Source of the DNA: a virus | Lineage: Duplodnaviria > Heunggongvirae > Uroviricota > Caudoviricetes | IMG/VR virus record: IMGVR_UViG_3300042275_000481 | Location: 38,172 to 102,171 of that record | Direction: 5' to 3' (one strand) | DNA length: 64,000 bases | Part shown: piece by piece, positions 1 through 64,000 of the stretch | Layout of the letters: every line of letters begins with the position of its first letter | How positions within the stretch are numbered: position 1 is the stretch's first letter | Program-made: the position numbers and the translations under genes | Notes under the pieces: generated by a model | Database searches by the model: none | What the model saw: only the letters and a program-made list of their open reading frames with translations | What the model was told of the DNA's origin: nothing

Positions 1-1154
1 GAAATGCTATTTTTATCATTATAATATCGAAACATCTTATTGGAAGTAAGAGCAATTTTTATTTTGTCTGTGCCACTTAATTCCGCATAAACAGATTGGT
101 TAGGAAGCCAAATAATTGAGTTATTTTTAAATTCTCTATCCTTATTTGCAAAATTCACGAAATTTTTATAGACTTTTATAATAACTGGTTTGCCTATACC
201 ATATAATGGGTAACTCTCTAATTTTTTATAAACACCTGCTGTACTAGTTTCTTCTGTTCTTATTTCAGGAACAGTTGTAAAATCTAATACAGTTGTCATA
301 GGATATGTATATTCTTCTAGTACTATATCTGCAGCAGTATCATTTAATTCAAATACAGTTTCTCTATTTATGTACTCTTTTAAATCTGGCGTGCCTGGCG
401 CACCGATAGAATATGTTGTGGTTCTCTTATATTTTTCATAATAAACCAATTTCTTATTGTAACCTTGATTTACTAGTCCAATACATTCTGGGAGAAAGCG
501 TTGTGGTATGATTTCAGTAATATCTTGAACATTATTCAAAACACTTCTGATAGTTGAATTATATCTTCCAAAGTTATAGTCTATACCATTTTCAGTTGTT
601 TCCCTTTGGTATTCATCTATATAGATATATTTACCAAGAGTGCTGTCAAAATATGGTATTTTAAATTCCTTATTTTCATATATGTATGCTACTAAACTAG
701 GAGTATATACATCCCATCTCTTATAGATGTCATTGTATTCTATTGTTGCTGTAGGATATATAAGAGTGTTATCTTTTAAATCTGTAACGGTAGTCTCATC
801 AAATTCTATAAAATGTTCCCAAGTAGAGCCTACTAAGTCTTTCATTCTGTATTTGTATGGAATTATAGTTTGTAGAACAGGATTGTAATATAATTTATCA
901 ATAGCACTTGTTGAATTTATTTCTGGTGTTGTAATAGAAGTAACACCATAATAATTTTGAATGTCTCCTAAAATATTATTAAATGCAAATGGAGATTTAT
1001 AGAAATATGTACTAGCATCTGCCGTGAATTCGTATGTATATATTATTGGATCGTCAGCATACTTTGTTTTAAAATCTCTTCTTGCTAAGTTGGTCTTATT
1101 AAAATATTCCATGAATAAACTTATTGGAATGTCGTTAAGATATAGTCCTTTCAT
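1..1154 (-). CDS. hypothetical virion/tail-associated protein, 5'-proximal part; the gene runs off the window start
   Basis: Not in the supplied ORF track because it is truncated by the window edge. Minus-strand ATG at 1152-1154 preceded by a GGAGGTGG RBS (revcomp of 1157-1167). Continuous reading frame to position 1. Sits in a block of large structural-looking genes. Confidence 0.55.
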   Translation of the reverse strand, partial: MKGLYLNDIPISLFMEYFNKTNLARRDFKTKYADDPIIYTYEFTADASTYFYKSPFAFNNILGDIQNYYGVTSITTPEINSTSAIDKLYYNPVLQTIIPYKYRMKDLVGSTWEHFIEFDETTVTDLKDNTLIYPTATIEYNDIYKRWDVYTPSLVAYIYENKEFKIPYFDSTLGKYIYIDEYQRETTENGIDYNFGRYNSTIRSVLNNVQDITEIIPQRFLPECIGLVNQGYNKKLVYYEKYKRTTTYSIGAPGTPDLKEYINRETVFELNDTAADIVLEEYTYPMTTVLDFTTVPEIRTEETSTAGVYKKLESYPLYGIGKPVIIKVYKNFVNFANKDREFKNNSIIWLPNQSVYAELSGTDKIKIALTSNKMFRYYNDKNSI

Positions 1155-1213
1155 ATTTCCACCTCCAAATTTCTCATATAATTAATTGTTGTTGATAGTT
1201 AATATAATTAAAA

Positions 1214-1252
1214 AACAAAAAAAAGACAAGTTCCCCCTACCGCTTGGTAGGT
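1214..1252 (-). terminator. rho-independent terminator (hairpin ccctaccgcttggtagg plus T-run on the minus strand)
   Basis: A GC-rich inverted repeat at 1235-1252 is followed, on the minus strand, by a run of about 8 T (1214-1224). It lies at the 3' end of the ORF-less GC-rich region. Confidence 0.55.
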
Positions 1253-1860
1253 TTCACCGCATCCTTCCCGTCATCACCCCAGTGACGAATATCCTCCATA
1301 GCTGTTGCAAACTTCGCGACAAACTACTTCAAACATTTTCTTGTACCCTCATTCCGTCATCACGACGTTCAAAAGATACTGGGTGGTTAACCCGGGGTGA
1401 CACAGCTCATCGATTTTACCAGCTTCTTTCTAACGGGCCCAACCTGAGCTTCCACCTTCAATCCACTGATCGACTTACTGTACTACATGATTTGTTATTA
1501 CGGGACTCCATGCAGAGAGTATCCCAACCAATCGCCACCACAGCAATTGGATTCAAAGTTTTCAATGCAAACTTTGCAGCATCTTGGTTTAGTAAAACTG
1601 GCAACCAAGTACCATAAAACAGTTTGCTAATTTTTAAAAGGTAATCAACGAACCTCCTGATTTTAAAGGCAATCAAGCGCCACATGTTTGAACTATTGAT
1701 TCCAAATTATAATGGGGAAATCAACAAACCCTCTACTGTGGTAAATAAATTTACCACCAAAAATACTCAGTATCAAATTACTGAACTGACCAAGCTACAG
1801 TTCATACCAATTTAGCCAGCCTGTACTGATTACTAATATTGGGGAATAGTATAGTTGTCT
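1215..1860 (-). ncRNA. candidate large structured non-coding RNA (~640 nt), class unassigned (ROOL/GOLLD-like size)
   Basis: GC content is clearly elevated relative to flanks. No credible ORF: the only ORF, 1186-1617 on the plus strand, lacks an RBS and has odd composition. Many local helices are visible (e.g. ccggggtgacac / gggcccgttag). An intrinsic terminator ends it on the minus strand, the same orientation as the neighbouring genes. Confidence 0.4.
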
Positions 1861-1936
1861 ATTCTATTCAGATTTATAATATATATTTAAAATTTGATGG
1901 TTTCTAAAAAGAAATAAATAACCAAAAGGTTATTTA

Positions 1937-2164
1937 TTATTCTTTAGTTGCTCTTTTGAAAATCCCTAGGAATTTTTTACTTTCTTCTTTTGCTTCTACA
2001 ACTTTCTTTAATTCAGGTTTACCTTGTTTAGCTTGTTCTTGTAAAAGTCTAGCTTTTTGTGCTACTGTTAAAGCTTGTTGTTGAATTTGTTCAGCTTCTT
2101 GTGCGTCTACTTTTTTAAGTTTTCCAGCAACTTCTTTAGCTGATTTTTTGAATTTTTCGAACAT
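1937..2164 (-). CDS. small Lys/Glu-rich protein, unknown function
   Basis: 75-aa ORF with RBS. The hairpin aaataaccaaaaggttattt lies immediately downstream (1911-1936). Confidence 0.45.
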   Translation of the reverse strand: MFEKFKKSAKEVAGKLKKVDAQEAEQIQQQALTVAQKARLLQEQAKQGKPELKKVVEAKEESKKFLGIFKRATKE

Positions 2165-2218
2165 AATTTTTTCCTCCTTTATTTTCTAGGTTAAGTACCT
2201 ATAAATAATTGTTCGGAA

Positions 2219-2758
2219 TTATGAATTTAAAACTATGATTTGAATTTTTACTTCAGTTCTCGGGTTTATTGAGTAGTATTTGTTTGTATTTAAGGATACA
2301 ACTCGTTTATCATCATCAAAAACTATATTGTGAAGCACATCCACAAGAAATTTTATATAGTTGTCAAGGTCAGGTCTGATAGCCGGGAGTATAACTTTTT
2401 CCTCTTTCAGAACAGCCTTCTTGATTGAGTCACCGTCAGGTGTCTTCAGATAAAAATCAGCATTTATTTTTACATAATACTCAGCATCTTTATTAGCTAT
2501 TAATTTATTTAGCTTATCTCTTGTTAATACATCTAATTGACTAGCATAAAATTTATTAGCTTTGTCCATTTGTTTTGCTTTTTTATTGTAGAATCTTTTA
2601 CCTCTACTTGTATATCTTTCTCTCACATAATTTTCAGGATGTCCTGGATATATAAATTTTACATTTATTTCTTCTTTATTTATAGTATGTTCATCAGTAA
2701 TCTTTTTGCTATATTCTTTATCTAAAAGTTTTTCTTCTATTTTTTCTCTTTTGGCCAT
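2219..2758 (-). CDS. rusA: RusA-like Holliday junction resolvase
   Basis: Motif RPDLDNYIKFLVDVLHNIVFDDDKRVVSL matches the RusA catalytic signature (PD-DN ... DDD). 179 aa. Confidence 0.65.
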   Translation of the reverse strand: MAKREKIEEKLLDKEYSKKITDEHTINKEEINVKFIYPGHPENYVRERYTSRGKRFYNKKAKQMDKANKFYASQLDVLTRDKLNKLIANKDAEYYVKINADFYLKTPDGDSIKKAVLKEEKVILPAIRPDLDNYIKFLVDVLHNIVFDDDKRVVSLNTNKYYSINPRTEVKIQIIVLNS

Positions 2759-3591
2759 TTGATTCTCTTCTTTCCGTATAAAAATTTCAGAAGATCTTCT
2801 ATTATATCTTTTTTTAGATTGCTCCTTAATAATCTATGCTTAACTCCTGAATATAATACTAGTTTTTTATCATTGTTAGTTACCCTATCAAAAGCATACA
2901 TTGGTCCGTCAAGAGGTACTAAATCATCATTTTCAGATATATACATTCTAGCTGGAATATCCAACTTTGAATCTTTTGTAGTTCTTCTAATTGATGAAAC
3001 TAGTCTTATGAAGTTTAAAAACACTGAGAGTTTTAAATTACCAAATCTTTCATCAAACTCTTTTTTATAATCAGTTCCACCATCACCAGAGCTAGTACTA
3101 ACAAATTCTTCAATAATTTCTTTTGCTTCTTTATCATTCTTGAGTGATTTCTTTAATACATCTTTAGCAATTTCATCTTCTTTTGAAGATTTTAAGAATC
3201 CTCCGATTTTACTTAATAGTCTATTGTCCCCACCATATTTCAATGCTGGTGCTAATAATACTATTTTTTCAGCTCCAAATTTCTCAGCAAGATAGAATGC
3301 TAATGCTCCACCCATTGAGAATCCCATTATATAAACTTTATCATGTCTAGCTCTGAAAACGATATATTCTTTTTCTATATCATCCAAAGCTTGTTTATAA
3401 TTAAATGTATTTGGGTCTACATCTTCTCCATGTCCTTGTACTAATGGAAAATAATAATTTTTAATCTTATTTTTCTTTAGTATACCTTCAAGTCCAGGAT
3501 ATGATATATTTGGATTACTTAAATATCCATGAATTATAAATAATCCAATATTCTCTTTTTCTCTTCTTTTAAATATATTCATTTTCCTCAT
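2737..3591 (-). CDS. alpha/beta-hydrolase fold esterase/lipase
   Basis: GFSMGG nucleophile-elbow motif (GxSxG). The HG oxyanion region is near the N-terminus. 284 aa. The stop overlaps the downstream rusA start. Confidence 0.65.
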   Translation of the reverse strand: MRKMNIFKRREKENIGLFIIHGYLSNPNISYPGLEGILKKNKIKNYYFPLVQGHGEDVDPNTFNYKQALDDIEKEYIVFRARHDKVYIMGFSMGGALAFYLAEKFGAEKIVLLAPALKYGGDNRLLSKIGGFLKSSKEDEIAKDVLKKSLKNDKEAKEIIEEFVSTSSGDGGTDYKKEFDERFGNLKLSVFLNFIRLVSSIRRTTKDSKLDIPARMYISENDDLVPLDGPMYAFDRVTNNDKKLVLYSGVKHRLLRSNLKKDIIEDLLKFLYGKKRIKWPKEKK

Positions 3592-3658
3592 CTCCCTTAT
3601 ATATAAAAAGTTGTTAATTTCGATTTAAAAAAATAAAGAGGCTGTAATAACCTCTTTA

Positions 3659-5857
3659 TTATCCTGTTTTACTCATCCATGGTACTGATTTCATATTAAG
3701 AGTTCTACCAACTTTTTTCTTTCTTAAGGTGATATACTCATTATTTTTATCTCTACGATTTTGACTGAAATCATTCCATAATTGTCCCGTCAAGGTAGCA
3801 TTACCTTCACCAGAGACTCTATTTATCATTTGTTTCCAATATTTATTCATAGGTTCAGAGTCACCGTTATAAAGTGCTCCTAATCCTGCCATATTATCTA
3901 AGAATACTGTAAATGATGGATTAGCTGATAAAAAGCTAAAACGTTTAACCATAGCCAAATATGGATATAAGTCTGTAATTGTAAATGAGCCGGAAATTGC
4001 TCTTGGAAGTTTGTCTTTAGTCCATAAGTTTGCATCTCCACCTTTAATCCAAGTTAAGTCAGATATAAGTGCAAGGTCTGATGTAAATAGACCAGGGATA
4101 TCAGCTCTAACAAAGAATGGTGATACAAATCCGTTATCAGCAGCTTGTCTTGGTAAGGCAAACGCTAATAAACTAAAGAATGGTACATATACATATTGGA
4201 ATATACTCAATGGGTCTCCATATGGAGAAACAAAGTTAAAGTTGAAGTTAAGATTTTTACTGTAATTCGAGTTTGCCCATAAATTTGGATACATAACTTT
4301 CATACCATTAGTTACAGAGAATGCTTGAACTAATGAGCTTAAATCTTGTTCAGTTGCAAGATTTTTAACACTCTGTAATATACCTGATAAACCACTAGCA
4401 TCACCTTTTACACCCTGCAATGTACTTTTAAATGTATCTATTTGAATATCTAAAACACCAGCCATTCTTCTCATAGCGCCAATTTTGTCAGTTCCCATAC
4501 CCGTTATAAGATTCAATCTCTGGAATTGGTCTGACGCAGCATTGGCTCTGTCCTCTAAACCTGATGAGAATTCTTGGTTACTAATTGCCTCAGATACAGC
4601 ACTCATAGTTACATAGAATCCTAATGACGATTTGTACTTCGCTTGTAATGTTTCTCCATAATTAGATGAATTAGAAAGCGGATCGAAAAACGAGAATAGA
4701 TTGAAACTATTATTATTTTTGGTTCCCAATCCAAGTTTAATCCACATAGTATTTAACATCGTTTCTAAATATGAGTAGTATTGATTGTATTTTGCTTGGA
4801 AGGTGTAGTATCTTTTATCCTTTTCTGCAAAATCAGGATCTAACCCATTTTTTAGTAAGTAACTCATAACTTCTTCTACACCTTCGGTTTGGTTTGTATA
4901 GTTTGATGTAGAAATAGTTTTGTTATTAAAATCAGACGCACTTGATGAAGATGTAGCATTCTTATAAATACTACTAGCACCAGTTCTTAAACTTTGAGTA
5001 AAAGAACCACCGTTAAATTTTGGCAGACCAGGCGTCAAGCTTAAGAATACAGAATCTTTAACAAATGTATTTATTGTTGTTCTATTATTTGGGTCTGAAA
5101 TATGATTAAATAGTGGTGGACCACCTAATAAAAGGTTTCCATATAAATTCGCACTATTATTATCTGTTGAAGGGTCTAATGGAGTATTTTGTAAGAAGGT
5201 AATATTATATTGCCCAACTTGTCCATTTGTAGCATTTCTGAGTTGTGACAAGAAACTATTGCTTCCTGTGCTCCATGATTTTTCCATTGCAAGACCATAT
5301 CTTGTCTCAGTTACACCATCTTGGTATACAAGTGCTGATGTGATGATTTCGCCAACAGTTTTGATTGTTTGTCCAATTGCAGTCTTTTCGCCGCCAACTA
5401 AATTAGCAAGCGCATTTATACCTTTACCTAGCGTGGCAGAAGGGTCATTAAAGAAGTCGCCGACAATATTCGCGCCAGTTGTTGGCACCCAATCCCAAGC
5501 ACTATTTACTGCTCCTTTAATAGAAGACCATGCAGATGATAAACCAGGTTTAACTTTACCTTTTACTGTATCATAGTCAATTGTTGAGAGTGGGTTATAT
5601 GCACTACTTGCGAAATTAGAAGCTACATTCCCTACATTATTTAGGAAGTCGCCAGCAGCTCCTATTGCATTTGCTAAATCAGGATTTTCACTAACTTTTT
5701 TTATAGTTGTTAATATATCTTCTCCAGCGTCTTCGGCAAAATCTATTAAATTATCTGTAACGTCACCAATTTTATCAAAAGCATCGGAGGCGAAGTTTGA
5801 AACGTCTGATGCAGTATCTTTTATACCATTCCAGGCATCTTTCATAAATTTAAACAT
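3659..5857 (-). CDS. large virion-associated structural protein (hypothetical)
   Basis: 732-aa ORF rich in Gly/Ser/Asn/Thr, typical of tail/baseplate proteins. It immediately follows the 998-aa protein on the same strand. Confidence 0.5.
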   Translation of the reverse strand: MFKFMKDAWNGIKDTASDVSNFASDAFDKIGDVTDNLIDFAEDAGEDILTTIKKVSENPDLANAIGAAGDFLNNVGNVASNFASSAYNPLSTIDYDTVKGKVKPGLSSAWSSIKGAVNSAWDWVPTTGANIVGDFFNDPSATLGKGINALANLVGGEKTAIGQTIKTVGEIITSALVYQDGVTETRYGLAMEKSWSTGSNSFLSQLRNATNGQVGQYNITFLQNTPLDPSTDNNSANLYGNLLLGGPPLFNHISDPNNRTTINTFVKDSVFLSLTPGLPKFNGGSFTQSLRTGASSIYKNATSSSSASDFNNKTISTSNYTNQTEGVEEVMSYLLKNGLDPDFAEKDKRYYTFQAKYNQYYSYLETMLNTMWIKLGLGTKNNNSFNLFSFFDPLSNSSNYGETLQAKYKSSLGFYVTMSAVSEAISNQEFSSGLEDRANAASDQFQRLNLITGMGTDKIGAMRRMAGVLDIQIDTFKSTLQGVKGDASGLSGILQSVKNLATEQDLSSLVQAFSVTNGMKVMYPNLWANSNYSKNLNFNFNFVSPYGDPLSIFQYVYVPFFSLLAFALPRQAADNGFVSPFFVRADIPGLFTSDLALISDLTWIKGGDANLWTKDKLPRAISGSFTITDLYPYLAMVKRFSFLSANPSFTVFLDNMAGLGALYNGDSEPMNKYWKQMINRVSGEGNATLTGQLWNDFSQNRRDKNNEYITLRKKKVGRTLNMKSVPWMSKTG

Positions 5858-5871
5858 GTATTATTCGCCTC

Positions 5872-8868
5872 CTATTGTCCTTGTAATATACTATCTAAAC
5901 TCTTTGGAAAGCCACCCTCTAAAAAAGGATTGCTACTTCCACTAGAACTAGATGTCTTTTGGTCTATTGAACCAGTATTTGCAACTACAGCATTTCGTTG
6001 TTGATTACCAGTTTGTAGAAGATTTTGTATTACTGCTAGTTGAGAATTCATTTGAGCTACAAGACCAATTAATGATACTTGTTGGCCATCAAATTCTACT
6101 AAATCATCTATACCAGGAGTTACTGGCATTACTTTGATTGCTTCTTTTGTACCTTGATCTTTAGCATATTTAAGATCTCTTGTATATGTCGCTAATTGAG
6201 TTGTAATACCAACAGCCATTGGGGATTTCTTTTCAAGTTGTCCCATTTTAGCTGCTTGTGATATACCACTATTAGCTAAACTTTGTCTATCAATTGATGG
6301 AACAGGTTTAACTTGGAATTCTTTTTTACTCCAGTCAATACTTACTTGTTCTTCATTTGGTTTACCATTTAAAGAGTCTCCTGCAATAAATTGCGACATT
6401 GAAGCTGCAGTTGACATTGAAGAACTTCCTTTAGAAGTAGTTCCAGTTGCAAATCTAGGTGTTGCTGATGATCTAGATGCACGTCCTTTCCCACCAGTTG
6501 CCAATCCTAAAACAGAGGTAACAATAGGTCCAATACCAGGTAATGCTGCATTAATAGCAAGTTTAGCAGCTTTCATGGCAAGTTCTTCTAATTTGCCCAT
6601 TTTAAGGTCTGTTCTTGTCGTTACATCTTGCATTTTATTTACAACATAAACAGGTGATGCAGGTTCTTTCTTAACCATTCTAATTCCAAATGAAGTTGCT
6701 TCATCTGATAGATAGTCTTTTGAAGAACTATTTTTCAATCTAGAATTTTTTCGTTTTTCTACTTTTTCAGCCATTTGTTGTGCAATAATAGCACCTTGGT
6801 CAAATACTCTAATTGCCATAGCACCTTTAATAGCAGTAGCTTGTAGAGTATTATCCACTTTTGCGACAAATGGGTCTTTCTCACTTAATCCAGTGAAAGG
6901 ACCTGATGCTTCATCATATTCGTATCTATCTGTATCTGTATTTCTAGAAAGATCTAATCCGAATTTAGAAATATCTGCTCTTTCTTCTGAAGAAAGCATT
7001 GGAGCTGGGTCATTCAAACTCTTGATTAATTCGCCCATTCTTTGTAAGTCTGGGTTATTTCTGATTTGGTCTTCAGGAGTTTTGTCTAATCTGCTTAGAA
7101 TACCTTCTCCACCACTTCCAGCTCCAGATATTTGATTTACAACAAAAACAGGCATAACTAAATCGTCTGTTGATATATTAGGAGCTTCAGTTAATTTTAC
7201 CATTTCTAATAATTTATTAGCCACATATACTGGCATAACAGCTTCATCGCTGCCTGCCGAAATAGTTTCAGCATCCTTCATACTTATCATACCAATTGAT
7301 GTTATTTGATTGGCCACATATACTGGCACAGTTTTTCCTGTCTCATGATAATAATATGGTACATTTGGTCCTTCAGATGGGGAAGCTAAATCCTTAGTCT
7401 CTGCAAATGATAAAGATTCTTGAAGGGCTTTTTTCCTGCCTTGATCTGCAAGTGATAACTGCTTACCAAAGAAATTTTTTCGTTTTTCCTTGTTCTCAAC
7501 TCTTTTTAATGCTAGCTCGGTTTCTAATACTTTTGCCATTATTTCATCAACTAGAAGAGCTTTATTCATTCTTGGTTGAAGACCATATAAATTAGCTTTT
7601 TGGAATAATAACTGAGGGTCTTTTTGTGCTAATTCTGTTAATTGGTCTTTTGTTTCTTGTTGTTCTTTTGTTAAATCACCTGTTTTAGACAGATGATAAA
7701 ATTCTTTACCTCTATTTACAAGTCTCTTTTCCTCAGTAAGACCAAATTGTCTAGCCTTAGACGCACCTTTTTTTGCTCCTTCAACTATACCATCTTTAGA
7801 GAAAACACCTGTAACTCCGCCGAGTATTCCACCAACAACAGATTTAGCCGCTCTAGTTGGCGCAGACGCAACTTTATTAACAGCACGCCCAATAATACCT
7901 CTTTGTTTTAATCCTTTTTCTTTTCGTCTGAAACCTTCTTTTATCTGAGCTTTAGCTCTAGCAGCATCTTCTCTAAGCTTTTTAATTTGCTCAGGTGACA
8001 TACCTGCCTCACCAGTTACAAAGGCATAACTAGTATATTTTAATATTCTATGGAAAGGTTCTGAACGAACTATAGCTCCACCATACATTGTTTTTGATTT
8101 TCCTGTGATTAAGGATATGTATAGTAAAGTCTTATTTATAATCATATTGGTTAAATCTTTATATTTTACTTTATCTGGAACTTCTATTTCCATTTCATAA
8201 GCGAGTCCAGATAATTCAACAACATTAAATAAATCTTTCAGAACTTGTTGCAATTCTTTCTTTAATTTACCATATTGTTTGGTAATTTTTTTAGGAACTC
8301 TAAATGATTTATCATATGCTTTTAGGAATTTTCTAATTTCTCTAGGGCTTCTAGCATCTTCAGTTCTTTTAGCAACCATTTGGAAAGCATTAACACCAAA
8401 AGACCTTGCTTTTTTACCATTTCTCTTTCTTTCAGTTCTTATATTTTGAACTTCTTTAGCAACTTCTCGTTCATCAGTTTTAATATCTTTAAGAAGAATT
8501 TCTAAATCTTCTTGTTTCATATTTATAATTAATGTCTCAGTAACTTGCTTATTTATATCAGTTTCATTAGCATTAGGACCTAGAAGATTAATGTCCCCGT
8601 ATTGTACCAAAATGCTATTCTTATGATTCATAGACCAGGTGCTTACCATTTTGTATACATATCTTCTTAGTTCGCTAACCTTAGAATCTGACATACTTAG
8701 TGTTTGATAATTCTCCCTGGCAATAGCTGATGATACCGCCTCTGCAGTATATCCTGATAACTGTTTAGCAGTTATCATAGATGCAACATTTGAATTACTA
8801 GAGCGCCCGCTAGGTACACCATTACCTAAACCAACCGTATTATTTACAGAAGATGCCATAGGTATCAC
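5872..8868 (-). CDS. large virion protein with internal short repeats (VPVYVANQ-type); tape-measure-like or internal/ejected protein
   Basis: 998-aa ORF. Repeated motifs VPVYVANQITS / MPVYVANKLLE / MPVFVVNQISG / SPVYVVNKMQD. Coiled-coil-like K/E-rich central region and a Gly-rich C-terminus. Confidence 0.5.
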   Translation of the reverse strand: MIPMASSVNNTVGLGNGVPSGRSSNSNVASMITAKQLSGYTAEAVSSAIARENYQTLSMSDSKVSELRRYVYKMVSTWSMNHKNSILVQYGDINLLGPNANETDINKQVTETLIINMKQEDLEILLKDIKTDEREVAKEVQNIRTERKRNGKKARSFGVNAFQMVAKRTEDARSPREIRKFLKAYDKSFRVPKKITKQYGKLKKELQQVLKDLFNVVELSGLAYEMEIEVPDKVKYKDLTNMIINKTLLYISLITGKSKTMYGGAIVRSEPFHRILKYTSYAFVTGEAGMSPEQIKKLREDAARAKAQIKEGFRRKEKGLKQRGIIGRAVNKVASAPTRAAKSVVGGILGGVTGVFSKDGIVEGAKKGASKARQFGLTEEKRLVNRGKEFYHLSKTGDLTKEQQETKDQLTELAQKDPQLLFQKANLYGLQPRMNKALLVDEIMAKVLETELALKRVENKEKRKNFFGKQLSLADQGRKKALQESLSFAETKDLASPSEGPNVPYYYHETGKTVPVYVANQITSIGMISMKDAETISAGSDEAVMPVYVANKLLEMVKLTEAPNISTDDLVMPVFVVNQISGAGSGGEGILSRLDKTPEDQIRNNPDLQRMGELIKSLNDPAPMLSSEERADISKFGLDLSRNTDTDRYEYDEASGPFTGLSEKDPFVAKVDNTLQATAIKGAMAIRVFDQGAIIAQQMAEKVEKRKNSRLKNSSSKDYLSDEATSFGIRMVKKEPASPVYVVNKMQDVTTRTDLKMGKLEELAMKAAKLAINAALPGIGPIVTSVLGLATGGKGRASRSSATPRFATGTTSKGSSSMSTAASMSQFIAGDSLNGKPNEEQVSIDWSKKEFQVKPVPSIDRQSLANSGISQAAKMGQLEKKSPMAVGITTQLATYTRDLKYAKDQGTKEAIKVMPVTPGIDDLVEFDGQQVSLIGLVAQMNSQLAVIQNLLQTGNQQRNAVVANTGSIDQKTSSSSGSSNPFLEGGFPKSLDSILQGQ

Positions 8869-8954
8869 CTTACTTTCTAATTTGAATTTTTATCATATAA
8901 AATATTGTTGAGCTTGAAACAATTAATTATTATTTAAAAAAGAAAATAAAGGAG

Positions 8955-10502
8955 TTGAATGCTATGAAGATTACAAGAGAGAATCTAGATCCAGCAATTC
9001 TAGAAAAATTAGATCGTCTGGATCAGCTATATAATGACTTCAACGATAATAGAAAAAATGAATTTCTATCATTTGATGGGAAATCATTCCATGGACAGAA
9101 AATAAATGACTTGTCTTTAAGAAAGATGACTTCTATAAATGAATTAGAAGTACTTAAAGGGCATTTATACAAAGAAGAAACTACTATAAAAAATAGCTTT
9201 ATGAGCAACTTTAATGTTAACAATCGTGCAATAGAAAATCTAAAAACACAAATAGTCAAATTAAAAGGAATTACTTTCTTTGAGACTAAATCTCAGATAA
9301 GAACATTCAAGAAATATAAAGATTCACTTCTTATTTTAGATAGAGATGGAAATTTTACTAACTTTGATATCAAAGCAGATGAAGTTAACTATGAGCTTAA
9401 TCTTGCTGAAAAGGTAAAAAATCTGTTTGCAATTAAGAACTTCTTACCATACGATATTCTAGACTTCCAAATTTTTAGAACAGGTTTTCTATTTTCTACA
9501 TCACATTATGGTATTTTCTATGCAGATGTGGCAGAAAATACGATTGAAGTGATATTCCCAGAACAATGGGTTTTAAAAATCAAAGTAATAGATGACAACG
9601 ATATTTTATTTATTTCCAAAGATGGTAGCTTTTCTATATATGACTTTGACAGAGGACTAAAAATAGAGTCTTTCAACAAAATTAAGCAATTAAATCAAAC
9701 TATCAAAAGAATAGAAATAGGAAGAAATCCTAAATATAACAGAATTTATGTATTAGCTCAAAATGAAGCAACAAATCATACAAAACATATCCTGCATGTC
9801 TTTGAAAAAGATAATGCTGGTATAGGATACAACGATATTACAGCAAAAGTTTTCCCAGGATATAATGTATTAAATTCTATAATAAATACATTATGTTTAT
9901 GTGATACAAATGTACTAGTATGTGGACTAAGGGATAAACACCTTTTTACTTGGAAATATGATAAAGAAAAAATGAATATTAAATTTGAAGAGATGATATT
10001 TGATAAAGTATCGTTTGAAAAATTGAACTTCATTAAATTCGAAAATCAAATTCTATATACATCGTTAGATAACAAACTAATTGGAATGAATCTTTCAGGA
10101 GATGTTATCTATAATATAGAACTAGACAATAGTGAAATATTAGATATTATCTTTGATGAAAATAACAGCTTTTATGCTATTTCAGATAATAAAGTATCAT
10201 TCTATTCAATACCATCATACAACAAAACCGAGTTAGAATTTACAGCAAAAGTTTATGAAGGTCCATCAACTAATAACATTGAAATATTTGTTAAAAGCAA
10301 TACAGGTGACCAATTAATATCATTTGTTGACCCAGATACATTAGAAGAAATACAACCGAATTATCATATCATATATAACAATGATTCATTTATAAAAATA
10401 AGTGGCAGAAACGTTAAAGAACTTGTTATGAAGATAAGAATAACGCCAAGTACTGAAATTGAAGGTATAGTTGTTAATGCCAATAGAATATTCTTGAAGT
10501 AG
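8955..10502 (+). CDS. hypothetical protein
   Basis: 515-aa ORF. TTG/ATG start with an AAAGGAG RBS. Diverges from the minus-strand structural block across an 86-bp intergenic region. Confidence 0.5.
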   Translation: MNAMKITRENLDPAILEKLDRLDQLYNDFNDNRKNEFLSFDGKSFHGQKINDLSLRKMTSINELEVLKGHLYKEETTIKNSFMSNFNVNNRAIENLKTQIVKLKGITFFETKSQIRTFKKYKDSLLILDRDGNFTNFDIKADEVNYELNLAEKVKNLFAIKNFLPYDILDFQIFRTGFLFSTSHYGIFYADVAENTIEVIFPEQWVLKIKVIDDNDILFISKDGSFSIYDFDRGLKIESFNKIKQLNQTIKRIEIGRNPKYNRIYVLAQNEATNHTKHILHVFEKDNAGIGYNDITAKVFPGYNVLNSIINTLCLCDTNVLVCGLRDKHLFTWKYDKEKMNIKFEEMIFDKVSFEKLNFIKFENQILYTSLDNKLIGMNLSGDVIYNIELDNSEILDIIFDENNSFYAISDNKVSFYSIPSYNKTELEFTAKVYEGPSTNNIEIFVKSNTGDQLISFVDPDTLEEIQPNYHIIYNNDSFIKISGRNVKELVMKIRITPSTEIEGIVVNANRIFLK

Positions 10503-11489
10503 GTGAGAGAGATGACAGAAAAGATTAAAAAAATAAAAGATAGAATTTATGAGTTTGATTTTTCTAATACTGAGTTAGTCGATGGTAGTGAACTTGCCGA
10601 AGTTAATGGTGTTAGCGATTTTGTCATGGCTTTCAGAAGACGTGACTTAGATAAAGGTGTAATTGTTACGCCATCAGGCTATAGGAACGGTCTGGTATAT
10701 AAATCCTCAAATGATGGTGAAATATACAACAATCCTAACTGGATTCCCGATGTTATAAACTTCGCTTTCAATATATTCGGTCTTAAAAAAGGACGTTTCT
10801 ATAAACTAACCGTTATTGGTCGTGATACAGGTTCTAATAATATTATAACAGATGACAGAAGTCTAAGAGTTACAAATGAAGACAAAGAACTATTAATGGA
10901 CTTCGATCTTCATAATGTGGACGAAAATACTGAATACCATGCTATATTTAGAACACTTGATAATGAATCTAACCTTTTCTTCTCAATAGGAAAAATCGTT
11001 GTTAGCAATATTATTATTGAAGAAGTTGAAATCATTGGTGACGATGTACAAGAAACTGAGATTATACCAGAGAATGTATTTGAAAAAGGCAAACTGCAAC
11101 TTGCAGCTTATGGAATCTTTACAACTCAACCAAACACAGATACAGACTATAAAGGAAGATATATCCCAATGCTTCGTTATAGTGGAAAAGGAATAAATCT
11201 ATATTTTGATAAAAATACTAACCAGTATATTCTTGAAAGAGATAACATCGAAGATATACTTGGCGAGGCTTTTACGAATTTAAATTATATTATCGATTTT
11301 AACTTTAATAAAGTCGTTAACAAAGATTTATTCACAGATTATAATATTGTAGATGTCAATACAGACCTCTCGCCTAATACGCTTAAACAAGGTTATCTTG
11401 TATTTGAATTTACAGATGCCGATAACAATTCAGTCCTTTATACTAATAAAGATGGTAGAATGGTTATCCTGATTCATAAATTATACTAA
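10503..11489 (+). CDS. hypothetical protein
   Basis: 328-aa ORF, start overlaps the upstream stop (translationally coupled). Confidence 0.5.
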   Translation: MREMTEKIKKIKDRIYEFDFSNTELVDGSELAEVNGVSDFVMAFRRRDLDKGVIVTPSGYRNGLVYKSSNDGEIYNNPNWIPDVINFAFNIFGLKKGRFYKLTVIGRDTGSNNIITDDRSLRVTNEDKELLMDFDLHNVDENTEYHAIFRTLDNESNLFFSIGKIVVSNIIIEEVEIIGDDVQETEIIPENVFEKGKLQLAAYGIFTTQPNTDTDYKGRYIPMLRYSGKGINLYFDKNTNQYILERDNIEDILGEAFTNLNYIIDFNFNKVVNKDLFTDYNIVDVNTDLSPNTLKQGYLVFEFTDADNNSVLYTNKDGRMVILIHKLY

Positions 11490-11501
11490 GGAGTGAGATA
11501 A

Positions 11502-11720
11502 ATGGCTAAAAAAAGTTTAAACTTAACTGGTACAGCTGGACAAACATACGATTTAGACCAAATTGAACAAGAGACTCGTCTTAATGCCGAGAGACCACTT
11601 GTTATTCAGGTTCATAAATACAACCCTGCAAGTCAGCTTTCCGAAGAAAATAAAAAACCAAATCCTTCAAATCTAAAACTAGGTCAAATGTGGTTGTCTA
11701 AAAAAGATAGTACATTATAA
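11502..11720 (+). CDS. small hypothetical protein
   Basis: 72-aa ORF with a GGAG RBS. Confidence 0.4.
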   Translation: MAKKSLNLTGTAGQTYDLDQIEQETRLNAERPLVIQVHKYNPASQLSEENKKPNPSNLKLGQMWLSKKDSTL

Positions 11721-12415
11721 TGCCTAGAGAAATAATCACAGCTACCGTACTTTCTGAGGACACAACTGCAACACCTACAACTACTGAAGAAAGTACACTT
11801 AGCGAAGACCAGAATTTAGATGGCGACCTAAATGACCTAATTAGTAGTTTAGATGAAGGAGAAACAGAAGAAAGTCCTACTGGTGGCTTTGGTTTGAGCT
11901 TTACTCCAGATAAGGAATACGATTTAGATGCAATTATTGAAAGTATTTCTCGTGATAATGACGAATATGCTCTTATTATGCGAGTTAATACTGAATCTGA
12001 AATTGTTCAAGCAATTATAGACAGATGTATTGAAGAATTAAAGATAGAATACAGTGCAGAAAATCTAGAAGATATACTTGATTATCAAAATATATTTAAT
12101 GCTTATTTTGAGGAGCATTTTGTTGAATATAGTGAGGAAGCTCGTGAGGCTGGAATTCCTGGTGAAATCATAATTGATGAAAAACAATCTAAAGTTGAGG
12201 TTCTTCGTTCAGATATGAAAAAATATCTGTTTGAGGAAATTAAACCAGGAGACAAAGTTAAGCCTGTTCTTAATTACGCAAAAACTATGACAGAGTGGGC
12301 AGAACTTGGTGATGGTGATATGACTATCCCTGAAGATTTTGACACCATAGAATTGTATCAAGCTAGAATAGATGCATTAAATGAAAGAATTTTAGAATTA
12401 CAAGAGGAAGAATAA
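11720..12415 (+). CDS. acidic hypothetical protein
   Basis: 231-aa, strongly acidic (D/E-rich) ORF overlapping the upstream stop. Confidence 0.45.
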   Translation: MPREIITATVLSEDTTATPTTTEESTLSEDQNLDGDLNDLISSLDEGETEESPTGGFGLSFTPDKEYDLDAIIESISRDNDEYALIMRVNTESEIVQAIIDRCIEELKIEYSAENLEDILDYQNIFNAYFEEHFVEYSEEAREAGIPGEIIIDEKQSKVEVLRSDMKKYLFEEIKPGDKVKPVLNYAKTMTEWAELGDGDMTIPEDFDTIELYQARIDALNERILELQEEE

Positions 12416-12424
12416 AATATTATA

Positions 12425-12535
12425 GAAATATATAGTGATACGCTATAATATCTCTGCTATCCGAAATGTCACTCGAGAAAGAGAGGGAGGAATTCCTCTC
12501 GAGTGTGTCATTCCGAGGCGAGGAACCCAAAGCTA
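12425..12535 (+). ncRNA. candidate small structured RNA with its own promoter-like element (tgatacgctataat)
   Basis: AT-rich -10-like element tagtgatacgctataat, followed by GC-rich nested hairpins (cactcgag...ctcgagtg; ggaacc...ggttcc). No ORF. Confidence 0.3.
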
Positions 12536-12559
12536 GGTTCCAGGAATGTTTTAATGTAT

Positions 12560-12705
12560 AATATTTTGACATTATAGAAAAATTAGTGATACGCTAAGAT
12601 ATGTATTGTGGAAAGAATCCGAAGCTGCACTTAACCTACCGCAACCGGCCTCCGAGTGCGCTTCCGGCATTCTCGCCCGGATTTGCGCATTAATGCCATT
12701 GTAAT
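12560..12705 (+). ncRNA. second candidate small structured RNA; promoter TTGACA-17-gatacgctaagat
   Basis: TTGACA followed 17 nt later by a -10-like gctaagat. It repeats the tagtgatacgcta box of the first element. Followed by a GC-rich ORF-less segment (ccggcctccgagtgcgcttccgg...). Confidence 0.3.
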
Positions 12706-12715
12706 TGTATAATGT

Positions 12716-12752
12716 AAAAAAAAAAGAATAACCGAAAGGTTATTCTTTAACT
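12716..12752 (-). terminator. intrinsic terminator hairpin gaataaccgaaaggttattc (bidirectional)
   Basis: Perfect hairpin flanked by an A-run and a T-run. It sits at the convergence point of plus- and minus-strand units. Confidence 0.5.
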
Positions 12753-13171
12753 TCAAAGAAGAATAATCTTGATGAATAACCCTGACCAACAAATAGTCTG
12801 GGCCATTCTTTTTCATTAAAGACATATTCTTTAGTGGCAAGTCTAATACTACTACGACCTGGTTTGTGATACCATCTTCCACTTTTCTTGTGTCTCTTGA
12901 CAAAATGAAAGTCACCGTCACCATATCTAAAAGCGATAATGGTTTTGCCTTTCTTTTGTTTAAGAACTTTCTTCTTTGAAATTAAACGAAGATGAGGATA
13001 TCTATTTAGAATAAATCTTATGATTTTAATATCATTTATAAGACTTGGCTTTCTAAAATCAATAGCATCTCTACCTTCCGAACCTGGCTCTTCACCCTCA
13101 ATGCCCAGTTGGGTAAACTGGTTTCTGCCTAGTGCATAACCTAGGCAATTTGCTTTAGAATATTTTCCCAT
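12740..13171 (-). CDS. hypothetical basic protein
   Basis: 143-aa ORF with an RBS. Confidence 0.45.
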   Translation of the reverse strand: MGKYSKANCLGYALGRNQFTQLGIEGEEPGSEGRDAIDFRKPSLINDIKIIRFILNRYPHLRLISKKKVLKQKKGKTIIAFRYGDGDFHFVKRHKKSGRWYHKPGRSSIRLATKEYVFNEKEWPRLFVGQGYSSRLFFFEVKE

Positions 13172-13229
13172 TAAATACTCCTCCTTATGTATACTAAATT
13201 TATAATATATAAATAAAATTCAGAGGAAT

Positions 13230-13262
13230 ACAAAAAAGAATAACCAAAAGGTTATTCTTCTT
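13230..13262 (-). terminator. intrinsic terminator hairpin gaataaccaaaaggttattc
   Basis: Second copy of the same hairpin family, with a flanking T-run. Confidence 0.5.
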
Positions 13263-13566
13263 TTTTAATGGCGTCATCACGATGATTTAATTCTGTTTCG
13301 ATTTCAACTTTCTTGTCTAGCAAATAATTTTTATCTTCTCTGCTAGTGACCAGATAGTAATAGTTATCAATAACTTTTAAATATCTTCTAAGACTTGAAC
13401 TTTTAGCGTCCGAGATTTTTACTGTATTTTTTGAAATATTATCTACAAAATAACCTTTTTCAGGTCTATCTTTTAAATAATCCCCAGCTGCTTGCAAGTT
13501 TTTAATTTTTCTTTGTTGTGATTTAATACTTTTTTCCATATTTTTCCAATTAACTTTTCTTGACAT
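13252..13566 (-). CDS. hypothetical protein
   Basis: 104-aa ORF. Confidence 0.4.
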   Translation of the reverse strand: MSRKVNWKNMEKSIKSQQRKIKNLQAAGDYLKDRPEKGYFVDNISKNTVKISDAKSSSLRRYLKVIDNYYYLVTSREDKNYLLDKKVEIETELNHRDDAIKKEE

Positions 13567-13577
13567 ACTATCACTCC

Positions 13578-14048
13578 TTATAATTTTGCAAATAGTTGTA
13601 TTGCTTCATCATCCATATCCTCAACTATCTCTAATTTCTTTAATAAATTATCTAGATTGTCTTCGATATTCTTATCATATCTTTGGAAGTTAGTCATATT
13701 AAATGGATCTTTATCATTAAAAATATAAATATAAAAACACCTGTTAGTTCCAGTATATATAATATCCCTATCATAAAGACTATCTGATATTTGGTTTCCT
13801 ACATCATCTAATCGAATAAGTAAGTCTAGGTATTCTATTCCAATTTTATCAAATATATTCATAAAACCATATATTTGGTCTTTTTCTCCATTTATTGGCC
13901 TTATTTTAATTGTACTAATAATTCGGCTTTCTCCACTTATATTCATAACATTTTTTTCATAATCGTAAAGTATATATGAGTTATCATTAATATCAACTGC
14001 ATTGATTATCTTTGTCAGGAGATTAATTATTTTATTTAAAGAGTCCAA
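13578..14048 (-). CDS. hypothetical protein
   Basis: 156-aa ORF. Confidence 0.4.
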   Translation of the reverse strand: MDSLNKIINLLTKIINAVDINDNSYILYDYEKNVMNISGESRIISTIKIRPINGEKDQIYGFMNIFDKIGIEYLDLLIRLDDVGNQISDSLYDRDIIYTGTNRCFYIYIFNDKDPFNMTNFQRYDKNIEDNLDNLLKKLEIVEDMDDEAIQLFAKL

Positions 14049-14114
14049 TTATATCACTTCCTTAAATATCTGTTTTGTGTGTTATAAAAGTTTAAGAATC
14101 AAAAAAAGAGGAAA

Positions 14115-14471
14115 TTAATCCTCTTTAAATAATTTATCTTTATTCCCTTTAAAATCTTTTATAAATGCATTATATGCTTCTATAGCATCTTCTTCATTAT
14201 CATATTCCCCTAGTACATGCACCCCATAATGCCACACTCCATTACTATCTTCAAATGTATACATGTCACTAAAACTGAATATTTTTTTGTTGATTTCTTC
14301 CTTTGTATCAGGAAGCCAATACTCTGCCGCATCATCTGTACAATCCACTACATCTATATTTAGAGCTGAACAAGATGTATCACTATAAATAATTTCCTCA
14401 GCTGAAAATAATGCAAATTCATATTCTGTTGATTTATATCCTTTTGGGTCTGATATTACAATATAGTTCAT
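14115..14471 (-). CDS. hypothetical acidic protein
   Basis: 118-aa ORF. Confidence 0.4.
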   Translation of the reverse strand: MNYIVISDPKGYKSTEYEFALFSAEEIIYSDTSCSALNIDVVDCTDDAAEYWLPDTKEEINKKIFSFSDMYTFEDSNGVWHYGVHVLGEYDNEEDAIEAYNAFIKDFKGNKDKLFKED

Positions 14472-14500
14472 AATTTCCTCCTTATAAAATGAGACGAAGA

Positions 14501-14866
14501 TTAAACTTCGTCGTATTCATTTAGTTTTATCCACAATTTAACATCATCATAAATAGAACTTTCTGTTAAGAACTTTGAAACTCTTTTTAATTTATTTTGT
14601 GGTATTTTAGATAATACATCGATAGTCTCTTCTATAGAAAAGATTCTAGGCTCTTTCATTATAAGATATAATTTGATAGGTTCGCCAAAAGAAACACCAT
14701 GATGAGAGTCAACTAGTAAACAACAACGCCCTTCTTCATATAAAACTATCCCAACTTTTTGGATACTCTTCTCGGTAAAGTTAGAAATTAAAGAAGCTAT
14801 TTTATAATCAATTGTAATTTTTCCAGTCATATATCTATCTATAAAATCTTTTACTATTTTATGCAC
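14501..14866 (-). CDS. hypothetical protein
   Basis: 121-aa ORF. Confidence 0.4.
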   Translation of the reverse strand: MHKIVKDFIDRYMTGKITIDYKIASLISNFTEKSIQKVGIVLYEEGRCCLLVDSHHGVSFGEPIKLYLIMKEPRIFSIEETIDVLSKIPQNKLKRVSKFLTESSIYDDVKLWIKLNEYDEV

Positions 14867-14897
14867 ATTTTTTCTCCTTAAAATAAAGGCAAAGTCC

Positions 14898-15953
14898 TTA
14901 GACTTCGCCTTTTAATAGCATATCGATTGAAATCGGATATGTTGTGAATATTTTTGCGTTTAATTCTAAGAAATGATTCACACTGTATGTTTGTTTTGGT
15001 TTATTAAATCTCACCATAATATTCGTTTGATTAGAATACAAAACATCATCAGCGCGAATTATTTCAAAGTTCTGCTTTATTTCGTCATAATGTTCTAAAA
15101 TCAGTTTTTCATATGTGTTTCGTTTATTTAAAGCATCCTTTTTAATCGGGAAGTTGATATATTCAGTATCGAGTATTTTTCCACTCTCAACTAAATGCTC
15201 AACAGCTTTGATAGCACGATATGGACCAACATTTTCAATAGTATTTAAACTATATCGCTGAGTTCCAAGTATCGCCGAAATAAGTGAAACAAGTTCTGAT
15301 GAAAGGTGTGTTGACCTTTTAAACAGTTTTGAAACAGCGTTTGCTTCATCTAATAAATCTGAGTCCATGCTTTTTATATTAAGCATAAACACATGATTAT
15401 TGATTAGCTGGGCCATTATCTCGTCATTTGATAGTATAATTGCAATTTCATTTGATGGAACTTGTTGGACTAAATACTTAATCATTACAAATTCATCGAA
15501 CTCACTTGTGTCAACAAACTGACAGTTAGGAACTCGACTCAAAACTTTCTTAGAAATATCAATTGCTTTTTTAACCATCTCATGACGATTTGCACGTTCA
15601 GGGTCATAGAAATATTTTTCATAATGCTCTTTCTTATAACCTGGAAATTTTGACTTCATTAAATCGCATTCTGACTCACTATACATAAAATATAGTGACG
15701 TATATTTTCCTTGCTTATAGAAATAGTTTCTATAATGTGCAGCAATTCCAATTATGTCAGATGCAAGTTCTTCTATACTGTCCCTTGAAATACTCTCTTC
15801 ACTAAGAATATCTGGACGATAAACTTTTCGGATGATTTCTTTCAGGTCAATAATAACGTTTACATTGTTAGAAAATCTTATATTGTTGAGCTTTTCCTCT
15901 AATATAATATCGAGGTGCTCATATTTGATTTTTATTTCTTTGAATACAATCAT
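14898..15953 (-). CDS. hypothetical protein (possible nucleic-acid processing enzyme)
   Basis: 351-aa ORF. Its stop overlaps the upstream gene start by 1 nt. Confidence 0.4.
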   Translation of the reverse strand: MIVFKEIKIKYEHLDIILEEKLNNIRFSNNVNVIIDLKEIIRKVYRPDILSEESISRDSIEELASDIIGIAAHYRNYFYKQGKYTSLYFMYSESECDLMKSKFPGYKKEHYEKYFYDPERANRHEMVKKAIDISKKVLSRVPNCQFVDTSEFDEFVMIKYLVQQVPSNEIAIILSNDEIMAQLINNHVFMLNIKSMDSDLLDEANAVSKLFKRSTHLSSELVSLISAILGTQRYSLNTIENVGPYRAIKAVEHLVESGKILDTEYINFPIKKDALNKRNTYEKLILEHYDEIKQNFEIIRADDVLYSNQTNIMVRFNKPKQTYSVNHFLELNAKIFTTYPISIDMLLKGEV

Positions 15954-16741
15954 TATTTAGGATTACTATCTAAAACTTTCTGTTTTAATTCATCGACAGT
16001 GTCATGATAGTAGATCTTTACACCTCTTTCTTCGAGTATATCGTGAAGCACACTTTTTTTGATTCCGTCTAAATCACTTTCATTGTATCTGACTCTTTTT
16101 TGTTTGCTTAGAATCTTATCAATAAGTTCAGGGACGGTGTTTTTATAGAAATAACCAACTTTCATATCGTCAAGAATTTCTTGAAGTTCTGGTTTTTTCA
16201 TATTTTCTAAATCTTTTTTCTTGTATTTAGGTTTTTCAGGCTCTTTTTTTGAAGCTGCTGATGTCAATATTTTAGTCTTTTTAGCAACAAACATGCTTTT
16301 TTCTTTATGTTGAGCCCAAAGATTGGTATATCTTTCTTCTTTTGACATTTTCAAATACATGTCATTTACCTTAGAATACTCTGGCATATTTCTTACACTT
16401 TCATTCTTTATAACCTTGTCCATTGAAAGACTTTCTTTATAAGCCTCAATAAATTTAAAAGTTAATACTTGAAATGCAGAAACAGAGTATAAATCAAGAT
16501 ATTCGAAATGCTTTTCCATGAATTTAATCGGCAGTTTATAAAACGTGCAGAGATACGACCAATTAATGTTTTCGATATGTTGTTCTGCAACATCTAAATT
16601 GAATGCTTCTGATTTTGTCACAAGCAGCCATTCATAATTGGTCATTTCATCTTTAAATTCGCTTATATAGTGTTCTAAATCACGTGTTTTTTTAATGGAT
16701 TCCAGATCATATATTCGTTTATAATTTTGTTTTTCGCGCAT
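15953..16741 (-). CDS. protein with two C-terminal HeH/SAP (Rho_N-like) motifs
   Basis: KKPELQEILDDMKVGYFYKNTVPELIDKIL and KKSVLHDILEERGVKIYYHDTVDELKQKVL resemble Rho-N/HeH DNA/RNA-binding motifs. Confidence 0.4.
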   Translation of the reverse strand: MREKQNYKRIYDLESIKKTRDLEHYISEFKDEMTNYEWLLVTKSEAFNLDVAEQHIENINWSYLCTFYKLPIKFMEKHFEYLDLYSVSAFQVLTFKFIEAYKESLSMDKVIKNESVRNMPEYSKVNDMYLKMSKEERYTNLWAQHKEKSMFVAKKTKILTSAASKKEPEKPKYKKKDLENMKKPELQEILDDMKVGYFYKNTVPELIDKILSKQKRVRYNESDLDGIKKSVLHDILEERGVKIYYHDTVDELKQKVLDSNPK

Positions 16742-16743
16742 TT

Positions 16744-18177
16744 TTACATCTCCTGCACAATTTCTAGTTCTTCGATTTTGAATTGGTCGAATACTGCACT
16801 ATCTGTCATTGCAGTGAAAATAATATTGACTTGTTTACCTTGTTCAGGTAGATAATCACTGTAAATAAACGTTCTAAATGGTCTATTATCGATATATAAA
16901 ATACGATTATATTCATCATATTTTGTGACTGTTCCAGTATAACTGAATTTTAGTTTCTCAAAACCTTTACCATACGGTGCAAGGTTATAATGAGCATCAA
17001 ATATCTCAGTTGTATAATAATCCTCAAAAATGAATACATTCTCATCGACGTCATGTGCATTTTCTGCATAGTCTTTTTCGAAGTGTTCCTTCAATAATTG
17101 TAAATCTTTTTCTGGATTTCCAACACGAATTCCAATTGCTCCGTCATGTCCGCCACCATCAACTGTTGTATCTGGATTAGCTTTCAAGAAGCGGTTAAGG
17201 CCTTCATAAAGCGAATAACCAGGAACTGAACGACATGAAAATGATAGTGTTCCGTCTTTTTCTGTACCTACAAAAGCAGGTTTTTGTTCCTTATCTGAAA
17301 TCCTATTTGCTACTAAACCAATAAGACCACCGATTGGATAGTCATATTTATCAGCATCGATAACCATGAAACCGATATTTTCTTCTGGATTAGCCACATG
17401 TTCTTTAAAGATGTCACGAGTTTTCTCTTGACGTTCTCTGTTAACTTCACGATAGCCATTGATGTAGGTTCCATATTCGTTTGAACCAATGATATCTGAG
17501 ACGATATCTTCTGTTTCTCCATTTACACGTCCACTTGCATTGATTGTTGGTCCAACATAATATCCAAAAGTATCTTCTGTGATATAAGTATCTTTGTCAT
17601 CCATAATCCAACGTCCAACACCAAATCCAGCTAAGAATTTAAGTGTTCGTCCAGCCCAAAGTTTACGTTCTTTATAATAATTGATATTATCGAGAACATA
17701 TTTAACTAATAGTCGATTTTCACCAACTAATGGCATAACATCTGAAACAGTTGCAACAGCCGCAAATAATGCAGCATCTTTTAAAACATATTCATCTTCT
17801 TTTTTGCTTGGGTCTAATAATGCATTCCCAAGTTTAAGTGCAACAAATGCACCACAGATATGTTCATGTCTGTCATTTGTTACATGTGGATTGACAAGAA
17901 TATCAGCATTTGGAAGATTTTCCATATCTGGAATATGATGGTCTGTTACAATCATCACAAGCCCATTGCTCTTTCCATAATCAATAACGTTGTTTGCAGA
18001 TATTCCATTATCAACTGTGATAATAACTTCTGCGCCCATTTCTAGTGCTCTGTCAACGTGTTTTTCCTTAATTCCATAACCATCGTTAAGACGGTCTGGA
18101 ATGATGTAGTCACATTGTTTCACACCATAATGCTCTAAGATAATCTTCATAGCAGTTGTTGCCATTATACCGTCAGC
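16744..18177 (-). CDS. RecJ-like DHH-family ssDNA exonuclease, exon 2 of 2
   Basis: DHH motif IVTDHHIP and DHHA1 motif GGGH. The frame continues upstream of the annotated Met as ADGI, completing the RecJ motif I GDYD|ADG when joined to exon 1. Confidence 0.7.
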   Translation of the reverse strand, partial: ADGIMATTAMKIILEHYGVKQCDYIIPDRLNDGYGIKEKHVDRALEMGAEVIITVDNGISANNVIDYGKSNGLVMIVTDHHIPDMENLPNADILVNPHVTNDRHEHICGAFVALKLGNALLDPSKKEDEYVLKDAALFAAVATVSDVMPLVGENRLLVKYVLDNINYYKERKLWAGRTLKFLAGFGVGRWIMDDKDTYITEDTFGYYVGPTINASGRVNGETEDIVSDIIGSNEYGTYINGYREVNRERQEKTRDIFKEHVANPEENIGFMVIDADKYDYPIGGLIGLVANRISDKEQKPAFVGTEKDGTLSFSCRSVPGYSLYEGLNRFLKANPDTTVDGGGHDGAIGIRVGNPEKDLQLLKEHFEKDYAENAHDVDENVFIFEDYYTTEIFDAHYNLAPYGKGFEKLKFSYTGTVTKYDEYNRILYIDNRPFRTFIYSDYLPEQGKQVNIIFTAMTDSAVFDQFKIEELEIVQEM

Positions 18178-19363
18178 CTTAATTGGACTATATCTTCTAT
18201 AAATTGTTTAATTTATAGCAGTGCACTTCGAGTGGTATCGATCTCCACCCTACTCCGCTACATTCATCACGGATAGTCTCTTGACCTTCCTATTTCTAGG
18301 CTTGGCACAGGATAATTAGGTAACTTCCCCTGTTAGCATAACTTTTAACTATCATTTCCTATAGTTCCAAAAGTAAGTTATACACCTCGCTGATCCACGA
18401 GTTCACACTGTTTTACTACGACACTGTTATCGGTATAATATTTTCTAGGTTTTATTTCTAAATCTGGTGATATTAATAAAATATTAAATTCTTTTAATGA
18501 ATTATAATCTTTTTTATAAAATGTATCTAATATGATTTCTATATTATTTTCTTCACTGTAAGGTATTCTTAAAAGAGTTATCGAATTTTTTCTACAATAA
18601 TCATTTTTCATCTTATCATGAATTAATGCTGTTTTGTATCCTCTTTTTGAAGAATTAAAATGTTGTTCGCCATCAAATTCTATTAATTGATTTAGTATAT
18701 CTATATAATCAAATGGCATTTTCCTTTTATCTTTACAATCATCAAATCTATATTCACTATCTAAATAAAGATTTTTATCTTGTAGATATTTTGCAATATT
18801 TGATGAACCACTTCCTGGAATAGCACCAACTCTTTTAAGGTTTGCACATTCAGGACATCTTTTTCCTTGTTGAAAATTATTTGGAGTAGTATAAAAATAT
18901 GTTTCACAAATCTTATGCTTAACCCTTACTCTCATTTTGTTATTCCCAGAGTAAACAGGAGCATCTAATAATTCATAATCTGGATCATTAAATATACCTT
19001 CTAAATAATTTTCTTTCACGAGATATTGCCCTCTGCCTATTTTTTTCCGATTTTCATACTTTACTCTTCTTAAATTTTTTGTCTCGCAAGAACAGCGAAT
19101 CTTTCCTTCTTGAAATAATTTTCAGGAAGTGTTTATAACTTCACCACAGTCATGTTCTATCATAATAATAGATTTATTATTTTTATAATTCTTGAAATCA
19201 TATTTTTTACTTAAATTAAACCTAGAATCTAATTTTTTTATTTTCTTTTCTAATTCATTTCTTGTTAATCTCTTTGGCATAATTTTTCTCCTCCATATTA
19301 TAAATTACATAATATATTGTTTAGATTATGAATCAGAAAAGTTATAAAAATTTAATTTCTTTT
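18178..19363 (-). mobile_element. group I intron (minus strand) in the RecJ-like gene, carrying a decayed homing endonuclease gene
   Basis: Exon 1 ends with U of GAT (GDYD). The intron ends in G (..aag) before gct-gac-ggt (ADG). R element (revcomp of ggatagtctcttgacc, 18271-18286) and S element (revcomp of gactatatc, 18186-18194) are present in the correct order for a minus-strand transcript. Confidence 0.6.
18378..19280 (-). pseudogene. frameshifted intron-encoded homing endonuclease (zinc-ribbon + Vsr/DUF559-like nuclease family)
   Basis: ATG at 19278-19280 with a GGAGG RBS. The N-terminal module (IEHDCGEVI) reads in one frame, then shifts (~19120) into the 18378-19019 ORF. That ORF starts with GTG and contains CPECA and FDGEQHF...LLRIPY. 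Confidence 0.5.
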
Positions 19364-19621
19364 ATCGTAGTCGCCAATAATACAATAATGTTTATCCTTA
19401 TTATTAGCAATATAATCCACAAATTGTTCCTGATTTCCAATACCTGTGATTTCTGATTGTAAAAACTTTGTCAACCAGCTCTTCTTGTACAAATCTTGGA
19501 AATCCTCAAAAATCTTTTGAGGGTCAGAATAGCCGCTTTCTTGAAAGATTACAGACTCAACTTGTGAGTAGCCTTCAATCATCGGGTAATCTGATAATCT
19601 TTTTTGTATGTATTTCCTCAT
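19364..19621 (-). CDS. RecJ-like DHH-family exonuclease, exon 1 of 2
   Basis: 89-aa ORF ending ...HYCIIGDYD(KRN*). GDYD is the N-terminal half of RecJ motif I. The stop codon lies within the intron. Confidence 0.6.
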
Positions 19622-19637
19622 TTATATCTTTCCTCCT

Positions 19638-20078
19638 TTAATTTCTTAACATTAATAGCACCTTCAATTCATCTGATTGGTTTTCTTCTTTAACCCACTG
19701 ATTAAGCCGTGGGCTTACGTTTGATATTTTTATTTTATCGATATTCTCTAAAAAGAATAATTCTGAGAATTTCTGAGTTGATTCGAATGTTCTCCAAAAC
19801 ATATAGATTTCATATTTTAAATCTTTGTCACCTACGATACTATTAAAGAGGTCCATTACTATATTTAATGAAAATGTATTCAAAACTTTATGTCTCATTA
19901 CAATGCATAATGCGTTCACTTTCATATAAGTTCCTCTTTGAGAATCAATTATTTTAGGTAAATATACTTTGTAGAAGCTATTTGGTAATGTATCATATCT
20001 TTCAAGCACATAACGATAACCTTTTGCTCGTATATCTTCTTTCAAATGCTTTCTTTTTGCTCTTTGATTTTTACTCAT
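19638..20078 (-). CDS. hypothetical protein
   Basis: 146-aa ORF with an RBS. Confidence 0.4.
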   Translation of the reverse strand: MSKNQRAKRKHLKEDIRAKGYRYVLERYDTLPNSFYKVYLPKIIDSQRGTYMKVNALCIVMRHKVLNTFSLNIVMDLFNSIVGDKDLKYEIYMFWRTFESTQKFSELFFLENIDKIKISNVSPRLNQWVKEENQSDELKVLLMLRN

Positions 20079-20121
20079 AAAATACTCCTTTCTAATTGAT
20101 TGTTGATATGGGTTTTAATAT

Positions 20122-20160
20122 TAAAAAAATAGCGGGAATAATCCCGCTATTTATCATAAT
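20122..20160 (-). terminator. intrinsic terminator (agcgggattattcccgct plus T-run)
   Basis: Hairpin followed by a TTTTTTT run on the minus strand, directly downstream of the 20163 ORF. Confidence 0.55.
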
Positions 20161-20162
20161 AT

Positions 20163-20720
20163 TTATTTTAGATACTCGTCTAACACTGTATTTAAACGGT
20201 CTAGCTTAGCAACCTCTAAAACAGGGTGCTCAATGTATCTTTCTGGATGTTTCGCAAAGCGAATAACTTCTTTCACATCTTTTTTCGGATATTGAGTCCA
20301 ATCAAAGACTTTTCTCCCTAGAAGTTTTCCAGAAATGGTGAGTTCTTCTAACCAGTCATAATATTGATCGCGGCCAATTCTATGTTTTTTAAGAACTTCA
20401 AATACTTTCGCATCTGTATTCTTAACTTCAAGAATGACCTTTGCAGCAGTTTTGAAATAAACTGTGCGGTTGGTTAAAATGAGATTTTGTTGTTGCCATA
20501 CATTTTGAGATTGTTTGTATTTTCCAGCTTTTGTGCCATCTTTGTAGCGTCTGGAAAATTTCTCATTTTGTACGTCTAGCTGGGAATAATTTTTCCAAGC
20601 TCTTTTTGCTTTTTGGCGGTCAACTTGAAGTTGGTCAGCCAAAGTGTTGATCATTTGATTCGTGATTTTCTTTTTCTTACTAGTCGCAAGAGTGAAAATC
20701 AAAGTTTCTAAAGCGTTCAT
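20163..20720 (-). CDS. hypothetical protein
   Basis: 185-aa ORF downstream of gap. Confidence 0.4.
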   Translation of the reverse strand: MNALETLIFTLATSKKKKITNQMINTLADQLQVDRQKAKRAWKNYSQLDVQNEKFSRRYKDGTKAGKYKQSQNVWQQQNLILTNRTVYFKTAAKVILEVKNTDAKVFEVLKKHRIGRDQYYDWLEELTISGKLLGRKVFDWTQYPKKDVKEVIRFAKHPERYIEHPVLEVAKLDRLNTVLDEYLK

Positions 20721-20748
20721 GATTTCCTCCTTTTAATTTATTTTTTTG

Positions 20749-21765
20749 TTACTTAATACTCTTCTTAACTAAATATTCTGCAGTTCTAATAAGTTGTGCA
20801 GCATAACTCATTTCATTATCATACCAGGAAATGACCTTAACAAGCTGTTTCCCGTCTACTTCAATAAGTTGAGTTAATTGTCCGTCAACTAATGAACCGT
20901 AAGTCATACCGATTGTATCGCTTGAAACGATTGGGTCTTCTGTGTAACCAAGTGTTTCATTTGCAGCAGCTTTCATTGCGTCATTGATTTCTTGAACTGT
21001 AACATTTCTGCTAAGCTCAACTGTCAAGTCTACAACAGAACCTGTTGCTGTTGGTACACGTAAAGCAATACCATCCAATTTACCTTTTAGTTGAGGTAAT
21101 ACAAGTCCAACTGCTGATGCAGCGCCTGTAGATGTTGGAATAATATTTGATGCAGCTGTTCTGCCGCGTCTTGAATTTACACCTTTTGGATGTGGTCGAT
21201 CTAATGTCACTTGGTCATTTGTATAAGAGTGAACTGTTGTCACATAACCTTTAACAATACCAAATGAATCATCTAAAACTTTTGCAACTGGTGCTAAACA
21301 GTTTGTAGTACAAGATGCACCACTAATTACTGTTTCTGAACCATCAAGTGTTTCATGGTTTACACCAAATACGATCGTTTTTAAGTCACCTTTTGCTGGT
21401 GAATTGATAATAACTTTTTTGGCACCTGCTGTGATGTGCGCCATTGATTTTTCTTTTGACGCATAAAAGCCGGTACATTCTAAAACGACATCAACATTTA
21501 ATTCTCCCCAAGGAAGTTGTGATGCATCTTTTTCAGCATAGATTCTAATCTTTCTCCCGTCAACTACTAAGTAGTCTCCCTCAACGGAAATCTTATCCGA
21601 CATATAACGACCTTGTGTGGTGTCATATTTTAATAGGTGTGCTAATTCAGCAGGATTAGATAAATCGTTAATCGCTACCACTTCAAATGTTGGATTGTCA
21701 TGTACAAGTCTGTACGCTAATCTCCCGATACGACCGAAGCCGTTAATTGCAATTTTTGCAGCCAT
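20749..21765 (-). CDS. gap: type I glyceraldehyde-3-phosphate dehydrogenase
   Basis: N-terminal NGFGRIGR Rossmann motif. Active-site [10 protein letters not shown]. Full-length 338 aa with conserved WYDNE near the C-terminus. Confidence 0.9.
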
Positions 21766-21863
21766 AGTTTATTTCCTCCTTTTATATTTTATTTCACTTC
21801 TCGAACCAATATTATAATATATGTTTAAAGAGAAAGATAGACCATATTGGTCTATCTTTCATT

Positions 21864-22412
21864 TTATTCAGGAATTACTAATATACCATAATTTCCATCA
21901 TTACGTTTGTAAATAGTCGAAATTAAGGCATTATTATCTTTATCTTTGAAAATAAAGAATGAGTGTCCAAGAAGTTCCATTTCTTCAATTGCTTGTTCAC
22001 GAGTTATAGTTTCTAACGGAATAAACTTTTCCCTTGCAATCTTTCCTGTTTCTTCTTGTTCTTCATTATAAATTGCTTCTAATTCTTCTTGTAAATCAAG
22101 AATATTAAAAGCTAATTTATTTCCATTTCTATGCTTCATTCGCATAGTTTTATATTTTCTAATTTGTCCTTCTAATTGATTAACAACTTCAATAACAAGA
22201 GCATAAAAATCTGTACCAGAATGTGACGCTCGGATGTTGCCTGGAATTGCTATTTCTAATTTTAGTTGATGTCCTTCTTTCTTGAGCGTTGCTCTTCCAT
22301 CTACACTATCAACAAACCTCTTTAACTTTTCTACCTTCTCAATAACATAAGTTTTCATTGCATCGGTAAATTCAATTTTTTTCTTGTCTGAGTAGAATTC
22401 CATAATTTTCAT
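21864..22412 (-). CDS. hpf: ribosome hibernation promoting factor (long HPF/YfiA family)
   Basis: N-terminal RaiA/HPF fold region. C-terminal dimerisation domain ...EEMELLGHSFFIFKDKDNNALISTIYKRNDGNYGILVIPE is characteristic of long-form HPF of Firmicutes. Confidence 0.75.
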   Translation of the reverse strand: MKIMEFYSDKKKIEFTDAMKTYVIEKVEKLKRFVDSVDGRATLKKEGHQLKLEIAIPGNIRASHSGTDFYALVIEVVNQLEGQIRKYKTMRMKHRNGNKLAFNILDLQEELEAIYNEEQEETGKIAREKFIPLETITREQAIEEMELLGHSFFIFKDKDNNALISTIYKRNDGNYGILVIPE

Positions 22413-22518
22413 CCCTTCTTTTTTAATTATAATTTATTTCTTCTTCAGGTCATATTTATAATATATAAATAAAAGCATATTTACCCCCTTAAGTCTAGAG
22501 GTAAATATGCCTTATTTT

Positions 22519-22770
22519 TTATGCTAAGAACGCCTCTAGATCCTTTTTAGGTCTATAACCGACCATGGTTTGCATGTCATCTCCATCTAATTTAATTATA
22601 GTTGGGACTCCAGCAATTCCATACGACATAGCTTCTAATTGGCCTTCATCAGTGTCAATGTAATATTCTGTCATATCTAGGTTTTGTTCTTGTTTAATTT
22701 CTTCTAATATTGGTGTGATCATCTTGCAAGCGCCGCAATTTTGGGATTTGAATAATAATATTTTTGCCAT
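22519..22770 (-). CDS. thioredoxin/NrdH-like redoxin
   Basis: 83-aa thioredoxin-fold protein with a CGAC redox motif. cis-Pro region GVPTII. Next to the RNR gene. Confidence 0.65.
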   Translation of the reverse strand: MAKILLFKSQNCGACKMITPILEEIKQEQNLDMTEYYIDTDEGQLEAMSYGIAGVPTIIKLDGDDMQTMVGYRPKKDLEAFLA

Positions 22771-22985
22771 TGTTAGTTCTCCTTATTGTTTTTGTACTTT
22801 TTTAATCTTTGCCCAATCGTTTGTTCAGAGCAGTTAAAAATTCTTGCAATTTCTCTTTTTTTAAGGCCTTGCTCCAGTAATTCTTTCATTTTTTTGTCAT
22901 CTTTTTCTGAAAAATTTTTAGATACTGTATTCTTTTTAGCTTTACTGCTAGATTCTAAAAGTTTAATTGGAATTTTTATATGTTC

Positions 22986-23555
22986 TCATGCTTTTCTCTG
23001 TAATATTTTTGCAACATAACGATCGGATATTTTAAATTTCTTTCCGATTTCTATCATAGATATTCCATCTGAGAATAATTTGAATATTTCAATAATATTT
23101 TCTTTTTTTAACTTTGAATTCTGATGGTCTTCACCTTTTAAAGTGTTTATTAATCCATTTTTATAAGCATGAATAACATTTTTACTAATTGACATTATTT
23201 CTAAATTTCCAATTTTATTATTTAGTTTATTTCCATCTTTATGATTTACGATAAAATTTTTTGGAATTTCACCTATAAAATTTTCTGCAACTAATCTATT
23301 TATTCTAAAGGATTTATTCTTATTATTTTTATGAAGTTTTATAGTATAATATCCTCTTTCTAAAATTCTTTTTTTTATATAGCCATATTGATTTTTAACC
23401 CTGCCAAAATTTGAAATATAATAGTTATTATATCCTTTAATATTCTTTCAAATTTCGTCTAAGATAGGTTTTTGATCTTCAACGATAGGTTTATTAAAAT
23501 TTGCTTTAAGTAAACCGGCTTTAACAGCATGTTTTATATTTTCAGATTGGGTAAC
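22986..23555 (-). pseudogene. decayed HNH homing endonuclease (second NUMOD4-HNH module plus NUMOD1/HTH tail) interrupted by in-frame TGA codons
   Basis: Reading-through translation gives ...NNLE*VTQSENIKHAVKAGLL...DEI*KNIKGYNNYYISNFGRVKN...VNHKDGNKLNNKIGNLEIMSISKNVIHAYKNGLIN... The second TGA falls at the conserved Trp of the NUMOD4 WK-I-GY motif. The 3' part corresponds to ORF 22986-23195. Confidence 0.45.
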
Positions 23556-23870
23556 TCATTCTAAATTGTTCATATGGTTATTGAGTTTGTTTCCATCTTT
23601 ATGATTAACAAAAGATTTATTACTAGGATTATCAATAAACATTATAGCTACTAATCTATGGACCATGAATTGTCTTCTTTCCATATTTTTCTGTAAAGAT
23701 ACTCTATAGTATCCATTTTCAGATAATCCTAGTTTTTTCAATTGTCCCTTATATTTTTTGTTATTAATAACCCTATCTAATGATCTTATATTTCCTAGAT
23801 TTGATACTTGATAGTAACTCTCGTATCCAATTATATCTTTCCATATTTCTGTCATATTACCTACCTCCAA
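23556..23870 (-). CDS. HNH homing endonuclease (NUMOD4 + HNH_3 motifs), free-standing
   Basis: EIWKDIIGYESYYQVSNLGNIRSL (NUMOD4) and VHRLVAIMFIDNP...VNHKDGNKLNNHMNNLE (HNH). Confidence 0.65.
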   Translation of the reverse strand: MEVGNMTEIWKDIIGYESYYQVSNLGNIRSLDRVINNKKYKGQLKKLGLSENGYYRVSLQKNMERRQFMVHRLVAIMFIDNPSNKSFVNHKDGNKLNNHMNNLE

Positions 23871-23933
23871 TTTTTAACTATAATTAATTGTTATAAAAAA
23901 TTAAAAGTAAAATATATGATGTATGCTATAGGG

Positions 23934-24465
23934 CTACAATCTATCAGAAGCACAACTACCAGTAGCACAATCTGGATCTTCATCTGCTTCTTCTTTATAG
24001 TATTCATCAAGTTCTAAATATTTTGTTAGTAATTCGTGGGAAAGGTCATCTAATCCTTCAATAGCTTCTTCATATTCTTCTTTAGTAATAGTTTGATATG
24101 GAGCTTGTGCATATTGATGGTCAGTCAATGGTAAGAATGAAACCGCTGTGAAAGATTTCCAGTTTTCATATAACCATTCTGTTGCTGCTTCCCACTCATC
24201 ATTTTGAACAGATACTGTAATCGATGTATTTTGGTCAGTATAGTGTTCTTGGAATCTCTTATATCTGTCTAGTTGTTCAATAACTGAGACGTCAAATTTA
24301 GTTCTCTTTGCTTCTGATTTAACTGGGAAATATATTACAGCTGTTGTATCAGGTCTTGTAATATCATCTTCAATTCTCCAGTTAAGCTTACTAATCACTT
24401 TGAACATTGGGTTTGTTTTATCAATGCGAATAGTTCTATAATAATATGGACTGTGGCTCATATGT
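23934..24465 (-). CDS. nrdJ: class II (NrdJ-like) ribonucleotide reductase, exon 3 of 3 (C-terminal part)
   Basis: Continues the conserved ...SS-G-x-E-P...Y-x-RR region as (V)HMSHSPYYYRTIRI. C-terminal redox cysteine pair DCATGSCASDRL. Confidence 0.65.
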
Positions 24466-25938
24466 CGTTTTATTCTATCAAGGTCGTTAATCTTGATACG
24501 TTCTCTTATGAACTGCTTATATTTTCATATAAGACTAGACTATATCACGATCCTTCTAAGGATCCTTTCCATTTCGATTTAAGGGATTTTCACCCACCAC
24601 TTGGCCCTACTCCTGTTGACAAATTTATATTAGCGCTTGTCCTTGGGATAGTCGTTGCACATCTAATTTAATTTTAACTTTTCTTTTAAGGTTTCTTCTA
24701 TTTTTAATTTGATTTTTTTCTTAGAGAGACTAGATACATCAATCCTCAAGAGCTGCTCGCCTGCAAAGTTATTTCTAATATTATCCCTTTGTTTAATAAT
24801 TTCAAGTTCCTTTGCTAGACTATCTCTATTAAATGATTCTTTATGAAATCTTCCATCAATTTCTATAAATTTAATATCATCATGTTCTATTTTAAAATCA
24901 AATTCAAATTTATCATTACCTATTTGTTGATAGTAGTTTTGTTGAAATATTATGTTATTTTTTTCTAAAAATAAACGAGTTATTTTTTCTCCATAAGGTT
25001 CTCTTTCACAGGTACATTGTAAATTTTGGTTTATCATATTTACAGTAGTATACCATTCTCTTGGTTTATCATATTTACAATTAATATGTTTTACCTTTAT
25101 TTTAGAATGAGCATTTTTGTAGTTAGATGAATCTAATAATTCAAAACCTTTCTGTTCTAAGAGTTTTTTAACATCTTCAATAGATCTTGTCCTAGATTTA
25201 ACTCGTTTTTCCTGGCCACAAATAGGACACCCAAAGCCGCGAGTTAAATTATTTGGAGAAACTTTTCACTCATGACCACAAATATTATGTCTATGTAATA
25301 TCTTAGTATCTTTATTAATATATTCTTCTAAAGCAATATATTCATTATTATAAATATCATATAGATTCTTTTTATACTCTTGGTTCGTAAGCTTAAATGT
25401 ACCATTGCAAATAGGACATCCATGTTTACCAGATAAAATAGAATTAGGCGTTGTTTTTCACTCATGACCACAAATATTATGTCTAATAGTGATAGCTGTA
25501 CGAGTTCCTTTATATTCTTCTAATGCAGTATATTCATTCTCATAAATATGATGGAGTTTAAATCTAAAAGCTCTATCGTCAAGTATTCTTCCACTACAAA
25601 TAGGACATCGCTGATTTGATGATAAAAATTTTACCAGTGGCATTTTTCATGTGAAACCACAATCTAGATGCTTAAATTCCATCAGTGATTTATTATTAGT
25701 ATAATCTGATTCATTAGAAATTAAAATATATTTTCCATGCCCTTTTTCAAAAACCTCATTTTTTATATCAACAAATTGTTTTCGTTTCATACAATACACT
25801 CTCCCTCTTATTAAAGAATAATATATTGTTTAGTTAAAATTAAATTATTTTGCTCAGGATTACCATATCTTTTGACTTAGGCTTCCCTGAATTAAAAAAG
25901 TTTTCTTATACTATTGCTAGTATAAGGCGCAATATTTT
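24466..25938 (-). mobile_element. group I intron (RNR intron 2) carrying a heavily decayed homing endonuclease gene
   Basis: Proposed 5' splice site after U of ..gctggcgt. The 3' end ...aataaaacg (omega G) is homologous to the end of the ORF-less Clp intron. R (24645-24660) and S (24548-24556) elements present. The 5' portion (aattcagggaagcc...atcctgagc, 25850-25905) resembles the 5' portion of intron 3. Confidence 0.55.
24663..25790 (-). pseudogene. multiply frameshifted homing endonuclease (zinc-ribbon + Vsr/DUF559-like family)
   Basis: ATG at 25788-25790 with an AGGGAG RBS. Fragments are MKRKQFVDIKNEVFEKGHGKYILISNE..., then ...NQRCPICSGR... (25458-25643), then the nuclease-domain remnant IEIDGRFHKES...LLRIDV (24663-25037). 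All are in different frames. Confidence 0.5.
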
Positions 25939-26798
25939 ACGCCAGCGCTACTTGAATTAGCAACTAATCCAAGTGTTCCTGAAGGTTTAACAGCACTTAC
26001 ATTAAGTGAATGAGATAAACCAAGTTCATCAGCATACTCATCTGCAGACCTTCTAATTACTCCGTAAAGCCAATCCATAAATTTATTTTCTTCTTCAATA
26101 TTCATACCTGTTGCTTCAATCATATCCATCCATGAAGATGGTGAAACACCGAGTAATCTATCTTCTTCTTGTGTTTTGTCCCACTCTTCTAATTCAAGCG
26201 TGTTCATGGTGACACGATAAGCAGAACGAGTTAAAACACGAAGGTCTTTTTCAAGTAAATCATAGTTGATAGTTTTATCTTCATTTAGGTAAAATACAAC
26301 ATTGAATGTAACTAAGTTACATGTCTGTTTTGAGCGTAACAAAATCTCGGCACAAGGATTGAGTCCTCTAGCTTGAGGGTGTCTCTTCTTGATTTCACTT
26401 TCATTCATAAATCCTGGTTCACCGAATGACTTGATATTCTCCATCCAAGCAGTTACTTCTTCCTTAGTTGGTTCATATCCTTCTTCGACAACCATTGTAT
26501 TATTTGAAATCCAATAGTGAGAAATTTTTCTATCACTAAAATCCGTGAAGTTTGTTTTGGCTTTTGCCATTTCATCATCTGTTCTTGAGAATAGTGCAAT
26601 CATAGCACTTCTTCTTACACCACCAACAACAATCGCTTCAGCAATTGAGTTTGCAATGTGCATCATATGAATTGGTCTTAGTTTTCCATCAATTGGCGCT
26701 TTTGTAAGAATGTTTCCGTGACTATCTAAATAATCTCCAGTAACAACTTCATGCATCTTTTTGATAGATTGAATGAATGGTTCGGCACCACTTGCATA
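25939..26798 (-). CDS. nrdJ: class II (NrdJ-like) ribonucleotide reductase, exon 2 of 3
   Basis: Contains GGVRRSA, the active-site loop NPCAEI (N-x-C-x-E) and the KPSGTLGLVANSSSAG motif. The exon ends inside the Val codon ahead of intron 2. Confidence 0.7.
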
Positions 26799-27987
26799 CA
26801 TATGTTAGCTCATAGTTTCTTATGAGATCAGACTATATCTTCAACCCTAGAACTATCTAGGATTGCCTCGCACTTCGAACTATAAGTTCTACTCTACTCA
26901 CTTCTTTACTTAGATTATGTTCTAAGCTATGTTTTCGATAGTCGTTGCACGTTCAAATATATCATCTAGAATTTCATGTATCTGACTAATTTGATTATAT
27001 CTTATTCTTATTAAATTGATATTATTTTCTTTTGCTATTTCATTTTTTCTGAAGTCATTTTCTTTCAAAATTTTGAATGATTCTTCCCCACCCCAATTAT
27101 CTTGAGGTATAAAATGTTGTATTCCGTCAAACTCAACTATTAAATTTTTTTCTTTAATCCAAAAATCCAATCTTAAATTTCCAAATAATTTATGCGTTTT
27201 ATTATATTTATATTTAATATTTTTAGAATTCAAATAATCTATAATAATTCGTTCACCATTTGAAGCTTGACAAAATGGACATCTTTGACCTTGTTGAAAG
27301 TCATTAGGTCTCATAACAAAAGTATTTTTGCATTTTTTATGATAATGTTTTATTTTTGTATATGAATTAATATATTCCTCATTTACAGTATATTGATTAG
27401 AACCTAATTTCTTAACTAAATTTTTATACTGTTGATGTGTTTTTCTAATTCCGCCATTGCAAACCGGGCATCTTCTTCCAGCTGAGATGAATTTATTGGC
27501 TGTTGCATAGTAATCATTTCCACATTTTTTATGTGTAAATTTCAACTTACTGTGATTATTCTCATAATTACCTTCAACTATATACTCATCTTGTACTAGA
27601 TCATATATTTGTTTTTGTATATCTTCTAGTGTGAATGCATGAAATTTTTTTCTTTTTTCATTAGCACATAACGGACAACGTCTTCCTTGTTTGAATTTAT
27701 CAGGTGTTACTGAATAAATATTACCGCAAGCAAGATGTTCTACTTTTAATTTAGTTTTCGAAGTAGTATAAGTTTCTAACCATTTATACTCATTCGCATC
27801 ATCAAATTTTTTATTAATATCATTTAAGAATTTTTTATGTTTAGTCATTTTAATACAGTCCCTTCTATAATAATATATAAGCTTCGCTCAGGATTGTCTC
27901 CATCATTACATGGTAAGAGTTTCCCTGAATTCACGAGGTTGCTATAATATATTGTTATATTAAGGTGGCTATGCTTTTGGGGCGTTA
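26799..27987 (-). mobile_element. group I intron (RNR intron 1) carrying an intact homing endonuclease gene
   Basis: Exon 1 ends ...TFGG with U before the in-intron TAA. The intron ends in G just before tat-gca-agt (YASGAEP). R (26927-26940) and S (26830-26838) elements present. Confidence 0.6.
26922..27848 (-). CDS. intron-encoded homing endonuclease: four tandem zinc-ribbon (CxxC...CPxC) modules plus a C-terminal Vsr/DUF559-like PD-(D/E)xK nuclease domain
   Basis: Repeats of H..CGN.Y...P..F..G.RCP.C. C-terminal IVEFDGIQHF...D...K...INLIRIRY. The 3' end reads through the R element of the intron core. Confidence 0.6.
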   Translation of the reverse strand: MTKHKKFLNDINKKFDDANEYKWLETYTTSKTKLKVEHLACGNIYSVTPDKFKQGRRCPLCANEKRKKFHAFTLEDIQKQIYDLVQDEYIVEGNYENNHSKLKFTHKKCGNDYYATANKFISAGRRCPVCNGGIRKTHQQYKNLVKKLGSNQYTVNEEYINSYTKIKHYHKKCKNTFVMRPNDFQQGQRCPFCQASNGERIIIDYLNSKNIKYKYNKTHKLFGNLRLDFWIKEKNLIVEFDGIQHFIPQDNWGGEESFKILKENDFRKNEIAKENNINLIRIRYNQISQIHEILDDIFERATTIENIA

Positions 27988-28986
27988 ACCACCGAAGGTT
28001 TTGAGTGGCTCTCCAGCTGGTCGGATGTTATTAAACACCATTCTAATATTCTTATAATCATGGTCAATTTCATAACTCATGTATTTTAAGAATTCAGTTA
28101 CAGCTTTACCCCAACCATCTCTGCTGTCTCCAACAATAATTGAAATAGTTCCATCAAGTTTTAGAACCTGAGTTTTGTCTTTTCTCATTGTCTTTGGAAG
28201 TGGGTTGTAAGGCACAACTTGTAATTTTACATCGCTTCTAAATCTTGGAAGTTTTTCTGCAACATCCCAAGTAATTCTGTATCCAACTCCAGCACCAACA
28301 GATAATAGATATAAAATATCATAGAATGAGTCTAATGTGTCTGGTTCAATAAATGAGCAGTTGAATAAACTTAAAGGATAACGTTCTGCAGCACTTGATC
28401 CACCTGTGAACATTGCACGTCCACTAAGGAAAGCTCTAAGATTAAACTGCATGTCAAATAATTGCTCAGCTTCTCTTTTAAGAAACTGCATAACTTTTTC
28501 TTCACGTTCACGAGTATCCATATTGATATTATGGTCTGTGGCACGTAAAATTGTTTCTTTAAATGTTTCTCGTCTACCTAATTCAACTACATCTCGACTA
28601 TATGTTCTCAAATAAGTAAATTTACTTACAGGGCCCATATGTTTTGGGTAGCTGTCATAGTTCACAAGGAAACTCGGTGCTAAGTACTCAGAGCTATAAA
28701 CAACATCTTTCAACGATTCTCTTCGTTTCGCTCTTGCATTTCTTCTTAATATATAATGCTCAACAGCTTCAGGATATTCCCTGATTGCATGTTGCACTTT
28801 GTTTTGAATCTCTTCTATTCCAATACCATCATAAACAACTACAGATTTAGCCATCTCTTGAATCTTTGAGTATAGTTCCTCTGCTCTTTCTTCTCCATAA
28901 GTCTCTCTGAACGCTTTGTAGATTGCCTGTTCGATTTTGGAGACATCGAATTTTTGCAATTCACCAGTTCTTTTACGAATATACAT
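27988..28986 (-). CDS. nrdJ: class II (NrdJ-like) ribonucleotide reductase, exon 1 of 3 (ATP-cone N-terminus)
   Basis: N-terminal ATP-cone (RKRTGELQKFDVSKIEQAI). Exon ends ...KTFGG. Confidence 0.7.
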
Positions 28987-29273
28987 GACCCATCATCCTT
29001 TCCCTCAATTTCACAAAAAACGGGATATAAGGCTAATATGCTTAAGTGTATAACAACCTTATTTCTTCTAGACATGAAGTATAATTTTTTAGTAAGAAAT
29101 TTTTATTGTTATTCATAAACATATCATCTTTTGTTTTTCAGAAATTGGACAGTAACCACTGTCAGAAGTATTTCTTAATTTATTGTTGTTAGGATTTTTC
29201 GTTTTTAAATTATATACTTTTTGTAAAAAATTTAATCAAAAAAAGAAGGATTCGAAAATCCTTCTTATATTAG

Positions 29274-30719
29274 TTATTCTACCCAGAATCTGGCAAATCC
29301 CTCAAGACCGCCAAGATCTAAATCAATATATACAGACTCATAGTTCTTAGTTTTGAGTTCTGCTTTAGCAATTTTAGGATTATTATTGAAGTCAATATGC
29401 TCAAAATATTTTTGAATTGCATCCAATGTTCTTACTGGAAGCTCATCTGAAAGTCGAACATAGAAGTCAAAGAATTCTTTGTCTTCATCTAAATCGCAAT
29501 GCATTTTGAATAGATTTGCTTCTTTACTGTTATTGCATTTGATTCTTCCAACTCTTATAAAGTCACTGTTAAAAACAGATGGAGTTGGTGAAGCAAAGAT
29601 TTCGCCAAAATCATGTGCTGATAGAAGCGGTTCTTTATCTTCATACAATAACAAATCCAAACTTCCTCTAACTCTGTCCACATCTAGTGGATGAGTAAGT
29701 TCTAGTGAAATATTGCCTTTGTCATCTTTTACTTCTCGATACATATCAGTATCAAGGACTTTGTTAATAGCGTCTCCACTTTCGATATTGAATGTATTTC
29801 CATATTCTGGAACTATGAAATCAAATACTTCTTCAGAGCTCTTAATCGCTGCAACAACGAAGTCTTCAATAGATTCGTCATTTGATTGAGCCAAGAATAG
29901 AATATATTTTTCATTATTGCCTATATATGTTAATGTATCCATAGTAGAAAATGCTGGTATCAAGTTGTAACCTTTGGTTGCAACAAAAGTTTGAAGATTG
30001 TATGGGCCTTCACCATAGATATCTTTGAATTCATCGTAAAGATGTTCACTAGGGATATAAACAATTGCGCCAAATGATTCGTTATCAGCAATGATATCAA
30101 AATCATAAGATGTCATTTGTTCTTCTCCATCATCAAAGAGTTCATCTTCTTCACCGCTAGCTATACCTAATAGTTTTTCCACATCCTCGTCAGATGCAGC
30201 TCCACCAGAAAGTAAGTTAATCAGTTTATTTACAAAATCTGTGGTTTCTTCCATTTCGTCATCAGGAATTCCTAAATCTTCTTGCATCTTCTCTAATAGT
30301 TCATCCATGTTACCAAAAGGGTTTTTACCAGCGTTAGGTGACATCTTTGACATATCAGGAGTATGATTACCTCCTAGAAATTTATCAAGAACCATTTTCA
30401 AACCAATGTTATCCAAAGAGAAGTGTTTTTCATTACCATTCCCAGAAGTCATCATATGTCCTGAGAGCTCTTCTAGAAAGTCAGGATCAGAATTGCTATT
30501 TAGCATTTGAGCGAATTTTTCCATTGCACTTTCTAATTCACTTTCTGTTACTCCAAACATTTCTGTTATTTCAGATGCAGCATCTCCAAAGGGTTTACCT
30601 CTGCCTGGATGATTATTTCTTTTAGGTTGAACATCTTCTTCGATGTCAATATTTTCTTCCATTCCAGAAATAGAGAAGTTTGTTTCTTTATCTTTGTCGT
30701 TATCATCAAAGAAATTCAT
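29274..30719 (-). CDS. large acidic hypothetical protein
   Basis: 481-aa D/E-rich ORF downstream of clpP on the same strand. It ends at a hairpin terminator (aaaaagaaggattcgaaaatccttctt, 29240-29270). Confidence 0.45.
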   Translation of the reverse strand: MNFFDDNDKDKETNFSISGMEENIDIEEDVQPKRNNHPGRGKPFGDAASEITEMFGVTESELESAMEKFAQMLNSNSDPDFLEELSGHMMTSGNGNEKHFSLDNIGLKMVLDKFLGGNHTPDMSKMSPNAGKNPFGNMDELLEKMQEDLGIPDDEMEETTDFVNKLINLLSGGAASDEDVEKLLGIASGEEDELFDDGEEQMTSYDFDIIADNESFGAIVYIPSEHLYDEFKDIYGEGPYNLQTFVATKGYNLIPAFSTMDTLTYIGNNEKYILFLAQSNDESIEDFVVAAIKSSEEVFDFIVPEYGNTFNIESGDAINKVLDTDMYREVKDDKGNISLELTHPLDVDRVRGSLDLLLYEDKEPLLSAHDFGEIFASPTPSVFNSDFIRVGRIKCNNSKEANLFKMHCDLDEDKEFFDFYVRLSDELPVRTLDAIQKYFEHIDFNNNPKIAKAELKTKNYESVYIDLDLGGLEGFARFWVE

Positions 30720-30772
30720 ATATTTTCCTCCTTTTGGAAAAGAGGGGGAAAGATTATTCCCCCAATTTTATT

Positions 30773-31369
30773 TTATTTATCAGATGGTTTCTTGATTTCG
30801 TCAATAATTCCATATTTTAATGCATCTTCTGCAAACATCCAACTGTCACGTTGTGTATCTTTTTTAAGTTGAGTAACTGTCTTGTTACATGATTTTGCAA
30901 TCATCTTAAGCAATTTCTCATTTAATTGTTTTGTAAAGTCAAGAGAAACTTCCATATCTTGGATATTTCCTTGAGTTCCACTAGATACTTGATGAAGCAT
31001 TACAGTTGCATTTGGTAGCGCAAAACGCTTGTCACCTTGAGACAGAATAGCTGCGCCCATAGATGCAGCAAGACCTTTAACACAAGTATAAACTGGTGCT
31101 TCAATATCTTTCATAACATCAATAATAGCCAATCCGTCAAGAACGGATCCTCCCGGACTGTTGATGTATAATTGAATAGGTTGTTTGCTAATTTTATTCA
31201 AATGTAACAATGTTTGTGTAATATAGCTAGCTTGTCTTTCATCAACAACACCTTCTAAATGGACAACACGGTCGTCAATTTGTGCACGTTGAATATCATA
31301 TTTAGGTTCTGAGTAATAAGTCCCTGAACTAGTCATAGGCTTATTAATATTTTTCGGATCAAAATTCAT
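30773..31369 (-). CDS. clpP: ClpP-family serine protease (S14; ClpP/NfeD-like)
   Basis: YINSPGGSV, Ser nucleophile in GLAASMGA, His in MLHQVSSG. 198 aa. Confidence 0.8.
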   Translation of the reverse strand: MNFDPKNINKPMTSSGTYYSEPKYDIQRAQIDDRVVHLEGVVDERQASYITQTLLHLNKISKQPIQLYINSPGGSVLDGLAIIDVMKDIEAPVYTCVKGLAASMGAAILSQGDKRFALPNATVMLHQVSSGTQGNIQDMEVSLDFTKQLNEKLLKMIAKSCNKTVTQLKKDTQRDSWMFAEDALKYGIIDEIKKPSDK

Positions 31370-31433
31370 ATTTTCCTCCTTGATTTTTAGAATTGAGGGG
31401 AAGATTTCTCTTCCCCAATTTAATATTTTTTAT

Positions 31434-32543
31434 TTATGGATTTATAATAATTCCGGATCCATCAGTAATAACTTGTGGCAACTCACCATTCCATGTATTT
31501 AAATACTCGATATATTGAATATAATCAAAGATTACCTTTAATTCTTCTGGAGTACTTCCTGAAGTATCAACTGTATATGTTGTAACCTCTGTAACTGGAT
31601 CTGTGGTCGATGTAACTGGCATACCTAATGTTCTGGCAACATCAACGACCTTAGCTGACAATGCAGCTGCTTCAGCCTGAGCGATTGCAAGAATAGCGTT
31701 TGCTTCACCTTTAGCTTCTTCTAGAGCCGATTCTGCTTCAAGAATAGTTGTTGCTAATTGTTGTTCAGCCTGAATGATGGCAATTTGTTTTTCAGTTTCA
31801 GCTTTTAATCTTTGTTGATCTGCAATCATCTTAGCTTCAACAGCTGCTTCAAAAGCATCTGAAAATGCAAAATCTGTAAGATAAATCGCAACAATTTCAA
31901 CAGGCATTCCTCTACCATTAATTTCCTCAACAATTAAGGTTTCTATAGAAACAGATAATGCGGATCTTTGTGAAATTAAATCCTCAGCGGTATATTGTGA
32001 TAAAGACGATTTAGTTCTTTCCATAACAAGCGAACCTAATCTATCTCTAACATTTTGAACATCTCCACCATATTTTTCATAGATTGTTTGAGCTTGTTCT
32101 CTCTTAATTCTCCACTGAACTGTAAGCATTGCGTCTACAGGCTGGGAATCGTTAGAATAGAATGATATTCCCATATCTTCAAGATTGTCATATCTGATTT
32201 CTTGAACTTTTAATGTATATTTGTGATATTTTTCTAATGGGCTTTTAACCTTTAAACCAGGTTCATATACAACTCCTTGAATATCTCCTAATTGAGTAAC
32301 AACCACTACTTCGGTTGCATCAATAGTTTGAAACATTCCAAATAATACAATTAATGCGCCAAGTGGAGCAAGTAACACAAGTTTACGGAATTTCCATCCG
32401 AACTTATATTGTTCTTCTGTATATTTTTCAACAGTTCCATCATATTTTACTTTTTGTTTCTCAACAATATATGAATGTTCTCCTAGGCCAAGACCAATGA
32501 ATAAACCAATAACTAAAATAAATGCAAAAATAATTAAAAACAT
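31434..32543 (-). CDS. SPFH/band-7 (stomatin/prohibitin/HflKC-like) membrane protein
   Basis: N-terminal TM helix. SPFH core domain. Long Ala/Glu/Gln coiled-coil (AEQQLATTILEAESALEEAKGEANAILAIAQAEAAAL). Confidence 0.75.
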   Translation of the reverse strand: MFLIIFAFILVIGLFIGLGLGEHSYIVEKQKVKYDGTVEKYTEEQYKFGWKFRKLVLLAPLGALIVLFGMFQTIDATEVVVVTQLGDIQGVVYEPGLKVKSPLEKYHKYTLKVQEIRYDNLEDMGISFYSNDSQPVDAMLTVQWRIKREQAQTIYEKYGGDVQNVRDRLGSLVMERTKSSLSQYTAEDLISQRSALSVSIETLIVEEINGRGMPVEIVAIYLTDFAFSDAFEAAVEAKMIADQQRLKAETEKQIAIIQAEQQLATTILEAESALEEAKGEANAILAIAQAEAAALSAKVVDVARTLGMPVTSTTDPVTEVTTYTVDTSGSTPEELKVIFDYIQYIEYLNTWNGELPQVITDGSGIIINP

Positions 32544-32612
32544 AATTTGTACCTCCCAATTTTCTTAAAATTTTTTACTCAAAGTTTAAAAGAAGGGAAT
32601 CCGAAGATTCCC

Positions 32613-33216
32613 TTATACTGATACTACTTCTTTTTCTTTTTGCTTGGACTCGATACGATCAATAGCCACAAGCATTTGTTTTCTTACAGCGCGCTTCAAT
32701 CCACGTGCACCATAAGTTTCGATATCAGCTGTCTTAATGATATCATCGATATCAGATTTAATGAATTTAACATCTTTTTCCATTTCCATGTACTCTTGAT
32801 ATTCTTTCTTGTATCTGTCGATTAGTGTTTCAGCGATATCTTTTTCAAGACCGTTGAACACAATGATTTCATCTAAACGGTTGATGAATTCTGGACGGAA
32901 ATGCTTTTCAACATTTTCTCTAATTTCGCTTGACTCAGTTTTATGAGTTACGAATCCAGAACTTCTAGGTTTAGCAAAGTCTTTACCATAACCTAAGTTC
33001 GTTGTGAAAATAATAATCGCATTTCTAAATGAAACACGATTTTTATGGTTATCAGTCATTTCACCTGTATCTAAGATATTCAATAATGTATCGAATACTT
33101 TTGGATGAGCTTTTTCAATTTCATCAAATAGAACGACTGAGTTTGGATACTGTTTGATTTTTGCAACTAAACCTGATTCATCATCATGGCCTATATCTTT
33201 TGTGTTACGATAGTTC
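32613..33216 (-). CDS. ClpC/ClpA-like double-AAA+ ATPase, exon 3 of 3
   Basis: GHDDESGLVAKIKQYPNSVVLFDEIEKAHPKVFDTLLNILDTGEMTD (D2 Walker B/sensor), RPEFINRLDEIIVF (sensor 2), GARGLKRAV. The 5' boundary is uncertain (33191-33216). Confidence 0.65.
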
Positions 33217-33491
33217 GCTAAACTATCTCTTTATATTTCTATAAAGAACTGACTATATCTTCACCCGATAAACGGGGTACTGCATTTCGAGTTCGCTTGA
33301 ACCCTACTCCCATAAGGGATAGTCGATGAACCTTCATCTCATTGAGATGTTTGGCTGCGGATTGCCCAATCTCTTGCCTTTTTACCATCTCTCCGACGTT
33401 ACTCTTCGATTAACAGGTAGCTAAGAGCTCTAAGGGGTTTCCCGCAATTAACAGTATTTTCTTTTGTATATCACTATACAATGGGGCGTAT
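33217..33491 (-). mobile_element. ORF-less group I intron (Clp intron B)
   Basis: R (revcomp of gggatagtcgatgaacc, 33316-33332) and S (33251-33259) elements. Conserved gcggattgcccaatct and gctctaaggggtttcccgcaatta blocks. Proposed 5' splice site after U of tgg-att. The 3' splice site is ambiguous: ..tagcg or ..gatata. Confidence 0.5.
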
Positions 33492-33628
33492 AATCCACCC
33501 AGGGGCACTACCAGTAATTTTTGTTACATCCATTTCAGTACCATATTCACCCATATTTAATTTGATTAAGTTTCGTTCAGCACCACAGAATTGCTTTGCA
33601 ACAATTTTACAAGTTTCGGTTTTACCGA
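33492..33628 (-). CDS. ClpC/ClpA-like ATPase, exon 2 of 3 (46-aa micro-exon)
   Basis: Encodes VGKTETCKIVAKQFCGAERNLIKLNMGEYGTEMDVTKITGSAPGWI. This is the remainder of the D2 Walker A (GPTG|VGKTE) through the ...G-A-P-P-G-Y-like motif. Confidence 0.6.
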
Positions 33629-33938
33629 CCGTTTATATTCCATCGAAATCGTTAATTTCAATGCGTTCTCTTATGAACTGCTTATACTTTCATATAAGAC
33701 TAGACTATATCATCACCTTTTTCAGGTGGTTTACATTTCGACTCACTTGAGTCTACTCCTTACGGATAGTCGTTGAACTTTTCTCTTATTAAGAGACTTA
33801 GCTGCTGATTGCCCAATCTACACACTTTTCAAGCCTTGGCTTTTCCTCACGGATCGCAGTGGCAGTGTAGCTCTAAGGGGTTTCCAGCAATTAGTAAACT
33901 TTGCTTATGTAAATTTCTTTACATAGGGGCTAAATTTA
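33629..33938 (-). mobile_element. ORF-less group I intron (Clp intron A)
   Basis: Exon 1 ends GPTG (ggt, U) followed immediately by TAA. The intron ends ..ataaacg (G) before gtcggtaaaacc. R (33754-33768) and S (33693-33701) elements, plus the gctgctgattgcccaatct and gctctaaggggtttccagcaatt blocks. Confidence 0.65.
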
Positions 33939-35408
33939 ACCCGTAGGACCTGCAAATACCATTGATGTCAATGGTTTCTCTGGATCGACTAATCCTCTTT
34001 CAATGTATCTTAGGTTCTCAATAACACGGTTCAATGGTCTTTCTTGACCTAATAGAACACGTTTCAACTCTTTTGCAGTTGCTTCTGTTTTGTTGTCAGC
34101 AATATTGATATCATATTTGACTTTAATCGCTGTGCGAACATCATCTGTGAAAACAATTTCACCGTCTTCATTGAAAACAGTTGAACTGGCAAATGCAAGT
34201 TCCAACATATTAATTGCTTTTGCTGGATTTGCTTGGTCAAGGGTGTATTTTTCAGAATAGTCTAAGACTTTTCTTACTAAATCGTCCTCAGCCTTCTTAC
34301 CAAAATATTCTTCGATATCAGGTTGTACACCTTTAAGAATTTGATAAGTTTGTTGTTTTGTAGGCTCACTAATGTTTACCTTATGGAAACGTCTTTCTAA
34401 TGCTTTGTCTTTGCTGATGTGTTTTTGATATTCATCATCAGTTGTAGTCCAAATCATTTGAATTTCACCACGAGTGATATATGGTTTAAGAATATTACCA
34501 CCACTTGCAGCTCCTTCTGCGTCTCCTAATTTCACCATCATATGTGCTTCATCAATGAACAGAATTACTTCTGGATTTTCTTTGACAAGTTTAATGATGT
34601 TCATAAGTTTTTCTTCAAAATCACCACGATATCTAGTTCCAGCAACTAATGCACCTGGATCTAATTGGTATACAATTTTGTTTCTGAACTTTTTAATAAC
34701 ATTTTTATTATTAATACGATTTACGAATTCATATACTGCAACAGTCTTACCTGTACCAGCAGGTCCAACGAGAATCGCATTTCTAATTGATTTTCCTGAC
34801 AAAGCCATTTGAATTTGATTAACAGCATTGTCTGCACCGATTACAACTGGTTTCGCTTGTTTCACATATCTGTTAAGATTTGTTAACTCACGGATTTTTT
34901 CCAATGCATCGATTTCTTGTTTAGTTGCAACAATATTAAATGCTTCAACAATTTTCTCAGACATTTGGTCAACTTTTTGAGTTGAACCGCCGAGAACAAA
35001 TTCAAGAATACTTCTAAGTTTATAACTTGGGTCTGAAAATAACACTTTAATAAGGTCTTCAACTTGCATTTGTCTGCGTTGTGCAAGAGCATCTCTTTTA
35101 AGTTGATTTCTTACAGCATTACCTTCTTCATGCCAAGTAACTTCAAAACGTTCTCCGCCTACATCCAATCCAGGATATAGTTCCAAGAATACCTTTTCAA
35201 AATCTTCTCCCTTAACTTCGTATTCTTGTAAGATATTCGTTAGAGTTTCATACGTCTCAGCAAATCTTTCAGTATCTTTATTCTTCTTCAAGAAGATTGT
35301 TGTACCTAAGAATAGATGAGGTGTACCAACCCAATTTTGATAGTTCTTAATTGCAATTTGTCCCGCTTTTTGCGAAATCATTTCGACTTCTTGTGATAGT
35401 GCCTTCAT
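33939..35408 (-). CDS. ClpC/ClpA-like ATPase, exon 1 of 3 (Clp-N repeat, D1 AAA+, start of D2)
   Basis: D1 Walker A GPAGTGKT. Walker B ILFIDEAH. ALERRF. Ends at ...MVFAGPTG (first half of the D2 P-loop). Confidence 0.75.
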
Positions 35409-35420
35409 TCTTTTCCTCCT

Positions 35421-35849
35421 TTAGAATCCAAAATCATCATCATCATCGTCTTCATGAGGATTGACTTGAACGGTATTTTGTTTGTTTTCATATTCTTTAA
35501 GATCTGTAAATGACATTTCCTTAACAGTTGCCATAATTTCATCGATTTTGTCGAGAATTTGTTCATCTGTAAGTGCTTCTGGTCTTTCACCAGTCATTTG
35601 TTCCATTATATCTGCAAAATCTGGATCTGATAAAGCTTCTAGATCCGTCATCGCACCAACATATCGTGATATTACCATAAAGTTAGCTCTGAAGTCAGCG
35701 CTTTCTTTATACTCAATATTTCTTTTTGCTTCTTTTACAGTAGCTTCTATTTTTTCAATAACTTCTAATTTTGCTTTCTCAACGGGTCCAAGACTCGCTT
35801 CTTCTTCTAGACCATCATCATCTAAGAAGAAATCATCAAAATCAGCCAT
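35421..35849 (-). CDS. acidic protein (poly-Asp C-terminus)
   Basis: 142-aa ORF ending HEDDDDDDFGF. Lies between the VWA gene and the Clp ATPase gene. Confidence 0.45.
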   Translation of the reverse strand: MADFDDFFLDDDGLEEEASLGPVEKAKLEVIEKIEATVKEAKRNIEYKESADFRANFMVISRYVGAMTDLEALSDPDFADIMEQMTGERPEALTDEQILDKIDEIMATVKEMSFTDLKEYENKQNTVQVNPHEDDDDDDFGF

Positions 35850-35907
35850 ATTAGTTCCTCCCTGTTTCTATAATTTTGTTGGGAACATAGAAAAATAAAG
35901 ACGGATC

Positions 35908-37383
35908 CTAGAAGAATCCGTCTTGTTGTTTTTTCATTTTAACCCAATCAGCGTCTTTTTTCAACGCTTTAACTTCACCATATGGTTCTTTCAGTGATAA
36001 ATGTTTTTCATCTGCAAGAACGATCCAAAGATTTCTTAGTGTTCTTGGTTTTGGAATTTCAGAATCACCAAAGCCATCAGTAAAGTATACCATTAGCGCA
36101 TTTTTATATGCACCAGTTTCATTGATATGATTGATTACAGGAATGAAAGAAGTTCCTCCACGACCTGTAACTTTTGTATTTACATCACGAGGATATTTTG
36201 CATCATAAATTCTTCCAATTTCAGCATCACATTCGATGATAGTAACTTTTGTATCATAATCTTTAACGATATTGAAAATTTCGTTGATTACATACTCAAT
36301 ATCACTATTTGACATAGAACCTGATGTGTCAATTGCAACAACAAGTTGTATATGTCTCTTTGGAAGTTTACCAGATAAGTCAGCACGATATGGTTGACGT
36401 CTGTTTAGACGTGTTTTAGTTCTTCTGTATGGAACAGGAACTGTACCCATATACTTTTTAAGAATCTGTTTCCAACTAATTTCTGGTTTTCTAAGAAGAT
36501 GTTTAATCTGTTCGATTACACCTGCAGGCATAAGTCCACGAGATTTTTCATCCATCTTATTATAAACATCTGCAATTAAACCTTTAACTCTGTCTTTCGC
36601 ATCTTCACTATCAACTTTTTCCCATTGATGTGGTGCTTGACCATTTTGATTATTTTGAGTTGCAGGTGCATTAGGATCTGGTTCACCTTCTCCTTGACCT
36701 TGTCCTGGCATAGCAAACTTGCTAGGTTTACTTTTCTTATTACTATCACCATCTTGTGGCTTAGGACCAAAGTTCTTCAAGAACTTATAATAATAGTCAA
36801 TCGAACTGTTTTCTTTCGGTGTTCTATTACTTTCTTGATTCATTTTTGCGGTTGTGTAAGCGTCAGGTGGAAGACGTAATGTCTTCGATCTGTCGTTTTT
36901 ATCTAATCTTATATCTTGTTGAACCATTGATGAAACAGATGCACTTGAAGCTTTTTCAAGGTTCACATGTTGTTCTGGATCATTTGCACCATTTAACTCA
37001 CCAAATACTGATGGATGATTATAAACTAATCTCAAAATCTCAGAAATAACCAATGCTGTAAATTCAGCATATGGATATTTAGCTAAGAATAATGGATTGA
37101 AATGCAATTCAAGTGGTTCTTTACTTACATCAATATCAAGTGGGCCTCGAATATTGAAGTTAACTTTTGTTGTCATGTTAACTAGAACTGAGCCCCAGAA
37201 AACATCGTGTGCCATGATTAAGTGAATTTTTTCAAATTCAATTACTTGCTCAAAAGCCTCTCTAAGAGGAGGGAGGATCTTTTCATCGACCTTCCCTTCA
37301 TTTATCAAAGCAGAAGCCTCAGCTTGATCTACAAGTTCACGGCAGATATTATATACTTCTAAAATATTAGTCTTTCCTGCCAT
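35908..37383 (-). CDS. von Willebrand factor A (VWA) domain protein, partner of the MoxR ATPase (DUF2201/ViaA/CoxE-like)
   Basis: MIDAS motif in VVAIDTSGSMSNSD. Further VWA elements (TDG..D). Long N-terminal region with a Gln/Pro/Gly-rich linker. Immediately downstream of, and tightly spaced (10 bp) with, the MoxR gene. Confidence 0.7.
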   Translation of the reverse strand: MAGKTNILEVYNICRELVDQAEASALINEGKVDEKILPPLREAFEQVIEFEKIHLIMAHDVFWGSVLVNMTTKVNFNIRGPLDIDVSKEPLELHFNPLFLAKYPYAEFTALVISEILRLVYNHPSVFGELNGANDPEQHVNLEKASSASVSSMVQQDIRLDKNDRSKTLRLPPDAYTTAKMNQESNRTPKENSSIDYYYKFLKNFGPKPQDGDSNKKSKPSKFAMPGQGQGEGEPDPNAPATQNNQNGQAPHQWEKVDSEDAKDRVKGLIADVYNKMDEKSRGLMPAGVIEQIKHLLRKPEISWKQILKKYMGTVPVPYRRTKTRLNRRQPYRADLSGKLPKRHIQLVVAIDTSGSMSNSDIEYVINEIFNIVKDYDTKVTIIECDAEIGRIYDAKYPRDVNTKVTGRGGTSFIPVINHINETGAYKNALMVYFTDGFGDSEIPKPRTLRNLWIVLADEKHLSLKEPYGEVKALKKDADWVKMKKQQDGFF

Positions 37384-37393
37384 AATGGCCTCC

Positions 37394-38851
37394 TTATTCT
37401 TCTTTCATTAAGTTTTTAAGCGTACTGTCGAATTCAGAAAGTTGCAATAAGACCTCACGTGCAAAGCATTTAGAAATCTTAGAGAATACATTCTTTCCAT
37501 CTTTTGCAATAACTTTCTCTACATTTGAAAGACCTTTTGCGAAGGTGATTCTTGTAGAATCGTCAAGCATTTGAACGAATTCTGTGATTTGATCCTTATA
37601 GTTATTGTATTCTTTTGCAATCTTCAAATCAGATGATTTTTTCTTATTTTCAAAGTCAACAATTGTTTCAGCGATGTAGTAAATAACTGTGTCAGCAGTA
37701 ATCTTTCTACGAAGTGCACCTTGTTTGTTGAATTTAACTTTAAGTTCATTACTGATTGTTGCGGTTTTACCATTGATAAGTTCTTCTGGTTTAATAAGTG
37801 TGCTTGTATCTTTTAAGTTACGGATAAATGCACGACCTGCTGTTTGACCAACTTTACCAATGATCATTCTTTGCATATCGCCATCTTCGTCTGATCTATC
37901 TTGACGACTTAGAAGAGGGGTTTTAGCAAATACTTGGAAACTTTCATAAATATATGCAACAATTTCCCAAGAACGTGGTGATGGATGTTGCTCATCAGTA
38001 TCCTTATGAGAGTTGTCTTTTGTCATAAATTGACTTTCATCAACAGCAATTGCGTTGATAACGTCTGTATTAATTCCTTTATCAAGAGCATAATCTACCC
38101 AGTCGCTTAACTTAGCATCAACAACGATTTTAAGGAAGCGGTCTTTTTGAGCGTCATCCATTTCGTTAGTTGCATAAGTTGAGTTTTGAGATGATGGATT
38201 GACTGCGCCTACAATCGTAACCCACCAAGGTAAGTCATAACCATTGATATTTTTGTTAAGAACGATGTTCATTAATTCTTTCATTGTTTGTGGTTCTGTA
38301 CGGTTAAGCTCATCAATAAATAGTAAGAAAGGTTTAATTTCTCCACTTTCGATTAATGCAATTTTAAGTTCTGCTGGTAATTCTTCACCGAATTTAAATT
38401 CGTTGATTTCTCCATCAACAAGACGTTCCATTTGAGAACGTGTTGCTAATACTTTTGCTTTCTTAGTTTTAGGGTCTGTATAAACCATACCTTCATCAGT
38501 AAGTTTAAGAGCTCCACCTAAGAAACCTTCTTCTTTTGCAATTCTGTAATATTCTTTTTCAAGTTTCATAATATTACTTGTTACATAATAAGGAACGAAA
38601 CGAACTTCTGTTCCTCCATCTTTAGTTGGGCTTGCAAATGGTAAACCAGTTACTTCCCCTTCTTTTAGAGATCCACCTTCAACTACGTTACTGAACCCTC
38701 CAAGTTCTTTTGCAGCTTGGTGAATAATTTCTGTTTTACCGATACCATGAGGACCTGATAAAAGCATTGTAATACCTTTACCTCTTGGTGTAATAAGATT
38801 TGCTAAATATGCGCGCTTAACTAAGCGCTTTGACACTTCAATTGTTGCCAT
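37394..38851 (-). CDS. MoxR-family AAA+ ATPase (AAA_5)
   Basis: Walker A LSGPHGIGKTE. Walker B LLFIDELNR. Sensor-1/Arg-finger region TIVGAVNPSSQNSTYATNEMDDAQKDRF matches the MoxR ..ATQNP...LP.A.LDRF signature. Confidence 0.75.
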   Translation of the reverse strand: MATIEVSKRLVKRAYLANLITPRGKGITMLLSGPHGIGKTEIIHQAAKELGGFSNVVEGGSLKEGEVTGLPFASPTKDGGTEVRFVPYYVTSNIMKLEKEYYRIAKEEGFLGGALKLTDEGMVYTDPKTKKAKVLATRSQMERLVDGEINEFKFGEELPAELKIALIESGEIKPFLLFIDELNRTEPQTMKELMNIVLNKNINGYDLPWWVTIVGAVNPSSQNSTYATNEMDDAQKDRFLKIVVDAKLSDWVDYALDKGINTDVINAIAVDESQFMTKDNSHKDTDEQHPSPRSWEIVAYIYESFQVFAKTPLLSRQDRSDEDGDMQRMIIGKVGQTAGRAFIRNLKDTSTLIKPEELINGKTATISNELKVKFNKQGALRRKITADTVIYYIAETIVDFENKKKSSDLKIAKEYNNYKDQITEFVQMLDDSTRITFAKGLSNVEKVIAKDGKNVFSKISKCFAREVLLQLSEFDSTLKNLMKEE

Positions 38852-38948
38852 AATTTTGTTTCCTCCCTGTTATTTGTTTTGTCGAGTTATAATTTTCCAG
38901 TAACTCGCATTTATAATATATAGTTTAAAACTTATTTAAAAATACAAC

Positions 38949-39599
38949 TTAGTTTTCACTAAGTTGTATGTTTTCATAATCTAGCTCCTCATGGAAGATA
39001 ACTTTCTTCGATTGAGGTTGTTGATTTTTTATCATTTCAATTATTTCTAAGAATTTGTCAAAATTATTATCGTACATTTTAAGATAATTAAAGTTTGACT
39101 TCTTAACTGCTTCATCTTGTGCTCGTTCATCATCAATATCTCTTAGTCTGTAATGTGTATTGTCAGATGCTTTAATGTTCACGATAAGATTAAGGCTTGT
39201 AATATAAAAATCTGGAATGTGAAATCTTTGATTACCTTCTGCATCTATATACGGAAAAGTCATTGGAGCTGGCCCCATAACATCACCTGGGTTGTCCCAA
39301 TCAAGATAAACATCGAGATATTCTAAAAATTTTCTTTCATAACTTCCAGTATATGGAGTTGTAGTTCCATCTTCCCATTTGTATTCTCCAGATATGCTTC
39401 TATTTGAAAGCATTTTCTTTTGTTGTTCTGGTTCATCAAGTAAATGGACTTTTCCATATTTTTGTTTCATTCTTCTCTTAAACATTTCACGATATGCTTC
39501 TCTTGCTCGTTCATCAGCAAAGCGTTCATATCGGCCAGTTGTAACGTTAAACTTAGTTGGCTTGCCAGTCATAACACACTTTCCATGCTCTTTTGTCAA
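38949..39599 (-). CDS. hypothetical protein (TTG start), separated by a single in-frame TGA from the upstream zinc-finger ORF
   Basis: 216-aa ORF. The same frame as 39615-39746 continues through one TGA (...IVFN*RNKYALTKEHGKC...). Confidence 0.4.
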   Translation of the reverse strand: MTKEHGKCVMTGKPTKFNVTTGRYERFADERAREAYREMFKRRMKQKYGKVHLLDEPEQQKKMLSNRSISGEYKWEDGTTTPYTGSYERKFLEYLDVYLDWDNPGDVMGPAPMTFPYIDAEGNQRFHIPDFYITSLNLIVNIKASDNTHYRLRDIDDERAQDEAVKKSNFNYLKMYDNNFDKFLEIIEMIKNQQPQSKKVIFHEELDYENIQLSEN

Positions 39600-39614
39600 A
39601 GCATATTTATTTCT

Positions 39615-39746
39615 TCAATTGAAAACAATTTGCATTGCTGGTAATCCGTGCAGTTCATCCTTATGTTCTTTCTCCATATGGTTGTATAATGCATCTTCAA
39701 CTATATAGTTTTTCTTACAAAATGGACATTTATGCATTTGTGCCAT
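39615..39746 (-). CDS. small C2H2-like zinc-finger protein (43 aa)
   Basis: ATG with a GAGGTGAG RBS. KCPFCKKNY...HMEKEH (C-x2-C...H-x3-H). Confidence 0.4.
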   Translation of the reverse strand: MAQMHKCPFCKKNYIVEDALYNHMEKEHKDELHGLPAMQIVFN

Positions 39747-39950
39747 ATTCTCACCTCGATCTTCTCACATATAATTAATTGTTCTTATTCTAACACCTCT
39801 TAGAATTAAAAGGTGTCAAAATAGACCGAAGAGAGGATCTATTTTGACGTTCAAAGAGAAATGAAGAAAGAAACTATGAAGAGATATCTTTGTGGGGTCT
39901 CTAGTCCCACTAATAATTTGTTCTGAATTTTCTCATGAAATTTCTAAGGT

Positions 39951-40571
39951 TTATGTTTGTAGTTTCACGAAAAGTTTAACAGAATCTGAGTCTTCCATCT
40001 CTTCAATTTTTTTAGCAAATTTCTTCTCTTTTAATAGTCTTAATATTGATTCTTTTTCCTCTGTATTACTTATTTTACCAAATACTTTATAAAAGATTTC
40101 CTCGTCAGCTGCGTCCTGATGTTTCAATAATCTGTATTTATTTGCCTTAGCAATACTTTCGCCAGACATTGGAATAGATCTTTTAGTTTCAAAACTTGGG
40201 TAATCAATAATTTGATCGAGTTCTGATTTAGTAAACTGAACTTGTGCTGCGCCTACTAATAGATAACAAATCTCAATCTTTTCTCTTTCTAGATATGAAA
40301 GAATCATGCTTCTTGAAGAATTATTAAAATCAATATATTTTAGAATTGAAAATACCATCGACTTAGTAGGCTTAGAATCAAACATAAAATCAATTTCGTC
40401 TAACGTGAATTTCTTATTAAATAAAATGAAATATTTTTCAAGCTTGTCATCTTCAATAATGATTTCAGGTGAGATCCATGCTCCATCACTAGTGACATAA
40501 ATACTCGGTAATAACTTTGTTAAAAATGATTTATTTATTTTCTCTTTAATTTTATCTAAGAATTCTTTCAT
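39951..40571 (-). CDS. hypothetical protein (N-terminus possibly longer; the frame is open back to ~40750 without a canonical start)
   Basis: 206-aa ORF from the ATG. The frame is open a further ~60 codons upstream, starting right after a TAGGAGGAG RBS, with only ATT/ATA as candidate starts. Confidence 0.4.
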   Translation of the reverse strand: MKEFLDKIKEKINKSFLTKLLPSIYVTSDGAWISPEIIIEDDKLEKYFILFNKKFTLDEIDFMFDSKPTKSMVFSILKYIDFNNSSRSMILSYLEREKIEICYLLVGAAQVQFTKSELDQIIDYPSFETKRSIPMSGESIAKANKYRLLKHQDAADEEIFYKVFGKISNTEEKESILRLLKEKKFAKKIEEMEDSDSVKLFVKLQT

Positions 40572-40772
40572 TTTAGCTGGTGATATTTCATTTACTATTA
40601 TACATTTCTCTATATTATTGTATTGGCTCCAGAATCTAAATTCGCTTGAATTAATAATCTCATAGTTTTCACTATCAAAATATTCTCCAAATTTTATCTC
40701 TGGGTCGCCATAAATAGGAGTAGCTCCACTCCAATTTTTTGTAGTTTGTAGAATTTTTATTTTAATCTCCTC

Positions 40773-41543
40773 CTATAATAAAACTCTAAATAATGGAATC
40801 AAATAATTAACATAGTTATAAACAATATCGACATCATCAATCAAACGGTCAGGTAAGCTGTCCATTTTATAATCGCCACGGACAACAAAGTTCCCTGTAT
40901 CTAATTGTCTGTATATATTCTTGTCTAACTGTCTCGCTAAATATTTAGTTCTGTATCTTTGCAAATATGCAAAAATCTGGTCTGGCATAAGTTTCTCTGA
41001 CATTTCAAATATCTTTTTCATATCTGCAATTAGATAATCTTTTTGTTTTTCTTGAAATTCTTTACTTATACCTTTTATTTCTAACACATCTTCGCTAGCA
41101 CTGTAATAGAATTCTTTACCATTTATATAAGCATAACTTGTATACTTTTTCTTTGGTCTGAACTCAAACATTTCTTTTACTAGAAGATGTTGCGGTTCTT
41201 TCTTAATTATAAATAATGCGTCTTTCTTAATAGACAAAATATCGTCTTCCATGATTTGATTCAGTACAACAAAATCTTTTCGAACATCAATAAGTGTGTT
41301 GATTAATTCTTCACCTATTTTAGGATGTTTACGAATTTGTTTACCAATATAAACATTTCTGATATCGTTTGCCATATCTTCTAATTTTTTGATTTCATCA
41401 CTCGGAAGAAGCTTCTTATACTTCAGAGTAGTGAAACCTGCCGAGCGAATATCATACTCACTGATATTGACATTTTTAAGATATTCAATATCTTTGTTGA
41501 GATAATTCGTTCGTTCAACTAATTCTTTTGCTAATCTATCCAA
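40773..41543 (-). CDS. hypothetical protein
   Basis: 256-aa ORF. Confidence 0.4.
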   Translation of the reverse strand: MDRLAKELVERTNYLNKDIEYLKNVNISEYDIRSAGFTTLKYKKLLPSDEIKKLEDMANDIRNVYIGKQIRKHPKIGEELINTLIDVRKDFVVLNQIMEDDILSIKKDALFIIKKEPQHLLVKEMFEFRPKKKYTSYAYINGKEFYYSASEDVLEIKGISKEFQEKQKDYLIADMKKIFEMSEKLMPDQIFAYLQRYRTKYLARQLDKNIYRQLDTGNFVVRGDYKMDSLPDRLIDDVDIVYNYVNYLIPLFRVLL

Positions 41544-41555
41544 GTGACTCCCTCC

Positions 41556-42113
41556 TTAAATATTATTATTCTCCATAAATTCCAATAATAAATCTTTGTT
41601 ATTTCTAATTTCTTTAAGATTATCATGTGTGATTTCAATTATATTGTAGTTTCCATGAAATATTTGTTTAACCTTTTTTAATACAATCTTGTTGTATTTT
41701 TCCTCATCATGATAATTTCTTTCTGCTCTTTCTACTTCTGGTTCAACATCTTTAATAAATAAGACATTGACTTTATCTGATTTATCTACTTTTGTTACAG
41801 CATCAAGAAATCCTTCAATTGATGCGACTATGATATTTGTTTTGTCCTCATCCAGTTTTGCCACTGGTGTTCCATAACGATATGGAGCGAATTCGTCCTT
41901 AACTTGCGCTATTAAAGCTCCGATATTATCGTAGTTATCATATTGCTCATCTGTTAAGAAATAATATTCTCTTCCTTCTTTTTCGTTATCTCTTGGAGGT
42001 CGTGTTGTAGTTTGGGTTAGCCAGTTATACTTCTCCGGTTCAAATAGTTCTAATTTCTTTGCCAGAGATGTTTTTCCACTACCTGATGGACCCATTATAA
42101 ATAAGTAATTCAT
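41556..42113 (-). CDS. guanylate kinase-like (d)NMP kinase
   Basis: P-loop MGPSGSGKTS. QTTTRPPRDNEKEGREYYFL matches the guanylate-kinase TTR-pR-gE-dG-dY-F signature. Confidence 0.65.
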   Translation of the reverse strand: MNYLFIMGPSGSGKTSLAKKLELFEPEKYNWLTQTTTRPPRDNEKEGREYYFLTDEQYDNYDNIGALIAQVKDEFAPYRYGTPVAKLDEDKTNIIVASIEGFLDAVTKVDKSDKVNVLFIKDVEPEVERAERNYHDEEKYNKIVLKKVKQIFHGNYNIIEITHDNLKEIRNNKDLLLEFMENNNI

Positions 42114-42124
42114 ATTTCCTCCTG

Positions 42125-42469
42125 TTAGTATAGTTTTCTATTTACCCTTTTTATAATCATATCCAGAAGTAATTGTACCCAACTATCAGTAAACTCATAT
42201 GGATACCATTTTTTACCACTAGGGAATGTTATTATAATTGGATAAGCATCATTTGTATGAATATCTACATCTTTAAAAGGTGTTCCTTTTACCTTTGTAT
42301 AATAATCAAATACATCTGCTTCTAAATCTGTTCCAAAATTTGAGTCAAAGTCTTTTAGAATGTCTAAAACGATAAATATACCATATGCTTCCATGCTCAT
42401 ATTAACATACTTTTTTAAATCATTCAGTATCTTTGATTTGGCAGTGCTGCCTACATTGTATAAGTTCAT
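42125..42469 (-). CDS. hypothetical protein
   Basis: 114-aa ORF. Confidence 0.4.
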   Translation of the reverse strand: MNLYNVGSTAKSKILNDLKKYVNMSMEAYGIFIVLDILKDFDSNFGTDLEADVFDYYTKVKGTPFKDVDIHTNDAYPIIITFPSGKKWYPYEFTDSWVQLLLDMIIKRVNRKLY

Positions 42470-43348
42470 TTAATCCTCCTCTTTAAGAATATCCTTTGCT
42501 AAGATGTCACATATTTCATTAAAATTATTGTCATCGTGACCTCTTGTCCATTTAAACAGAATAACATGGTCTGTTTGTTTTGATAAATTGTAAATCTCTT
42601 GAATCAATTCTTTATTAGCTATATCTTTCTTTGCATAGTTTTTGAAGTTATTATTCTTCCAAGTATAATACCATTCCCTGAATACTTTAACGCCATATTC
42701 AGAATCTGATATAACAACTTGGTACTTCTTCTTTCCAAAGTTTTCTATAGCTACTTTAATACCAGTTAGTTCACCGATATTATTAGTTCCGTCTTGAACT
42801 TTTCCAGATAATCCTAAATAACTAAATTTCTTATCTGTGAATTCATCTAGAACGCCATTTGAATCTTCTTGCAGCAATTTCGCTACACCATAACTCGCTT
42901 CGTTAGTATCTTTTTTAAAGCTACCATCTGTATAAGTGACATCAATCTTTTCATCACTTATTTCGGCAAGTATAGATATTTCAAGGAATATCTTTTCTAA
43001 TACAATATGATTACCTTGATTAAAAATTGTAGCTAGTGAATATATGATATTATTTGTTACCTCAATCACACTATTAATTTTCTGAAATAATGTTTCTTGC
43101 AACAATATCATCTGCTCTGTAAGATTTACTGGTGCGTCTAATATTGGAACCAACACATAATTATAATTTAATTCTTTTGCCTTTCCTGGCAGCTGTGTTT
43201 TTATCTTTGATGTGTAAGCCAGTTCTTTCAAAACTTTCTGATCCAGAAAGTTCTCCATACTAGTGCTATCATTAACAAAGATGTTGCAAATTATATATTT
43301 CAATATATTTCTCCTCCTGTAAATAAATTTATATTGCTCACATCTCAT
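42470..43348 (-). CDS. protein with C-terminal RNase H1-like domain
   Basis: YTDGSFKKDTNEASYGV, SDSEYGVKV..W...WKNN, WTRGHDDNNFNEICDILAKD follow the RNase H1 DEDD pattern (TDGS ... DS.Y ... W.KGH.G...NE.AD.LA). Confidence 0.55.
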   Translation of the reverse strand: MRCEQYKFIYRRRNILKYIICNIFVNDSTSMENFLDQKVLKELAYTSKIKTQLPGKAKELNYNYVLVPILDAPVNLTEQMILLQETLFQKINSVIEVTNNIIYSLATIFNQGNHIVLEKIFLEISILAEISDEKIDVTYTDGSFKKDTNEASYGVAKLLQEDSNGVLDEFTDKKFSYLGLSGKVQDGTNNIGELTGIKVAIENFGKKKYQVVISDSEYGVKVFREWYYTWKNNNFKNYAKKDIANKELIQEIYNLSKQTDHVILFKWTRGHDDNNFNEICDILAKDILKEED

Positions 43349-43419
43349 AAATATAATATATAAATGAAAAAAATATTAAGAAAAGACAAACCAGATGGTT
43401 TGTCTTAAATATTAACTAA

Positions 43420-44715
43420 TTATGTTGTTTTAACTGTTTTCTTTGGAGTTACACTACTACCTTTAGAGCTGCTATTATTACTTTGATTTCCGTATACTAC
43501 TTTTTTCGCAGCTTCAACATTGGCAGGTTTAGTGCTTGGAGTTGAAACTTTATTTTTAACTTTATTAAAGGCTTTCTTGATACCAGTAGCAGCTCGTCCT
43601 ACACCACTAGTTTGTTGCCAGTTTTGTTTTTTAGCTGTACTATAATCAGCCTGTGCCTTAGCACGTTTAGCGCCTACATCAGTTTTTATTTTATTAACAT
43701 TTTGTTTTTTATTTAGTTTATATTGTTTTTTATTTTGTACTTTTTGAGAAGCTAGTTTAGCAACTTTGTTGTAATCACTTTCAGCTGTAGCTTGTTTCAT
43801 TTTACCCTTTAAGGCTTTTTTACTTTCTTTGTATTTTGCTTTTGCAGTTGCTTTTGCATCAGATACAAGTGCTTTTCCAGCTTGTGAAAGAGTACGATTG
43901 TTTGCTTTATGAGCTTTCTTAAGGTCACCAGCAGCATTTCCTCTGAAAAGACCCTCATTTAGTGATATAAAGTTTTCAGACTCATTGATGATTCCCTCAA
44001 TAACCACAATTTCTTCATATGACATTGCAGATAGAGCTTCAGAAAGTTGATCTAGTGATACAGAAGTAATATCATTATAAATATCTAAAGCTTCTATAAT
44101 AGAGACTTTATTTTCTGAAATAATGTCTTCTTCATTAATTTCACTAGCTTCTACTAGTTCGAAACCAAGCTGTTCAGCAAGATAATTGAATGTGTATTTT
44201 TCAGTATCTAACTCTAGTTCTTCAAATAATTGTAATAATTCGTCTTCATCATAAACTTCGCCTTCTACAACAACTTCTTCAACTTCTTCGTTTTCATCAT
44301 GTTCGTCAGTTGGATAAACATCTTCATTGTCAGTATCAGGTTCAGCAGTTTCAGCATCGCCTTCATCAGTTGCTTCGTTGTCTGTTTTAGCAATGTCACC
44401 CTTAGAAGTTAATTCTTCTTCATCTAATACTTCAAAACCAAGTTGCTCAGCAAGATAATTGAAAGTATATTTGTCAGTATCTAATCCTAAATTTTCAAAT
44501 AGCTCTGCTAATTCTTCTTCAGAATATGATTCAACAATAACTTCTTTTATTTCTTCTACTTCTTTGTGTGAATCTTTAGTATAAATTTCTTTGTTTCCTA
44601 ATTGAACCTTATAAAGTTCAGGTTGATTTTCTTTAGTAGCTTCATTATCTGTCTTAGCAATGTCACCCTTAGAAGTTAATTCTTCTAATAATGATTGTAA
44701 TTTTTTATTTAACAT
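43420..44715 (-). CDS. acidic tandem-repeat protein (paralogue of 51202-54045)
   Basis: 431 aa. Two copies of ...TSKGDIAKTDNEAT...EVEE..VVE...EEL.(E/Q)LFE.L.LDT(D/E)KYTFNYLAEQLGFE. Lys-rich C-terminal third. Confidence 0.5.
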   Translation of the reverse strand: MLNKKLQSLLEELTSKGDIAKTDNEATKENQPELYKVQLGNKEIYTKDSHKEVEEIKEVIVESYSEEELAELFENLGLDTDKYTFNYLAEQLGFEVLDEEELTSKGDIAKTDNEATDEGDAETAEPDTDNEDVYPTDEHDENEEVEEVVVEGEVYDEDELLQLFEELELDTEKYTFNYLAEQLGFELVEASEINEEDIISENKVSIIEALDIYNDITSVSLDQLSEALSAMSYEEIVVIEGIINESENFISLNEGLFRGNAAGDLKKAHKANNRTLSQAGKALVSDAKATAKAKYKESKKALKGKMKQATAESDYNKVAKLASQKVQNKKQYKLNKKQNVNKIKTDVGAKRAKAQADYSTAKKQNWQQTSGVGRAATGIKKAFNKVKNKVSTPSTKPANVEAAKKVVYGNQSNNSSSKGSSVTPKKTVKTT

Positions 44716-44717
44716 AA

Positions 44718-44948
44718 TTATTCCTCCTTATCCTTTTTATTGTTATTATACTCTACTTCTATATTATCTACGTCTAATTCTTCTAAAATAGTACCAAAAA
44801 TAATTTCTTGCTCTAATGCTCTTTTTTCTTTCTCAGAAAGGTTAAAAGCATCTTGTTTAACTTCGGATTTTTTAATCTCCTCATTTAACTTTTTAAATAA
44901 AGCCATAATATTCCTCCTTATACGTCTTTCATATAATATTTTGTTCAT
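44718..44948 (-). CDS. small hypothetical protein
   Basis: 76-aa ORF overlapping the upstream stop. Confidence 0.35.
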   Translation of the reverse strand: MNKILYERRIRRNIMALFKKLNEEIKKSEVKQDAFNLSEKEKRALEQEIIFGTILEELDVDNIEVEYNNNKKDKEE

Positions 44949-44965
44949 ACTAAATACTATTAAAA

Positions 44966-45000
44966 TGGCAAAAAAAAAAGATAACCGAAGTTATCTTTTA
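44966..45000 (-). terminator. intrinsic terminator hairpin gataaccgaagttatc with A/T runs
   Basis: Fourth member of the aaccgaa-loop hairpin family. Confidence 0.45.
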
Positions 45001-45489
45001 TAAGTTATCGATAATAAACTCAATTAATTCAGCTTTTTTCATTCTAGAATAACCATGAAGGTCATTTTCCTTAGCCATCTCTTTAAGCTCAACTAGAGTC
45101 ATTTTTCTTAAATTATCTCTAGTAAGAGTTTCAGAAGGTTCTTCGATTTCCTCTTCTTCAAATTCCTTTGTAAGTTCTTCTTCATGATCTGCTAAAGTTT
45201 TTATACCTTTGATCTCTTCATTATAATTCTCATGAAACATACTTAACTGAATCGCATTGTCTTTTTCTTCTTTAATTTCTTCCTCTTGAATAGTCTCTTC
45301 TTCAATTGGTTGTTGTACTCTTGTTATTGTTTCTGGCTCACGTTTTGGATCCATTTTAAACATTGATTCATATTTTTCATATGATTTGTTAATATCATTT
45401 TCTTTAGTTTTTCTTGGTCTAATTGTTATAATTAAAAATATAATAACTAAGAGGCCAATCACACCATAAATAATGTATTCCTGTGGCAT
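44998..45489 (-). CDS. membrane-anchored protein with C-terminal Rho_N/HeH motif
   Basis: N-terminal TM helix (IIYGVIGLLVIIFLIITI). C-terminal LRKMTLVELKEMAKENDLHGYSRMKKAELIEFI (Rho-N-like). Confidence 0.45.
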   Translation of the reverse strand: MPQEYIIYGVIGLLVIIFLIITIRPRKTKENDINKSYEKYESMFKMDPKREPETITRVQQPIEEETIQEEEIKEEKDNAIQLSMFHENYNEEIKGIKTLADHEEELTKEFEEEEIEEPSETLTRDNLRKMTLVELKEMAKENDLHGYSRMKKAELIEFIIDNL

Positions 45490-45505
45490 TGTCTGGTTCT
45501 CCTCT

Positions 45506-46216
45506 CTAAATAGTTGCGAATATCTGGTTAATTTTTACAAAACCACTCTGGCTTGTTATATTAACATATCTTTTGTTATTGTCATCTCTATCGCTATAAT
45601 AGAGCATATAACTAACACCATCTTCAGATTCATCTAAGTTTATAGCTTTTTTAGCTTTTTTAGATAAAAACTGATATGATAGTATTCTTTTGATTGGAAA
45701 TTCAATAATTTTTTCCGCAGTCTTTGTTTTAACTGCCTCATTATTTTCATCCTCATATAACACAAGATTGTCCTCAAAATTTGAGAAATCAAGCTCATAT
45801 GAATAGACCAATTTCTTTTCAATATCATCAATACTGTTTATTATATCATGATGCTTTGGATTGTCAATGTTGGAACATACAAAATTCTGTTCATTTCCAT
45901 CACGATCATCATATACAATCTTAAATTCATCATCTGTAACGATCATATCTTTAAGATTCTTTTTGATAGCCGCTTTCTTAAACTCATTGATATATTCTAA
46001 TTCAAGAGTTAGATTCTTGTCCTTAATCCATTTAAGAAATTCATTATCATCATTATTAATAAGCTCTCCATATAAAATAAAGAACTGATCTTTCTTATAG
46101 AAAAATTTATTCCCAACAAAATAAATCTTTTGTACAATATTGTTATTTATGAGTGTATAAATATTATCAAAATATTTAACTACTTCAAATATCTCTTTCT
46201 GTTCAAAATTATTCAT
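45506..46216 (-). CDS. hypothetical protein
   Basis: 236-aa ORF. Confidence 0.4.
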   Translation of the reverse strand: MNNFEQKEIFEVVKYFDNIYTLINNNIVQKIYFVGNKFFYKKDQFFILYGELINNDDNEFLKWIKDKNLTLELEYINEFKKAAIKKNLKDMIVTDDEFKIVYDDRDGNEQNFVCSNIDNPKHHDIINSIDDIEKKLVYSYELDFSNFEDNLVLYEDENNEAVKTKTAEKIIEFPIKRILSYQFLSKKAKKAINLDESEDGVSYMLYYSDRDDNNKRYVNITSQSGFVKINQIFATI

Positions 46217-46233
46217 AAAAACGAGGATGAGGA

Positions 46234-46626
46234 TTATTCATCCTCGTCCTCTTCATCTTCCTTTCTCTCTACGAGTAAAACATCGATTTCTAAAAAGTCA
46301 CACAACATCGAGAAAGTTGTATCTAACATAGAACGTCTATGTCTAAGCCCGCTAATTATATTATAACCTAATTTTTGTCCTTCAGCGGTGTCTCCGCCTT
46401 TGATATCACTACAATAATCATATAAATCAGAATATACTAAGTCTTTAGCATTGATCCTCTCTACAATTGCTGCTTTTAGTGGTGAGTCATCTGGATGTGG
46501 GTCAAATGTTAAAGGTTTAACAGATGTACTAGGTTTTTTACTCTTCTTAGCTTTTGCTCTTTTAACTTTATCGACATTAGCGACTATGGTTGTTAGATCC
46601 ATATCTATTTTTCTATTTTTTGCCAT
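46234..46626 (-). CDS. hypothetical protein with acidic tail
   Basis: 130-aa ORF. Confidence 0.4.
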   Translation of the reverse strand: MAKNRKIDMDLTTIVANVDKVKRAKAKKSKKPSTSVKPLTFDPHPDDSPLKAAIVERINAKDLVYSDLYDYCSDIKGGDTAEGQKLGYNIISGLRHRRSMLDTTFSMLCDFLEIDVLLVERKEDEEDEDE

Positions 46627-46647
46627 AATCGTTGTCCTTTCTTACTG

Positions 46648-47682
46648 CTACTCTTCGTCGTTGAAGATATCATCGACAGCAGACGAATCGTTAAAATTAA
46701 CAGAAGCTACCGGTGTTTCCTCTACATTTCTCATGTTTACGATGCTTTTTTCATTTTTGCGAGGTGGAAGATTACCCCTTGTTGGTTGTGCTTGTAATTC
46801 CTCATCCATGTAGTCTTGTGGACTAACTTCATCTGGTTGAGGTCTCAAAGCTGGTTGTTGTCTTGTTTTAAATGTATTTCTAGTTGCAGTATTTCCATAT
46901 CTTGGTTGTGTTGCAGCTTGTTGTTGTCTTGGTTGATATGTGTTATTTCCATAGGCAGGTTGTTGAGGTGTTTGTTGTTGATATTGACTTTGCCTTGGTG
47001 CTTGTTGTTGATAACCTTGTTGAGGTGCTTGATATGATGGAGCATTATAAGTTGGAGATCCATCATTATCATTTAGCATTGCTAACATAGTTAATTGAAC
47101 TTGAATTCCGCTTAAGTCAATGTCTTTAACAATTGTATAAACTGTTAAGAATTCTTCAGCAGTCATTGGCGATGCAAAGTTTGAACTTGAAATTTGAATT
47201 GTCGCACCAGGAACTTTATTTCTGATGTTAGATTCTGGGTCAATATTTTCAACTGTTGCCACACCGAATGAAATCCAATTGTTATCTCTACCAATTCCAT
47301 CAATAATGAAAGGTTCTTGAAACTGACTCTTAACTTCTAGAACTCCTTCAATTTCTTCAAAAGTGTTAGGGTCTAACAATAAGTCCTTAACGATTTCCAT
47401 TTGCTCTCTTATTGCAAATAATTGTGGAAATGAAGTATAGAGTGTTTCATTTGTTTCGTAAGTTTCCCCACGATATCCAAACACTAAATAGATATTTGGA
47501 TTGATGTTTAAAGTTGTAACAGGTTTGTTTGTACGGTTGTTAGTATAAGTGCTTTTATATACTAGATTTGCTGTAGAGCCGTCATTACGTTCTCTTGTAA
47601 ATGTTCCTTTTACGGAAAGTTTGAATTGTGCGATTGTGCTATCGAATAGCACCATTTCTACTTGATTAAAATTCATATTCAT
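46648..47682 (-). CDS. candidate single-stranded DNA-binding protein (globular N-domain + Q/P-rich disordered linker + acidic tip)
   Basis: Architecture only: a ~200-aa folded domain, then a Gln/Pro/Tyr-rich low-complexity linker (QQGYQQQAPRQSQYQQQ...), then C-terminal ...VDDIFNDEE reminiscent of the SSB DDDIPF tip. Sits directly upstream of a helicase. Confidence 0.35.
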   Translation of the reverse strand: MNMNFNQVEMVLFDSTIAQFKLSVKGTFTRERNDGSTANLVYKSTYTNNRTNKPVTTLNINPNIYLVFGYRGETYETNETLYTSFPQLFAIREQMEIVKDLLLDPNTFEEIEGVLEVKSQFQEPFIIDGIGRDNNWISFGVATVENIDPESNIRNKVPGATIQISSSNFASPMTAEEFLTVYTIVKDIDLSGIQVQLTMLAMLNDNDGSPTYNAPSYQAPQQGYQQQAPRQSQYQQQTPQQPAYGNNTYQPRQQQAATQPRYGNTATRNTFKTRQQPALRPQPDEVSPQDYMDEELQAQPTRGNLPPRKNEKSIVNMRNVEETPVASVNFNDSSAVDDIFNDEE

Positions 47683-47700
47683 TTTTATTTTCTCTCCTTG

Positions 47701-49125
47701 TTATTCGTAGTTGTCTATTTCAATGATTTTTTTAGCATTTTTCTTATAGAATCTTTTTCTGGTTTTCATCTGATTAACGGTCGATGGATACCCAATGTCT
47801 GTTACGTCAATTAATATTGAGGATTTATTTTCCCCTTGTCTCAATCTTCCCATTATTTGTTCAGTCTTTACTAAACTTCCGAATGGAACAAAATTTATCA
47901 AAATTTCTAAATCTTGGACATCAATTCCTTTATCAAACATCTTGTCATTCGTTAGAATAACGTCTTGCTTTAGTGCTTCTTCTCGTTCTGATTTTTTGAC
48001 TTCACCAATAAATAAACCTGTACTTAAATTTATGTTCTCATCTAAATCAGCTTTAAGTTTTTTTATTAAACTTATTGTTGGAAGCATTATAGCTACTTTC
48101 TTTTTCCGTTCTTCTAGTTTAAACTTCTCAAAGATATCCAATACAACTTTGAGAAATATCTCATAACTTTCATTCTCTAGGTTGGAAGCCCATTTACCTG
48201 CATTGAAACCATACTTCGTTTTAGAAGCAAGTTGTTCGTCAAGGGATGGTTTACTATCCATTTTGAAGAGAACTACAGTGTGATATTTTTCACCATATAT
48301 TCCTTTACCATTAAAATATGGAATTCGTCTTAAAACTTTTCCATATAAATGGTCATCCGTATAGCTACTACGACTTGGTGTCGCAGTTAAGAAGATTGTA
48401 TACTCAACATTGCTCAGAGAGTTAATCATACACACATTTTTAAAATTAACGTGTGCTTCATCAAAAACTCTGATTCCAATTTTGAGCTTATTCATCAATA
48501 AATTTATTGAATTATAATCTTCATCTAGCATATTAGTCAGTGTCCTGTGTATAGCAATATATACTTTTCCACTAGGACTCTTCTTTTCTTTTTCTACAAT
48601 CTCTGTCCCTGAAAGGATTACAACGTCACCTTGCTTTAGATTTGTGTGTTTAAGAAATTCTCTCTCCCACTGCAAGGCAAGTTCGACAGTATCAACAATA
48701 ACTAAAGGTCTTTTTTTATACTTAGATATCACGTTTATAGTAACATAAGTTTTACCTTTACCTGTTCTTAATGATAATAATCTCTCTCTCATATAGTTAT
48801 CATTTTTCATTTTCATTAGAAAATTGATACTATCTTTTTGCAAGTCGTCTCTGGGACCATAATTCATAGTATATACTACTTGAGATGATTTGGATGTTGT
48901 TTTGTAGTTATATGATACATCTTTGTTAGGAAAGTGCTTTTGTATCTGGTCTAATCCAATACTTGATGGGAAATACAGATCATTGTCTATTAATGTAAAT
49001 GCTGAAAGTGTATATTTATGTTGAACTTTATCCCACAGGGAATATTGATAGTTTACATTCTTATACGCTTGTGATTCTAAATCAACATTTCGTACAATAA
49101 TAGAGTTTCTTCCCACTTCTATCAT
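47701..49125 (-). CDS. SF2 (DEAH-type) helicase
   Basis: Motif I LRTGKGKT. Motif II VFDEAH. Motif III LTATP. Motif VI QIMGRLRQ. Confidence 0.7.
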   Translation of the reverse strand: MIEVGRNSIIVRNVDLESQAYKNVNYQYSLWDKVQHKYTLSAFTLIDNDLYFPSSIGLDQIQKHFPNKDVSYNYKTTSKSSQVVYTMNYGPRDDLQKDSINFLMKMKNDNYMRERLLSLRTGKGKTYVTINVISKYKKRPLVIVDTVELALQWEREFLKHTNLKQGDVVILSGTEIVEKEKKSPSGKVYIAIHRTLTNMLDEDYNSINLLMNKLKIGIRVFDEAHVNFKNVCMINSLSNVEYTIFLTATPSRSSYTDDHLYGKVLRRIPYFNGKGIYGEKYHTVVLFKMDSKPSLDEQLASKTKYGFNAGKWASNLENESYEIFLKVVLDIFEKFKLEERKKKVAIMLPTISLIKKLKADLDENINLSTGLFIGEVKKSEREEALKQDVILTNDKMFDKGIDVQDLEILINFVPFGSLVKTEQIMGRLRQGENKSSILIDVTDIGYPSTVNQMKTRKRFYKKNAKKIIEIDNYE

Positions 49126-49140
49126 CCGCTCTCACCTCTC

Positions 49141-51063
49141 TTAATAGTATAAATAATCCATTAGACTTTCTTCATCTTTTTCATACGTTTTTAAGTTTAT
49201 GAATTGCTCAGGTAGTCTTTCAAATGCTAATGCTTTTGCGATTGGACCATTCAATACTGTATTCGATACTCTTAGTATCTCATAATTATTTAATCTCTTC
49301 TTAGAGAAATCTAATTTGTTTCCTGTCTCTTTGTCCACGATTAATACAGAACTAATCATTTCAGCATGAACTGACATAATATCTAGTCCATTTTCTAAGA
49401 TAAGATCATCAAAGTTATTTACTAATTCATCATAGTTTTTGACATCAAGATGCCCACTAGATTCAATAAGGTCAAGAATTTGTTGCAATGATTTTGTTAG
49501 TTCATTGTTTTTAGCCATGAACGTAAATACAGCTTCATTATCGTCAAAATCGCTTCCTTTAAGTTTTATAACTTTAGTACTTTCTTCTTCCCCATCAAAA
49601 TCATATTCTTCGTCAAACTCATCTTTAATATTATTCATATTATAATATAATTTGACTTCTGGTGTCTTGTATGTAAAGACTTTCTTTCCTTGATGAATGA
49701 TTTCAATCTTTTCTGTATATTCACCAATTTCATCTTCATCTTGGTCTTCGATAGGAACTTTGTAAACAAGTACATCCGTATCTGGGTCTTTGATGAAAAT
49801 AGAATTCATATTGATTGAGAAATAGTCTAAGAATGGTTTCTTATCGTTGTAATTCCAATCAATTTTTTCTGAATTTGTGGTCAATAAATGTTTTGCGGAA
49901 AGCAATTTCTGTGTAAGTGGATTTGTTAGAAGTAATACAGATAATAATCCAGTATTTAAATCCTCATTGATTTCAGATAATTCTGAACCATAACAAGTTC
50001 TACAAACATGTCCTTCAGCCGCACATGTAACTGGCGAGCGCAGACCAATAATTTTTCCAATCAAATCTTTATTCTTGTTGGAATCTACTGTTAACAATTC
50101 GGACTCTTTCTTTCCATCTTTGTCAATAATGTAGTAATGTCTTCCATGGATTTGATCTAATTTCTTCTGAGTTTCTATATTATATTTAATATAATGCTCA
50201 GTTCCGCAGTCAACATGACTATGGTCATGATAACGGTCAATTAATGCTAATGATAATTTTCTTGTAAGATAGCCAGATTTTCTTACTTGTCTAGCGTTTG
50301 TTATGAGCGCCTTTCTTGTACCTTTTGCATTAATGAAATAGTTTTGAATAGTCTTTAAACCATTTAGATAATTCTCATCAATAGCATGGGGTATAATACT
50401 GCCATCAATATCAGGTTTCAGACCAATGAACCCAATTGCTTGTGTAAGCTGTTTCTTGTTAATTCCTGTATCCGCAGTCATAAATGGATAAAGTTCTGTC
50501 TCTGGACGGTCTAAGAAGAATTTCTCTATCTCATGTCCAAGTTTACTAAACTCATCTTCAATATCATTAAACTGCATTCTATCTTCTAACTTGTAGTTGA
50601 ATATTGCTTCTGCTTCTGGATCTTCCACATATAAGCGAACAAAGTCATGGAATGATATACTATTTCCAGCAAGTACATTTAACTCACCAGATAAGTCTGA
50701 CATTTCATTAATTGTTTCAGCTATAGTTTTTCGAAGATTATCAAAGTCAACTACAGTCTTTCCTTTGGCGATTATACTATTAAAATATTCATTAAGATTG
50801 TCCGCTGTGACAGATGCGAATCCGAAGATAAAATCTTCAGTCAAGACGACATCTTTTTCAACAAACGGTTTCATAATAAGTAAATTAATCAGCACTCTAC
50901 CAAGTGTTGCGTCAATAATCTGAGCTCCAATTTGTATCTTTGCAGGATTCTTTCTGGCGCTATAATCTTGCAAAATCAAATTCTTCAGATCGTTCTTCGT
51001 GTACTCATATTCTTCGTATTTACTGAAGATATTCGTGAAATTAAATAGTCTTTCTGAGCTCAT
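49141..51063 (-). CDS. multisubunit RNA polymerase beta'-like subunit, C-terminal-half fragment
   Basis: GTRKALITNARQVRKSGYLTRKL matches rpoC ...G.RKGL.DTALKTA.SGYLTRRL. RSPVTCAAEGHVCRTCYG matches the beta' ...C....GVC..CYG region. Followed by an ...LLTNPLTQKLL... segment aligned to the trigger-loop region. Confidence 0.6.
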   Translation of the reverse strand: MSSERLFNFTNIFSKYEEYEYTKNDLKNLILQDYSARKNPAKIQIGAQIIDATLGRVLINLLIMKPFVEKDVVLTEDFIFGFASVTADNLNEYFNSIIAKGKTVVDFDNLRKTIAETINEMSDLSGELNVLAGNSISFHDFVRLYVEDPEAEAIFNYKLEDRMQFNDIEDEFSKLGHEIEKFFLDRPETELYPFMTADTGINKKQLTQAIGFIGLKPDIDGSIIPHAIDENYLNGLKTIQNYFINAKGTRKALITNARQVRKSGYLTRKLSLALIDRYHDHSHVDCGTEHYIKYNIETQKKLDQIHGRHYYIIDKDGKKESELLTVDSNKNKDLIGKIIGLRSPVTCAAEGHVCRTCYGSELSEINEDLNTGLLSVLLLTNPLTQKLLSAKHLLTTNSEKIDWNYNDKKPFLDYFSINMNSIFIKDPDTDVLVYKVPIEDQDEDEIGEYTEKIEIIHQGKKVFTYKTPEVKLYYNMNNIKDEFDEEYDFDGEEESTKVIKLKGSDFDDNEAVFTFMAKNNELTKSLQQILDLIESSGHLDVKNYDELVNNFDDLILENGLDIMSVHAEMISSVLIVDKETGNKLDFSKKRLNNYEILRVSNTVLNGPIAKALAFERLPEQFINLKTYEKDEESLMDYLYY

Positions 51064-51201
51064 ACATACCTCCTATGAAGCTTAAATTCTCATGGTGCTT
51101 CAAGTATATAATATATTTTTATATTAATTTTAAACGTTTAAATTTTTTTGACTATGATAAATAAGGACTAACTTTTGTTAGTCCTTTTAATTAAAATAAT
51201 A

Positions 51202-54045
51202 TTATTTACTTTCTTTTAAGTTAACTAATTCTTGTGATTTTGCTTTTGCAGCCTCACCATATCTATCATGAAGCTGTTCTTGTAGTTTCTTAGCAAGAAT
51301 AGTTGTTCTTACAAGTTCTTCATAAAGAGGATCTTGCGATTCACGAGCGATAAGAAGAGACATTTGATTTTCCAATTTGTTTCTCTTTTCATCAGCAGTT
51401 AATACAACTTTACTATCTTTAGAGAAATAATCTGCTTCTAATAGGAAAGCTTCTTTAATAGATTTATAACCTTCAGTTACATCTTCAGGTTGAGCTTTTT
51501 CATCTTCTTTTTCATCAGCAGGATCTTCTAATTCACCATCATTATTGATAGTGTCAGATCCAGCATCATTAAGTTCTTCAGTTGATTTAGGTTCTTTTTC
51601 TTCGGCTTCTTCAATGATTTCAGCACGAACTTTTTTACCTTCTTCGTCAGCAGCATCATGAGGTTTAACAGAAACTTCATCATTTTTAACTTCTGGTTCA
51701 ACTTCGCAATCAGAGTCTTTCTTAGTTTTTTCTTTTTCCTCAGCTGGATTTAGAACTTCTTCTTCATTAACAACAGAATCTTCAGATTCTTCCTTTTCAT
51801 CATCATCTGATTCTTCATCATGATCTTCATCTTTAGAATCGTCTTCTAATTTTTCAGGAACTTTGTCTTCGTCATCTTTGTCGCCTTTAGTATTCTTTTC
51901 AAGTTCTTCTGGAAGTTCTTTCTTTTCTTCAGCTTCTACAACAACTTCTTTAACTTCTTCAACTTCTTTATGTTCATCACTTGGATAAACATCAGCATTG
52001 TCATCTTTAGGAGCGTCTGCAGAACCATCATTTTCTTTAGTAGCTTCATTGTCAGAATGAGCAGCATCACCTTTAGATGTTACTTCTTCAACAACAACTT
52101 CTTCTACATCATCTTCTTGCTTATGTTCATCAGCATAAAGATCTTCATTATCTACTTGGTCAGCATTTTCAGGATCATCTTTACCTTTAACTGCATCTTT
52201 TGTAGGATTATTAACTACATCAATAGCAGCAATTCCAGCTGTAGACATTTCTTTAAGAACAGCGTCAAGAACTTCTAAAGCTTCTTGTAATCTTGCAGCG
52301 TCAGATTCAGTAATTTGTTCTGATGGATTAGAAACAGGAAGTTCGATTTCGATTTTTTCTTTATATACTTTAAGATCCGCTTCGCTATCAGCAGGAACTT
52401 CAAAGTCTTCATTTAATTTTTTACCAGTAAATACACCATAAACTTCTTTTAGAGCTTCAGTAACGATTTCTTGTTCTTTATCACTAAGTTCTTTAGCAAA
52501 TTTTTCGTTTTCTCTAATTGGAAGTGTGATAAATACTGCATTTTCAGAAACTTGAATAGCGTCTTCAACGACTACTTCTTCAACTTCTTCAACTTCTTTA
52601 TGTTCATCAGCTGGGAAGACATCTTCATTATCATCTTTAGGTTCTTCTGATTCTGGTTTTCCTTCATCAGTAGCTTCATTATCTGTCTTAGCAACTTCAC
52701 CTTTAGATGTAACTTCTTCTTCAATAAGTTCTTTTTGAACTTTCTCAGGGTCAACTTCATCTGGTTGTGTTACTAATTCACCTTTAGAGTCTAATGTATC
52801 AGACTTAACATCATTAAGTTTATCTGCTTTTCCAGCATTTTCAACTTCTTTATTTGCTTTATCTAATTGCTCACCTTCTACAACAACTTCTTCGACTTCT
52901 TCTTTTTCCTCATGTTCATCTTTTGGATAAACATCTTCGTTATCGTCTTTAGGCTCTTCTGAAGTTCCTTCACCGTCTTTAGTAGCTTCAGGTTTAGCTG
53001 CTGCATCACCTTTATCAGTTACTTCTTCAACGACTACTTCTTCGACTTCTTCTGCTTCTTTATGTTCATCACTTGGATAAACATCTTCGTTATCGTCTTT
53101 AGGTTGTTCAGATTTTCCATCTTCTTCTTTAGTTGCTTCGTTATCTGTCTTAGCAACTTCACCTTTAGATGTAACTTCTTCTACAACAACTTCTTCGACT
53201 TCTTCGTCTTCATTATGTTCTTCTTTTGAATAAACATCTTCATTATCTGTATCTGGTTCTTTAGTTTCTGCGTCAGCGTCATCAGTAGCTACAGGTTCAG
53301 CTGCTGCATCACCTTTGTCAGTCACTTCTTCTTCACGTAGAGGTTTCATATCCCTAAGGATATCAAAGATACTTTCTAATGATTCGTTTACGCTTTCGAT
53401 GTTTTCATCTTTAGTTAGCGCTTTTTTATCTTGTTTGATAGTATCATCTCCTTCTTTATCTTTTGTATCATTAACATCTTTATCATTTGCTTGAACTTCT
53501 GGTTCTAATTCTTTTTCTTCAGCATCGATCTCATCATTTTCAGGAGATTCTACTTCTGCATTGACCTTTTGTCCACTAACTCTAGCACTTTCTGGTCCGT
53601 TATTTTGCATAGCTAGACGTTTTTGTTTCATCATTTCTGCATTTGCATTAGTTTCCCTAGCTTTTGCATTAGTTTCTTGAGGTGTATCAGCTTCTAATAA
53701 AACGTCAGCTTTAACAAATTTAGTATTAGGGTCATTAAGCTCTTTTAAGAATTTTGCACGTTCTTCAACAGCAAGTTCTCTCATAGAACTTACACCATAC
53801 TTCTCAAGAAGAAGATTCATTTTTTCTTTAGCAGAAAGGTCCTTGCTTTCAACAATTACTTCTTTTACTTCCTCAACTGCACTATGAGAATCCTTAGTGT
53901 ATACATCGGAATTTTTTAATTCTGGGTTACTTAATTCTGGGTTTGCCTTCTTAGTTGCTTTAGTTTCTAATTCTTCTAGAAGATTATCCAAAGCATTTTG
54001 TGTTTTTCCCTCATTAAGAAGACTACGTAGTTTATTTTTATCCAT
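51202..54045 (-). CDS. giant acidic tandem-repeat protein (947 aa)
   Basis: At least 5 tandem copies of a ~50-aa unit EEVTSKG(D/E)xAKTDNEATxE...PKDDNEDVYPSDEHKEVEEVEEVVVE. N-terminus is paralogous to 43420-44715 (VYTKDSHSAVEEVKEVIVES vs IYTKDSHKEVEEIKEVIVES). Confidence 0.55.
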   Translation of the reverse strand: MDKNKLRSLLNEGKTQNALDNLLEELETKATKKANPELSNPELKNSDVYTKDSHSAVEEVKEVIVESKDLSAKEKMNLLLEKYGVSSMRELAVEERAKFLKELNDPNTKFVKADVLLEADTPQETNAKARETNANAEMMKQKRLAMQNNGPESARVSGQKVNAEVESPENDEIDAEEKELEPEVQANDKDVNDTKDKEGDDTIKQDKKALTKDENIESVNESLESIFDILRDMKPLREEEVTDKGDAAAEPVATDDADAETKEPDTDNEDVYSKEEHNEDEEVEEVVVEEVTSKGEVAKTDNEATKEEDGKSEQPKDDNEDVYPSDEHKEAEEVEEVVVEEVTDKGDAAAKPEATKDGEGTSEEPKDDNEDVYPKDEHEEKEEVEEVVVEGEQLDKANKEVENAGKADKLNDVKSDTLDSKGELVTQPDEVDPEKVQKELIEEEVTSKGEVAKTDNEATDEGKPESEEPKDDNEDVFPADEHKEVEEVEEVVVEDAIQVSENAVFITLPIRENEKFAKELSDKEQEIVTEALKEVYGVFTGKKLNEDFEVPADSEADLKVYKEKIEIELPVSNPSEQITESDAARLQEALEVLDAVLKEMSTAGIAAIDVVNNPTKDAVKGKDDPENADQVDNEDLYADEHKQEDDVEEVVVEEVTSKGDAAHSDNEATKENDGSADAPKDDNADVYPSDEHKEVEEVKEVVVEAEEKKELPEELEKNTKGDKDDEDKVPEKLEDDSKDEDHDEESDDDEKEESEDSVVNEEEVLNPAEEKEKTKKDSDCEVEPEVKNDEVSVKPHDAADEEGKKVRAEIIEEAEEKEPKSTEELNDAGSDTINNDGELEDPADEKEDEKAQPEDVTEGYKSIKEAFLLEADYFSKDSKVVLTADEKRNKLENQMSLLIARESQDPLYEELVRTTILAKKLQEQLHDRYGEAAKAKSQELVNLKESK
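51930..53340. repeat. imperfect tandem DNA repeats (~150-bp units) inside 51202-54045
   Basis: Recurrent blocks such as ttcttcaacttctttatgttcatc...tggataaacatcttc(g/a)ttatc(g/a)tctttagg at ~51950, ~52580, ~52880, ~53040, ~53200. Confidence 0.6.
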
Positions 54046-54138
54046 AGTAGAATTCCTCCTTTTTTATTCATAATTCATCTATATAATTTATTGTTTAATT
54101 AAATAAGGTGCAAATTCTAAATTTTTAAAATTTTTATC

Positions 54139-54390
54139 TTATTCTAATATGATTTTCTTGATATTGCTTGTTAATTGAACTTCATGACAATATAGTTTAG
54201 AAGCATTTTGGATATGTCCTGTGCCCTGAGCTATAACAACATTTTCATTTTTGTATAGAATTGTTAACGAAGCCAATGGTGTTATAATATGACTAGAAAG
54301 AGTAGTGCTATCTGGAGCATGTAGGACTTTATAATAGTCTATTTGATTTTCGCATTCTAATTCGTAATATTTATCTGCAAATAAATCCAT
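54139..54390 (-). CDS. hypothetical protein
   Basis: 83-aa ORF. Confidence 0.35.
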   Translation of the reverse strand: MDLFADKYYELECENQIDYYKVLHAPDSTTLSSHIITPLASLTILYKNENVVIAQGTGHIQNASKLYCHEVQLTSNIKKIILE

Positions 54391-54402
54391 GATATCACTC
54401 CC

Positions 54403-55194
54403 TTAATTTATAATTATATATCCATTATTTTCTGTTGCAAAAGATATTTGAAAATTGACAAACTTATCTCCCTCTGCAATAGACAGAAATTTTAGTGTGC
54501 GTATATTTCCTAATTCTTCCTTTACAACAACTTCTTCATTATTTAATAATGCAACTGTTATTGTATCCGAACCCTCAATTTTAAAGTATGTTTTTTTATA
54601 AAATTGAAAATTAGAAGTTTCAGAGTATAAGTTAGTCCAATCAGTTAAATCTGTAATATAGTATCCGTAATCATCTAATGGCAAATCATAATCGAATTCA
54701 GAATTGAAATGATATTCACCATTAATTATAAATTGTAATTTGTTCTTAGTCCACATTACATTGTCGCTATTTTTGTCATAAACTGTAAGAACTCTCTTAT
54801 TGATTGGATTGACAGTTTCATCATATCCAGATAGTTGTTCGTAACCATTTGGGTCAATATCTTCATAAATGTCAGAATCTTGGTCAAATAAATCAACAAA
54901 TTCGATATAATTAATTCCTCTAATAACAGCAATTATTCCATCATTAGTAATTAATGTATTTTCATCAGTTGAGCCAGATATTCCTGATACTTCCCTATTA
55001 TAGATATAAAAAGCATGATTATTATAGTCAGCTGGCAGAGTTCTTAAACTCCAATCAGAAATCTCATAATGAATTCCATTTAGTAATAAGCCATTATTTG
55101 CACCATTATTATTTCGTTTCAGTTCAAGCACATCTGTTGGTTGGTCTATCATTGGGCTACTATTATTAATAGTATTTATAATATATCTTTTCAT
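54403..55194 (-). CDS. hypothetical protein
   Basis: 263-aa ORF. Confidence 0.4.
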   Translation of the reverse strand: MKRYIINTINNSSPMIDQPTDVLELKRNNNGANNGLLLNGIHYEISDWSLRTLPADYNNHAFYIYNREVSGISGSTDENTLITNDGIIAVIRGINYIEFVDLFDQDSDIYEDIDPNGYEQLSGYDETVNPINKRVLTVYDKNSDNVMWTKNKLQFIINGEYHFNSEFDYDLPLDDYGYYITDLTDWTNLYSETSNFQFYKKTYFKIEGSDTITVALLNNEEVVVKEELGNIRTLKFLSIAEGDKFVNFQISFATENNGYIIIN

Positions 55195-55586
55195 TAGAAC
55201 GCCACCCCAATCACTAAATCTATATCCTTACTACAAGTTATTTCAATTGGGTCATCTTGTATTGCAATCAAAATATATCCCTCTTTATATGGAAATACTG
55301 TATACTCATCTGAATTGCCATTGATTGTAATTGCTCCATCACCAGATGATTCGTCCATAAGAATTAAAAACATTCCACGATAAAACGGAGTGACTATATT
55401 AGTATTGGCGATGATATTATATCTATAAAAAAATAAATCTTTGAAAACGCCATTAACAGGCACTATATCATTGTCATGATAGTATTTCTCTACCATATCA
55501 AATACACTAAAATCTGGTGCAAGTTTAATAAAATAGTCCTGCAGATTTTTGTTTATACTCTTCATAATATCACTCCTTTGACTCAT
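55194..55586 (-). CDS. hypothetical protein
   Basis: 130-aa ORF overlapping the downstream start by 1 nt. Confidence 0.4.
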   Translation of the reverse strand: MSQRSDIMKSINKNLQDYFIKLAPDFSVFDMVEKYYHDNDIVPVNGVFKDLFFYRYNIIANTNIVTPFYRGMFLILMDESSGDGAITINGNSDEYTVFPYKEGYILIAIQDDPIEITCSKDIDLVIGVAF

Positions 55587-55637
55587 ATAATTAATTGTTC
55601 AACTTTACCACTTTTTAAGAATCAAAAAAAAGGATAC

Positions 55638-56063
55638 TTAATATCCTTTTAATTCATCTCGTACTTTCATTATTGTTTTTCCAAGCATGTTCAAGCCATT
55701 TCCATCACAGACTCCCCAAAATTTATCTCCCCAAGTGTTGCCTTCTATTAAAACAGCATCACCAGTATCGAGAAGCATATCTTGTAAATCTGGCTCTGAG
55801 AATTTTGCTCTTATCACATGTTCCATCACTTCAACCTTGATTTCTTCCCAGTCTTCCCTTAACTTTACTTGTCTTCCTAATCTTTTTGCTTCATTAGGTG
55901 GAAGATTCTGGAATTGACTTTTTATTGAAAGGTCAAATGTTTTCTGTGCATGGAATGCAGCTTCTGCATTTTGATAAGTTCTACCATATAAAGTTAGTTC
56001 ATGAGGGTAAAAATTACTTAGAAAGTAATAGCCGCCCTTGAACTCTGCAATTTTATTGTTCAT
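55638..56063 (-). CDS. NADAR-domain protein (YbiA/DUF1768 family)
   Basis: GGYYFLSNFYP...YQNAEAAFHAQK...WGDKFWGVCDGNGLNMLGKTIM matches the NADAR signature. 141 aa. Confidence 0.7.
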   Translation of the reverse strand: MNNKIAEFKGGYYFLSNFYPHELTLYGRTYQNAEAAFHAQKTFDLSIKSQFQNLPPNEAKRLGRQVKLREDWEEIKVEVMEHVIRAKFSEPDLQDMLLDTGDAVLIEGNTWGDKFWGVCDGNGLNMLGKTIMKVRDELKGY

Positions 56064-56736
56064 AATAATTATAAACAGCGCCTTTACCTTTAATCAGTAC
56101 ATCTAAAATATCAGGCATTTCATTGTATCCAAATTTTGGAATTAGAAACTCCTTACCTTCTATATCTAGATTTTCTGCAAAGTCTGCAATATTCTTAATT
56201 TCATCATCTACAAAGATATTCCAATCTATATTCAATTTCTTGATATAATCTGATTTCTTTTCATGCAAAGGAACTGCAATCAATTCAATCTTAGAGTGAT
56301 TGAAGTACTTTTTAATGAATTTCTTTTTAGATTTTAGCATTTCTTCATCCACATATCGTGTCAAGATATAAACCTTTTTAACACGAATATGCTCCATGAA
56401 AGCCTTATTCATAAGAGTCTTCTTGGCAAAATCTGTTGGCTCCATGTTGGCGTACAAATCTGTTGAGAAGTAATCTTTTCGAATCATTTGATGTATAAAT
56501 TCTTTAATTGACAGTAGATTCTCCAGATTTTTGTACTCATCTTTAAGCAACCAGTCAGTAAGTTTGAATGTTGGTCGATTAAGCACGTCTTTATCTTTCA
56601 ATGGCCCAAGGTCGTTAAAGAATCTATTATATCTTAGCCAATTTTCTCGAATTGCTCTGTATTGGCCTGGACTAATATTTACTAGAACTTCGTCCATATC
56701 TATGATAAAGTTTCCAGATAGATTGCTTACATTCAT
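56053..56736 (-). CDS. HAD-superfamily 5'(3')-deoxyribonucleotidase-like phosphatase
   Basis: Motif I FIIDMDEVLV (DxDxV). Length and C-terminal Asp cluster (IFVDDE) are consistent with HAD nucleotidases. Confidence 0.5.
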   Translation of the reverse strand: MNVSNLSGNFIIDMDEVLVNISPGQYRAIRENWLRYNRFFNDLGPLKDKDVLNRPTFKLTDWLLKDEYKNLENLLSIKEFIHQMIRKDYFSTDLYANMEPTDFAKKTLMNKAFMEHIRVKKVYILTRYVDEEMLKSKKKFIKKYFNHSKIELIAVPLHEKKSDYIKKLNIDWNIFVDDEIKNIADFAENLDIEGKEFLIPKFGYNEMPDILDVLIKGKGAVYNYYEQ

Positions 56737-56747
56737 GGTGTTCCTCC

Positions 56748-57671
56748 TTAGTTTTCGTTAAGTTTTAATAATACTAATAAATCCATATAATCTTTAAATC
56801 TTGCATATTTGACCAACTCGTCAAACAATGCGTTTTTCAAGAATAAATCTGAGTTCTCAATAAGGAAATCTTCTGTAAGATAATCCTTCATATTTAGAAT
56901 ATAACCCAATAAGTCATAAGTGAATGCTGCTGGATTGTTTGTTCTTAATATGTCAAATAGATAACCAATTTGATTTTCAGAAATTCTGTTTATGAAGTTT
57001 TTAAGCTCCACATTGAAAGTTTCGTTTGTTGGTTCATATTTAAATGAAGAATCTTTAAGCACTTTTTCAATGAAGAAAATATTCTTGACATTTGTAAGCG
57101 CTGAAAGAACGAATCTTACAGTTAATACTTTGTTTGCAAAGATTTTTTCAATTAAATCTTCTGACCATTCAATATTTAAGTTTCTATTCTTAAATACATC
57201 AGCTGTTAAATACTCCACATTGTCAAGCAAGAATTGTTCATCTTCAATAAGTTTTGAGTTATTGATGATTTGAACTCTTGTGTCGTATGGAATAGTGTCT
57301 TTGAAATTTTCGAATATTTCTTTGCTAACTCTCATTGGATTTGTATTCTTGATCGCCTCATCAACTTTGTCTCCAAGAGAATTAATAAATACTGGAACTA
57401 AGAGCGGGTCTAATGATTTTTCTTGACTTTCAATCCAAAAATTCAAGTCAAAATACTCATCTTCATACATAGATATAAGTTCAAAACTCAACTCTGGTGA
57501 TGTAGAAAACGCCTCCTTTGTTAAGTATCTTCCAAATTCTTGTACGAATTCCATTGTTAGTTTATATTTTTTACACTGCATATTGATAAGATTTTCTTTG
57601 TCTTCATATGCATTTAGTATAAGTTTAATCGCTTTAATATCTGATTCTTTAACTTCTCGTATTTTAATCAT
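56748..57671 (-). CDS. hypothetical protein
   Basis: 307-aa ORF. Confidence 0.4.
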   Translation of the reverse strand: MIKIREVKESDIKAIKLILNAYEDKENLINMQCKKYKLTMEFVQEFGRYLTKEAFSTSPELSFELISMYEDEYFDLNFWIESQEKSLDPLLVPVFINSLGDKVDEAIKNTNPMRVSKEIFENFKDTIPYDTRVQIINNSKLIEDEQFLLDNVEYLTADVFKNRNLNIEWSEDLIEKIFANKVLTVRFVLSALTNVKNIFFIEKVLKDSSFKYEPTNETFNVELKNFINRISENQIGYLFDILRTNNPAAFTYDLLGYILNMKDYLTEDFLIENSDLFLKNALFDELVKYARFKDYMDLLVLLKLNEN

Positions 57672-57684
57672 ATATTTCTCCCTT

Positions 57685-57981
57685 CTAATTTCTTAATCGT
57701 ATAAATAGTTTTAATTCATCTGATAGTCCGCCAGGAAGTATTCTATGAAGTAATGTAGGAACAACTTCACGGAGTTCTAACTCAGTTTCAAATAACACGT
57801 CTTTATGAAATCCTCTTCCCTCAGAGTCTATTCCAGTTAAATAAACTATACGGACATGTGTATATACTGATTTATTTACAAAATTCATCAATTTAAATGT
57901 CTCATCCATATCTTCCTCAGAGTTCATTATATCGACTATCATTGATAAAGGAATTGTTATATTTCCTACTTTTCGTTCCAT
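57685..57981 (-). CDS. hypothetical protein
   Basis: 98-aa ORF. Confidence 0.35.
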   Translation of the reverse strand: MERKVGNITIPLSMIVDIMNSEEDMDETFKLMNFVNKSVYTHVRIVYLTGIDSEGRGFHKDVLFETELELREVVPTLLHRILPGGLSDELKLFIRLRN

Positions 57982-57983
57982 GC

Positions 57984-58328
57984 TTATAGGGCACCTCCTT
58001 CTTTCTCATCATACTTCATTTTTTTCTTAATACGCTTTTCTTCTTTTACAATAGATTTAGGAAAGTTATAAACAGTTACAAGCACTATATCTTTTTCTGT
58101 CATAGAAAATATAAATACAAAGCTTCCGTAAACTTTGACAATTTGGTTTTTTCCCTTATAACGTTCAAAATACTTTTTACCTTTTTCACTATTGAAATCA
58201 TCTATTTCCATTCCAAAAATAAATGCTTTCTCTGCAAAACGTCTCAGCTTTCCTATTGTTATTCTTTTACCTGTTTCTAGGATTCTTTCCTTACCACGTT
58301 GTAATGCGTGGTCACTAACAACAATCAT
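57984..58328 (-). CDS. hypothetical protein
   Basis: 114-aa ORF overlapping the upstream radical-SAM gene stop. Confidence 0.35.
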   Translation of the reverse strand: MIVVSDHALQRGKERILETGKRITIGKLRRFAEKAFIFGMEIDDFNSEKGKKYFERYKGKNQIVKVYGSFVFIFSMTEKDIVLVTVYNFPKSIVKEEKRIKKKMKYDEKEGGAL

Positions 58329-59047
58329 TGTACATCTTTTCCTTCTTTATCTTCCCAATGACTGTATACTTTTCCGTCAGCTCTGAAAATTTCATATCTT
58401 CCGTGGCTGTCTTGACAACTTGCATCTAGTCTTACACTAACTTTCTTATTGCCATTGAATTTATCAACGATTGCATATATATTGGAAAGATCTTTCATTT
58501 CATTTGCATCAATCCATTTATTCGTATCTTCATCTTCTGTTGTTTGAAGAACTTTAAACGTGATTTGTTCAAACCCCATTGGACTGAAATTCTTTGCTGT
58601 AAGGAAATCAAATTCGTTAGTTAATAGAATGACTAATCGATTTTTTGCATTTGGAAGTCTTCTCAAACTCCATGCTTGAAGATATTCCTTACTATTTGTA
58701 ATACTGTATGCTAATACAGACAATTCGTGAAAATCATAATTCTTGACGCTGTAATTCTTTGTTTGTAATTCAGTATGATAACCCTTTAAGGTTTCCAATA
58801 CATCACTTAACCAATGACTATTTAAAGTCGGATCGGATGCTCCTGTAATCACAAAATCTTTATATTTACCAGATTCAGTTAATGCTTTTAATTTATTCAG
58901 ATACTCCTCCCGATTCTCTGAATACATATCTGGAAATCTTTTTCTTCCACTTGCGATGCACATTGGGCACTTAAATGGACATGGTTCATAAGGCATGCTT
59001 ACTTGTAAGTTCATGATAAACCTCCTCTTTCTATTGCAGTAATGCAA
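58325..59047 (-). CDS. radical SAM domain protein
   Basis: N-terminal CPFKCPMC (C-x3-C-x2-C) cluster. Downstream Gly-rich VITGASDPTLN segment (SAM-binding GGE-like). Confidence 0.5.
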   Translation of the reverse strand: MHYCNRKRRFIMNLQVSMPYEPCPFKCPMCIASGRKRFPDMYSENREEYLNKLKALTESGKYKDFVITGASDPTLNSHWLSDVLETLKGYHTELQTKNYSVKNYDFHELSVLAYSITNSKEYLQAWSLRRLPNAKNRLVILLTNEFDFLTAKNFSPMGFEQITFKVLQTTEDEDTNKWIDANEMKDLSNIYAIVDKFNGNKKVSVRLDASCQDSHGRYEIFRADGKVYSHWEDKEGKDVQ

Positions 59048-59654
59048 ATAATTTGCATGAATCTGACAATGTTTTGTTTTGACCTGTAATTACTCTGGCC
59101 GTGTCTCTAAAAACGTGGTGTTTTAAATCACGATTCAATATTTTGAATAAATCTTCTTCGGTCCAATTGAATTTATACAAAGCATAAAAATATAATGGAA
59201 TTGCATAAGTTCTAAAAACTTTCTTCCCGACTTTGTAATGTGATGTATTTATAAGATAATCTAATTCTGTTACTTTATATACGTAACAGTGGGCATTGCT
59301 CACAGATACTATAGTTGCTAGTTCATCCCAATAATAATTTATTAAGAGCGATTCTCTTCTCTTAATAAAATAGTCATAGTCTTCTCTTTCATCGTCAGTC
59401 ATATTCTCTTTTTTAAATTCAATATCTTTAACGCCTTCTAATTTGTAGTCAATAGTTGAGAAATGTACAAATCCTTCTGTAACAAATGCTCTTGATTTTC
59501 CATATTTTGGGAACTGCTCTTGACCTCTTATTTTGAAGACTGCCTTCATAAAGTCTTTCAACTCTGGTCGACCAATGACTCTGTGACCTTCGATATAAGG
59601 TTTGACTTTTGCGTTTATTGTAGTTGAATACAATGCGTAGGTTTCTCCTCTCAT
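59031..59654 (-). CDS. hypothetical protein
   Basis: 207-aa ORF. Confidence 0.4.
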   Translation of the reverse strand: MRGETYALYSTTINAKVKPYIEGHRVIGRPELKDFMKAVFKIRGQEQFPKYGKSRAFVTEGFVHFSTIDYKLEGVKDIEFKKENMTDDEREDYDYFIKRRESLLINYYWDELATIVSVSNAHCYVYKVTELDYLINTSHYKVGKKVFRTYAIPLYFYALYKFNWTEEDLFKILNRDLKHHVFRDTARVITGQNKTLSDSCKLFALLQ

Positions 59655-59662
59655 AATATCGC

Positions 59663-60169
59663 CTACATTAACTCAAATCTTAATTTCAAAGATTCTGGGA
59701 ATTTCTTTTCATATATTTTAAATTCCCAATATATGTCTCTAAAATTATTTCTAAACAATCTTCCGCCAGTAGAATAATAACCAGTAAGAACTCTGTAACA
59801 AGTTTCACTGACATTGTCACCCTTTTTATAGTCAATATCATAATAGCGAGAATCATCGCTAAATGTATAAAAAGTTGAAACGTGTTGTAATTTAGTTGGT
59901 CCAATTGAACCGAAAAATACTTGAAGATTAGCAGCTCGACCAGTATAATCATTGGTTAAAGCATGGTCATCCTCTCTCATTGCTTCGTCAATTATTGTAA
60001 TTTTTTCAACTATTTCATCATACAAGTCACTAATGTCTTTACCTTCAAAGAAGTCATCCTTCTCTTTTTGTAGTTGTAACTTTCGTTCTTCTTTTTCTAT
60101 ACGTTGTCTTTCAATTTCTTCCTGCTCTCTAATTTTAGTAGCTTTCTGTTCTTTCCATTTTTTAAACAT
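59663..60169 (-). CDS. hypothetical protein with N-terminal coiled-coil
   Basis: 168-aa ORF. Confidence 0.4.
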   Translation of the reverse strand: MFKKWKEQKATKIREQEEIERQRIEKEERKLQLQKEKDDFFEGKDISDLYDEIVEKITIIDEAMREDDHALTNDYTGRAANLQVFFGSIGPTKLQHVSTFYTFSDDSRYYDIDYKKGDNVSETCYRVLTGYYSTGGRLFRNNFRDIYWEFKIYEKKFPESLKLRFELM

Positions 60170-60223
60170 AGAATAACCTCCCTTTAATAAAATAAAGAGA
60201 ACCCGAAGGTTCTCTTTTTATTT

Positions 60224-60397
60224 TTAGTCTAAATATTCTTCATCATCAAAATCATCGTATTCTTCACCTTCGAATACTTCGTCAAGTTCTTCCTCAGTGA
60301 TTGCTAATTCTTCAATTAGTTCATCATCTGAATAACCGTGTTCTTGAAGTAAAACGATTGCGTTGTAAAGTAATACCATTGCTCTTTCTTTGTTCAT
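60224..60397 (-). CDS. small acidic protein (57 aa, below the ORF-track cutoff)
   Basis: ATG at 60395-60397. Ends ...EEYDDFDDEEYLD. A hairpin terminator (agagaaccttcgggttctct) lies immediately downstream at ~60194-60222. Confidence 0.35.
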   Translation of the reverse strand: MNKERAMVLLYNAIVLLQEHGYSDDELIEELAITEEELDEVFEGEEYDDFDDEEYLD

Positions 60398-60407
60398 GAT
60401 GTATCCT

Positions 60408-61496
60408 TTATAGTTCTATAATATTTTCTAAAATTTGTTCAATCTTATTAAAATTCCAATAGGGTATCCTAATAAGTTTTATACCTTTTTGCTTACAATA
60501 TTCATCTTTTAAATGGTCATTGTATTTTTGTTCAGACAACTTATCTAAACCGAAAATAGGTTCATAATGAAATTCACCATCATATTCTATTAAGGTATTA
60601 CTATCAGATAGAAAAAAGTCAAATCTTAGTGGATTGATAAATTTCAAATCTTCAAACGAAAACTCTCTTTCAAACTGTATCTTTCTATTTTCTAGCCATT
60701 CTGATATTTTATTTTCACCCTTTGATGACTTACAAATAGGGCACCTATCACCAGATAGGAATCTTGTTGGACTAACGTCATATATATTACCACACTTATT
60801 ATGTTTTATTCCTATTTTTGTATGTGTGTTTGTATAATCTTCTAAAACACTATATTCGTCGCCTATTAGATTAAAAACTTCTTCCTTAAATTCTTTGGTG
60901 GATTTCTTAAATTTTCCATTACAAATAGGACACCTATCACCAGATAGGAATCTTGTTGGACTTACTTTATATTCACTATCACACACAAGATGACGCATTT
61001 TTATCTTTGAGTCGCAATTAACATAATCACTTAAAACACTATATTCGTCACCTACTAGATTAAAAACTTCTGCTTTAAAGTCCTCGGTAGATTTTTTTAT
61101 CAGTCCTGCACATTTTGGACAACCATGTCCTTTTAAGATATTTACAGGTGTTGGTTCATATTCAAAACCACATTTTTTGTGCCTCATAAGTATAGGAGTT
61201 TTGTTATTTTTATAATCACCCAATACTTCATATTCAGGTCCTAATATATCCATAACATCGTCTTTAAAGGTATCAATAGTTTTTCTTAGACCGTTTCCAA
61301 CTTTTATAATAGCACATTTTGGACAACCATGTCCCCGATTTATCATTCGGCTAGGATGTGCTTCAAATATATTTCCACACTTCTTGTGCTTCATGGTTAT
61401 TTTTGTATTGGTGTTTGTATACTCTCCTAAAACTTCATACTCATCACCAAATTTTACTTCAACTTCTTTAATAAATGATTCAGTAGTTCTTTTCAT
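60408..61496 (-). CDS. free-standing homing endonuclease (zinc-ribbon repeats + Vsr/DUF559-like nuclease)
   Basis: Five tandem H.KCG..(Y/F)...P...L.G.GCP.C modules. C-terminal IEYDGEFHYEP...D..K..YC...GIKLIRIPYWN. Confidence 0.6.
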   Translation of the reverse strand: MKRTTESFIKEVEVKFGDEYEVLGEYTNTNTKITMKHKKCGNIFEAHPSRMINRGHGCPKCAIIKVGNGLRKTIDTFKDDVMDILGPEYEVLGDYKNNKTPILMRHKKCGFEYEPTPVNILKGHGCPKCAGLIKKSTEDFKAEVFNLVGDEYSVLSDYVNCDSKIKMRHLVCDSEYKVSPTRFLSGDRCPICNGKFKKSTKEFKEEVFNLIGDEYSVLEDYTNTHTKIGIKHNKCGNIYDVSPTRFLSGDRCPICKSSKGENKISEWLENRKIQFEREFSFEDLKFINPLRFDFFLSDSNTLIEYDGEFHYEPIFGLDKLSEQKYNDHLKDEYCKQKGIKLIRIPYWNFNKIEQILENIIEL

Positions 61497-61558
61497 AAAA
61501 ACCTCCCTATACCTAGAATGTATAAATAAATTATTTGTTCTAAGTAAAGGGATTATTT

Positions 61559-62218
61559 TTACAGTTCAATTATGTTACTCTTATATTTTGTTTGGTCGAT
61601 GTCCTCAATATAGACACCCAAGCTTTCTAAAAGAATATATCCATTTTGCATATTTTTACTTACCATTGTTCGGTAGTCAATAAGTGGTCGTAGATATTCA
61701 GGAATTCTTTCCACACCTTTTGGAACAGCAACAACGCTCATTCCAAATCGTGAAATATCAATTTCAGGTTCATCTACGTTTCGATTAAATACTGTGCGAC
61801 TAATTGCGCCATATTTTTTCGGATAAGTATCTTTTAGTTTCTCTAATTCTGGATGATTTTCATCTACTGTTTTTAACTTAAGTAGATTTACTTTTTCTGG
61901 TGGAACTATTTGATTTTCAGGTTCTAGCGCATTCCATATAATTGCTCCTCTAACCTGTTCAAGCGTAGATGGATCTTTATATTGCTCAAATTGCTCTATA
62001 CTCTTTGGAAGTGAATATAATAATTCTCCGCCTCTTAGTGATTCTTCAATTTCTAAACCTAATTCATCAAATTTATTAATAATAGTTCTAATATTAATAT
62101 CTTCCGCTGACAGAATATCTTCCTGTAAAATTGTCGTAAATTGTTCACGTAATTTCTTAGGAACGTTTGTTTTCCTTATGGCTAACATATATCTTCCATT
62201 GAGTTCGTTAACTCTCAA
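61559..62218 (-). CDS. 3'-terminal exon of an intron-interrupted gene of unknown product
   Basis: The ORF begins with TTG inside conserved intron-3' sequence (..cataagagaacg|cattgagag..). The true acceptor is probably ~62180-62200. Confidence 0.45.
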   Translation of the reverse strand: MRVNELNGRYMLAIRKTNVPKKLREQFTTILQEDILSAEDINIRTIINKFDELGLEIEESLRGGELLYSLPKSIEQFEQYKDPSTLEQVRGAIIWNALEPENQIVPPEKVNLLKLKTVDENHPELEKLKDTYPKKYGAISRTVFNRNVDEPEIDISRFGMSVVAVPKGVERIPEYLRPLIDYRTMVSKNMQNGYILLESLGVYIEDIDQTKYKSNIIEL

Positions 62219-62455
62219 TGCGTTCTCTTATGAACTGCTCATACTTTCATATGAGATGAGACTATATCTTCATCTTTCGATGTTTCCTGTTTCGGACCAC
62301 TTGGTCCTACTCCTTACGGATAGTCGTTGAACCTTCATCTCATTGAGATGTTTGGCTGCGGATTGCCCAATCTACACACTTTTCAAGCCTTGGCTTTTCC
62401 TCACGGATCGCAGTGGCAGTGTAGCTCTAAGGGGTTTCCCGCAATTAAGGAAATT
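62219..62455 (-). mobile_element. ORF-less group I intron (unknown-gene intron 2); boundaries approximate
   Basis: R (62318-62333) and S (62249-62257) elements, plus the gctgcggattgcccaatct and gctctaaggggtttcccgcaatt blocks. Nearly identical to Clp intron A. Confidence 0.55.
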
Positions 62456-62461
62456 TTATAA

Positions 62462-62550
62462 GAGCATAACTGTTTACCCTTAATATCAAGAACTGGTTTG
62501 TCTAATAGACGCCCAAGTTCACCTGTAATTAAACCGGCATACATAATTTT
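62462..62550 (-). CDS. internal micro-exon of the unknown intron-interrupted gene (approx. boundaries)
   Basis: Only one frame is open between the two introns: KIMYAGLITGELGRLLDKPVLDIKGKQ... It begins right after an intron-terminal G (..gagtttaattg|aaaatt). Confidence 0.4.
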
Positions 62551-63768
62551 CAATTAAACTCGCTAAGTTTAATTCGCTTTCGCTGCTCATATTTTCATAT
62601 GAGATAAGACTATATCTTCAGATATTTATTGAACGTAAATATCTGTCTTCCTTTTCCAATAGGCTTCTATTGTACTCGCATTGCGATAGTCGTTGAACTT
62701 TTTTCTTAAAATTAATTCTTCAAGTATATTTTCAAGTTGTTTATAATTTTTATATGATAATCTTAATAGTGTATACTTAGATAATTGTATAATATTATTT
62801 TTTCTATTGTCTCGTTCTCTAATAACATCAATAGATTCAAATAATGATTTTTCTTTAAAATGTTGTATTCCATCATATTCAATTATTAGATTTAAAGAGT
62901 CAATAATAATATCTACTCTTAAATCCGTATTGAATAATTTAGAATCAAATTCAAATAAAATATTATTTTTTTCTAAGAACTGAATTATTTTTCTTTCACC
63001 TTTAGAAACTTTCTTAGAACAAATAGGACATCTACTAGCAACAGATTTTGATATGAAATTGTTCGCTTTTACGTCCCATTCATGACCACATTTATTATGT
63101 CTTAGTTTAATTTTTGTTCTAGTGTTTGTATATGGTGATATTAATGAATACTCATCCCCAACAGTTTCCTCTAGTTTTCTTTTAAACATTTCTTCAGTCC
63201 AAGTTCCTTTCCCAGAACAATACGGACAAGAATTTTTTTGATTCAAAAGATTATTTGCTCTCATTTTGAATTCATGACCACATTTATTATGCTTAAAAAT
63301 TGATGATTTATTTGCATAACCTGAATAATCTAATACTGAATACTCATTATCTAATTCTATTTCTAGTCTTTTTATAAGATTTTTTTCAGTTAATCTTATA
63401 GAACCTGAACATTTAGGACACCTTCTTCCATTATTAAACGTATTAGGTGCTACTAAATACTCATGGCCACATTTATTATGTCTTATTAAGATTTTAGTTT
63501 TTGAATTTATATAATCATTCCCAAGAACTGTATATTCCATTCCAACTTGATTTTTTACTTTGTGTTTAAAACTTTCTAGTGTATCTTTTTTCATAATATC
63601 ACTCCTTAATAATTTGTTCAATGAGTGACAACATGAAATAAAAAGTTCTTAATTTTAAGAAACTTAGCTGCTGATTGCCCAATCTTTCAGATTTTCAAAC
63701 ATTCACGCTCACTTTTGCAAGTCACGTTGTAGTTCTGAAAGCTCTAAGGGGTTTCCAGCAATTAAAAA
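62551..63768 (-). mobile_element. group I intron (unknown-gene intron 1) carrying an intact homing endonuclease gene; 5' boundary approximate
   Basis: R (62674-62689, inside the 3' end of the HE ORF) and S (62618-62626). 5' blocks gctgctgattgcccaatct (63661-63679) and gctctaaggggtttccagcaatt (63742-63764). Confidence 0.55.
62626..63621 (-). CDS. intron-encoded homing endonuclease (zinc-ribbon repeats + Vsr/DUF559-like nuclease)
   Basis: Four H.KCGHE(Y/F/W)...N....RCP.CSG modules. IIEYDGIQHF...D..R..K......LLRLSY. Confidence 0.6.
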   Translation of the reverse strand: MNKLLRSDIMKKDTLESFKHKVKNQVGMEYTVLGNDYINSKTKILIRHNKCGHEYLVAPNTFNNGRRCPKCSGSIRLTEKNLIKRLEIELDNEYSVLDYSGYANKSSIFKHNKCGHEFKMRANNLLNQKNSCPYCSGKGTWTEEMFKRKLEETVGDEYSLISPYTNTRTKIKLRHNKCGHEWDVKANNFISKSVASRCPICSKKVSKGERKIIQFLEKNNILFEFDSKLFNTDLRVDIIIDSLNLIIEYDGIQHFKEKSLFESIDVIRERDNRKNNIIQLSKYTLLRLSYKNYKQLENILEELILRKKFNDYRNASTIEAYWKRKTDIYVQ

Positions 63769-64000
63769 GATTTTATAGAAGAACAATGCCACTTATTCTT
63801 CTTGTTTCTGGTCGCGAGAATTCTCTTATAAAGGAATTCAGACTTCATCGCAATAATAGGTTTATACTCATCTAACAGACCCATATTTCCAGTCATTTTC
63901 CAGAATATCTGTTTTAAAACTTCTGTTACAACATCGACATAGATGTTCATAACTGTCATTTGTTGAGTTTTATTTTCTTTGTCAAGTCCAAGTTCAGCTG
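63769..64000 (-). CDS. upstream exon of the unknown intron-interrupted gene (partial; continues beyond the window end)
   Basis: The frame is open from position 64000 to the in-intron TAA at 63762-63764 (...NIYVDVVTEVLKQIFWKMTGNMGLLDEYKPIIAMKSEFLYKRILATRNKK...). Confidence 0.4.

Follow-up and report, generated by a model that had tools for sequence, protein, structure and literature searches.

Conserved linkage of an SPFH gene with ClpC and ClpP genes in a clade of phages

A gene encoding an SPFH protein lies directly upstream of a ClpP gene in all six diverged lineages of a phage clade (6/6), a linkage that is both real and conserved. In the window, by which we mean the whole 64,000-nucleotide stretch of phage DNA analyzed here, the SPFH gene (369 aa) sits inside a pair formed by a ClpC-type unfoldase and ClpP (198 aa). 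Both the SPFH and the ClpP gene are encoded on the minus strand, and the adjacency reported in an earlier note was confirmed in coordinates as well as in spacing, with exactly 64 bp separating the SPFH stop codon from ClpP. The window is phage-like in content (RNA polymerase subunit genes, three group I introns, homing endonucleases and a virion protein), and a DNA search among 50,697 deposited phage genomes returned trivial matches only and no near relative. Our search of the literature found no description of a phage SPFH-Clp or SPFH-FtsH pairing, and the SPFH-ClpP linkage is apparently undescribed. The features discussed below are the following:

29274..30719, minus strand: 481-aa acidic protein directly downstream of ClpP, conserved and clade-specific
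30773..31369, minus strand: ClpP, 198 aa, canonical serine protease (Pfam PF00574, PDB matches)
31397..31416, minus strand: GC-rich hairpin in the SPFH-ClpP spacer (folding)
31434..32543, minus strand: SPFH/Band-7 protein of prohibitin/HflKC type, 369 aa, gene including stop codon (Pfam, PDB profile, AF2 model, Foldseek)
31437..32321, minus strand: SPFH ectodomain (AF2 model, identity to the L127 gene)
32322..32540, minus strand: SPFH N-terminal membrane hairpin of TM1, loop and TM2 (hydropathy, charge, identity profile)
32593..32614, minus strand: terminator-like hairpin after the ClpC stop codon (folding)
32613..35408, minus strand: ClpC-type double-AAA+ unfoldase in three exons (Rfam, exon mapping, PDB match to ClpC)
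35421..35849, minus strand: 142-aa acidic protein upstream of ClpC (41-71% identity, in all lineages)
35908-37383, minus strand: DUF2201 VWA-like protein (Pfam DUF2201, 2.5e-15; conserved in all lineages)
37394-38851, minus strand: MoxR-like AAA_3 ATPase (phrog_1297 ATPase, 3.3e-45; conserved in all lineages)

The order of the block is kept across lineages and reads MoxR, VWA, 142-aa acidic protein, ClpC, SPFH, ClpP and 481-aa protein, followed by ribonucleotide reductase (RNR), with ClpC and MoxR 58-91% identical across the six. SPFH adjoins ClpC, downstream of this motor, in 5/6 lineages. The sixth, L286, was reached with the 481-aa neighbor as probe rather than with SPFH itself; a GAPDH gene is inserted there between ClpC and SPFH, and SPFH and ClpP are still adjacent. 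Each of the six loci carries one SPFH gene. A scan of IMG/VR with the single SPFH protein gave no match, whereas an alignment-based scan did find matches. MoxR and VWA form a chaperone-type pair at the start of the conserved block (35908..38851). The 142-aa protein has no family match, and the 481-aa protein matched nothing in Pfam, PHROG, NCBIfam or PADLOC, has only 10 homologues among 5.8 billion proteins and yielded an AF2 model (pLDDT 71.5) that Foldseek matched to nothing at E<=0.001. The defense-system scan (PADLOC) likewise gave no match for SPFH, ClpP, MoxR or VWA. By Kyte-Doolittle hydropathy, SPFH is the only protein of the block with transmembrane (TM) segments; an NfeD-like or other membrane partner was sought among the block neighbors and none was found, nor was an FtsH gene found in the window.

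Judging from their sequences, ClpC and ClpP resemble a functional soluble protease driven by ATP: the catalytic triad of ClpP is intact and ClpC has a putative ClpP-docking loop. ClpP matches Pfam CLP_protease (PF00574, E=8e-51, 172.9 bits), aligns over its full length with Bacillota ClpPs of solved structure (E=1e-38) and places Ser103, His126 and Asp175 in the motifs AASMG, MLHQ and RDSWM. It is a divergent member of the family, since it scores below the NCBIfam equivalog cutoff (147.8 vs 308.6). The best PDB match of the ClpC-type ATPase is ClpC (6e-100). Mapping against an unsplit 733-aa orthologue placed exon 1 at 33939-35408, exon 2 at about 33498-33629 and exon 3 from 32613 to about 33196, separated by two group I introns at about 33630-33938 and about 33197-33497 (Rfam Intron_gpI, 98.5 and 85.4 bits). 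These two introns, together with an endonuclease inside the RNR gene, represent mobile DNA in the region. The putative docking loop of the window ClpC is KPRSSGFV. At the canonical docking place ([LIV]-G-[FL]) the loop reads SGF in the window and L113, IGF in L286 and QGV in L008 and L117, and the aligned region of Staphylococcus aureus ClpC reads AGF.

Head maturation is the role of many phage proteins with a ClpP fold, and the best PHROG labels obtained here also read 'head maturation protease' (phrog_94, 2.7e-47). ClpP could then be a capsid maturation protease in a neighborhood unrelated to regulated proteolysis, a reading that we consider highly improbable. The protein scores higher on NCBIfam ClpP models (171.7 bits) than on Clp_rel_HeadMat (105.6, under the cutoff of 120), stands alone at 198 aa with no scaffold or capsid fusion, and always travels with a ClpC-type ATPase bearing a putative docking loop, amid RNR, MoxR/VWA and thioredoxin genes. 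The earlier note had named a tie to capsid maturation as the finding that would speak against its proposal; we found ClpP beside no capsid or scaffold gene in any of the six lineages.

The SPFH protein matches Pfam Band_7 (PF01145, E=1.8e-26, 93.7 bits vs a cutoff of 23.6) and phrog_200 (E=4.9e-42). In a PDB profile search, prohibitin (6e-22) and HflK/C (1e-14) ranked far above QmcA (1.2e-6) and stomatin (about 1e-5). Foldseek with the AF2 model also put prohibitin and HflK/C cages on top at 1e-12, and matched stomatin, erlin and QmcA cages as well, the whole range spanning 1e-12 to 1e-9. Scores on the NCBIfam models were far under their cutoffs (hflC 42.9 vs 134.4, hflK 36.3 vs 159.4). Two N-terminal hydrophobic helices at residues 2-20 and 56-74 (Kyte-Doolittle 3.0 and 2.2) enclose a basic loop of 35 aa (residues 21-55) with 8 K/R. 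The AF2 model (mean pLDDT 79.7) shows helices at 2-19 and 54-69, an SPFH fold from about 71/75 to 227, a single 77-residue helix at 229-305 that is 43% Ala+Glu, and a beta-hairpin and helix at 310-350, in the C-terminal part that carries the family motif YIEYLxTW[DN]GxLP. The long Ala/Glu helix noted earlier is therefore present, but the membrane anchor consists of two TM helices rather than one. Anchor, SPFH fold, long coiled-coil helix and C-terminal cap make up a cage-type architecture, and as modeled the protein is, like prohibitin and HflKC, a cage-type scaffold.

Sequence comparison shows that this scaffold is a chimera, with a TM hairpin of the phage lineage and an ectodomain recently copied from a Bacilli host gene. 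Between the window and L116, MoxR is 91% and ClpC 88% identical, compared with 41% for SPFH. TM1, loop and TM2 are 86/64/81% identical to L116, so that residues 1-75 lie at 64-86%, whereas residues 76-369 are just 26-38% identical to L116 and 25-38% identical to the nearest phage relatives; in the sliding profile of the window against L116 the identity breaks exactly after TM2. The SPFH protein is 35-41% identical to many Clostridia genes and 69% identical to one gene of a Bacilli metagenome-assembled genome (MAG). Compared with the Bacilli gene in L127, the ectodomain reaches 78% over the SPFH fold, 88% over the long helix and 71% over the C-terminal part. The context of the L127 gene is genuinely Bacilli chromosomal (PNP, M16 peptidases, SSB, LtaS-like protein and CCA-adding enzyme), and the Bacilli MAG gene likely represents the donor type. 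Chromosomal prohibitin-family proteins of Clostridia and Bacilli share family, architecture and the YIEYLxTW[DN]GxLP motif with the phage protein, but their genes stand alone with no conserved partner and their TM hairpin and loop are only 21-52% identical to it. We rejected the idea that SPFH and ClpP were transferred together in a single piece, the replaced tract being confined to SPFH residues ~76-369. ClpP is backbone-like save for one variable patch in the sliding identity profile and occurs in two allele types within the clade.

A second arrangement was found in another phage group, at best distantly related, where an SPFH protein 64-80% identical to that of the window is encoded just downstream of an FtsH-like protease. 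In L007, L120 and L126 a 711-aa FtsH-like protein precedes an SPFH protein whose ectodomain is 77-92% identical. The 711-aa protein has AAA and M41 domains and the HEAGH motif and lacks any TM segment, and in L007 its match to the FtsH profile begins only at position 155 of 598. The FtsH-linked SPFH gene occupies a different position from that of the window relative to an RNaseH-guanylate kinase anchor, and the two sets of phages differ in loop type, with 35 aa and KFGWKFRK in Clp-linked phages and 52-58 aa in FtsH-linked phages. A third phage group carries the same host-type SPFH allele with no AAA+ protease nearby; one of its members, L119, encodes a Peptidase_S77 prohead protease two genes upstream of SPFH. 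Neither Clp nor FtsH was found in the flanks of ~30 other phage or metagenome SPFH loci or of four cultured phages, and the same was true of 79/80 bacterial SPFH loci, where the neighbors were unrelated housekeeping genes. SPFH thus works without a linked protease, since most other phage and bacterial loci have none. A general SPFH-Clp rule was also considered and rejected, as 77/77 other viral contigs with Clp-type ATPases had neither ClpP nor SPFH within 8 kb and PA5oct-type phages with FtsH and ClpA gave no SPFH match.

How do these arrangements compare with known systems? Among SPFH families, prohibitin and HflK/C are the two with a regulatory role toward AAA+ proteases. By sequence and fold, the SPFH proteins of the HflK/HflC-FtsH and prohibitin-m-AAA systems belong to the same subfamily as the phage protein, and all share an N-terminal anchor, SPFH domain, coiled-coil helix and C-terminal cap. 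They also share a genetic association with an AAA+ protease, which in the phages is ClpC/ClpP or, in L007, L120 and L126, the FtsH-like protein. Unlike these systems, the phages have a single SPFH gene rather than a HflK/HflC or PHB1/PHB2 pair and, here, a soluble ClpCP as partner. The phage scaffold further differs in having two TM helices instead of one, and ClpCP has no TM segment, while the phage FtsH-like protein lacks both the TM segment and the periplasmic module that sits inside the HflKC cage. Stomatin/QmcA-NfeD operons (Pyrococcus horikoshii PH1511-PH1510, Escherichia coli QmcA-YbbJ) likewise place an SPFH gene beside the gene of a ClpP-fold serine protease. NfeD is membrane-bound with TM segments and a C-terminal OB domain, and its OB domain binds SPFH in known systems. 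The phage protease, on the other hand, is a soluble, true ClpP that has a Ser-His-Asp triad and is accompanied by an ATPase; it shows no Kyte-Doolittle TM segment and no OB domain, and its NfeD1b_N match is 25 bits vs a cutoff of 40. The phage SPFH is only remotely QmcA/stomatin-like and probably oriented opposite to QmcA, and the analogy to stomatin-NfeD is not supported. In the PH1510/1511 system the SPFH protein is cleaved by the protease (PMC13086221).

Since 2006, SPFH genes of phages have been mentioned as orphans or morons (PMC1524935, PMC10269572). Those of 44RR, Aeh1, RB43, CSP3, FP_Toutatis, AD45-P1 and CBB encode Band_7 proteins in early or accessory regions. Proteins of this cultured-phage type are 26-32% identical to the window SPFH over the SPFH domain and lack a chimeric host-type ectodomain, and the four loci inspected have no protease neighbor. 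Jumbo phages are known to encode Clp ATPase, ClpP and FtsH-like genes (PMC6892783). RaK2, 121Q/PBECO4 and PA5oct/MIJ3 also have ClpA/ClpP and FtsH homologues, with ClpP ~42% identical, but their genes are dispersed (PA5oct FtsH and ClpA lie ~18 kb apart); SPFH had no match in PA5oct-like phages, and the SPFH genes of RaK2/CBB-like phages are not beside Clp genes.

Topology bears directly on what the pairing might mean. Over 25 SPFH family members, the loop between the TM helices contains 144 K+R vs 88 D+E and the 15 residues after TM2 contain 29 K+R vs 52 D+E. By the positive-inside rule and by homology, the SPFH/coiled-coil domain is predicted on the outer membrane face, as is the large domain of HflK/C and prohibitin, which lies on the trans side. 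This leaves just a basic loop of 10-58 aa in the cytoplasm, and ClpC, ClpP and the FtsH-like protein all lack a TM segment or ectodomain with which to reach into an SPFH cage. Overall, a functional tie between the SPFH-protease pairing and proteolysis is plausible. The interpretation that we favor, at slightly less than an even chance, is that the pair is part of a proteostasis cassette, conserved in these phages, whose linked genes serve takeover of host proteolysis. As in HflK/C and prohibitin, the large SPFH domain would be exposed on the outside of the host membrane; being host-like, it might join or imitate host SPFH assemblies and thereby alter membrane-protein quality control during infection. 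Such quality control is in cells the job of SPFH-regulated FtsH-type proteases, and host FtsH is a conceivable target of the phage protein. The cytoplasmic side would be handled by the phage's own soluble AAA+ protease, ClpCP here and the TM-less FtsH in the other group. We propose that the genes stay together because of this one shared task; a single cage complex need not form, and any physical contact between SPFH and ClpCP would have to be made via the short cytoplasmic loop.

Alternatively, SPFH may be an incidental neighbor, a host-derived accessory gene with a Clp-independent role (for example membrane stabilization in a long jumbo-phage infection, lysis timing or superinfection exclusion) placed by ancestry and hot-spot recombination. 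We regard this as somewhat unlikely, although much is consistent with it: phage SPFH genes are common and usually without a protease neighbor, the same allele, close to the host gene, was taken up by three phage groups, mobile DNA is abundant (ClpC introns, RNR endonuclease, GAPDH insertion in L286), each gene has its own hairpin and Shine-Dalgarno sequence, and the six lineages, being of one clade, count as just one ancestral event. However, the position of SPFH was kept through at least two ectodomain replacements and a neighboring insertion, another phage group has a second pairing with an AAA+ protease, at a separate location, and the nearest solved relatives are protease-regulating families. 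Chance adjacency to one AAA+ protease gene would be ~1% per event in a ~300-gene genome by a rough estimate. The membrane-tethered Clp machine suggested in the earlier note appears unlikely. An SPFH oligomer would then anchor or enclose ClpCP (or, in the other group, the TM-less FtsH-like protein) at the membrane, making soluble proteases membrane-localized and restricting their substrates. Its basis in gene adjacency stood, SPFH being immediately beside ClpP in 6/6 lineages and independently next to an FtsH-like protease without its own membrane anchor, and SPFH alone within the block has TM segments. TM hairpin and loop follow the phage backbone while the ectodomain was swapped, as expected if the cytoplasmic part contacts phage partners, and loop type differs between Clp-linked and FtsH-linked phages, a difference confounded with phylogeny. 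Against the tether itself, the cage-forming domain is predicted outside the membrane and the candidate partners have no TM segment or ectodomain; direct membrane caging of ClpCP is topologically doubtful. The predicted cytoplasmic loop is short and basic, shrinks to 14 aa in L286, where SPFH-ClpP persists, and is equally variable in bacterial homologues, and ClpP offers no NfeD OB domain.

A combination of the favored takeover of host proteolysis with loop contact is conceivable but distinctly improbable, with the host-like outer domain plugging into a host SPFH microdomain and the phage loop recruiting a soluble AAA+ protease (ClpC-ClpP or TM-less FtsH). If true, phage proteolysis would target membrane proteins of the host or clients of its scaffold, and repeated swaps of the outer domain alone would represent host matching. 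SPFH scaffolds regulate AAA+ proteases in bacteria and mitochondria, and both the mechanism and the reason for the gene linkage are debated. New here are a phage SPFH gene tied to the phage's own AAA+ protease genes in two separate arrangements, partner proteases without a membrane anchor, and an SPFH domain chimera with an outer part repeatedly renewed from the host. With four or five genes, it offers a compact natural system for asking whether SPFH-protease coupling needs direct caging and what a virus gains from it. It also brings to light a set of large, uncultured Bacillota phages that carry a whole proteostasis island (MoxR, VWA, ClpC, ClpP), possibly relevant to the way jumbo phages reshape the proteome of their hosts.

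Finally, we considered expression of the pair. Hairpins are alike after nearly every gene of the window, with 26 terminator-like sites vs 4.6 expected, and sigma-70-like sites are at chance (39 vs 40.1 expected); with promoter sites at chance and GC hairpins after almost all genes, these scans were uninformative as to operon structure. A hairpin followed by CTTTT stands right after the ClpC stop codon (spacer -15.8 kcal/mol). The SPFH-ClpP spacer folds at -15.4 kcal/mol and contains the hairpin GGGGAAGA-GAAA-TCTTCCCC followed by a GGAGG Shine-Dalgarno sequence, with no U-tract and no room for a promoter in the window. Several lineages have a U-tract after this hairpin, which could there act as a terminator. 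As the 64-bp spacer of the window holds just the hairpin and the Shine-Dalgarno sequence, the transcript that covers ClpP probably begins upstream of this gene.

In the window, an SPFH gene lies directly upstream of a ClpP-family protease gene with a spacer of 64 bp, as the earlier note had proposed and as Pfam and phrog matches confirm. Because of the flanking genes, we place SPFH between the two genes of a ClpC/ClpP pair that itself belongs to a proteostasis island. The genes of this block are all encoded on the minus strand.

35908-38851, minus strand: MoxR-like AAA_3 ATPase and DUF2201 VWA-like protein, conserved, at the head of the block
Upstream of ClpC, minus strand: 142-aa acidic protein
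32613-35408, minus strand: ClpC-type double-AAA+ unfoldase gene in three exons, directly upstream of SPFH
About 33630-33938 and about 33197-33497, minus strand: ClpC group I introns (Rfam)
31434-32543, minus strand: SPFH/Band-7 ORF, 369 aa (Pfam E=1.8e-26, phrog_200 E=4.9e-42)
30773-31369, minus strand: ClpP-family protease ORF, 198 aa (PF00574 E=8e-51)
Downstream of ClpP, minus strand: 481-aa acidic protein, clade-specific
27985-28986 and 25917-26801, minus strand: ribonucleotide reductase (RNR) large subunit in two ORFs, downstream of ClpP
26922-27848, minus strand: 308-aa CapR/DUF4379/DUF559 endonuclease-like ORF between the RNR pieces

The ClpP protein aligns over its full length with solved Bacillota ClpPs (E=1e-38), and its catalytic Ser103, His126 and Asp175 could be placed in conserved motifs. 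Two group I introns (98.5 and 85.4 bits) split the ClpC gene. Comparison with a 733-aa orthologue encoded by an intact gene located the exon junctions and showed that the first intron falls within the D2 Walker A motif, between GPTG and VGKT. ClpC is unsplit in four related contigs (L008, L113, L117, L286) and split in the same region in L115/116. The best matches of the intact orthologue were ClpC of S. aureus, B. subtilis and M. tuberculosis (6e-100). A loop is present where ClpP docking is canonically located: SGF in the window, IGF in a single lineage and QGV in another two. ClpP of the clade occurs as two allele types (window 30773-31369; L286 9425-9997): the window protein is 61% identical to that of the distant L286 versus only 55-61% to those of much closer backbones, and a patch at residues about 120-165 shares 20-30% identity with the other allele type. 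The 481-aa protein resembled no recognised family or fold in database and structure searches, and among block proteins only the AAA+ ATPase matched known defence-system models. The VWA protein of L286 also matches DUF2201_N, a putative metallopeptidase domain, and relatives carry LAGLIDADG or other endonucleases at the same RNR gene.

The window derives from a large phage and encodes RNA polymerase subunits, homing endonucleases and a divergent family B polymerase, with three introns; no close relative was found among deposited phage genomes.

62626-63621, minus strand: paralogous endonuclease-like ORF beside the polymerase intron
62238-62540, minus strand: third group I intron, in the divergent family B DNA polymerase gene
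61559-62218, minus strand: C-terminal piece of the family B DNA polymerase
60408-61496, minus strand: HNH endonuclease near the polymerase gene
20749-21765, minus strand: phage-encoded GAPDH (Gp_dh_N/C, E=4e-59)

The identical phage was found in several JGI metagenomes, and SPFH homologues led to four more lineages (L008-13, L113/114, L115/116 and L117/118), all with the order MoxR, VWA, acidic protein, ClpC, SPFH, ClpP, 480-aa protein and RNR. A sixth, more distant lineage (L286) was reached through the 480-aa protein and is therefore independent of SPFH as a probe. Its order is ClpC, GAPDH, SPFH, ClpP, with GAPDH (7353-8360) ending 13 nt before the SPFH start, so that the SPFH-ClpP adjacency outlasts an insertion parting ClpC from SPFH. 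Between lineages, backbone proteins share 58-91% identity versus only 30-64% for SPFH. The flanks in L008, L113, L286 and L007 (a second phage group) are unusually rich in host-like genes, including S30AE ribosome hibernation factor, thioredoxins, ribosomal protein S21, HPr, ThiF and a DHH phosphoesterase.

A GC-rich hairpin and a strong Shine-Dalgarno sequence come after every block gene, or nearly every one, and 26 terminator-like sites were counted in 29000-39200 versus 4.6 expected. Stems in this interval are often GGGGA/TCCCC, followed by a GGAGG ribosome-binding site. Instead of terminating transcription, these hairpins may serve in RNA stability or processing. Since the hairpin in the window's SPFH-ClpP spacer has no U-tract and a promoter would not fit, read-through from SPFH into ClpP is suggested, and the two genes are likely co-transcribed; in L008 and L118 the corresponding hairpin does have a U-tract.

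Beyond the clade, the closest SPFH homologues (64-80% identity) belong to the phage group L007, L120 and L126. There SPFH lies downstream of a 711-aa FtsH-like protein, either directly or with a 172-aa zinc-ribbon protein between; the start codon of the zinc-ribbon gene and the stop codon of the FtsH-like one overlap. The FtsH-like protein combines an AAA with an M41 domain and contains the motif HEAGH; because hydrophobic segments are absent and its alignment to the FtsH profile starts only at position 155, it is without the membrane and periplasmic module. SPFH aside, 24 L007 genes gave just one weak match to the window, guanylate kinase. A divergent DNA polymerase and the gene order RNaseH, small gene, guanylate kinase occur in both groups, so a very distant relationship is possible. 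Relative to this RNaseH-guanylate kinase anchor, SPFH lies on one side in the first group and on the other in the second, in each case beside an AAA+ protease. As an echo of SPFH-protease systems, the gene linkage is genuine and stronger than the earlier note could know. In L007, the N-terminal TM helix is called as its own 30-aa ORF ending in a stop (9884-9976), with the rest of SPFH at 10001-11056, for which gene truncation, a frameshift or misassembly could account.

A single TM helix and a long Ala/Glu coiled-coil had been proposed for SPFH. An AlphaFold2 model (mean pLDDT 79.7) has a single 77-residue helix (residues 229-305, 43% Ala+Glu), whereas the N-terminus carries two hydrophobic helices (residues 2-20 and 56-74). 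The nearest solved proteins to the family profile were prohibitin 1/2 (6e-22) and HflK/C (1e-14), ahead of QmcA, stomatin and erlin (1e-6 to 1e-4), and Foldseek gave the same ranking. Among 25 family members, the inter-TM loops hold 144 K+R versus 88 D+E and the 15 residues past TM2 hold 29 versus 52; the N-tail is 0-4 residues in 24. By the positive-inside rule, this charge pattern makes the loop probably cytoplasmic and would put the SPFH domain, coiled-coil and C-terminal part outside, the arrangement of HflK/C and prohibitin.

Identity breaks just past TM2 in a sliding profile.

Percent identity of window SPFH to L116 (nearest backbone relative) and L127 (chromosomal gene of a Bacilli MAG)
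TM1: 86 and 33
Loop: 64 and 21
TM2: 81 and 52
SPFH fold: 26 and 78
Helix: 38 and 88
C-term: 31 and 71

Judged by these alignments, window SPFH is chimeric, its outer domain being derived from a host. The FtsH-linked alleles resemble the L127 pattern (outer part 77-92%, hairpin low). The L127 context is genuinely bacterial given its neighbours (PNP, M16 peptidases, SSB, aminotransferase, LtaS-like sulfatase, CCA-adding enzyme). A third, unrelated phage contig (L119) carries this host-type allele too (70% identity; 3588-5961); a Peptidase_S77 prohead protease gene lies two genes before it, and RNA polymerase beta genes follow. The SPFH donor, GGAGG ribosome-binding sites and best ClpP/ClpC matches together point to a Bacillota host.

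The earlier interpretation, in which the gene pair echoes stomatin-NfeD or HflKC-FtsH and the Clp machine may be tethered to the membrane, is partly supported. The NfeD comparison fails: phage ClpP has neither the TM nor the OB domain, its NfeD1b_N match is below cutoff, and SPFH is not stomatin-type. The comparison with HflKC-FtsH holds for the SPFH subfamily and the probable outside placement of the large domain but breaks down at the partner: as soluble proteins, ClpC, ClpP and the FtsH-like protein of the other phages are unable to reach into an outer cage. The only contact that direct tethering could use is the short cytoplasmic loop. This loop is conserved in Clp-linked lineages, unlike in FtsH-linked ones, but the pattern is confounded with phylogeny and the L286 loop has merely 14 aa, and we consider physical tethering unlikely. 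A tie of ClpP to capsid genes had also been envisaged; no capsid gene is adjacent, and a prohead protease is highly improbable. For the mechanism of coupling in this phage, our preferred though tentative inference is a link at the pathway level: a host-derived, host-matched prohibitin-like scaffold would be retained beside phage AAA+ protease genes, the two jointly reprogramming host proteolysis. The scaffold would act on the outer side of the membrane, probably targeting or joining host SPFH/FtsH-type quality control, and ClpCP in the cytoplasm.

That the neighbourhood is incidental, SPFH being an accessory membrane gene, strikes us as rather doubtful. SPFH-protease pairing is not general among phages and bacteria. 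No Clp or FtsH gene was near SPFH at about 30 other phage or metagenome loci or in four cultured phages carrying SPFH genes, and ClpP or SPFH lay within 8 kb in 0/77 other viral contigs with Clp-type ATPases. Stand-alone chromosomal genes of this family are common in Clostridia and Bacilli (35-41% identity), and inspected bacterial loci had heterogeneous housekeeping neighbours and no ClpP, ClpC, FtsH or NfeD partner. In PA5oct-like phages the FtsH and ClpA genes lie about 18 kb from each other (PMC6892783); our SPFH search of phage genomes gave no match in these phages. Phage SPFH genes have been on record as orphans since 2006 (PMC1524935, PMC10269572), and our literature search found no published description of their pairing with Clp or FtsH. 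SPFH-protease coupling is already known; new here are the phages, the soluble proteases and the chimeric, host-derived scaffold, which offer a small testable system for a debated mechanism. A short metagenome contig (L052, 18-1762) encodes a ClpC-like ATPase C-terminus with FGF as its docking loop, followed by an 88-aa ORF and a 290-aa SPFH protein of the WDGKLP family.

Follow-up and report, generated by a model that had tools for sequence, protein, structure and literature searches.

A Clp ATPase gene in three pieces

Can a Clp/Hsp100 gene that meets a stop codon in the middle of an ATP-binding loop still encode a working unfoldase? The question is raised by a gene on the minus strand of the window (the whole 64,000-nt stretch of DNA that was analyzed), which consists of three exons with two ORF-less group I introns between them. 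Exon 1 (35408-33939, 490 codons, defined from the ORF list and the sequence) starts at an ATG at 35408 with the Shine-Dalgarno sequence AAGGAGG immediately 5′ of it, and encodes the N-terminal region, the D1 AAA+ module, its lid and the beginning of D2 as far as ...MVFAGPTG. It aligned with the intron-less ortholog in the related contig L002 over residues 1-490 and matched Pfam AAA and AAA_lid_9. Its 3′ end reads ATG GTA TTT GCA GGT CCT ACG GGT and TAA (33938-33936) follows directly, exactly as the initial annotation had read it. Intron 1 (33938-33630, minus strand, 309 nt) begins UAAAUUUAGCCCC and ends ...AUAUAAACG. Exon 2 is a micro-exon (33629-33497, minus strand, 133 nt, 44 codons and 1 nt, from translation and alignment) that encodes VGKTETCKIVAKQFCGAERNLIKLNMGEYGTEMDVTKITGSAPG followed by T, the first base of a Tyr codon, and it aligned without gaps to the L002 ortholog and to ClpB. 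Intron 2 (33496-33197, minus strand, 300 nt) begins GGAUUAUACGCCCC and ends ...CACAAAAG. In exon 3 (33196-32616, minus strand, with the stop codon at 32615-32613; sequence, translation and Pfam AAA_2), AT completes the Tyr codon and IGHDDESG...VVLFDEIEKAH, which includes Walker B, leads on to the C-terminus.

Joining the exons gives a coding sequence of 2187 nt that is in frame, has no internal stops and encodes 728 amino acids. Junction 1 falls at GPTG/VGKTE (the slash marks a splice site), inside the D2 Walker A motif (ATP-binding loop), and junction 2 is a phase 1 junction (T/AT) within the Tyr codon of GSAPG-Y-IGHDDESG, in the D2 pore loop (substrate-gripping loop). The initial annotation had proposed three exons, two ORF-less group I introns, a first junction that rebuilds the D2 P-loop and a second that stays in frame, and all of this is borne out. 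Its measurements needed revision: the micro-exon and the second intron are present, but the former does not span 33492-33628 with 46 amino acids, the latter is not 275 nt long, and the joined product is 728 rather than 737 amino acids.

The predicted spliced product is a class I Clp/Hsp100 protein

Against the uninterrupted ortholog (L002:5995-8217, in the same synteny), the 728-amino acid product aligned with 70% identity and without a gap over either junction. It is collinear with the structures of ClpB, ClpA and ClpC, and sequence matches to ClpB, ClpC1 and ClpA in the PDB had E values of 1e-88 to 1e-101. A single Pfam AAA_2 match (E 4.7e-45) spans residues 478-645 and thus both junctions. 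The D1 motifs GPAGTGKT (Walker A) and ILFIDEAH (Walker B) and the D2 motifs GPTGVGKT, GYIG (pore loop) and VVLFDEIEKAH are all intact. A Walker A and a Walker B motif in each of two AAA+ modules, with a G-Y-V-G-type pore loop in D2, are the hallmarks of a class I Clp/Hsp100 protein, and the product shows them all. There is no insertion of M-domain size between D1 and D2, the 728 residues aligning to ClpA as one stretch. The N-terminal ~170 residues are particular to this phage Clp family, and the Clp_N repeat domain (PF02861) gave no match to the product at E ≤ 0.001. The loop aligned with the IGL of ClpA reads SGF here and QGV in L002; the ClpP-docking pattern is [LIV]-G-[FL]. The exact 728-residue sequence was absent from a collection of 15 billion proteins, and no identical intron-less allele is on record.

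The gene lies in a conserved module, all on the minus strand, that also encodes a ClpP-type peptidase (30773..31369, Pfam CLP_protease, E 8e-51) two genes downstream of the Clp ATPase, with an SPFH/Band-7 membrane protein (31434..32543, Pfam Band_7, E 1.8e-26) between the two. Upstream genes of the module (35421..38851, from Pfam and PHROGs) encode an acidic 142-amino acid protein, a DUF2201 VWA-like protein (35908-37383) and a MoxR-like AAA ATPase (37394-38851). The order of the Clp ATPase and ClpP genes is the same in L002, L081, L203 and L208, and synteny of the Band_7 and upstream genes is likewise kept in relatives. The source is an uncultured jumbo phage and a distant relative of AR9/PBS1, the RNA polymerase beta′ subunit encoded in the window being 33% identical to its AR9/PBS1 counterpart; the genome is known solely from metagenomic contigs. 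Megablast of the region against 50,697 GenBank phage records returned short intron-core matches only (a crAss-like phage and some Staphylococcus phages).

Both inserts have the structure of subgroup IA introns

Both inserts matched the Rfam group I model RF00028 over its full length (1-253) and well above its curated gathering threshold of 50 bits, intron 1 at 33948-33681 (98.5 bits, E 2.9e-24) and intron 2 at 33506-33229 (85.4 bits, E 2.4e-20). In intron 1, the internal guide sequence AGCCCC (33926..33931, minus strand; sequence, Rfam alignment and MFE fold) pairs in P1 with the exon end ACGGGU, placing U33939 opposite G (U.G). In intron 2, the guide GCCCC (33483..33487, minus strand; sequence and MFE fold) pairs with CUGGGU, with U33497 in the U.G wobble. 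Unconstrained MFE folding also recovered both of these 5′ splice-site pairings. An omega-G stands at each 3′ end (G33630 before GUCGGU and G33197 before AUAUAGG), and it is with these intron ends that the product becomes collinear with the uninterrupted ortholog. If the two splice sites of intron 1 are moved together by one base, the encoded protein is unchanged, so the exact phosphodiester bonds there follow from the U/omega-G rule and not from the protein alignment. A P10 pairing is possible in intron 2, where UUAUA beside the guide can pair with UAUAG at the start of exon 3, and is weak in intron 1.

The MFE fold of intron 1 contained P1, P2, P4-P6, P7, P7.1, P7.2, P8, P9 and P9.1 (z = -4.1), and that of intron 2 the same helices (z = -3.3). 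RNAalifold on nine related introns gave 49 consensus pairs and a covariation term of -15.5 kcal/mol; double-sided compensatory changes occur at 32 of the pairs and fall in P3, P4-P6, P7.1, P7.2, P8 and P9. P7 forms the guanosine-binding site of group I introns. Its 5′ strand GACUA, found by motif scan and in the MFE folds, lies at 33767..33771 in intron 1 (pairing with UAGUC at 33703-33707) and at 33320..33324 in intron 2 (pairing with UAGUC at 33251-33255), both on the minus strand; these two strands are invariant in the nine aligned introns, hence covariation is not possible there. In the classification of Michel and Westhof, subgroup IA is marked by extra P7.1 and P7.2 helices between P7 and the 3′ strand of P3, and two covarying hairpins occupy just this interval between GACUA and P3′ (alignment columns 148-161 and 165-185). 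The predicted P7.1/P7.2 helices place both Clp introns in subgroup IA of group I. Neither contains, or is large enough for, a homing-endonuclease ORF; the longest internal ORF encodes 49 amino acids (33239-33388) and is not conserved, as an insertion in the relative L208 lies within that stretch.

We infer catalysis by both introns from their membership of the group I family. Each would fold after transcription into a ribozyme core, free guanosine would attack the phosphate 3′ of the exon-terminal U that is paired with the G of the guide sequence, and the released exon end would then attack 3′ of the terminal G of the intron, ligating the exons. Ligation would restore the D2 Walker A motif and the Tyr codon of the D2 pore loop. 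The predicted ligated RNA reads ...ACGGGU/GUCGGU... at the first junction and ...CUGGGU/AUAUAGG... at the second, which in the wider context given here corresponds to ...GCAGGTCCTACGGGT/GTCGGTAAAACC... and ...GTGCCCCTGGGT/ATATAGGCCATG..., respectively.

One interrupted gene or three remnants

Exon 2 has neither a start codon nor a Shine-Dalgarno sequence of its own. The frame of exon 3 opens only at 33203, likewise with no Shine-Dalgarno sequence, and the first in-frame start codon of this exon is a TTG at 33083, 113 nt inside it. Compared with the relative L208 (88% amino acid identity), dN/dS was 0.08 for exon 1, 0.25 for exon 2 and 0.11 for exon 3, values that show purifying selection on all three. 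Since the downstream exons lack start codons and every exon is under such selection, splicing is required for a working protein. We therefore read the locus, with a probability of roughly 0.9, as encoding one 728-amino acid class I Clp/Hsp100 unfoldase with two AAA+ modules, interrupted by two putatively self-splicing, ORF-less IA introns.

A proposal that is compatible with this reading, and that we consider improbable, is that the introns have been domesticated and that splicing is kept as a control of the timing or level of the Clp ATPase. Both ORF-less introns have persisted over a host-exon dS of 0.5-0.9 with respect to L208 and have changed by only 8-9%, less than neutral sequence. However, ribozyme function alone explains this conservation, because an intron that failed to splice would kill the gene, and the absence of the introns from 76 of 103 clusters of related proteins, including the 83%-identical relative P0004, argues that they are dispensable. 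Considerably less probable is a decaying pseudogene, in which the inserts inactivated the Clp gene and left three fragments without splicing. Gene callers do give truncated fragments only: IMG annotates the same contigs with a 490-amino acid ‘ClpA’ and a 156-amino acid AAA_2 protein and overlooks the micro-exon, as the initial annotation had anticipated. Yet the three exons remain open and in frame, the dN/dS of 0.08-0.25 was obtained at this dS against a relative with the same two introns, Walker A, pore loop and Walker B are intact, and every core helix of the introns is kept, the introns being more conserved than synonymous sites. Least credible of all is a split gene with separate translation of the pieces (D1 as one polypeptide, the D2 pieces as others) followed by non-covalent assembly. 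In its favor, the ORF of exon 1 is complete, with its own stop codon and a strong Shine-Dalgarno sequence, and split AAA+ and RNA polymerase genes occur in jumbo phages. Against it, exon 2 could not be initiated in frame, exon 3 opens just 7 nt before its junction and offers its first start codon beyond Walker B, nucleotide cannot be bound by a P-loop divided over two chains at GPTG and VGKT, and both inserts are complete ribozymes.

Distribution and mobility of the introns

The single interrupted gene with its two IA introns has relatives both with and without introns. The P-loop site is occupied (the protein ends there) in 13 of the 103 protein clusters of this phage Clp family, and in the 76 intact clusters introns are wholly absent. 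L208 carries both introns at the same sites as the window. Its P-loop site is occupied and that of P0004 is empty; the site in an intron-less gene (L002 or P0004) reads ...GGACCAACTGGTGTAGGTAAGACA... Occupied and empty sites among close relatives are the sporadic distribution by which mobile group I introns are recognized. Intron 1 is 91% identical to the L208 intron at the same site and intron 2 is 92% identical to its L208 counterpart, the next-closest relative of intron 2 (L173:5439-5741, 76% identical) lying upstream of an ORF resembling RNA polymerase beta.

Endonuclease-containing introns occupy the same P-loop site in other relatives. At GPTG/, the intron of L204/L205 shares its guide sequence with intron 1 and carries a 317-amino acid ORF in P6, and the intron of L203 has an ORF of 330 amino acids. 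The protein encoded in the P6 loop at this site (~320 amino acids) combines CapR-like zinc fingers with a Vsr/DUF559-like nuclease domain, and the intron ORFs of the window, together with the Clp-intron ORFs of L203 and L204, match CapR, DUF4379 or DUF559, or are homologs of ORFs that do. Intron 1 is 86-90% identical to the L204 intron, well above the 69% identity of the exons, and this excess is a sign of horizontal spread in the sequence comparison; exon identity next to the intron site rises to 0.80-0.88, which is only suggestive of co-conversion tracts. These comparisons indicate that the Clp introns of the window descend from mobile introns and would since have lost their endonuclease.

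Insertions in the Clp gene of this jumbo-phage clade are found at no fewer than four sites, RYRG/ (in D1), GPTG/, PG/Y and GYVG/Y, the last being three codons past the PG/Y pore-loop site. A tentative idea, which we hold to be rather unlikely, is that the gene is an undescribed hot spot for group I introns, with related ORF-less introns having colonized several sites. On such a hot-spot reading, introns that share one short guide may occupy different GGGU-ending sites within single genomes, and these sites may be the Clp P-loop, the Clp pore loop and the DNA polymerase gene. Were this correct, the clade would preserve a natural history of ectopic intron transposition with a guide match of 4-6 nt as its sole constraint, and introns could have moved by reverse splicing or through endonuclease-driven illegitimate repair, not by ordinary allelic homing.

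Several searches bear on the extent of the phenomenon. None of 80 IMG/VR Clp loci retrieved with exon 1 was interrupted, and none of 118 IMG/VR loci with the intron P4-P5 motif encoded a Clp homolog. Rfam gave no match on L210 and L211, where the contig end truncates the intron or an ORF interrupts it; these introns were recognized from core motifs. Several two-piece tblastn matches of the spliced protein in GenBank phages resembled interrupted genes, for example that in ‘Listeria phage LM 4-11-1’ (OR846827), which proved to be a bacterial-type ClpB: its M-domain accounts for the additional length, the two pieces lie in the same frame and Rfam finds no intron. In the window as a whole, four introns at the least are confirmed and another three are probable; Rfam at a relaxed E value added none in the window, and its ORF-containing and divergent introns were found by core-motif scanning. 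An 11-nt micro-exon in the DNA polymerase gene, suggested by the Rfam 5′ boundary, was also discarded, as the intron-less ortholog in L206 shows a micro-exon of 66 nt, which that boundary had absorbed into P1-P2.

Comparison with known systems

The introns of phage T4 td, nrdB and nrdD/sunY and of the DNA polymerase gene of Bacillus phage SPO1 belong to group IA2. Like these, the Clp introns are small group I introns of a self-splicing kind in a conserved phage gene, placed at codons of functionally critical residues, with P7.1/P7.2 extensions, a U.G at the 5′ splice site, a terminal G, and both ORF-containing and ORF-less forms. The T4 and SPO1 introns differ in residing in genes of nucleotide or DNA metabolism, whereas the host here is a Clp/Hsp100 ATPase with two introns, both ORF-less, just 133 nt apart. 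Staphylococcus phage Twort has three group I introns in orf142 and two in nrdE, and resembles the window phage in having several related ORF-less introns in one gene with short exons between them. The host gene and the lineage are different, the window phage being a jumbo phage with a multisubunit RNA polymerase, and splicing in Twort was shown experimentally, whereas the Clp introns are known from sequence. Introns in the virion RNA polymerase genes of AR9/PBS1-related phages come from a related lineage and share the endonuclease architecture, but the Clp ATPase is not reported as a host there and the Clp introns of the window lack the endonuclease. Inteins are reportedly inserted in ATPase P-loops, the usual rationale being that homing is safe where the target sequence does not vary. 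They parallel intron 1 as selfish self-splicing elements placed exactly in a Walker A motif, and differ in splicing at the protein level and not at the RNA level.

In the ‘Jug’ jumbo gut phages, essential genes are fragmented by small group I introns, about 18.5 per genome, and metatranscriptome reads confirmed splicing for about half of the predictions (Sci Adv 2026, PMC12880540). There, too, intron-split genes appear as fragments to gene callers, but these phages are a separate group with Bacteroides hosts and genomes of 360-402 kb; the intron-host genes reported are terL, nrdD and DNA polymerase, and the sole mention of CLP_protease is as a domain that is common, not as one whose gene hosts introns (PMC12880540). 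We found no paper on group I introns in a Clp ATPase gene, in keeping with the initial annotation, which knew of no description of such introns; they are not unique to this genome, the same site being interrupted in many metagenomic relatives.

Implications

A familiar kind of mobile element is seen here in a new host gene, the Clp ATPase, and its mechanism is not new. Automated annotation breaks this gene into ‘ClpA fragments’, does the same to at least a dozen orthologous clusters and drops the micro-exon, so that phage Clp systems are under-counted and mis-sized. Genes of protein quality control join the hosts of phage group I introns, which so far have been reported mainly among genes of nucleotide and DNA metabolism. 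While it reveals no new mechanism, this one gene provides a compact natural series of empty, endonuclease-bearing and ORF-less occupied sites, together with a site shifted by three codons, in which the homing cycle and the arrival of introns at new sites can suitably be studied.

Clp gene anatomy and splice junctions

The Clp gene lies on the minus strand; its exon 1 ORF, with a start at 35408 and a strong Shine-Dalgarno sequence, contains the D1 AAA+ module and ends in ...ATG GTA TTT GCA GGT CCT ACG GGT, with TAA directly after (33938-33936). Using group I splice-site rules, namely an exon-terminal U paired with a guide-sequence G and an intron-terminal G, we placed intron 1 at 33938-33630 (309 nt), exon 2, a micro-exon, at 33629-33497 (133 nt), intron 2 at 33496-33197 (300 nt) and the beginning of exon 3 at 33196. 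The spliced coding sequence is 2187 nt long, in frame, and encodes 728 aa. Junction 1 falls between codons in the Walker A motif of D2 (GPTG/VGKTE), and junction 2 splits a Tyr codon behind its first base (T/AT) to give GSAPG-Y-IGHDDESG, whose GSAPG-Y-IG segment is the counterpart of the GYVG pore loop in D2 of ClpB/ClpA. The initial annotation had the overall layout right, with three exons, two introns and a restored P-loop; its 46-aa micro-exon (33492-33628), 275-nt intron 2 and 737-aa product were each slightly off.

Alignment of the joined product to Clp proteins, a check proposed at that stage, showed it to be collinear with ClpB/ClpA and with an uninterrupted ortholog. The latter is a 740-aa protein of L002 (IMGVR_UViG_3300031601_000004, IMG/VR), 70% identical to the spliced product and gap-free at both junctions (...AGPTGVGKTET... 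and ...GSAPGYIGSDDESG...), encoded in the same gene order as in the window: DUF2201 VWA protein, small acidic protein, Clp ATPase, SPFH protein and ClpP. Against the PDB sequences of E. coli ClpB/ClpA the product is continuous through both junctions (best E about 1e-100), and Pfam AAA_2 matches residues 478-645. No Clp_N match was found in the product, and its putative ClpP-docking loop is SGF. The gene belongs to a conserved module (30773-38851, minus), with ClpP and SPFH/Band-7 on one side of the Clp ATPase and, on the other, an acidic protein of 142 aa, a VWA-like protein (DUF2201) and a MoxR-like AAA ATPase; relatives with as little as 48% Clp identity keep this order.

The introns as group I RNAs

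Rfam RF00028 matched the minus strand at 33948-33681 (98.5 bits, E 2.9e-24) and 33506-33229 (85.4 bits, E 2.4e-20), in both cases over the whole model, with a third match at 62540-62238; a relaxed E-value gave no additional introns in the window. Unconstrained MFE folds of each Clp intron with six exon bases recovered P1 (exon GGGU with GCCC), P2, P4-P6, P7 (GACUA/UAGUC), P7.1, P7.2, P8, P9 and the P9.1 hairpin, with z-scores of -4.1 (intron 1) and -3.3 (intron 2) and none of 100 shuffles folding as well. An RNAalifold consensus of the three ORF-less introns of the window and six related IMG/VR introns contains 49 pairs, 32 of which keep their pairing through two-sided changes in P3, P4-P6, P7.1, P7.2, P8 and P9. 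The P7.1/P7.2 pair marks the Clp introns as subgroup IA, to which the introns of T4, SPO1 and Twort belong. Neither has room for an endonuclease; the sole internal ORF is 49 aa, and an insertion present in a close relative falls within it.

Among GenBank phages, an intron-core stretch (within 33229-33335 / 33681-33713) matches crAss-like phage cr118_1 at 84% identity along 107 nt, where it is unannotated, a 33-nt exact core match is shared with the S. epidermidis (Staphylococcus) phages Sazerac, Lacachita, Southeast and S-CoN_Ph27, and the P4-P5 motif AATTGCNGGAAACCCCTTAGAGC is present in >118 IMG/VR contigs.

Evidence for probable joining of the exons

We infer catalysis of Clp intron splicing, and read the gene as encoding one 728-aa protein once two group I introns are removed at the RNA level. 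Separate translation of the three pieces is argued against by exon 2, which has neither a start codon nor a ribosome-binding site, and by exon 3, whose frame opens just 7 nt ahead of the junction and whose first start codon is found only beyond Walker B. A pseudogene is argued against by the comparison with L208, a metagenomic relative whose Clp protein is 88% identical and which has both introns, both ORF-less, at the same positions: dN/dS is 0.08, 0.25 and 0.11 for exons 1 to 3 (dS 0.5-0.9), so that selection has acted at the protein level in all three exons since the introns were in place. The introns of the two genomes share 91-92% nucleotide identity (8-9% different), and on this comparison they are constrained as well. 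For the split gene, truncated calls by automated annotation had been predicted, and these do occur: on JGI contigs IMG has a 490-aa piece as 'ClpA' and a separate 156-aa fragment.

Occupancy of the Clp sites among relatives

A search of the exon 1 product against a 5.8-billion-cluster protein collection (E <= 1e-60) gave 103 clusters of a phage Clp family, 76 of them intact at about 720-750 aa. Thirteen break off precisely at the D2 P-loop (G[PS]TG followed by 0-14 read-through residues), with identities to the window from 93% down to about 40%; other clusters stop at RYRG (in D1), GYVG, FRN or VVLFD. The closest intact relative, the cluster P0004, is 83% identical, and occupied and empty sites are therefore interleaved.

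In two metagenomic loci, L204 (64% identity) and L205 (71%), an intron with the guide sequence and P5 extension of intron 1 sits directly after GPTG; despite its 86-90% identity to intron 1, it holds an ORF of 317 aa within the P6 loop. In L203 (48% identity) there are a P-loop intron with a 330-aa ORF and an ORF-less second intron (6967-7291), which is inserted one base past GYVG, 9 nt or three codons downstream from the pore-loop site of the window; both L203 introns have the same guide sequence. An ORF-containing intron occupies the GYVG site in L211 (about 4930 onward), and another lies in D1 after RYRG in L210. The pore-loop sites (window 33497, PG plus one base; the more distant relatives L203 and L211, GYVG plus one base) have a common exon context, GG(G/A)U before and AU after the insertion point.

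Other introns and their relationships

The window is intron-rich. The gene for a divergent DNA polymerase of family B (PF20286; 61559-63795, minus) has two group I introns, with junctions set against the intron-less ortholog of L206. The upstream exon ends at 63795 (...RNKKN) and is followed by intron 1 (63794-62542, 1253 nt), with a 331-aa CapR/DUF4379/DUF559 endonuclease ORF (62626-63621), a 66-nt micro-exon (62541-62476; YAGLITGELGRLLDKPVLDIKG), the ORF-less intron 2 (62475-62186, 290 nt) and a last exon beginning at 62185 (LAIRK...). The Rfam boundary 62540-62238 was rejected as the extent of intron 2, since comparison with L206 shows that it wrongly takes the micro-exon into P1-P2.

The gene for the ribonucleotide reductase large subunit (23500-29000, minus) appears to be fragmented by introns with endonuclease ORFs. 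An ATP-cone plus RNR_alpha part (27985-28986), a barrel part (25917-26801) and a further piece (23934-24461) are all on the minus strand, and the 3' halves of group I introns (P7-P9) can be read near 26800-26945 and 24470-24660. The same strand of this region encodes a CapR/DUF4379/DUF559 endonuclease (26922-27848), a degenerate endonuclease copy (about 24741-25790), a 124-aa ORF (24663-25037) and a NUMOD4/HNH_3 ORF (23556-23870). A candidate intron core (…GAGACUAUCC…AAGAUAUAGUCC…; 18140-19020, minus), for which Rfam gave no match in the window, is directly upstream of a RecJ-like DHH/DHHA1 gene (16744-18165) and adjoins an ORF of 213 aa (18378-19019) whose homology is to the nuclease half of CapR-Vsr endonucleases.

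Clp intron 1 (33630-33938) and the ORF-less polymerase intron (62186-62475) share about 85% identity between P3 and the 3' end, with an identical P5 extension and unrelated P1-P2; in its P1-P2, Clp intron 1 is instead similar to Clp intron 2. This pattern points to intragenomic copying or recombination between introns. The exon tetranucleotide GGGU precedes all three ORF-less introns of the window, and related introns with one short guide sequence may have moved among non-allelic GGGU sites within these genomes. We consider this unlikely, because splicing possible only where the guide matches could equally give a shared GGGU target.

The intron ORFs of L203 and L204 are homologous to three window ORFs (62626-63621, 26922-27848 and 60408-61496), which all match Pfam CapR and DUF4379, two of the three also matching DUF559. 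The third (60408-61496, minus), which follows directly downstream from the polymerase gene, appears to be a free-standing gene and not part of an intron; its product, a 362-aa CapR/DUF4379-repeat protein, is the closest homolog in the window of the L203 Clp-intron endonuclease (33% over 299 aa). An architecture of the CapR/DUF4379/DUF559 type was recently described in AR9/PBS1 intron endonucleases (PMC12350094). Between the window and L204, intron identity (86-90%) far exceeds exon identity (69%), which climbs to 0.80-0.88 just downstream of the intron 1 site. The pattern would fit horizontal homing with co-conversion, and is only suggestive because protein conservation is highest in this same stretch.

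Genome setting

The window has a GC content of about 31%, with nearly all genes on one strand. Its RNA polymerase beta' subunit shares 33% identity with those of Bacillus phages PBS1/AR9 and Staphylococcus jumbo phages; no close relative was found among GenBank phages, and the sequence is present in JGI metagenomes (contig up to 127 kb). The phage also encodes a ribosome hibernation-promoting factor homolog (21864-22412, minus; Pfam Ribosomal_S30AE and Ribosom_S30AE_C). A 998-aa ORF (5872-8868, minus), with no Pfam match and one weak PHROG match to endonuclease VII (residues 204-245), adjoins a virion structural or tape-measure-like protein (3659-5857).

Relation to known systems

Since T4 td, group I introns, with or without homing endonucleases, have been known in conserved motifs of essential phage genes, and Twort has several introns in a single gene. 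Intron-riddled jumbo phages were recently described (PMC12880540; PMC12350094). We found no description in the literature of a Clp/Hsp100 ATPase gene interrupted by a group I intron, despite the repeated occupation of the P-loop site in metagenomic relatives. The intron family of the Clp introns is widespread, and the new element is the host gene. Inteins, too, are well known to favour P-loops, the position that intron 1 takes here.

What the first reader, a model, noticed from the sequence alone, without database searches (positions are those of the whole stretch)
43420..54045. Two paralogous, extremely acidic tandem-repeat proteins (431 and 947 aa) with matching DNA-level tandem repeats
Both start with ...E(E/L)L...KGD.AKTDNEAT... 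and (I/V)YTKDSH..VEE(I/V)KEVIVES. They then reiterate ~50-aa units rich in EEVEEVVVE / DEHKEVEEVEEVVVE / TSKGDxAKTDNEAT. The smaller one adds two copies of a folded-looking unit EEL.ELFE.L.LDTDKYTFNYLAEQLGFE. The net charge is strongly negative. Such proteins are candidates for DNA mimics (anti-restriction), packaged inner-body/ejection proteins, or polyanionic scaffolds. The repeat-number difference suggests rapid evolution.
Basis: seen in the sequence. Interest (0 to 1): 0.65.

Follow-up and report, generated by a model that had tools for sequence, protein, structure and literature searches.

The report
Acidic repeat head-assembly proteins of jumbo phage
Two late genes of an uncultured giant phage encode proteins built from a roughly 50-residue acidic module, which in related phages also forms the tail of the capsid-maturation protease, so they are most likely capsid-interior proteins that this protease cuts up, not DNA mimics.

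Summary
Both ORFs are real: A (43420-44715, 431 aa) and B (51202-54045, 947 aa), minus strand. An independent metagenome contig reproduces B base for base. They share only an N-terminal leader and a ~51-aa disordered acidic unit ending in EEVxEV(I/V)VE, 2 copies in A and 7 in B. B is extremely acidic (net -176). A is bipolar: an acidic N-half (-62) and a basic coiled-coil C-half (+35).

The window belongs to an uncultured relative of Bacillus phage AR9/PBS1. The unit occurs in only 80 of 1.84 billion representative proteins. The only recurrent annotated domains beside it are the T4 gp21-type prohead protease and a domain homologous to AR9 gp153, a late virion protein. That domain forms B's C-terminus and sits at gp153's syntenic position.

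Most unit proteins carry the unit directly behind the N-terminal leader, like a propeptide. Small residues usually follow the invariant terminal Glu, as at known gp21-family cleavage sites. Both genes lie between a conserved AR9-type late promoter motif and a terminator, among early genes.

Best reading (confidence ~0.6): protease-processed prohead core or internal head proteins. DNA mimicry is not supported. No cleavage or packaging was shown. This is a new variant of a known kind, of moderate interest.

The parts
51202..54045 (-). ORF B, 947 aa. It reads: leader helix, unit, helical region, 3 tandem units, unit, beta-beta-alpha x2 domain, 2 units, KD/E-rich low-complexity region, HDxAD-EGKKVR motif, and a gp153-like C-terminal domain.
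   Evidence: An identical gene is present in independent contig L009.
52876..53334 (-). Three head-to-tail acidic units of B (aa 238-390). This is the only true DNA-level tandem array (150-nt period).
   Evidence: TRF reports 52875-53332, period 150, 3.0 copies, 73% matches. Unit HMM per-copy E-values are 1e-22 to 1e-25.
53848..53979 (-). N-terminal unit of B (aa 23-66, ending VIVE|S), located behind the leader MDKNKLRSLLNEG.
52564..52722 (-). Unit of B, aa 442-494.
51934..52254 (-). Two adjacent units of B, aa 598-704.
52246..52563 (-). Duplicated beta-beta-alpha domain of B (aa 495-600). It is predicted ordered (pLDDT 60-86). The same module occurs in protease C-terminal extensions of relatives.
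51601..51699 (-). Short conserved motif V-x-V-K-P-HDxAD-EEGKKVR-x-EI (aa 783-815), also found in protease extensions.
   Evidence: sequences.
51214..51462 (-). C-terminal helical domain of B (aa 862-944), homologous to the AR9 gp153 virion protein and preceded by a conserved FLLE|ADYF junction.
   Evidence: BLASTP 2e-7 against AR9 gp153. phrog_26909 matches B at E 1.3e-4 and 13 of 74 unit proteins with best E 7e-9. Synteny. Junction. pLDDT 82-89.
54081..54095 (-). Late-type promoter motif AACAATAAATTATAT, about 50 nt upstream of B.
   Evidence: It matches the AR9 late consensus AACA-N6-TA/G (PMC5312081). It is conserved at -46 to -52 in front of B homologues in L004, L011 and L002, and in front of a protease gene in L005. 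There are 6 sites in the window against 0.17 expected.
51163..51186 (-). Intrinsic terminator hairpin directly after B.
   Evidence: Fold energy -13.8 kcal/mol, z = -5.6.
51108..51120 (-). Early-type promoter motif AAAAATATATTAT-N6-G for the next gene, non-virion RNAP beta' C-terminal part. This is context: it shows that B is a late cassette set among early genes.
   Evidence: The motif is conserved in L004 and L011. The AR9 early consensus is given in PMC5312081.
43420..44715 (-). ORF A, 431 aa. It reads: leader MLNKKLQSLLEEL, unit, ELF, unit, ELF, central helical region, and a basic coiled-coil hairpin with a disordered basic tail.
44530..44685 (-). Unit 1 of A (aa 11-62, ending VIVE|S).
   Evidence: pLDDT about 30-35.
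44431..44529 (-). ELF module 1 of A (aa 63-95, SYSEEELAELFENLGLDTDKYTFNYLAEQLGFE).
   Evidence: helix-loop-helix, pLDDT about 70. 56 instances in 31 proteins.
44263..44421 (-). Unit 2 of A (aa 99-151, ending VVVE|G).
44158..44262 (-). ELF module 2 of A (aa 152-186).
43423..43950 (-). Basic C-terminal half of A (aa 256-431, net +35). Residues 261-369 are predicted as a long antiparallel helical hairpin.
   Evidence: pLDDT above 90 for residues 270-360.
44718..44905 (-). Small acidic ORF (62 aa from the ATG that has a Shine-Dalgarno sequence), directly upstream of A and probably co-transcribed with it.
   Evidence: A small ORF also precedes the A homologue in L011.
44931..44945 (-). Late-type promoter motif AACAAAATATTATAT in front of the small ORF and A.
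   Evidence: An equivalent motif is present in L011.
44970..44999 (-). Terminator hairpin plus T-run after the preceding (Rho_N-domain) gene. It insulates the A cassette.
   Evidence: Fold energy -9.0 kcal/mol, z = -3.1.
43383..43406 (-). Intrinsic terminator directly after A. It is followed by an early-type motif (43353-43365) for the RNase H gene.
   Evidence: Fold energy -13.6 kcal/mol, z = -5.1.

Best explanation
A and B are late-expressed components of the prohead interior (core or internal head proteins) of an uncultured AR9/PBS1-related jumbo phage.

The ~50-aa acidic, disordered unit is a pro-sequence module. It has an N-x-D-(V/I)-(Y/F/L)...H...EEV-x-EV-(I/V)-V-E core and usually sits right behind an N-terminal amphipathic leader, M-x-NKKLQ-x-LLEEL. 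I infer that it takes the protein into the assembling prohead core, and that the T4 gp21-type prohead protease cuts it after the invariant terminal Glu (V-x-E|S/G/A). This would parallel L/I-x-E in T4, S/A-x-E in phiKZ and A-x-E in SPN3US. In some relatives the protease itself carries the same modules as its C-terminal extension, which would co-target enzyme and substrates.

Processing would cut B into about 50-100-aa acidic pieces and release its C-terminal domain of about 75 aa. That domain is the counterpart of AR9 virion protein gp153 and would be released at a conserved L-x-E junction. Processing of A would strip the acidic N-half (net -62) from a basic coiled-coil half (net +35). That half could then associate with the packaged DNA, as T4's internal proteins do.

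Shown: the module architecture, its taxonomic restriction, its co-occurrence with the protease and the gp153-like domain, synteny, promoter and terminator motifs, and predicted disorder.

Inferred: packaging, cleavage at the unit ends, and the fate and role of the fragments.
For: (1) The unit profile finds only 80 proteins among 1.84 billion representatives. Among 74 unit proteins the only recurrent Pfam families are Peptidase_S77/S80 prohead protease (8). The top PHROGs are virion structural phrog_26909 (13) and head maturation protease (8).
(2) Every module found in A and B (unit, ELF, beta-beta-alpha, HDxAD motif) also occurs in the protease C-terminal extension of some relative (sequences). 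The protease domain is 40-45% identical to those of AR9 and Staphylococcus jumbo phages.
(3) 68 of 100 unit proteins have the first unit within 40 aa of the N-terminus, behind a conserved leader. That is the layout of capsid-targeting propeptides.
(4) The most conserved unit positions are the terminal EEVxEV(I/V)VE, with Glu in 96% of 132 copies. The next residue is S, G or A in 101 of 157 cases. SPN3US gp245 also prefers Ser at P1' (PMC10052503), and T4 gp22 is cut at a Glu-Ala bond (PMC9026906). ELF modules are preceded by Glu in 29 of 33 cases, 23 of them E|S. The gp153-like domain is preceded by an L-x-E in 32 of 33 cases.
(5) B's C-terminus is homologous to AR9 gp153 and lies at the same position, just upstream of the non-virion RNAP beta' C-terminal gene. 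g153 is annotated as a virion protein gene and was shown experimentally to be late (PMC5312081).
(6) The late-type motif AACA-W6-TATAT precedes B, the A cassette, a virion-structural operon in the window, the B homologues of three other phages and a protease gene. There are 6 sites against 0.17 expected. Terminators bracket both cassettes.
(7) In giant phages, N-terminal propeptides and the protease's C-terminal propeptide are thought to target proteins into the prohead, and propeptides hold multiple cleavage sites (PMC7411985; PMC5694885; PMC9026906).
Against: No proteomic or biochemical data exist for this phage or for any unit-bearing protein, so cleavage and packaging are inferred.

The cognate protease lies outside the window. 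Several proteases of the clade are short, about 277-300 aa, and carry no unit. The relative whose DNA polymerase gene is 78% identical to the window's (L014), and the related L015, have a protease with an acidic KD-rich tail but no unit. That tail shows no significant similarity to B.

The location of AR9 gp153 in the virion (head or tail) is not known to me.

V-x-E motifs are bound to be frequent in E/V-rich sequence, so counting them proves little. The L-x-E junction lies in a predicted helix and may be conserved for structural reasons.

No major capsid or portal protein was found carrying the unit. The late promoter assignment is transferred from AR9 by motif only.
Confidence: 0.6

Rival explanations
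1. Pure scaffold. B, and perhaps A, is the gp22-like scaffolding core protein of these phages. The acidic units drive core assembly, the protein is degraded completely, and nothing functional remains in the virion.
For: B is large, highly acidic and mostly disordered with short helices. It holds many potential cleavage sites. It shares modules with the protease tail, as scaffold and protease do in lambda and the herpesviruses. No gp22 counterpart is confirmed in giant phages (PMC5694885).
Against: B's C-terminal domain is homologous to a protein found in mature AR9 virions, so at least that part probably stays. AR9 has a separate acidic, non-virion candidate (gp116) between its major capsid protein gene (g117) and its protease gene (g114), with the virion-protein gene g115 also in between; this is roughly where T4 keeps its scaffold gene. 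A ends in a basic coiled coil that is unlike a scaffold.
Confidence: 0.2
2. Anti-defence DNA mimic or polyanionic decoy. The acidic repeats imitate DNA and titrate restriction enzymes or other DNA-binding defence proteins, either in the cytoplasm or after ejection from the capsid.
For: Extreme negative charge. T4 IPI shows that packaged internal proteins can be anti-restriction factors (PMC9026906).
Against: The acidic parts are predicted disordered, not a rigid DNA-shaped fold. There is no similarity to any Pfam, NCBIfam or PDB family. The promoter motif is late-type and there is no early motif. The most conserved feature is a hydrophobic-acidic EVxEV(I/V)VE motif, not a charge pattern.
Confidence: 0.07
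3. Late, non-packaged assembly factor. The disordered acidic proteins with repeated short linear motifs act as a hub, chaperone or condensate that concentrates protease and head proteins at assembly sites, and never enter the capsid.
For: Multivalent repeated motifs in long disordered chains. Some homologues carry hydrophobic, membrane-like segments (sequences), which could anchor an assembly site.
Against: The layout of an N-terminal leader plus unit, and the fusion to a virion-protein domain and to the protease, fit incorporation better.
Confidence: 0.08
4. Artefact. The ORFs are non-coding, or the repeats were created or collapsed by assembly.
For: One contig (L010) breaks inside the repeat array.
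Against: DNA in an independent contig is identical across the whole B gene. Repeat copies are only 63-86% identical, so they assemble unambiguously. The ORFs are conserved in dozens of diverged homologues. Shine-Dalgarno sequences, promoter motifs and terminators are in place.
Confidence: 0.01

Closest known systems
T4 prohead core and internal proteins: capsid-targeting sequences of IPI-III and Alt, and core proteins gp22, gp67 and gp68 cut by gp21 at L/I-x-E
   Same: An N-terminal pro-sequence on head-interior proteins. The putative cut follows a Glu preceded by an aliphatic residue at P3. The protease belongs to the same family (Peptidase_S77). Acidic core proteins are cut many times. Internal proteins associate with the DNA.
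   Different: The T4 capsid-targeting sequence is 10-19 aa and occurs once. Here the module is about 50 aa, acidic, reiterated up to 9 times, and also found inside and at the C-terminal end of proteins. There is no sequence homology to any T4 core protein. Cleavage is not demonstrated.
phiKZ inner-body proteins and SPN3US ejection proteins (gp53/gp54, pfam12699) with long propeptides, and the C-terminal propeptide of their protease (gp175/gp245)
   Same: A giant phage encoding multisubunit RNAPs. Long propeptides hold several cleavage motifs. The protease C-terminal propeptide is implicated in prohead targeting. The paralogue families are variable.
   Different: There is no hit to pfam12699. 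The motif would be V-x-E rather than S/A-x-E. Here the protease tail and its presumed substrates share recognisable sequence modules, which I did not find reported for phiKZ or SPN3US in the papers read.
Protease-scaffold pairs that share a C-terminal part (lambda C/Nu3, herpesvirus UL26/UL26.5); recalled from general knowledge, not checked here
   Same: The enzyme and the core or scaffold protein carry the same sequence, so that both co-assemble in the procapsid.
   Different: In those systems the shared part comes from nested genes. Here separate genes share shuffled modules, and only some proteases of the clade carry them.
Bacillus phage AR9 gp153 (99-aa late virion protein; phrog_26909)
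   Same: It is homologous to B residues ~874-941, lies at the same genomic position upstream of the non-virion RNAP beta' C-terminal gene, and has the same late-promoter/early-promoter arrangement.
   Different: gp153 has only about 20 residues ahead of the domain, ending in IILE. B has about 870 residues of acidic modules ahead of it.
Ocr/ArdA-type DNA-mimic anti-restriction proteins
   Same: Very high negative charge.
   Different: Those are small, folded proteins (Ocr is an early phage protein); this is from general knowledge. A and B are late-type, mostly disordered and modular, and share no homology with them.

Membership tests
Substrates of a gp21-family prohead protease (propeptide or capsid-targeting-sequence-bearing head proteins) | Cleaved C-terminal to Glu at a short motif with an aliphatic or small residue at P3 (L/I-x-E, S/A-x-E or A-x-E) | tested here: inconclusive
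   The motif V-(I/V)-V-E is present at all 9 unit ends. Glu is conserved in 96% of 132 copies, and P1' is S, G or A in 64%. Actual cleavage cannot be tested with these tools.
Substrates of a gp21-family prohead protease (propeptide or capsid-targeting-sequence-bearing head proteins) | A cognate gp21-family protease is encoded by the same phage | tested here: inconclusive
   No protease lies in the window. By synteny with L004 and L014 it should lie beyond the DNA polymerase gene, past position 64000. Related phages all encode one.
Substrates of a gp21-family prohead protease (propeptide or capsid-targeting-sequence-bearing head proteins) | Physically present in proheads or virions | not testable with these tools
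   The only evidence is indirect: B's C-terminal domain is homologous to AR9 virion protein gp153.
Substrates of a gp21-family prohead protease (propeptide or capsid-targeting-sequence-bearing head proteins) | Late (morphogenetic) expression | tested here: inconclusive
   A conserved AR9-type late motif lies upstream of both cassettes and of a protease gene. There are 6 sites against 0.17 expected. No transcript data exist for this phage.
AR9 gp153 / phrog_26909 virion structural protein | Sequence homology to the family profile | tested here: met
   B residues 878-942 match phrog_26909 at E 1.3e-4. 13 of 74 unit proteins match with best E 7e-9. BLASTP to AR9 gp153 gives 2e-7.
AR9 gp153 / phrog_26909 virion structural protein | Conserved position upstream of the non-virion RNAP beta' C-terminal gene | tested here: met
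   Window, AR9, L004, L011, L009.
phiKZ-type inner-body / SPN3US ejection proteins (pfam12699) | Match to pfam12699 | tested here: not met
   The Pfam scan of A and B gave no hit to this family. None appeared among 74 unit proteins.
DNA-mimic anti-restriction proteins (Ocr, ArdA) | A compact fold that displays carboxylates in a B-DNA-like pattern, or homology to a known mimic | tested here: not met
   The acidic units have pLDDT about 30-35, and 630 of B's 947 residues are below 50. There is no Pfam, NCBIfam or PDB relative. Fold searches gave nothing with E <= 0.001.
T4 gp22/gp67/gp68 scaffolding core proteins | Sequence homology | tested here: not met
   No Pfam or PHROG hit of that kind for A or B. 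The resemblance is functional only.

The most novel reading that the evidence does not exclude
The ~50-aa acidic unit plus its leader may be a portable, sequence-recognisable tag for capsid targeting and release. It would mark the whole packaged or core proteome of an uncultured clade of AR9-related jumbo phages and would be shared by the maturation protease and its substrates. B, a chain of seven such tags, would then be the missing functional counterpart of the T4 gp22 scaffold/core protein in giant phages. It would release many copies of an acidic internal peptide plus a small virion protein.
Probability: 0.25. Interest if true: 0.65.

Novelty: new variant of a known kind. Interest (0 to 1): 0.45.

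Why it matters
Giant-phage heads contain dozens of internal proteins. How these are selected for packaging is poorly understood, and no scaffold equivalent has been confirmed (PMC5694885).

A conserved module that is easy to recognise and is shared by the maturation protease and a set of late proteins would allow three things. First, the packaged and processed proteome could be predicted from sequence alone in an uncultured clade. Second, it would supply a candidate targeting tag for loading foreign cargo into jumbo-phage capsids, as the T4 capsid-targeting sequence does. Third, it would offer a concrete candidate for the core or scaffold component.

It also removes these proteins from the list of likely DNA-mimic anti-defence factors.

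Tried and rejected
(1) Searches of 50,697 cultured phage records found nothing. This covered megablast of the region, tblastn of A and of B, and tblastn of a double ELF module. The modules seem confined to uncultured phages.

(2) Foldseek gave nothing with E <= 0.001. The B model was searched against BFVD and the A model against PDB. A's basic half only resembles generic antiparallel coiled coils such as Smc and BAR domains. Profile searches of PDB sequences also gave nothing useful. NCBIfam was empty. Pfam gave only a sub-threshold DUF7690 hit for A.

(3) I tried to reach this phage's own protease by walking off the window end. One look-up failed. The other returned contigs that stop before it. 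The metagenome scan with protease profiles returned 19 loci, none overlapping the window. The relative with 78% DNA identity in the polymerase gene (L014) has a protease without units.

(4) I tested whether the units tag unrelated cargo. After masking the units, 90 of 100 proteins still fell into one single-linkage cluster, because other modules are shuffled among them. I therefore describe a mosaic superfamily rather than 'diverse unrelated cargo'.

(5) I suspected that the KD-rich tail of the L015 protease resembles B residues 705-780. BLASTP gives no significant match, so I dropped the claim.

(6) The protein encoded just after the protease gene in L004 and L005 is not the major capsid protein.

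(7) The plain late motif AACA-N6-T(A/G) is too short to be informative on its own. Only the extended, conserved version is significant.

(8) No tRNA genes were found.

Full report
**What is there**

The window is AT-rich (about 31% GC) and almost all of its genes lie on the minus strand. The two ORFs named in the finding exist at exactly the stated coordinates: A at 43420-44715 (431 aa) and B at 51202-54045 (947 aa).

Both contain a unit of about 51-55 aa. Its consensus is EEVTSKGDxAxxDNEATKExDxExxxPxxDNEDVYPxDEHKExEEVEEVVVE. A has two copies (aa 8-62 and 97-151). B has seven, ending at aa 66, 289, 340, 390, 494, 653 and 704. An HMM built from the nine copies hits nothing else in the six-frame translation of the window.

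At DNA level only three adjacent units of B form a tandem array (52875-53332, period 150, 73% matches). The other copies are dispersed, and copies are 63-86% identical to each other. A holds one two-copy duplication of about 270 nt.

B is extremely acidic: net charge -176, 31.8% D+E, pI 4.2. A is bipolar. Residues 1-255 carry net -62 and residues 256-431 carry net +35 with pI 10.5.

BLASTP between A and B aligns only the leader and the units. They are therefore not full-length paralogues but two proteins that share a module. In A, each unit is followed by a module of about 32 aa, (S)YxxEELxELFExLxLDTxKYTFNYLAEQLGFE, which I call ELF.

The repeats are not an assembly artefact. Contig L009, from another record, is 100% identical to the window over 10.9 kb and includes all 2,844 nt of B. 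A second contig, L010, is identical but ends inside the array.

**Whose genome this is**

No cultured phage matches at DNA level. The neighbouring genes point to the AR9/PBS1 group.
- ORF 49141-51063 is the C-terminal part of an RNA polymerase beta' subunit. It is 33% identical to AR9 gp154, the non-virion RNAP subunit, and to its counterparts in PBS1 and the Staphylococcus jumbo phages.
- It is followed by an SF2 helicase, as in AR9, where gp156 follows gp154 with gp155 in between.
- A 300-kb metagenomic contig (L004) and an IMG/VR contig (L011) show the same gene order as the window. It runs: B homologue, RNAP beta' C-terminal part, helicase, three small genes, a Rho_N-domain gene, a small ORF, and (in L004) RNase H and guanylate kinase. 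L011 has an A homologue at A's position, and the locus ends there. L004 has none.
- The DNA polymerase lies upstream of B and is interrupted by HNH homing endonucleases. In L004 and L014 the prohead protease lies just beyond it, which places it outside this window.

**The key evidence: what else carries the unit**

B has 24 matching 90%-identity cluster representatives and A has 14, the query itself included. All are metagenomic. A profile of the nine units was searched against 1.84 billion representative proteins and found only 80 with E <= 0.001. The module is therefore rare and restricted to one clade.

Among 74 unit-bearing proteins, the only recurrent Pfam families are Peptidase_S77/S80, in 8 of them. 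These are the T4 gp21 and phiKZ gp175 types of prohead protease. The top PHROGs are phrog_26909 'virion structural protein' (13) and head maturation protease (8).

In these proteases the catalytic domain is 40-45% identical to those of AR9 and the Staphylococcus jumbo phages. It is followed by a C-terminal extension made of units.

There are three classes:
- units ending in a gp153-like domain, as in B (34 proteins);
- leader, unit and ELF modules, as in A (31 proteins);
- protease followed by units (8 proteins).

Every module of A and B appears in the protease extension of some relative. This holds for the unit, ELF, the duplicated beta-beta-alpha domain (B 495-600) and the HDxAD-EGKKVR motif. 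Examples are P0023 (protease-U-H-U-B-B-U), P0092 (protease-U-H-H-E) and P0076 (protease-B-B-U).

One caveat applies. Several proteases of the clade are short and carry no unit. L014, whose DNA polymerase gene is 78% identical to the window's, and the related L015 have only an acidic KD-rich tail. That tail shows no significant similarity to B.

**Features that look like a propeptide**

In 68 of 100 unit proteins the first unit starts within 40 residues of the N-terminus, behind a conserved amphipathic leader M-x-NKKLQ-x-LLEEL.

Across 132 unit copies the best conserved positions are G, N-x-D-(V/I)-(Y/F/L), H and the terminal EEV-x-EV-(I/V)-V-E, with the last Glu present in 96%. The residue after that Glu is S, G or A in 101 of 157 cases.

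ELF modules are preceded by Glu in 29 of 33 cases, 23 of them E|S. The gp153-like domain is preceded by an L-x-E in 32 of 33 cases (FLLE|ADYF or MLDE|DYF). AR9 gp153 itself has IILE at the aligned place.

These features fit what is known of gp21-family proteases:
- They cut after Glu at L/I-x-E in T4, S/A-x-E in phiKZ and A-x-E in SPN3US, the last with a preference for Ser at P1' (PMC9026906; PMC10052503).
- Substrates carry N-terminal propeptides that act as capsid-targeting sequences, and these propeptides often hold several cleavage sites.
- The protease itself loses a C-terminal propeptide. In SPN3US that propeptide appears to be needed for incorporation into the prohead (PMC7411985).

**Link to a known virion protein, and timing**

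B residues ~874-941 align with AR9 gp153 (BLASTP 2e-7; phrog_26909). gp153 is a 99-aa protein annotated as a virion protein. Its gene lies immediately upstream of g154, just as B lies upstream of the RNAP gene.

In AR9, g153 was shown by primer extension to be transcribed only late. Transcription from its promoter P153 is abolished by chloramphenicol. g154 has an early promoter (PMC5312081).

The window shows the same arrangement:
- The AR9-type late motif AACA-N6-TA, extended here to AACA-W6-TATAT, lies about 50 nt upstream of B.
- A strong terminator follows B (z = -5.6).
- Then the early motif AAAAATATATTAT-N6-G precedes the RNAP gene.
- A, together with a small upstream ORF, is bracketed in the same way: terminator, late motif, genes, terminator, then an early-type motif for RNase H.

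The late motif is conserved at -46 to -52 in front of the B homologues in L004, L011 and L002. It also precedes a prohead protease gene in L005 and the small ORF upstream of the A homologue in L011.

In the window the motif occurs six times against 0.17 expected, always upstream of a minus-strand gene. One of these sites heads an operon containing a virion structural protein.

**Structure predictions**

AlphaFold2 with family alignments predicts the units as disordered, with pLDDT about 30-35.
- In A, the ELF modules are helix-loop-helix (pLDDT about 70-76), and residues 261-369 form a long antiparallel helical hairpin with pLDDT above 90.
- In B, 630 of 947 residues are below pLDDT 50. The better-predicted (helical or pLDDT ≥ 50) parts are the leader helix, helices at 72-103, 125-147 and 212-231, the beta-beta-alpha x2 domain at 495-600, and the C-terminal helical domain at 863-946.

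Fold and PDB searches gave nothing specific.

**Interpretation**

The best-supported reading is that A and B are late prohead-interior proteins whose acidic unit is a pro-sequence. It would be used for incorporation into the core and would be cut by the prohead protease after the terminal Glu.

B would be cut into small acidic peptides plus a gp153-like virion protein of about 75 aa. A would lose its acidic half, leaving a basic coiled-coil protein that could bind the packaged DNA, much like T4's internal proteins.

The sharing of modules between the protease tail and these proteins recalls protease-scaffold pairs in other viruses. That comparison rests on general knowledge and was not tested here.

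Packaging and cleavage remain inferences. I put about 0.6 on this general reading. The rivals are a scaffold that is wholly degraded (0.2), a late non-packaged assembly hub (0.08), a DNA-mimic or decoy role (0.07) and an artefact (0.01).

**Novelty**

The kind of system is well known from T4, phiKZ and SPN3US: protease-processed head proteins with targeting propeptides. Several things are new here. The module itself is about 50 aa, acidic, reiterated up to nine times and absent from Pfam and from cultured phages. It is visibly shared by enzyme and presumed substrates. And a small AR9 virion protein has been expanded into a 947-aa chain of such modules. I rate this as a new variant of a known kind, of moderate interest.

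Noticed in passing
window 1876-1888, 20156-20168, 21814-21826, 38913-38925, 43353-43365, 51108-51120, 55178-55190 (all - strand): Copies of the AR9 early (virion RNAP) promoter consensus AAATATATATTAT, with 0-2 mismatches. The ones before the RNAP beta' C-terminal gene and before RNase H are followed by N6-G, as in AR9. This suggests the early-promoter specificity is conserved in this distant relative.
   Followed up: partly
window 1176-1190, 8895-8909, 39769-39783, 44931-44945, 54081-54095, 55585-55599 (all - strand): The extended late-type motif AACA-W6-TATAT occurs 6 times against 0.17 expected. It marks putative late units, including the 998-aa plus 732-aa (virion structural, phrog_20401) operon and the three small genes upstream of B (55586-54139).
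   Followed up: partly
window 60408-63621: The C-terminal part of the DNA polymerase (61559-62218, phrog_2927) is flanked by two HNH homing-endonuclease genes (60408-61496, 62626-63621). The polymerase gene therefore appears split by mobile elements, as in AR9. About 100-nt stretches at 33797-33893 and 62347-62448 are 94-98% identical to a sequence in the unrelated contig L017.
   Followed up: no
window 46648-47682 (-): A 344-aa protein with an N-terminal domain, a Q/P/Y-rich low-complexity linker (30-nt repeats at 46960-47031) and an acidic tip ...DDIFNDEE. The layout recalls single-stranded-DNA-binding proteins. Only one PHROG of unknown function matches.
   Followed up: no
window 44998-45489 (-) and 5872-8868 (-): A Rho_N (helix-extended-helix) domain lies at the C-terminus of a 163-aa protein that also has a hydrophobic N-terminal segment and an acidic middle. 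A weak match to the same PHROG (phrog_3281) lies inside the 998-aa late protein, at residues 204-245.
   Followed up: no
L011 9263-12472: In the IMG/VR relative the B homologue is split into two ORFs inside the beta-beta-alpha domain. This could be a frameshift, a sequencing error or a real split.
   Followed up: no
L008 3756-4397 (AR9 gp116): AR9 encodes a very acidic, probably disordered 'hypothetical protein' between its major capsid protein gene (g117) and its protease gene (g114), with g115 also in between. This is roughly where T4 keeps its scaffold gene. It may be the AR9 scaffold candidate. It has no unit.
   Followed up: no
P0002, P0005, P0011, P0019, P0063, P0076 (homologues; sequences): Several B-type homologues and one protease extension contain Gly/Ala-rich hydrophobic, transmembrane-like segments. 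B itself has none. This hints at membrane-associated prohead assembly in some relatives.
   Followed up: no
window 44190-44390 (+), 51970-52278 (+), 52572-52760 (-): ORFs called on the opposite strand or in another frame inside the repeats. They are by-products of the repetitive GAA/GTT-rich coding sequence, not genes.
   Followed up: partly
window 33936-35408, 55638-56063, 58325-59047 (-): Other notable genes: an AAA+ ATP-dependent-protease-like protein (phrog_4871), a NADAR-domain protein and a radical-SAM-like protein.
   Followed up: no
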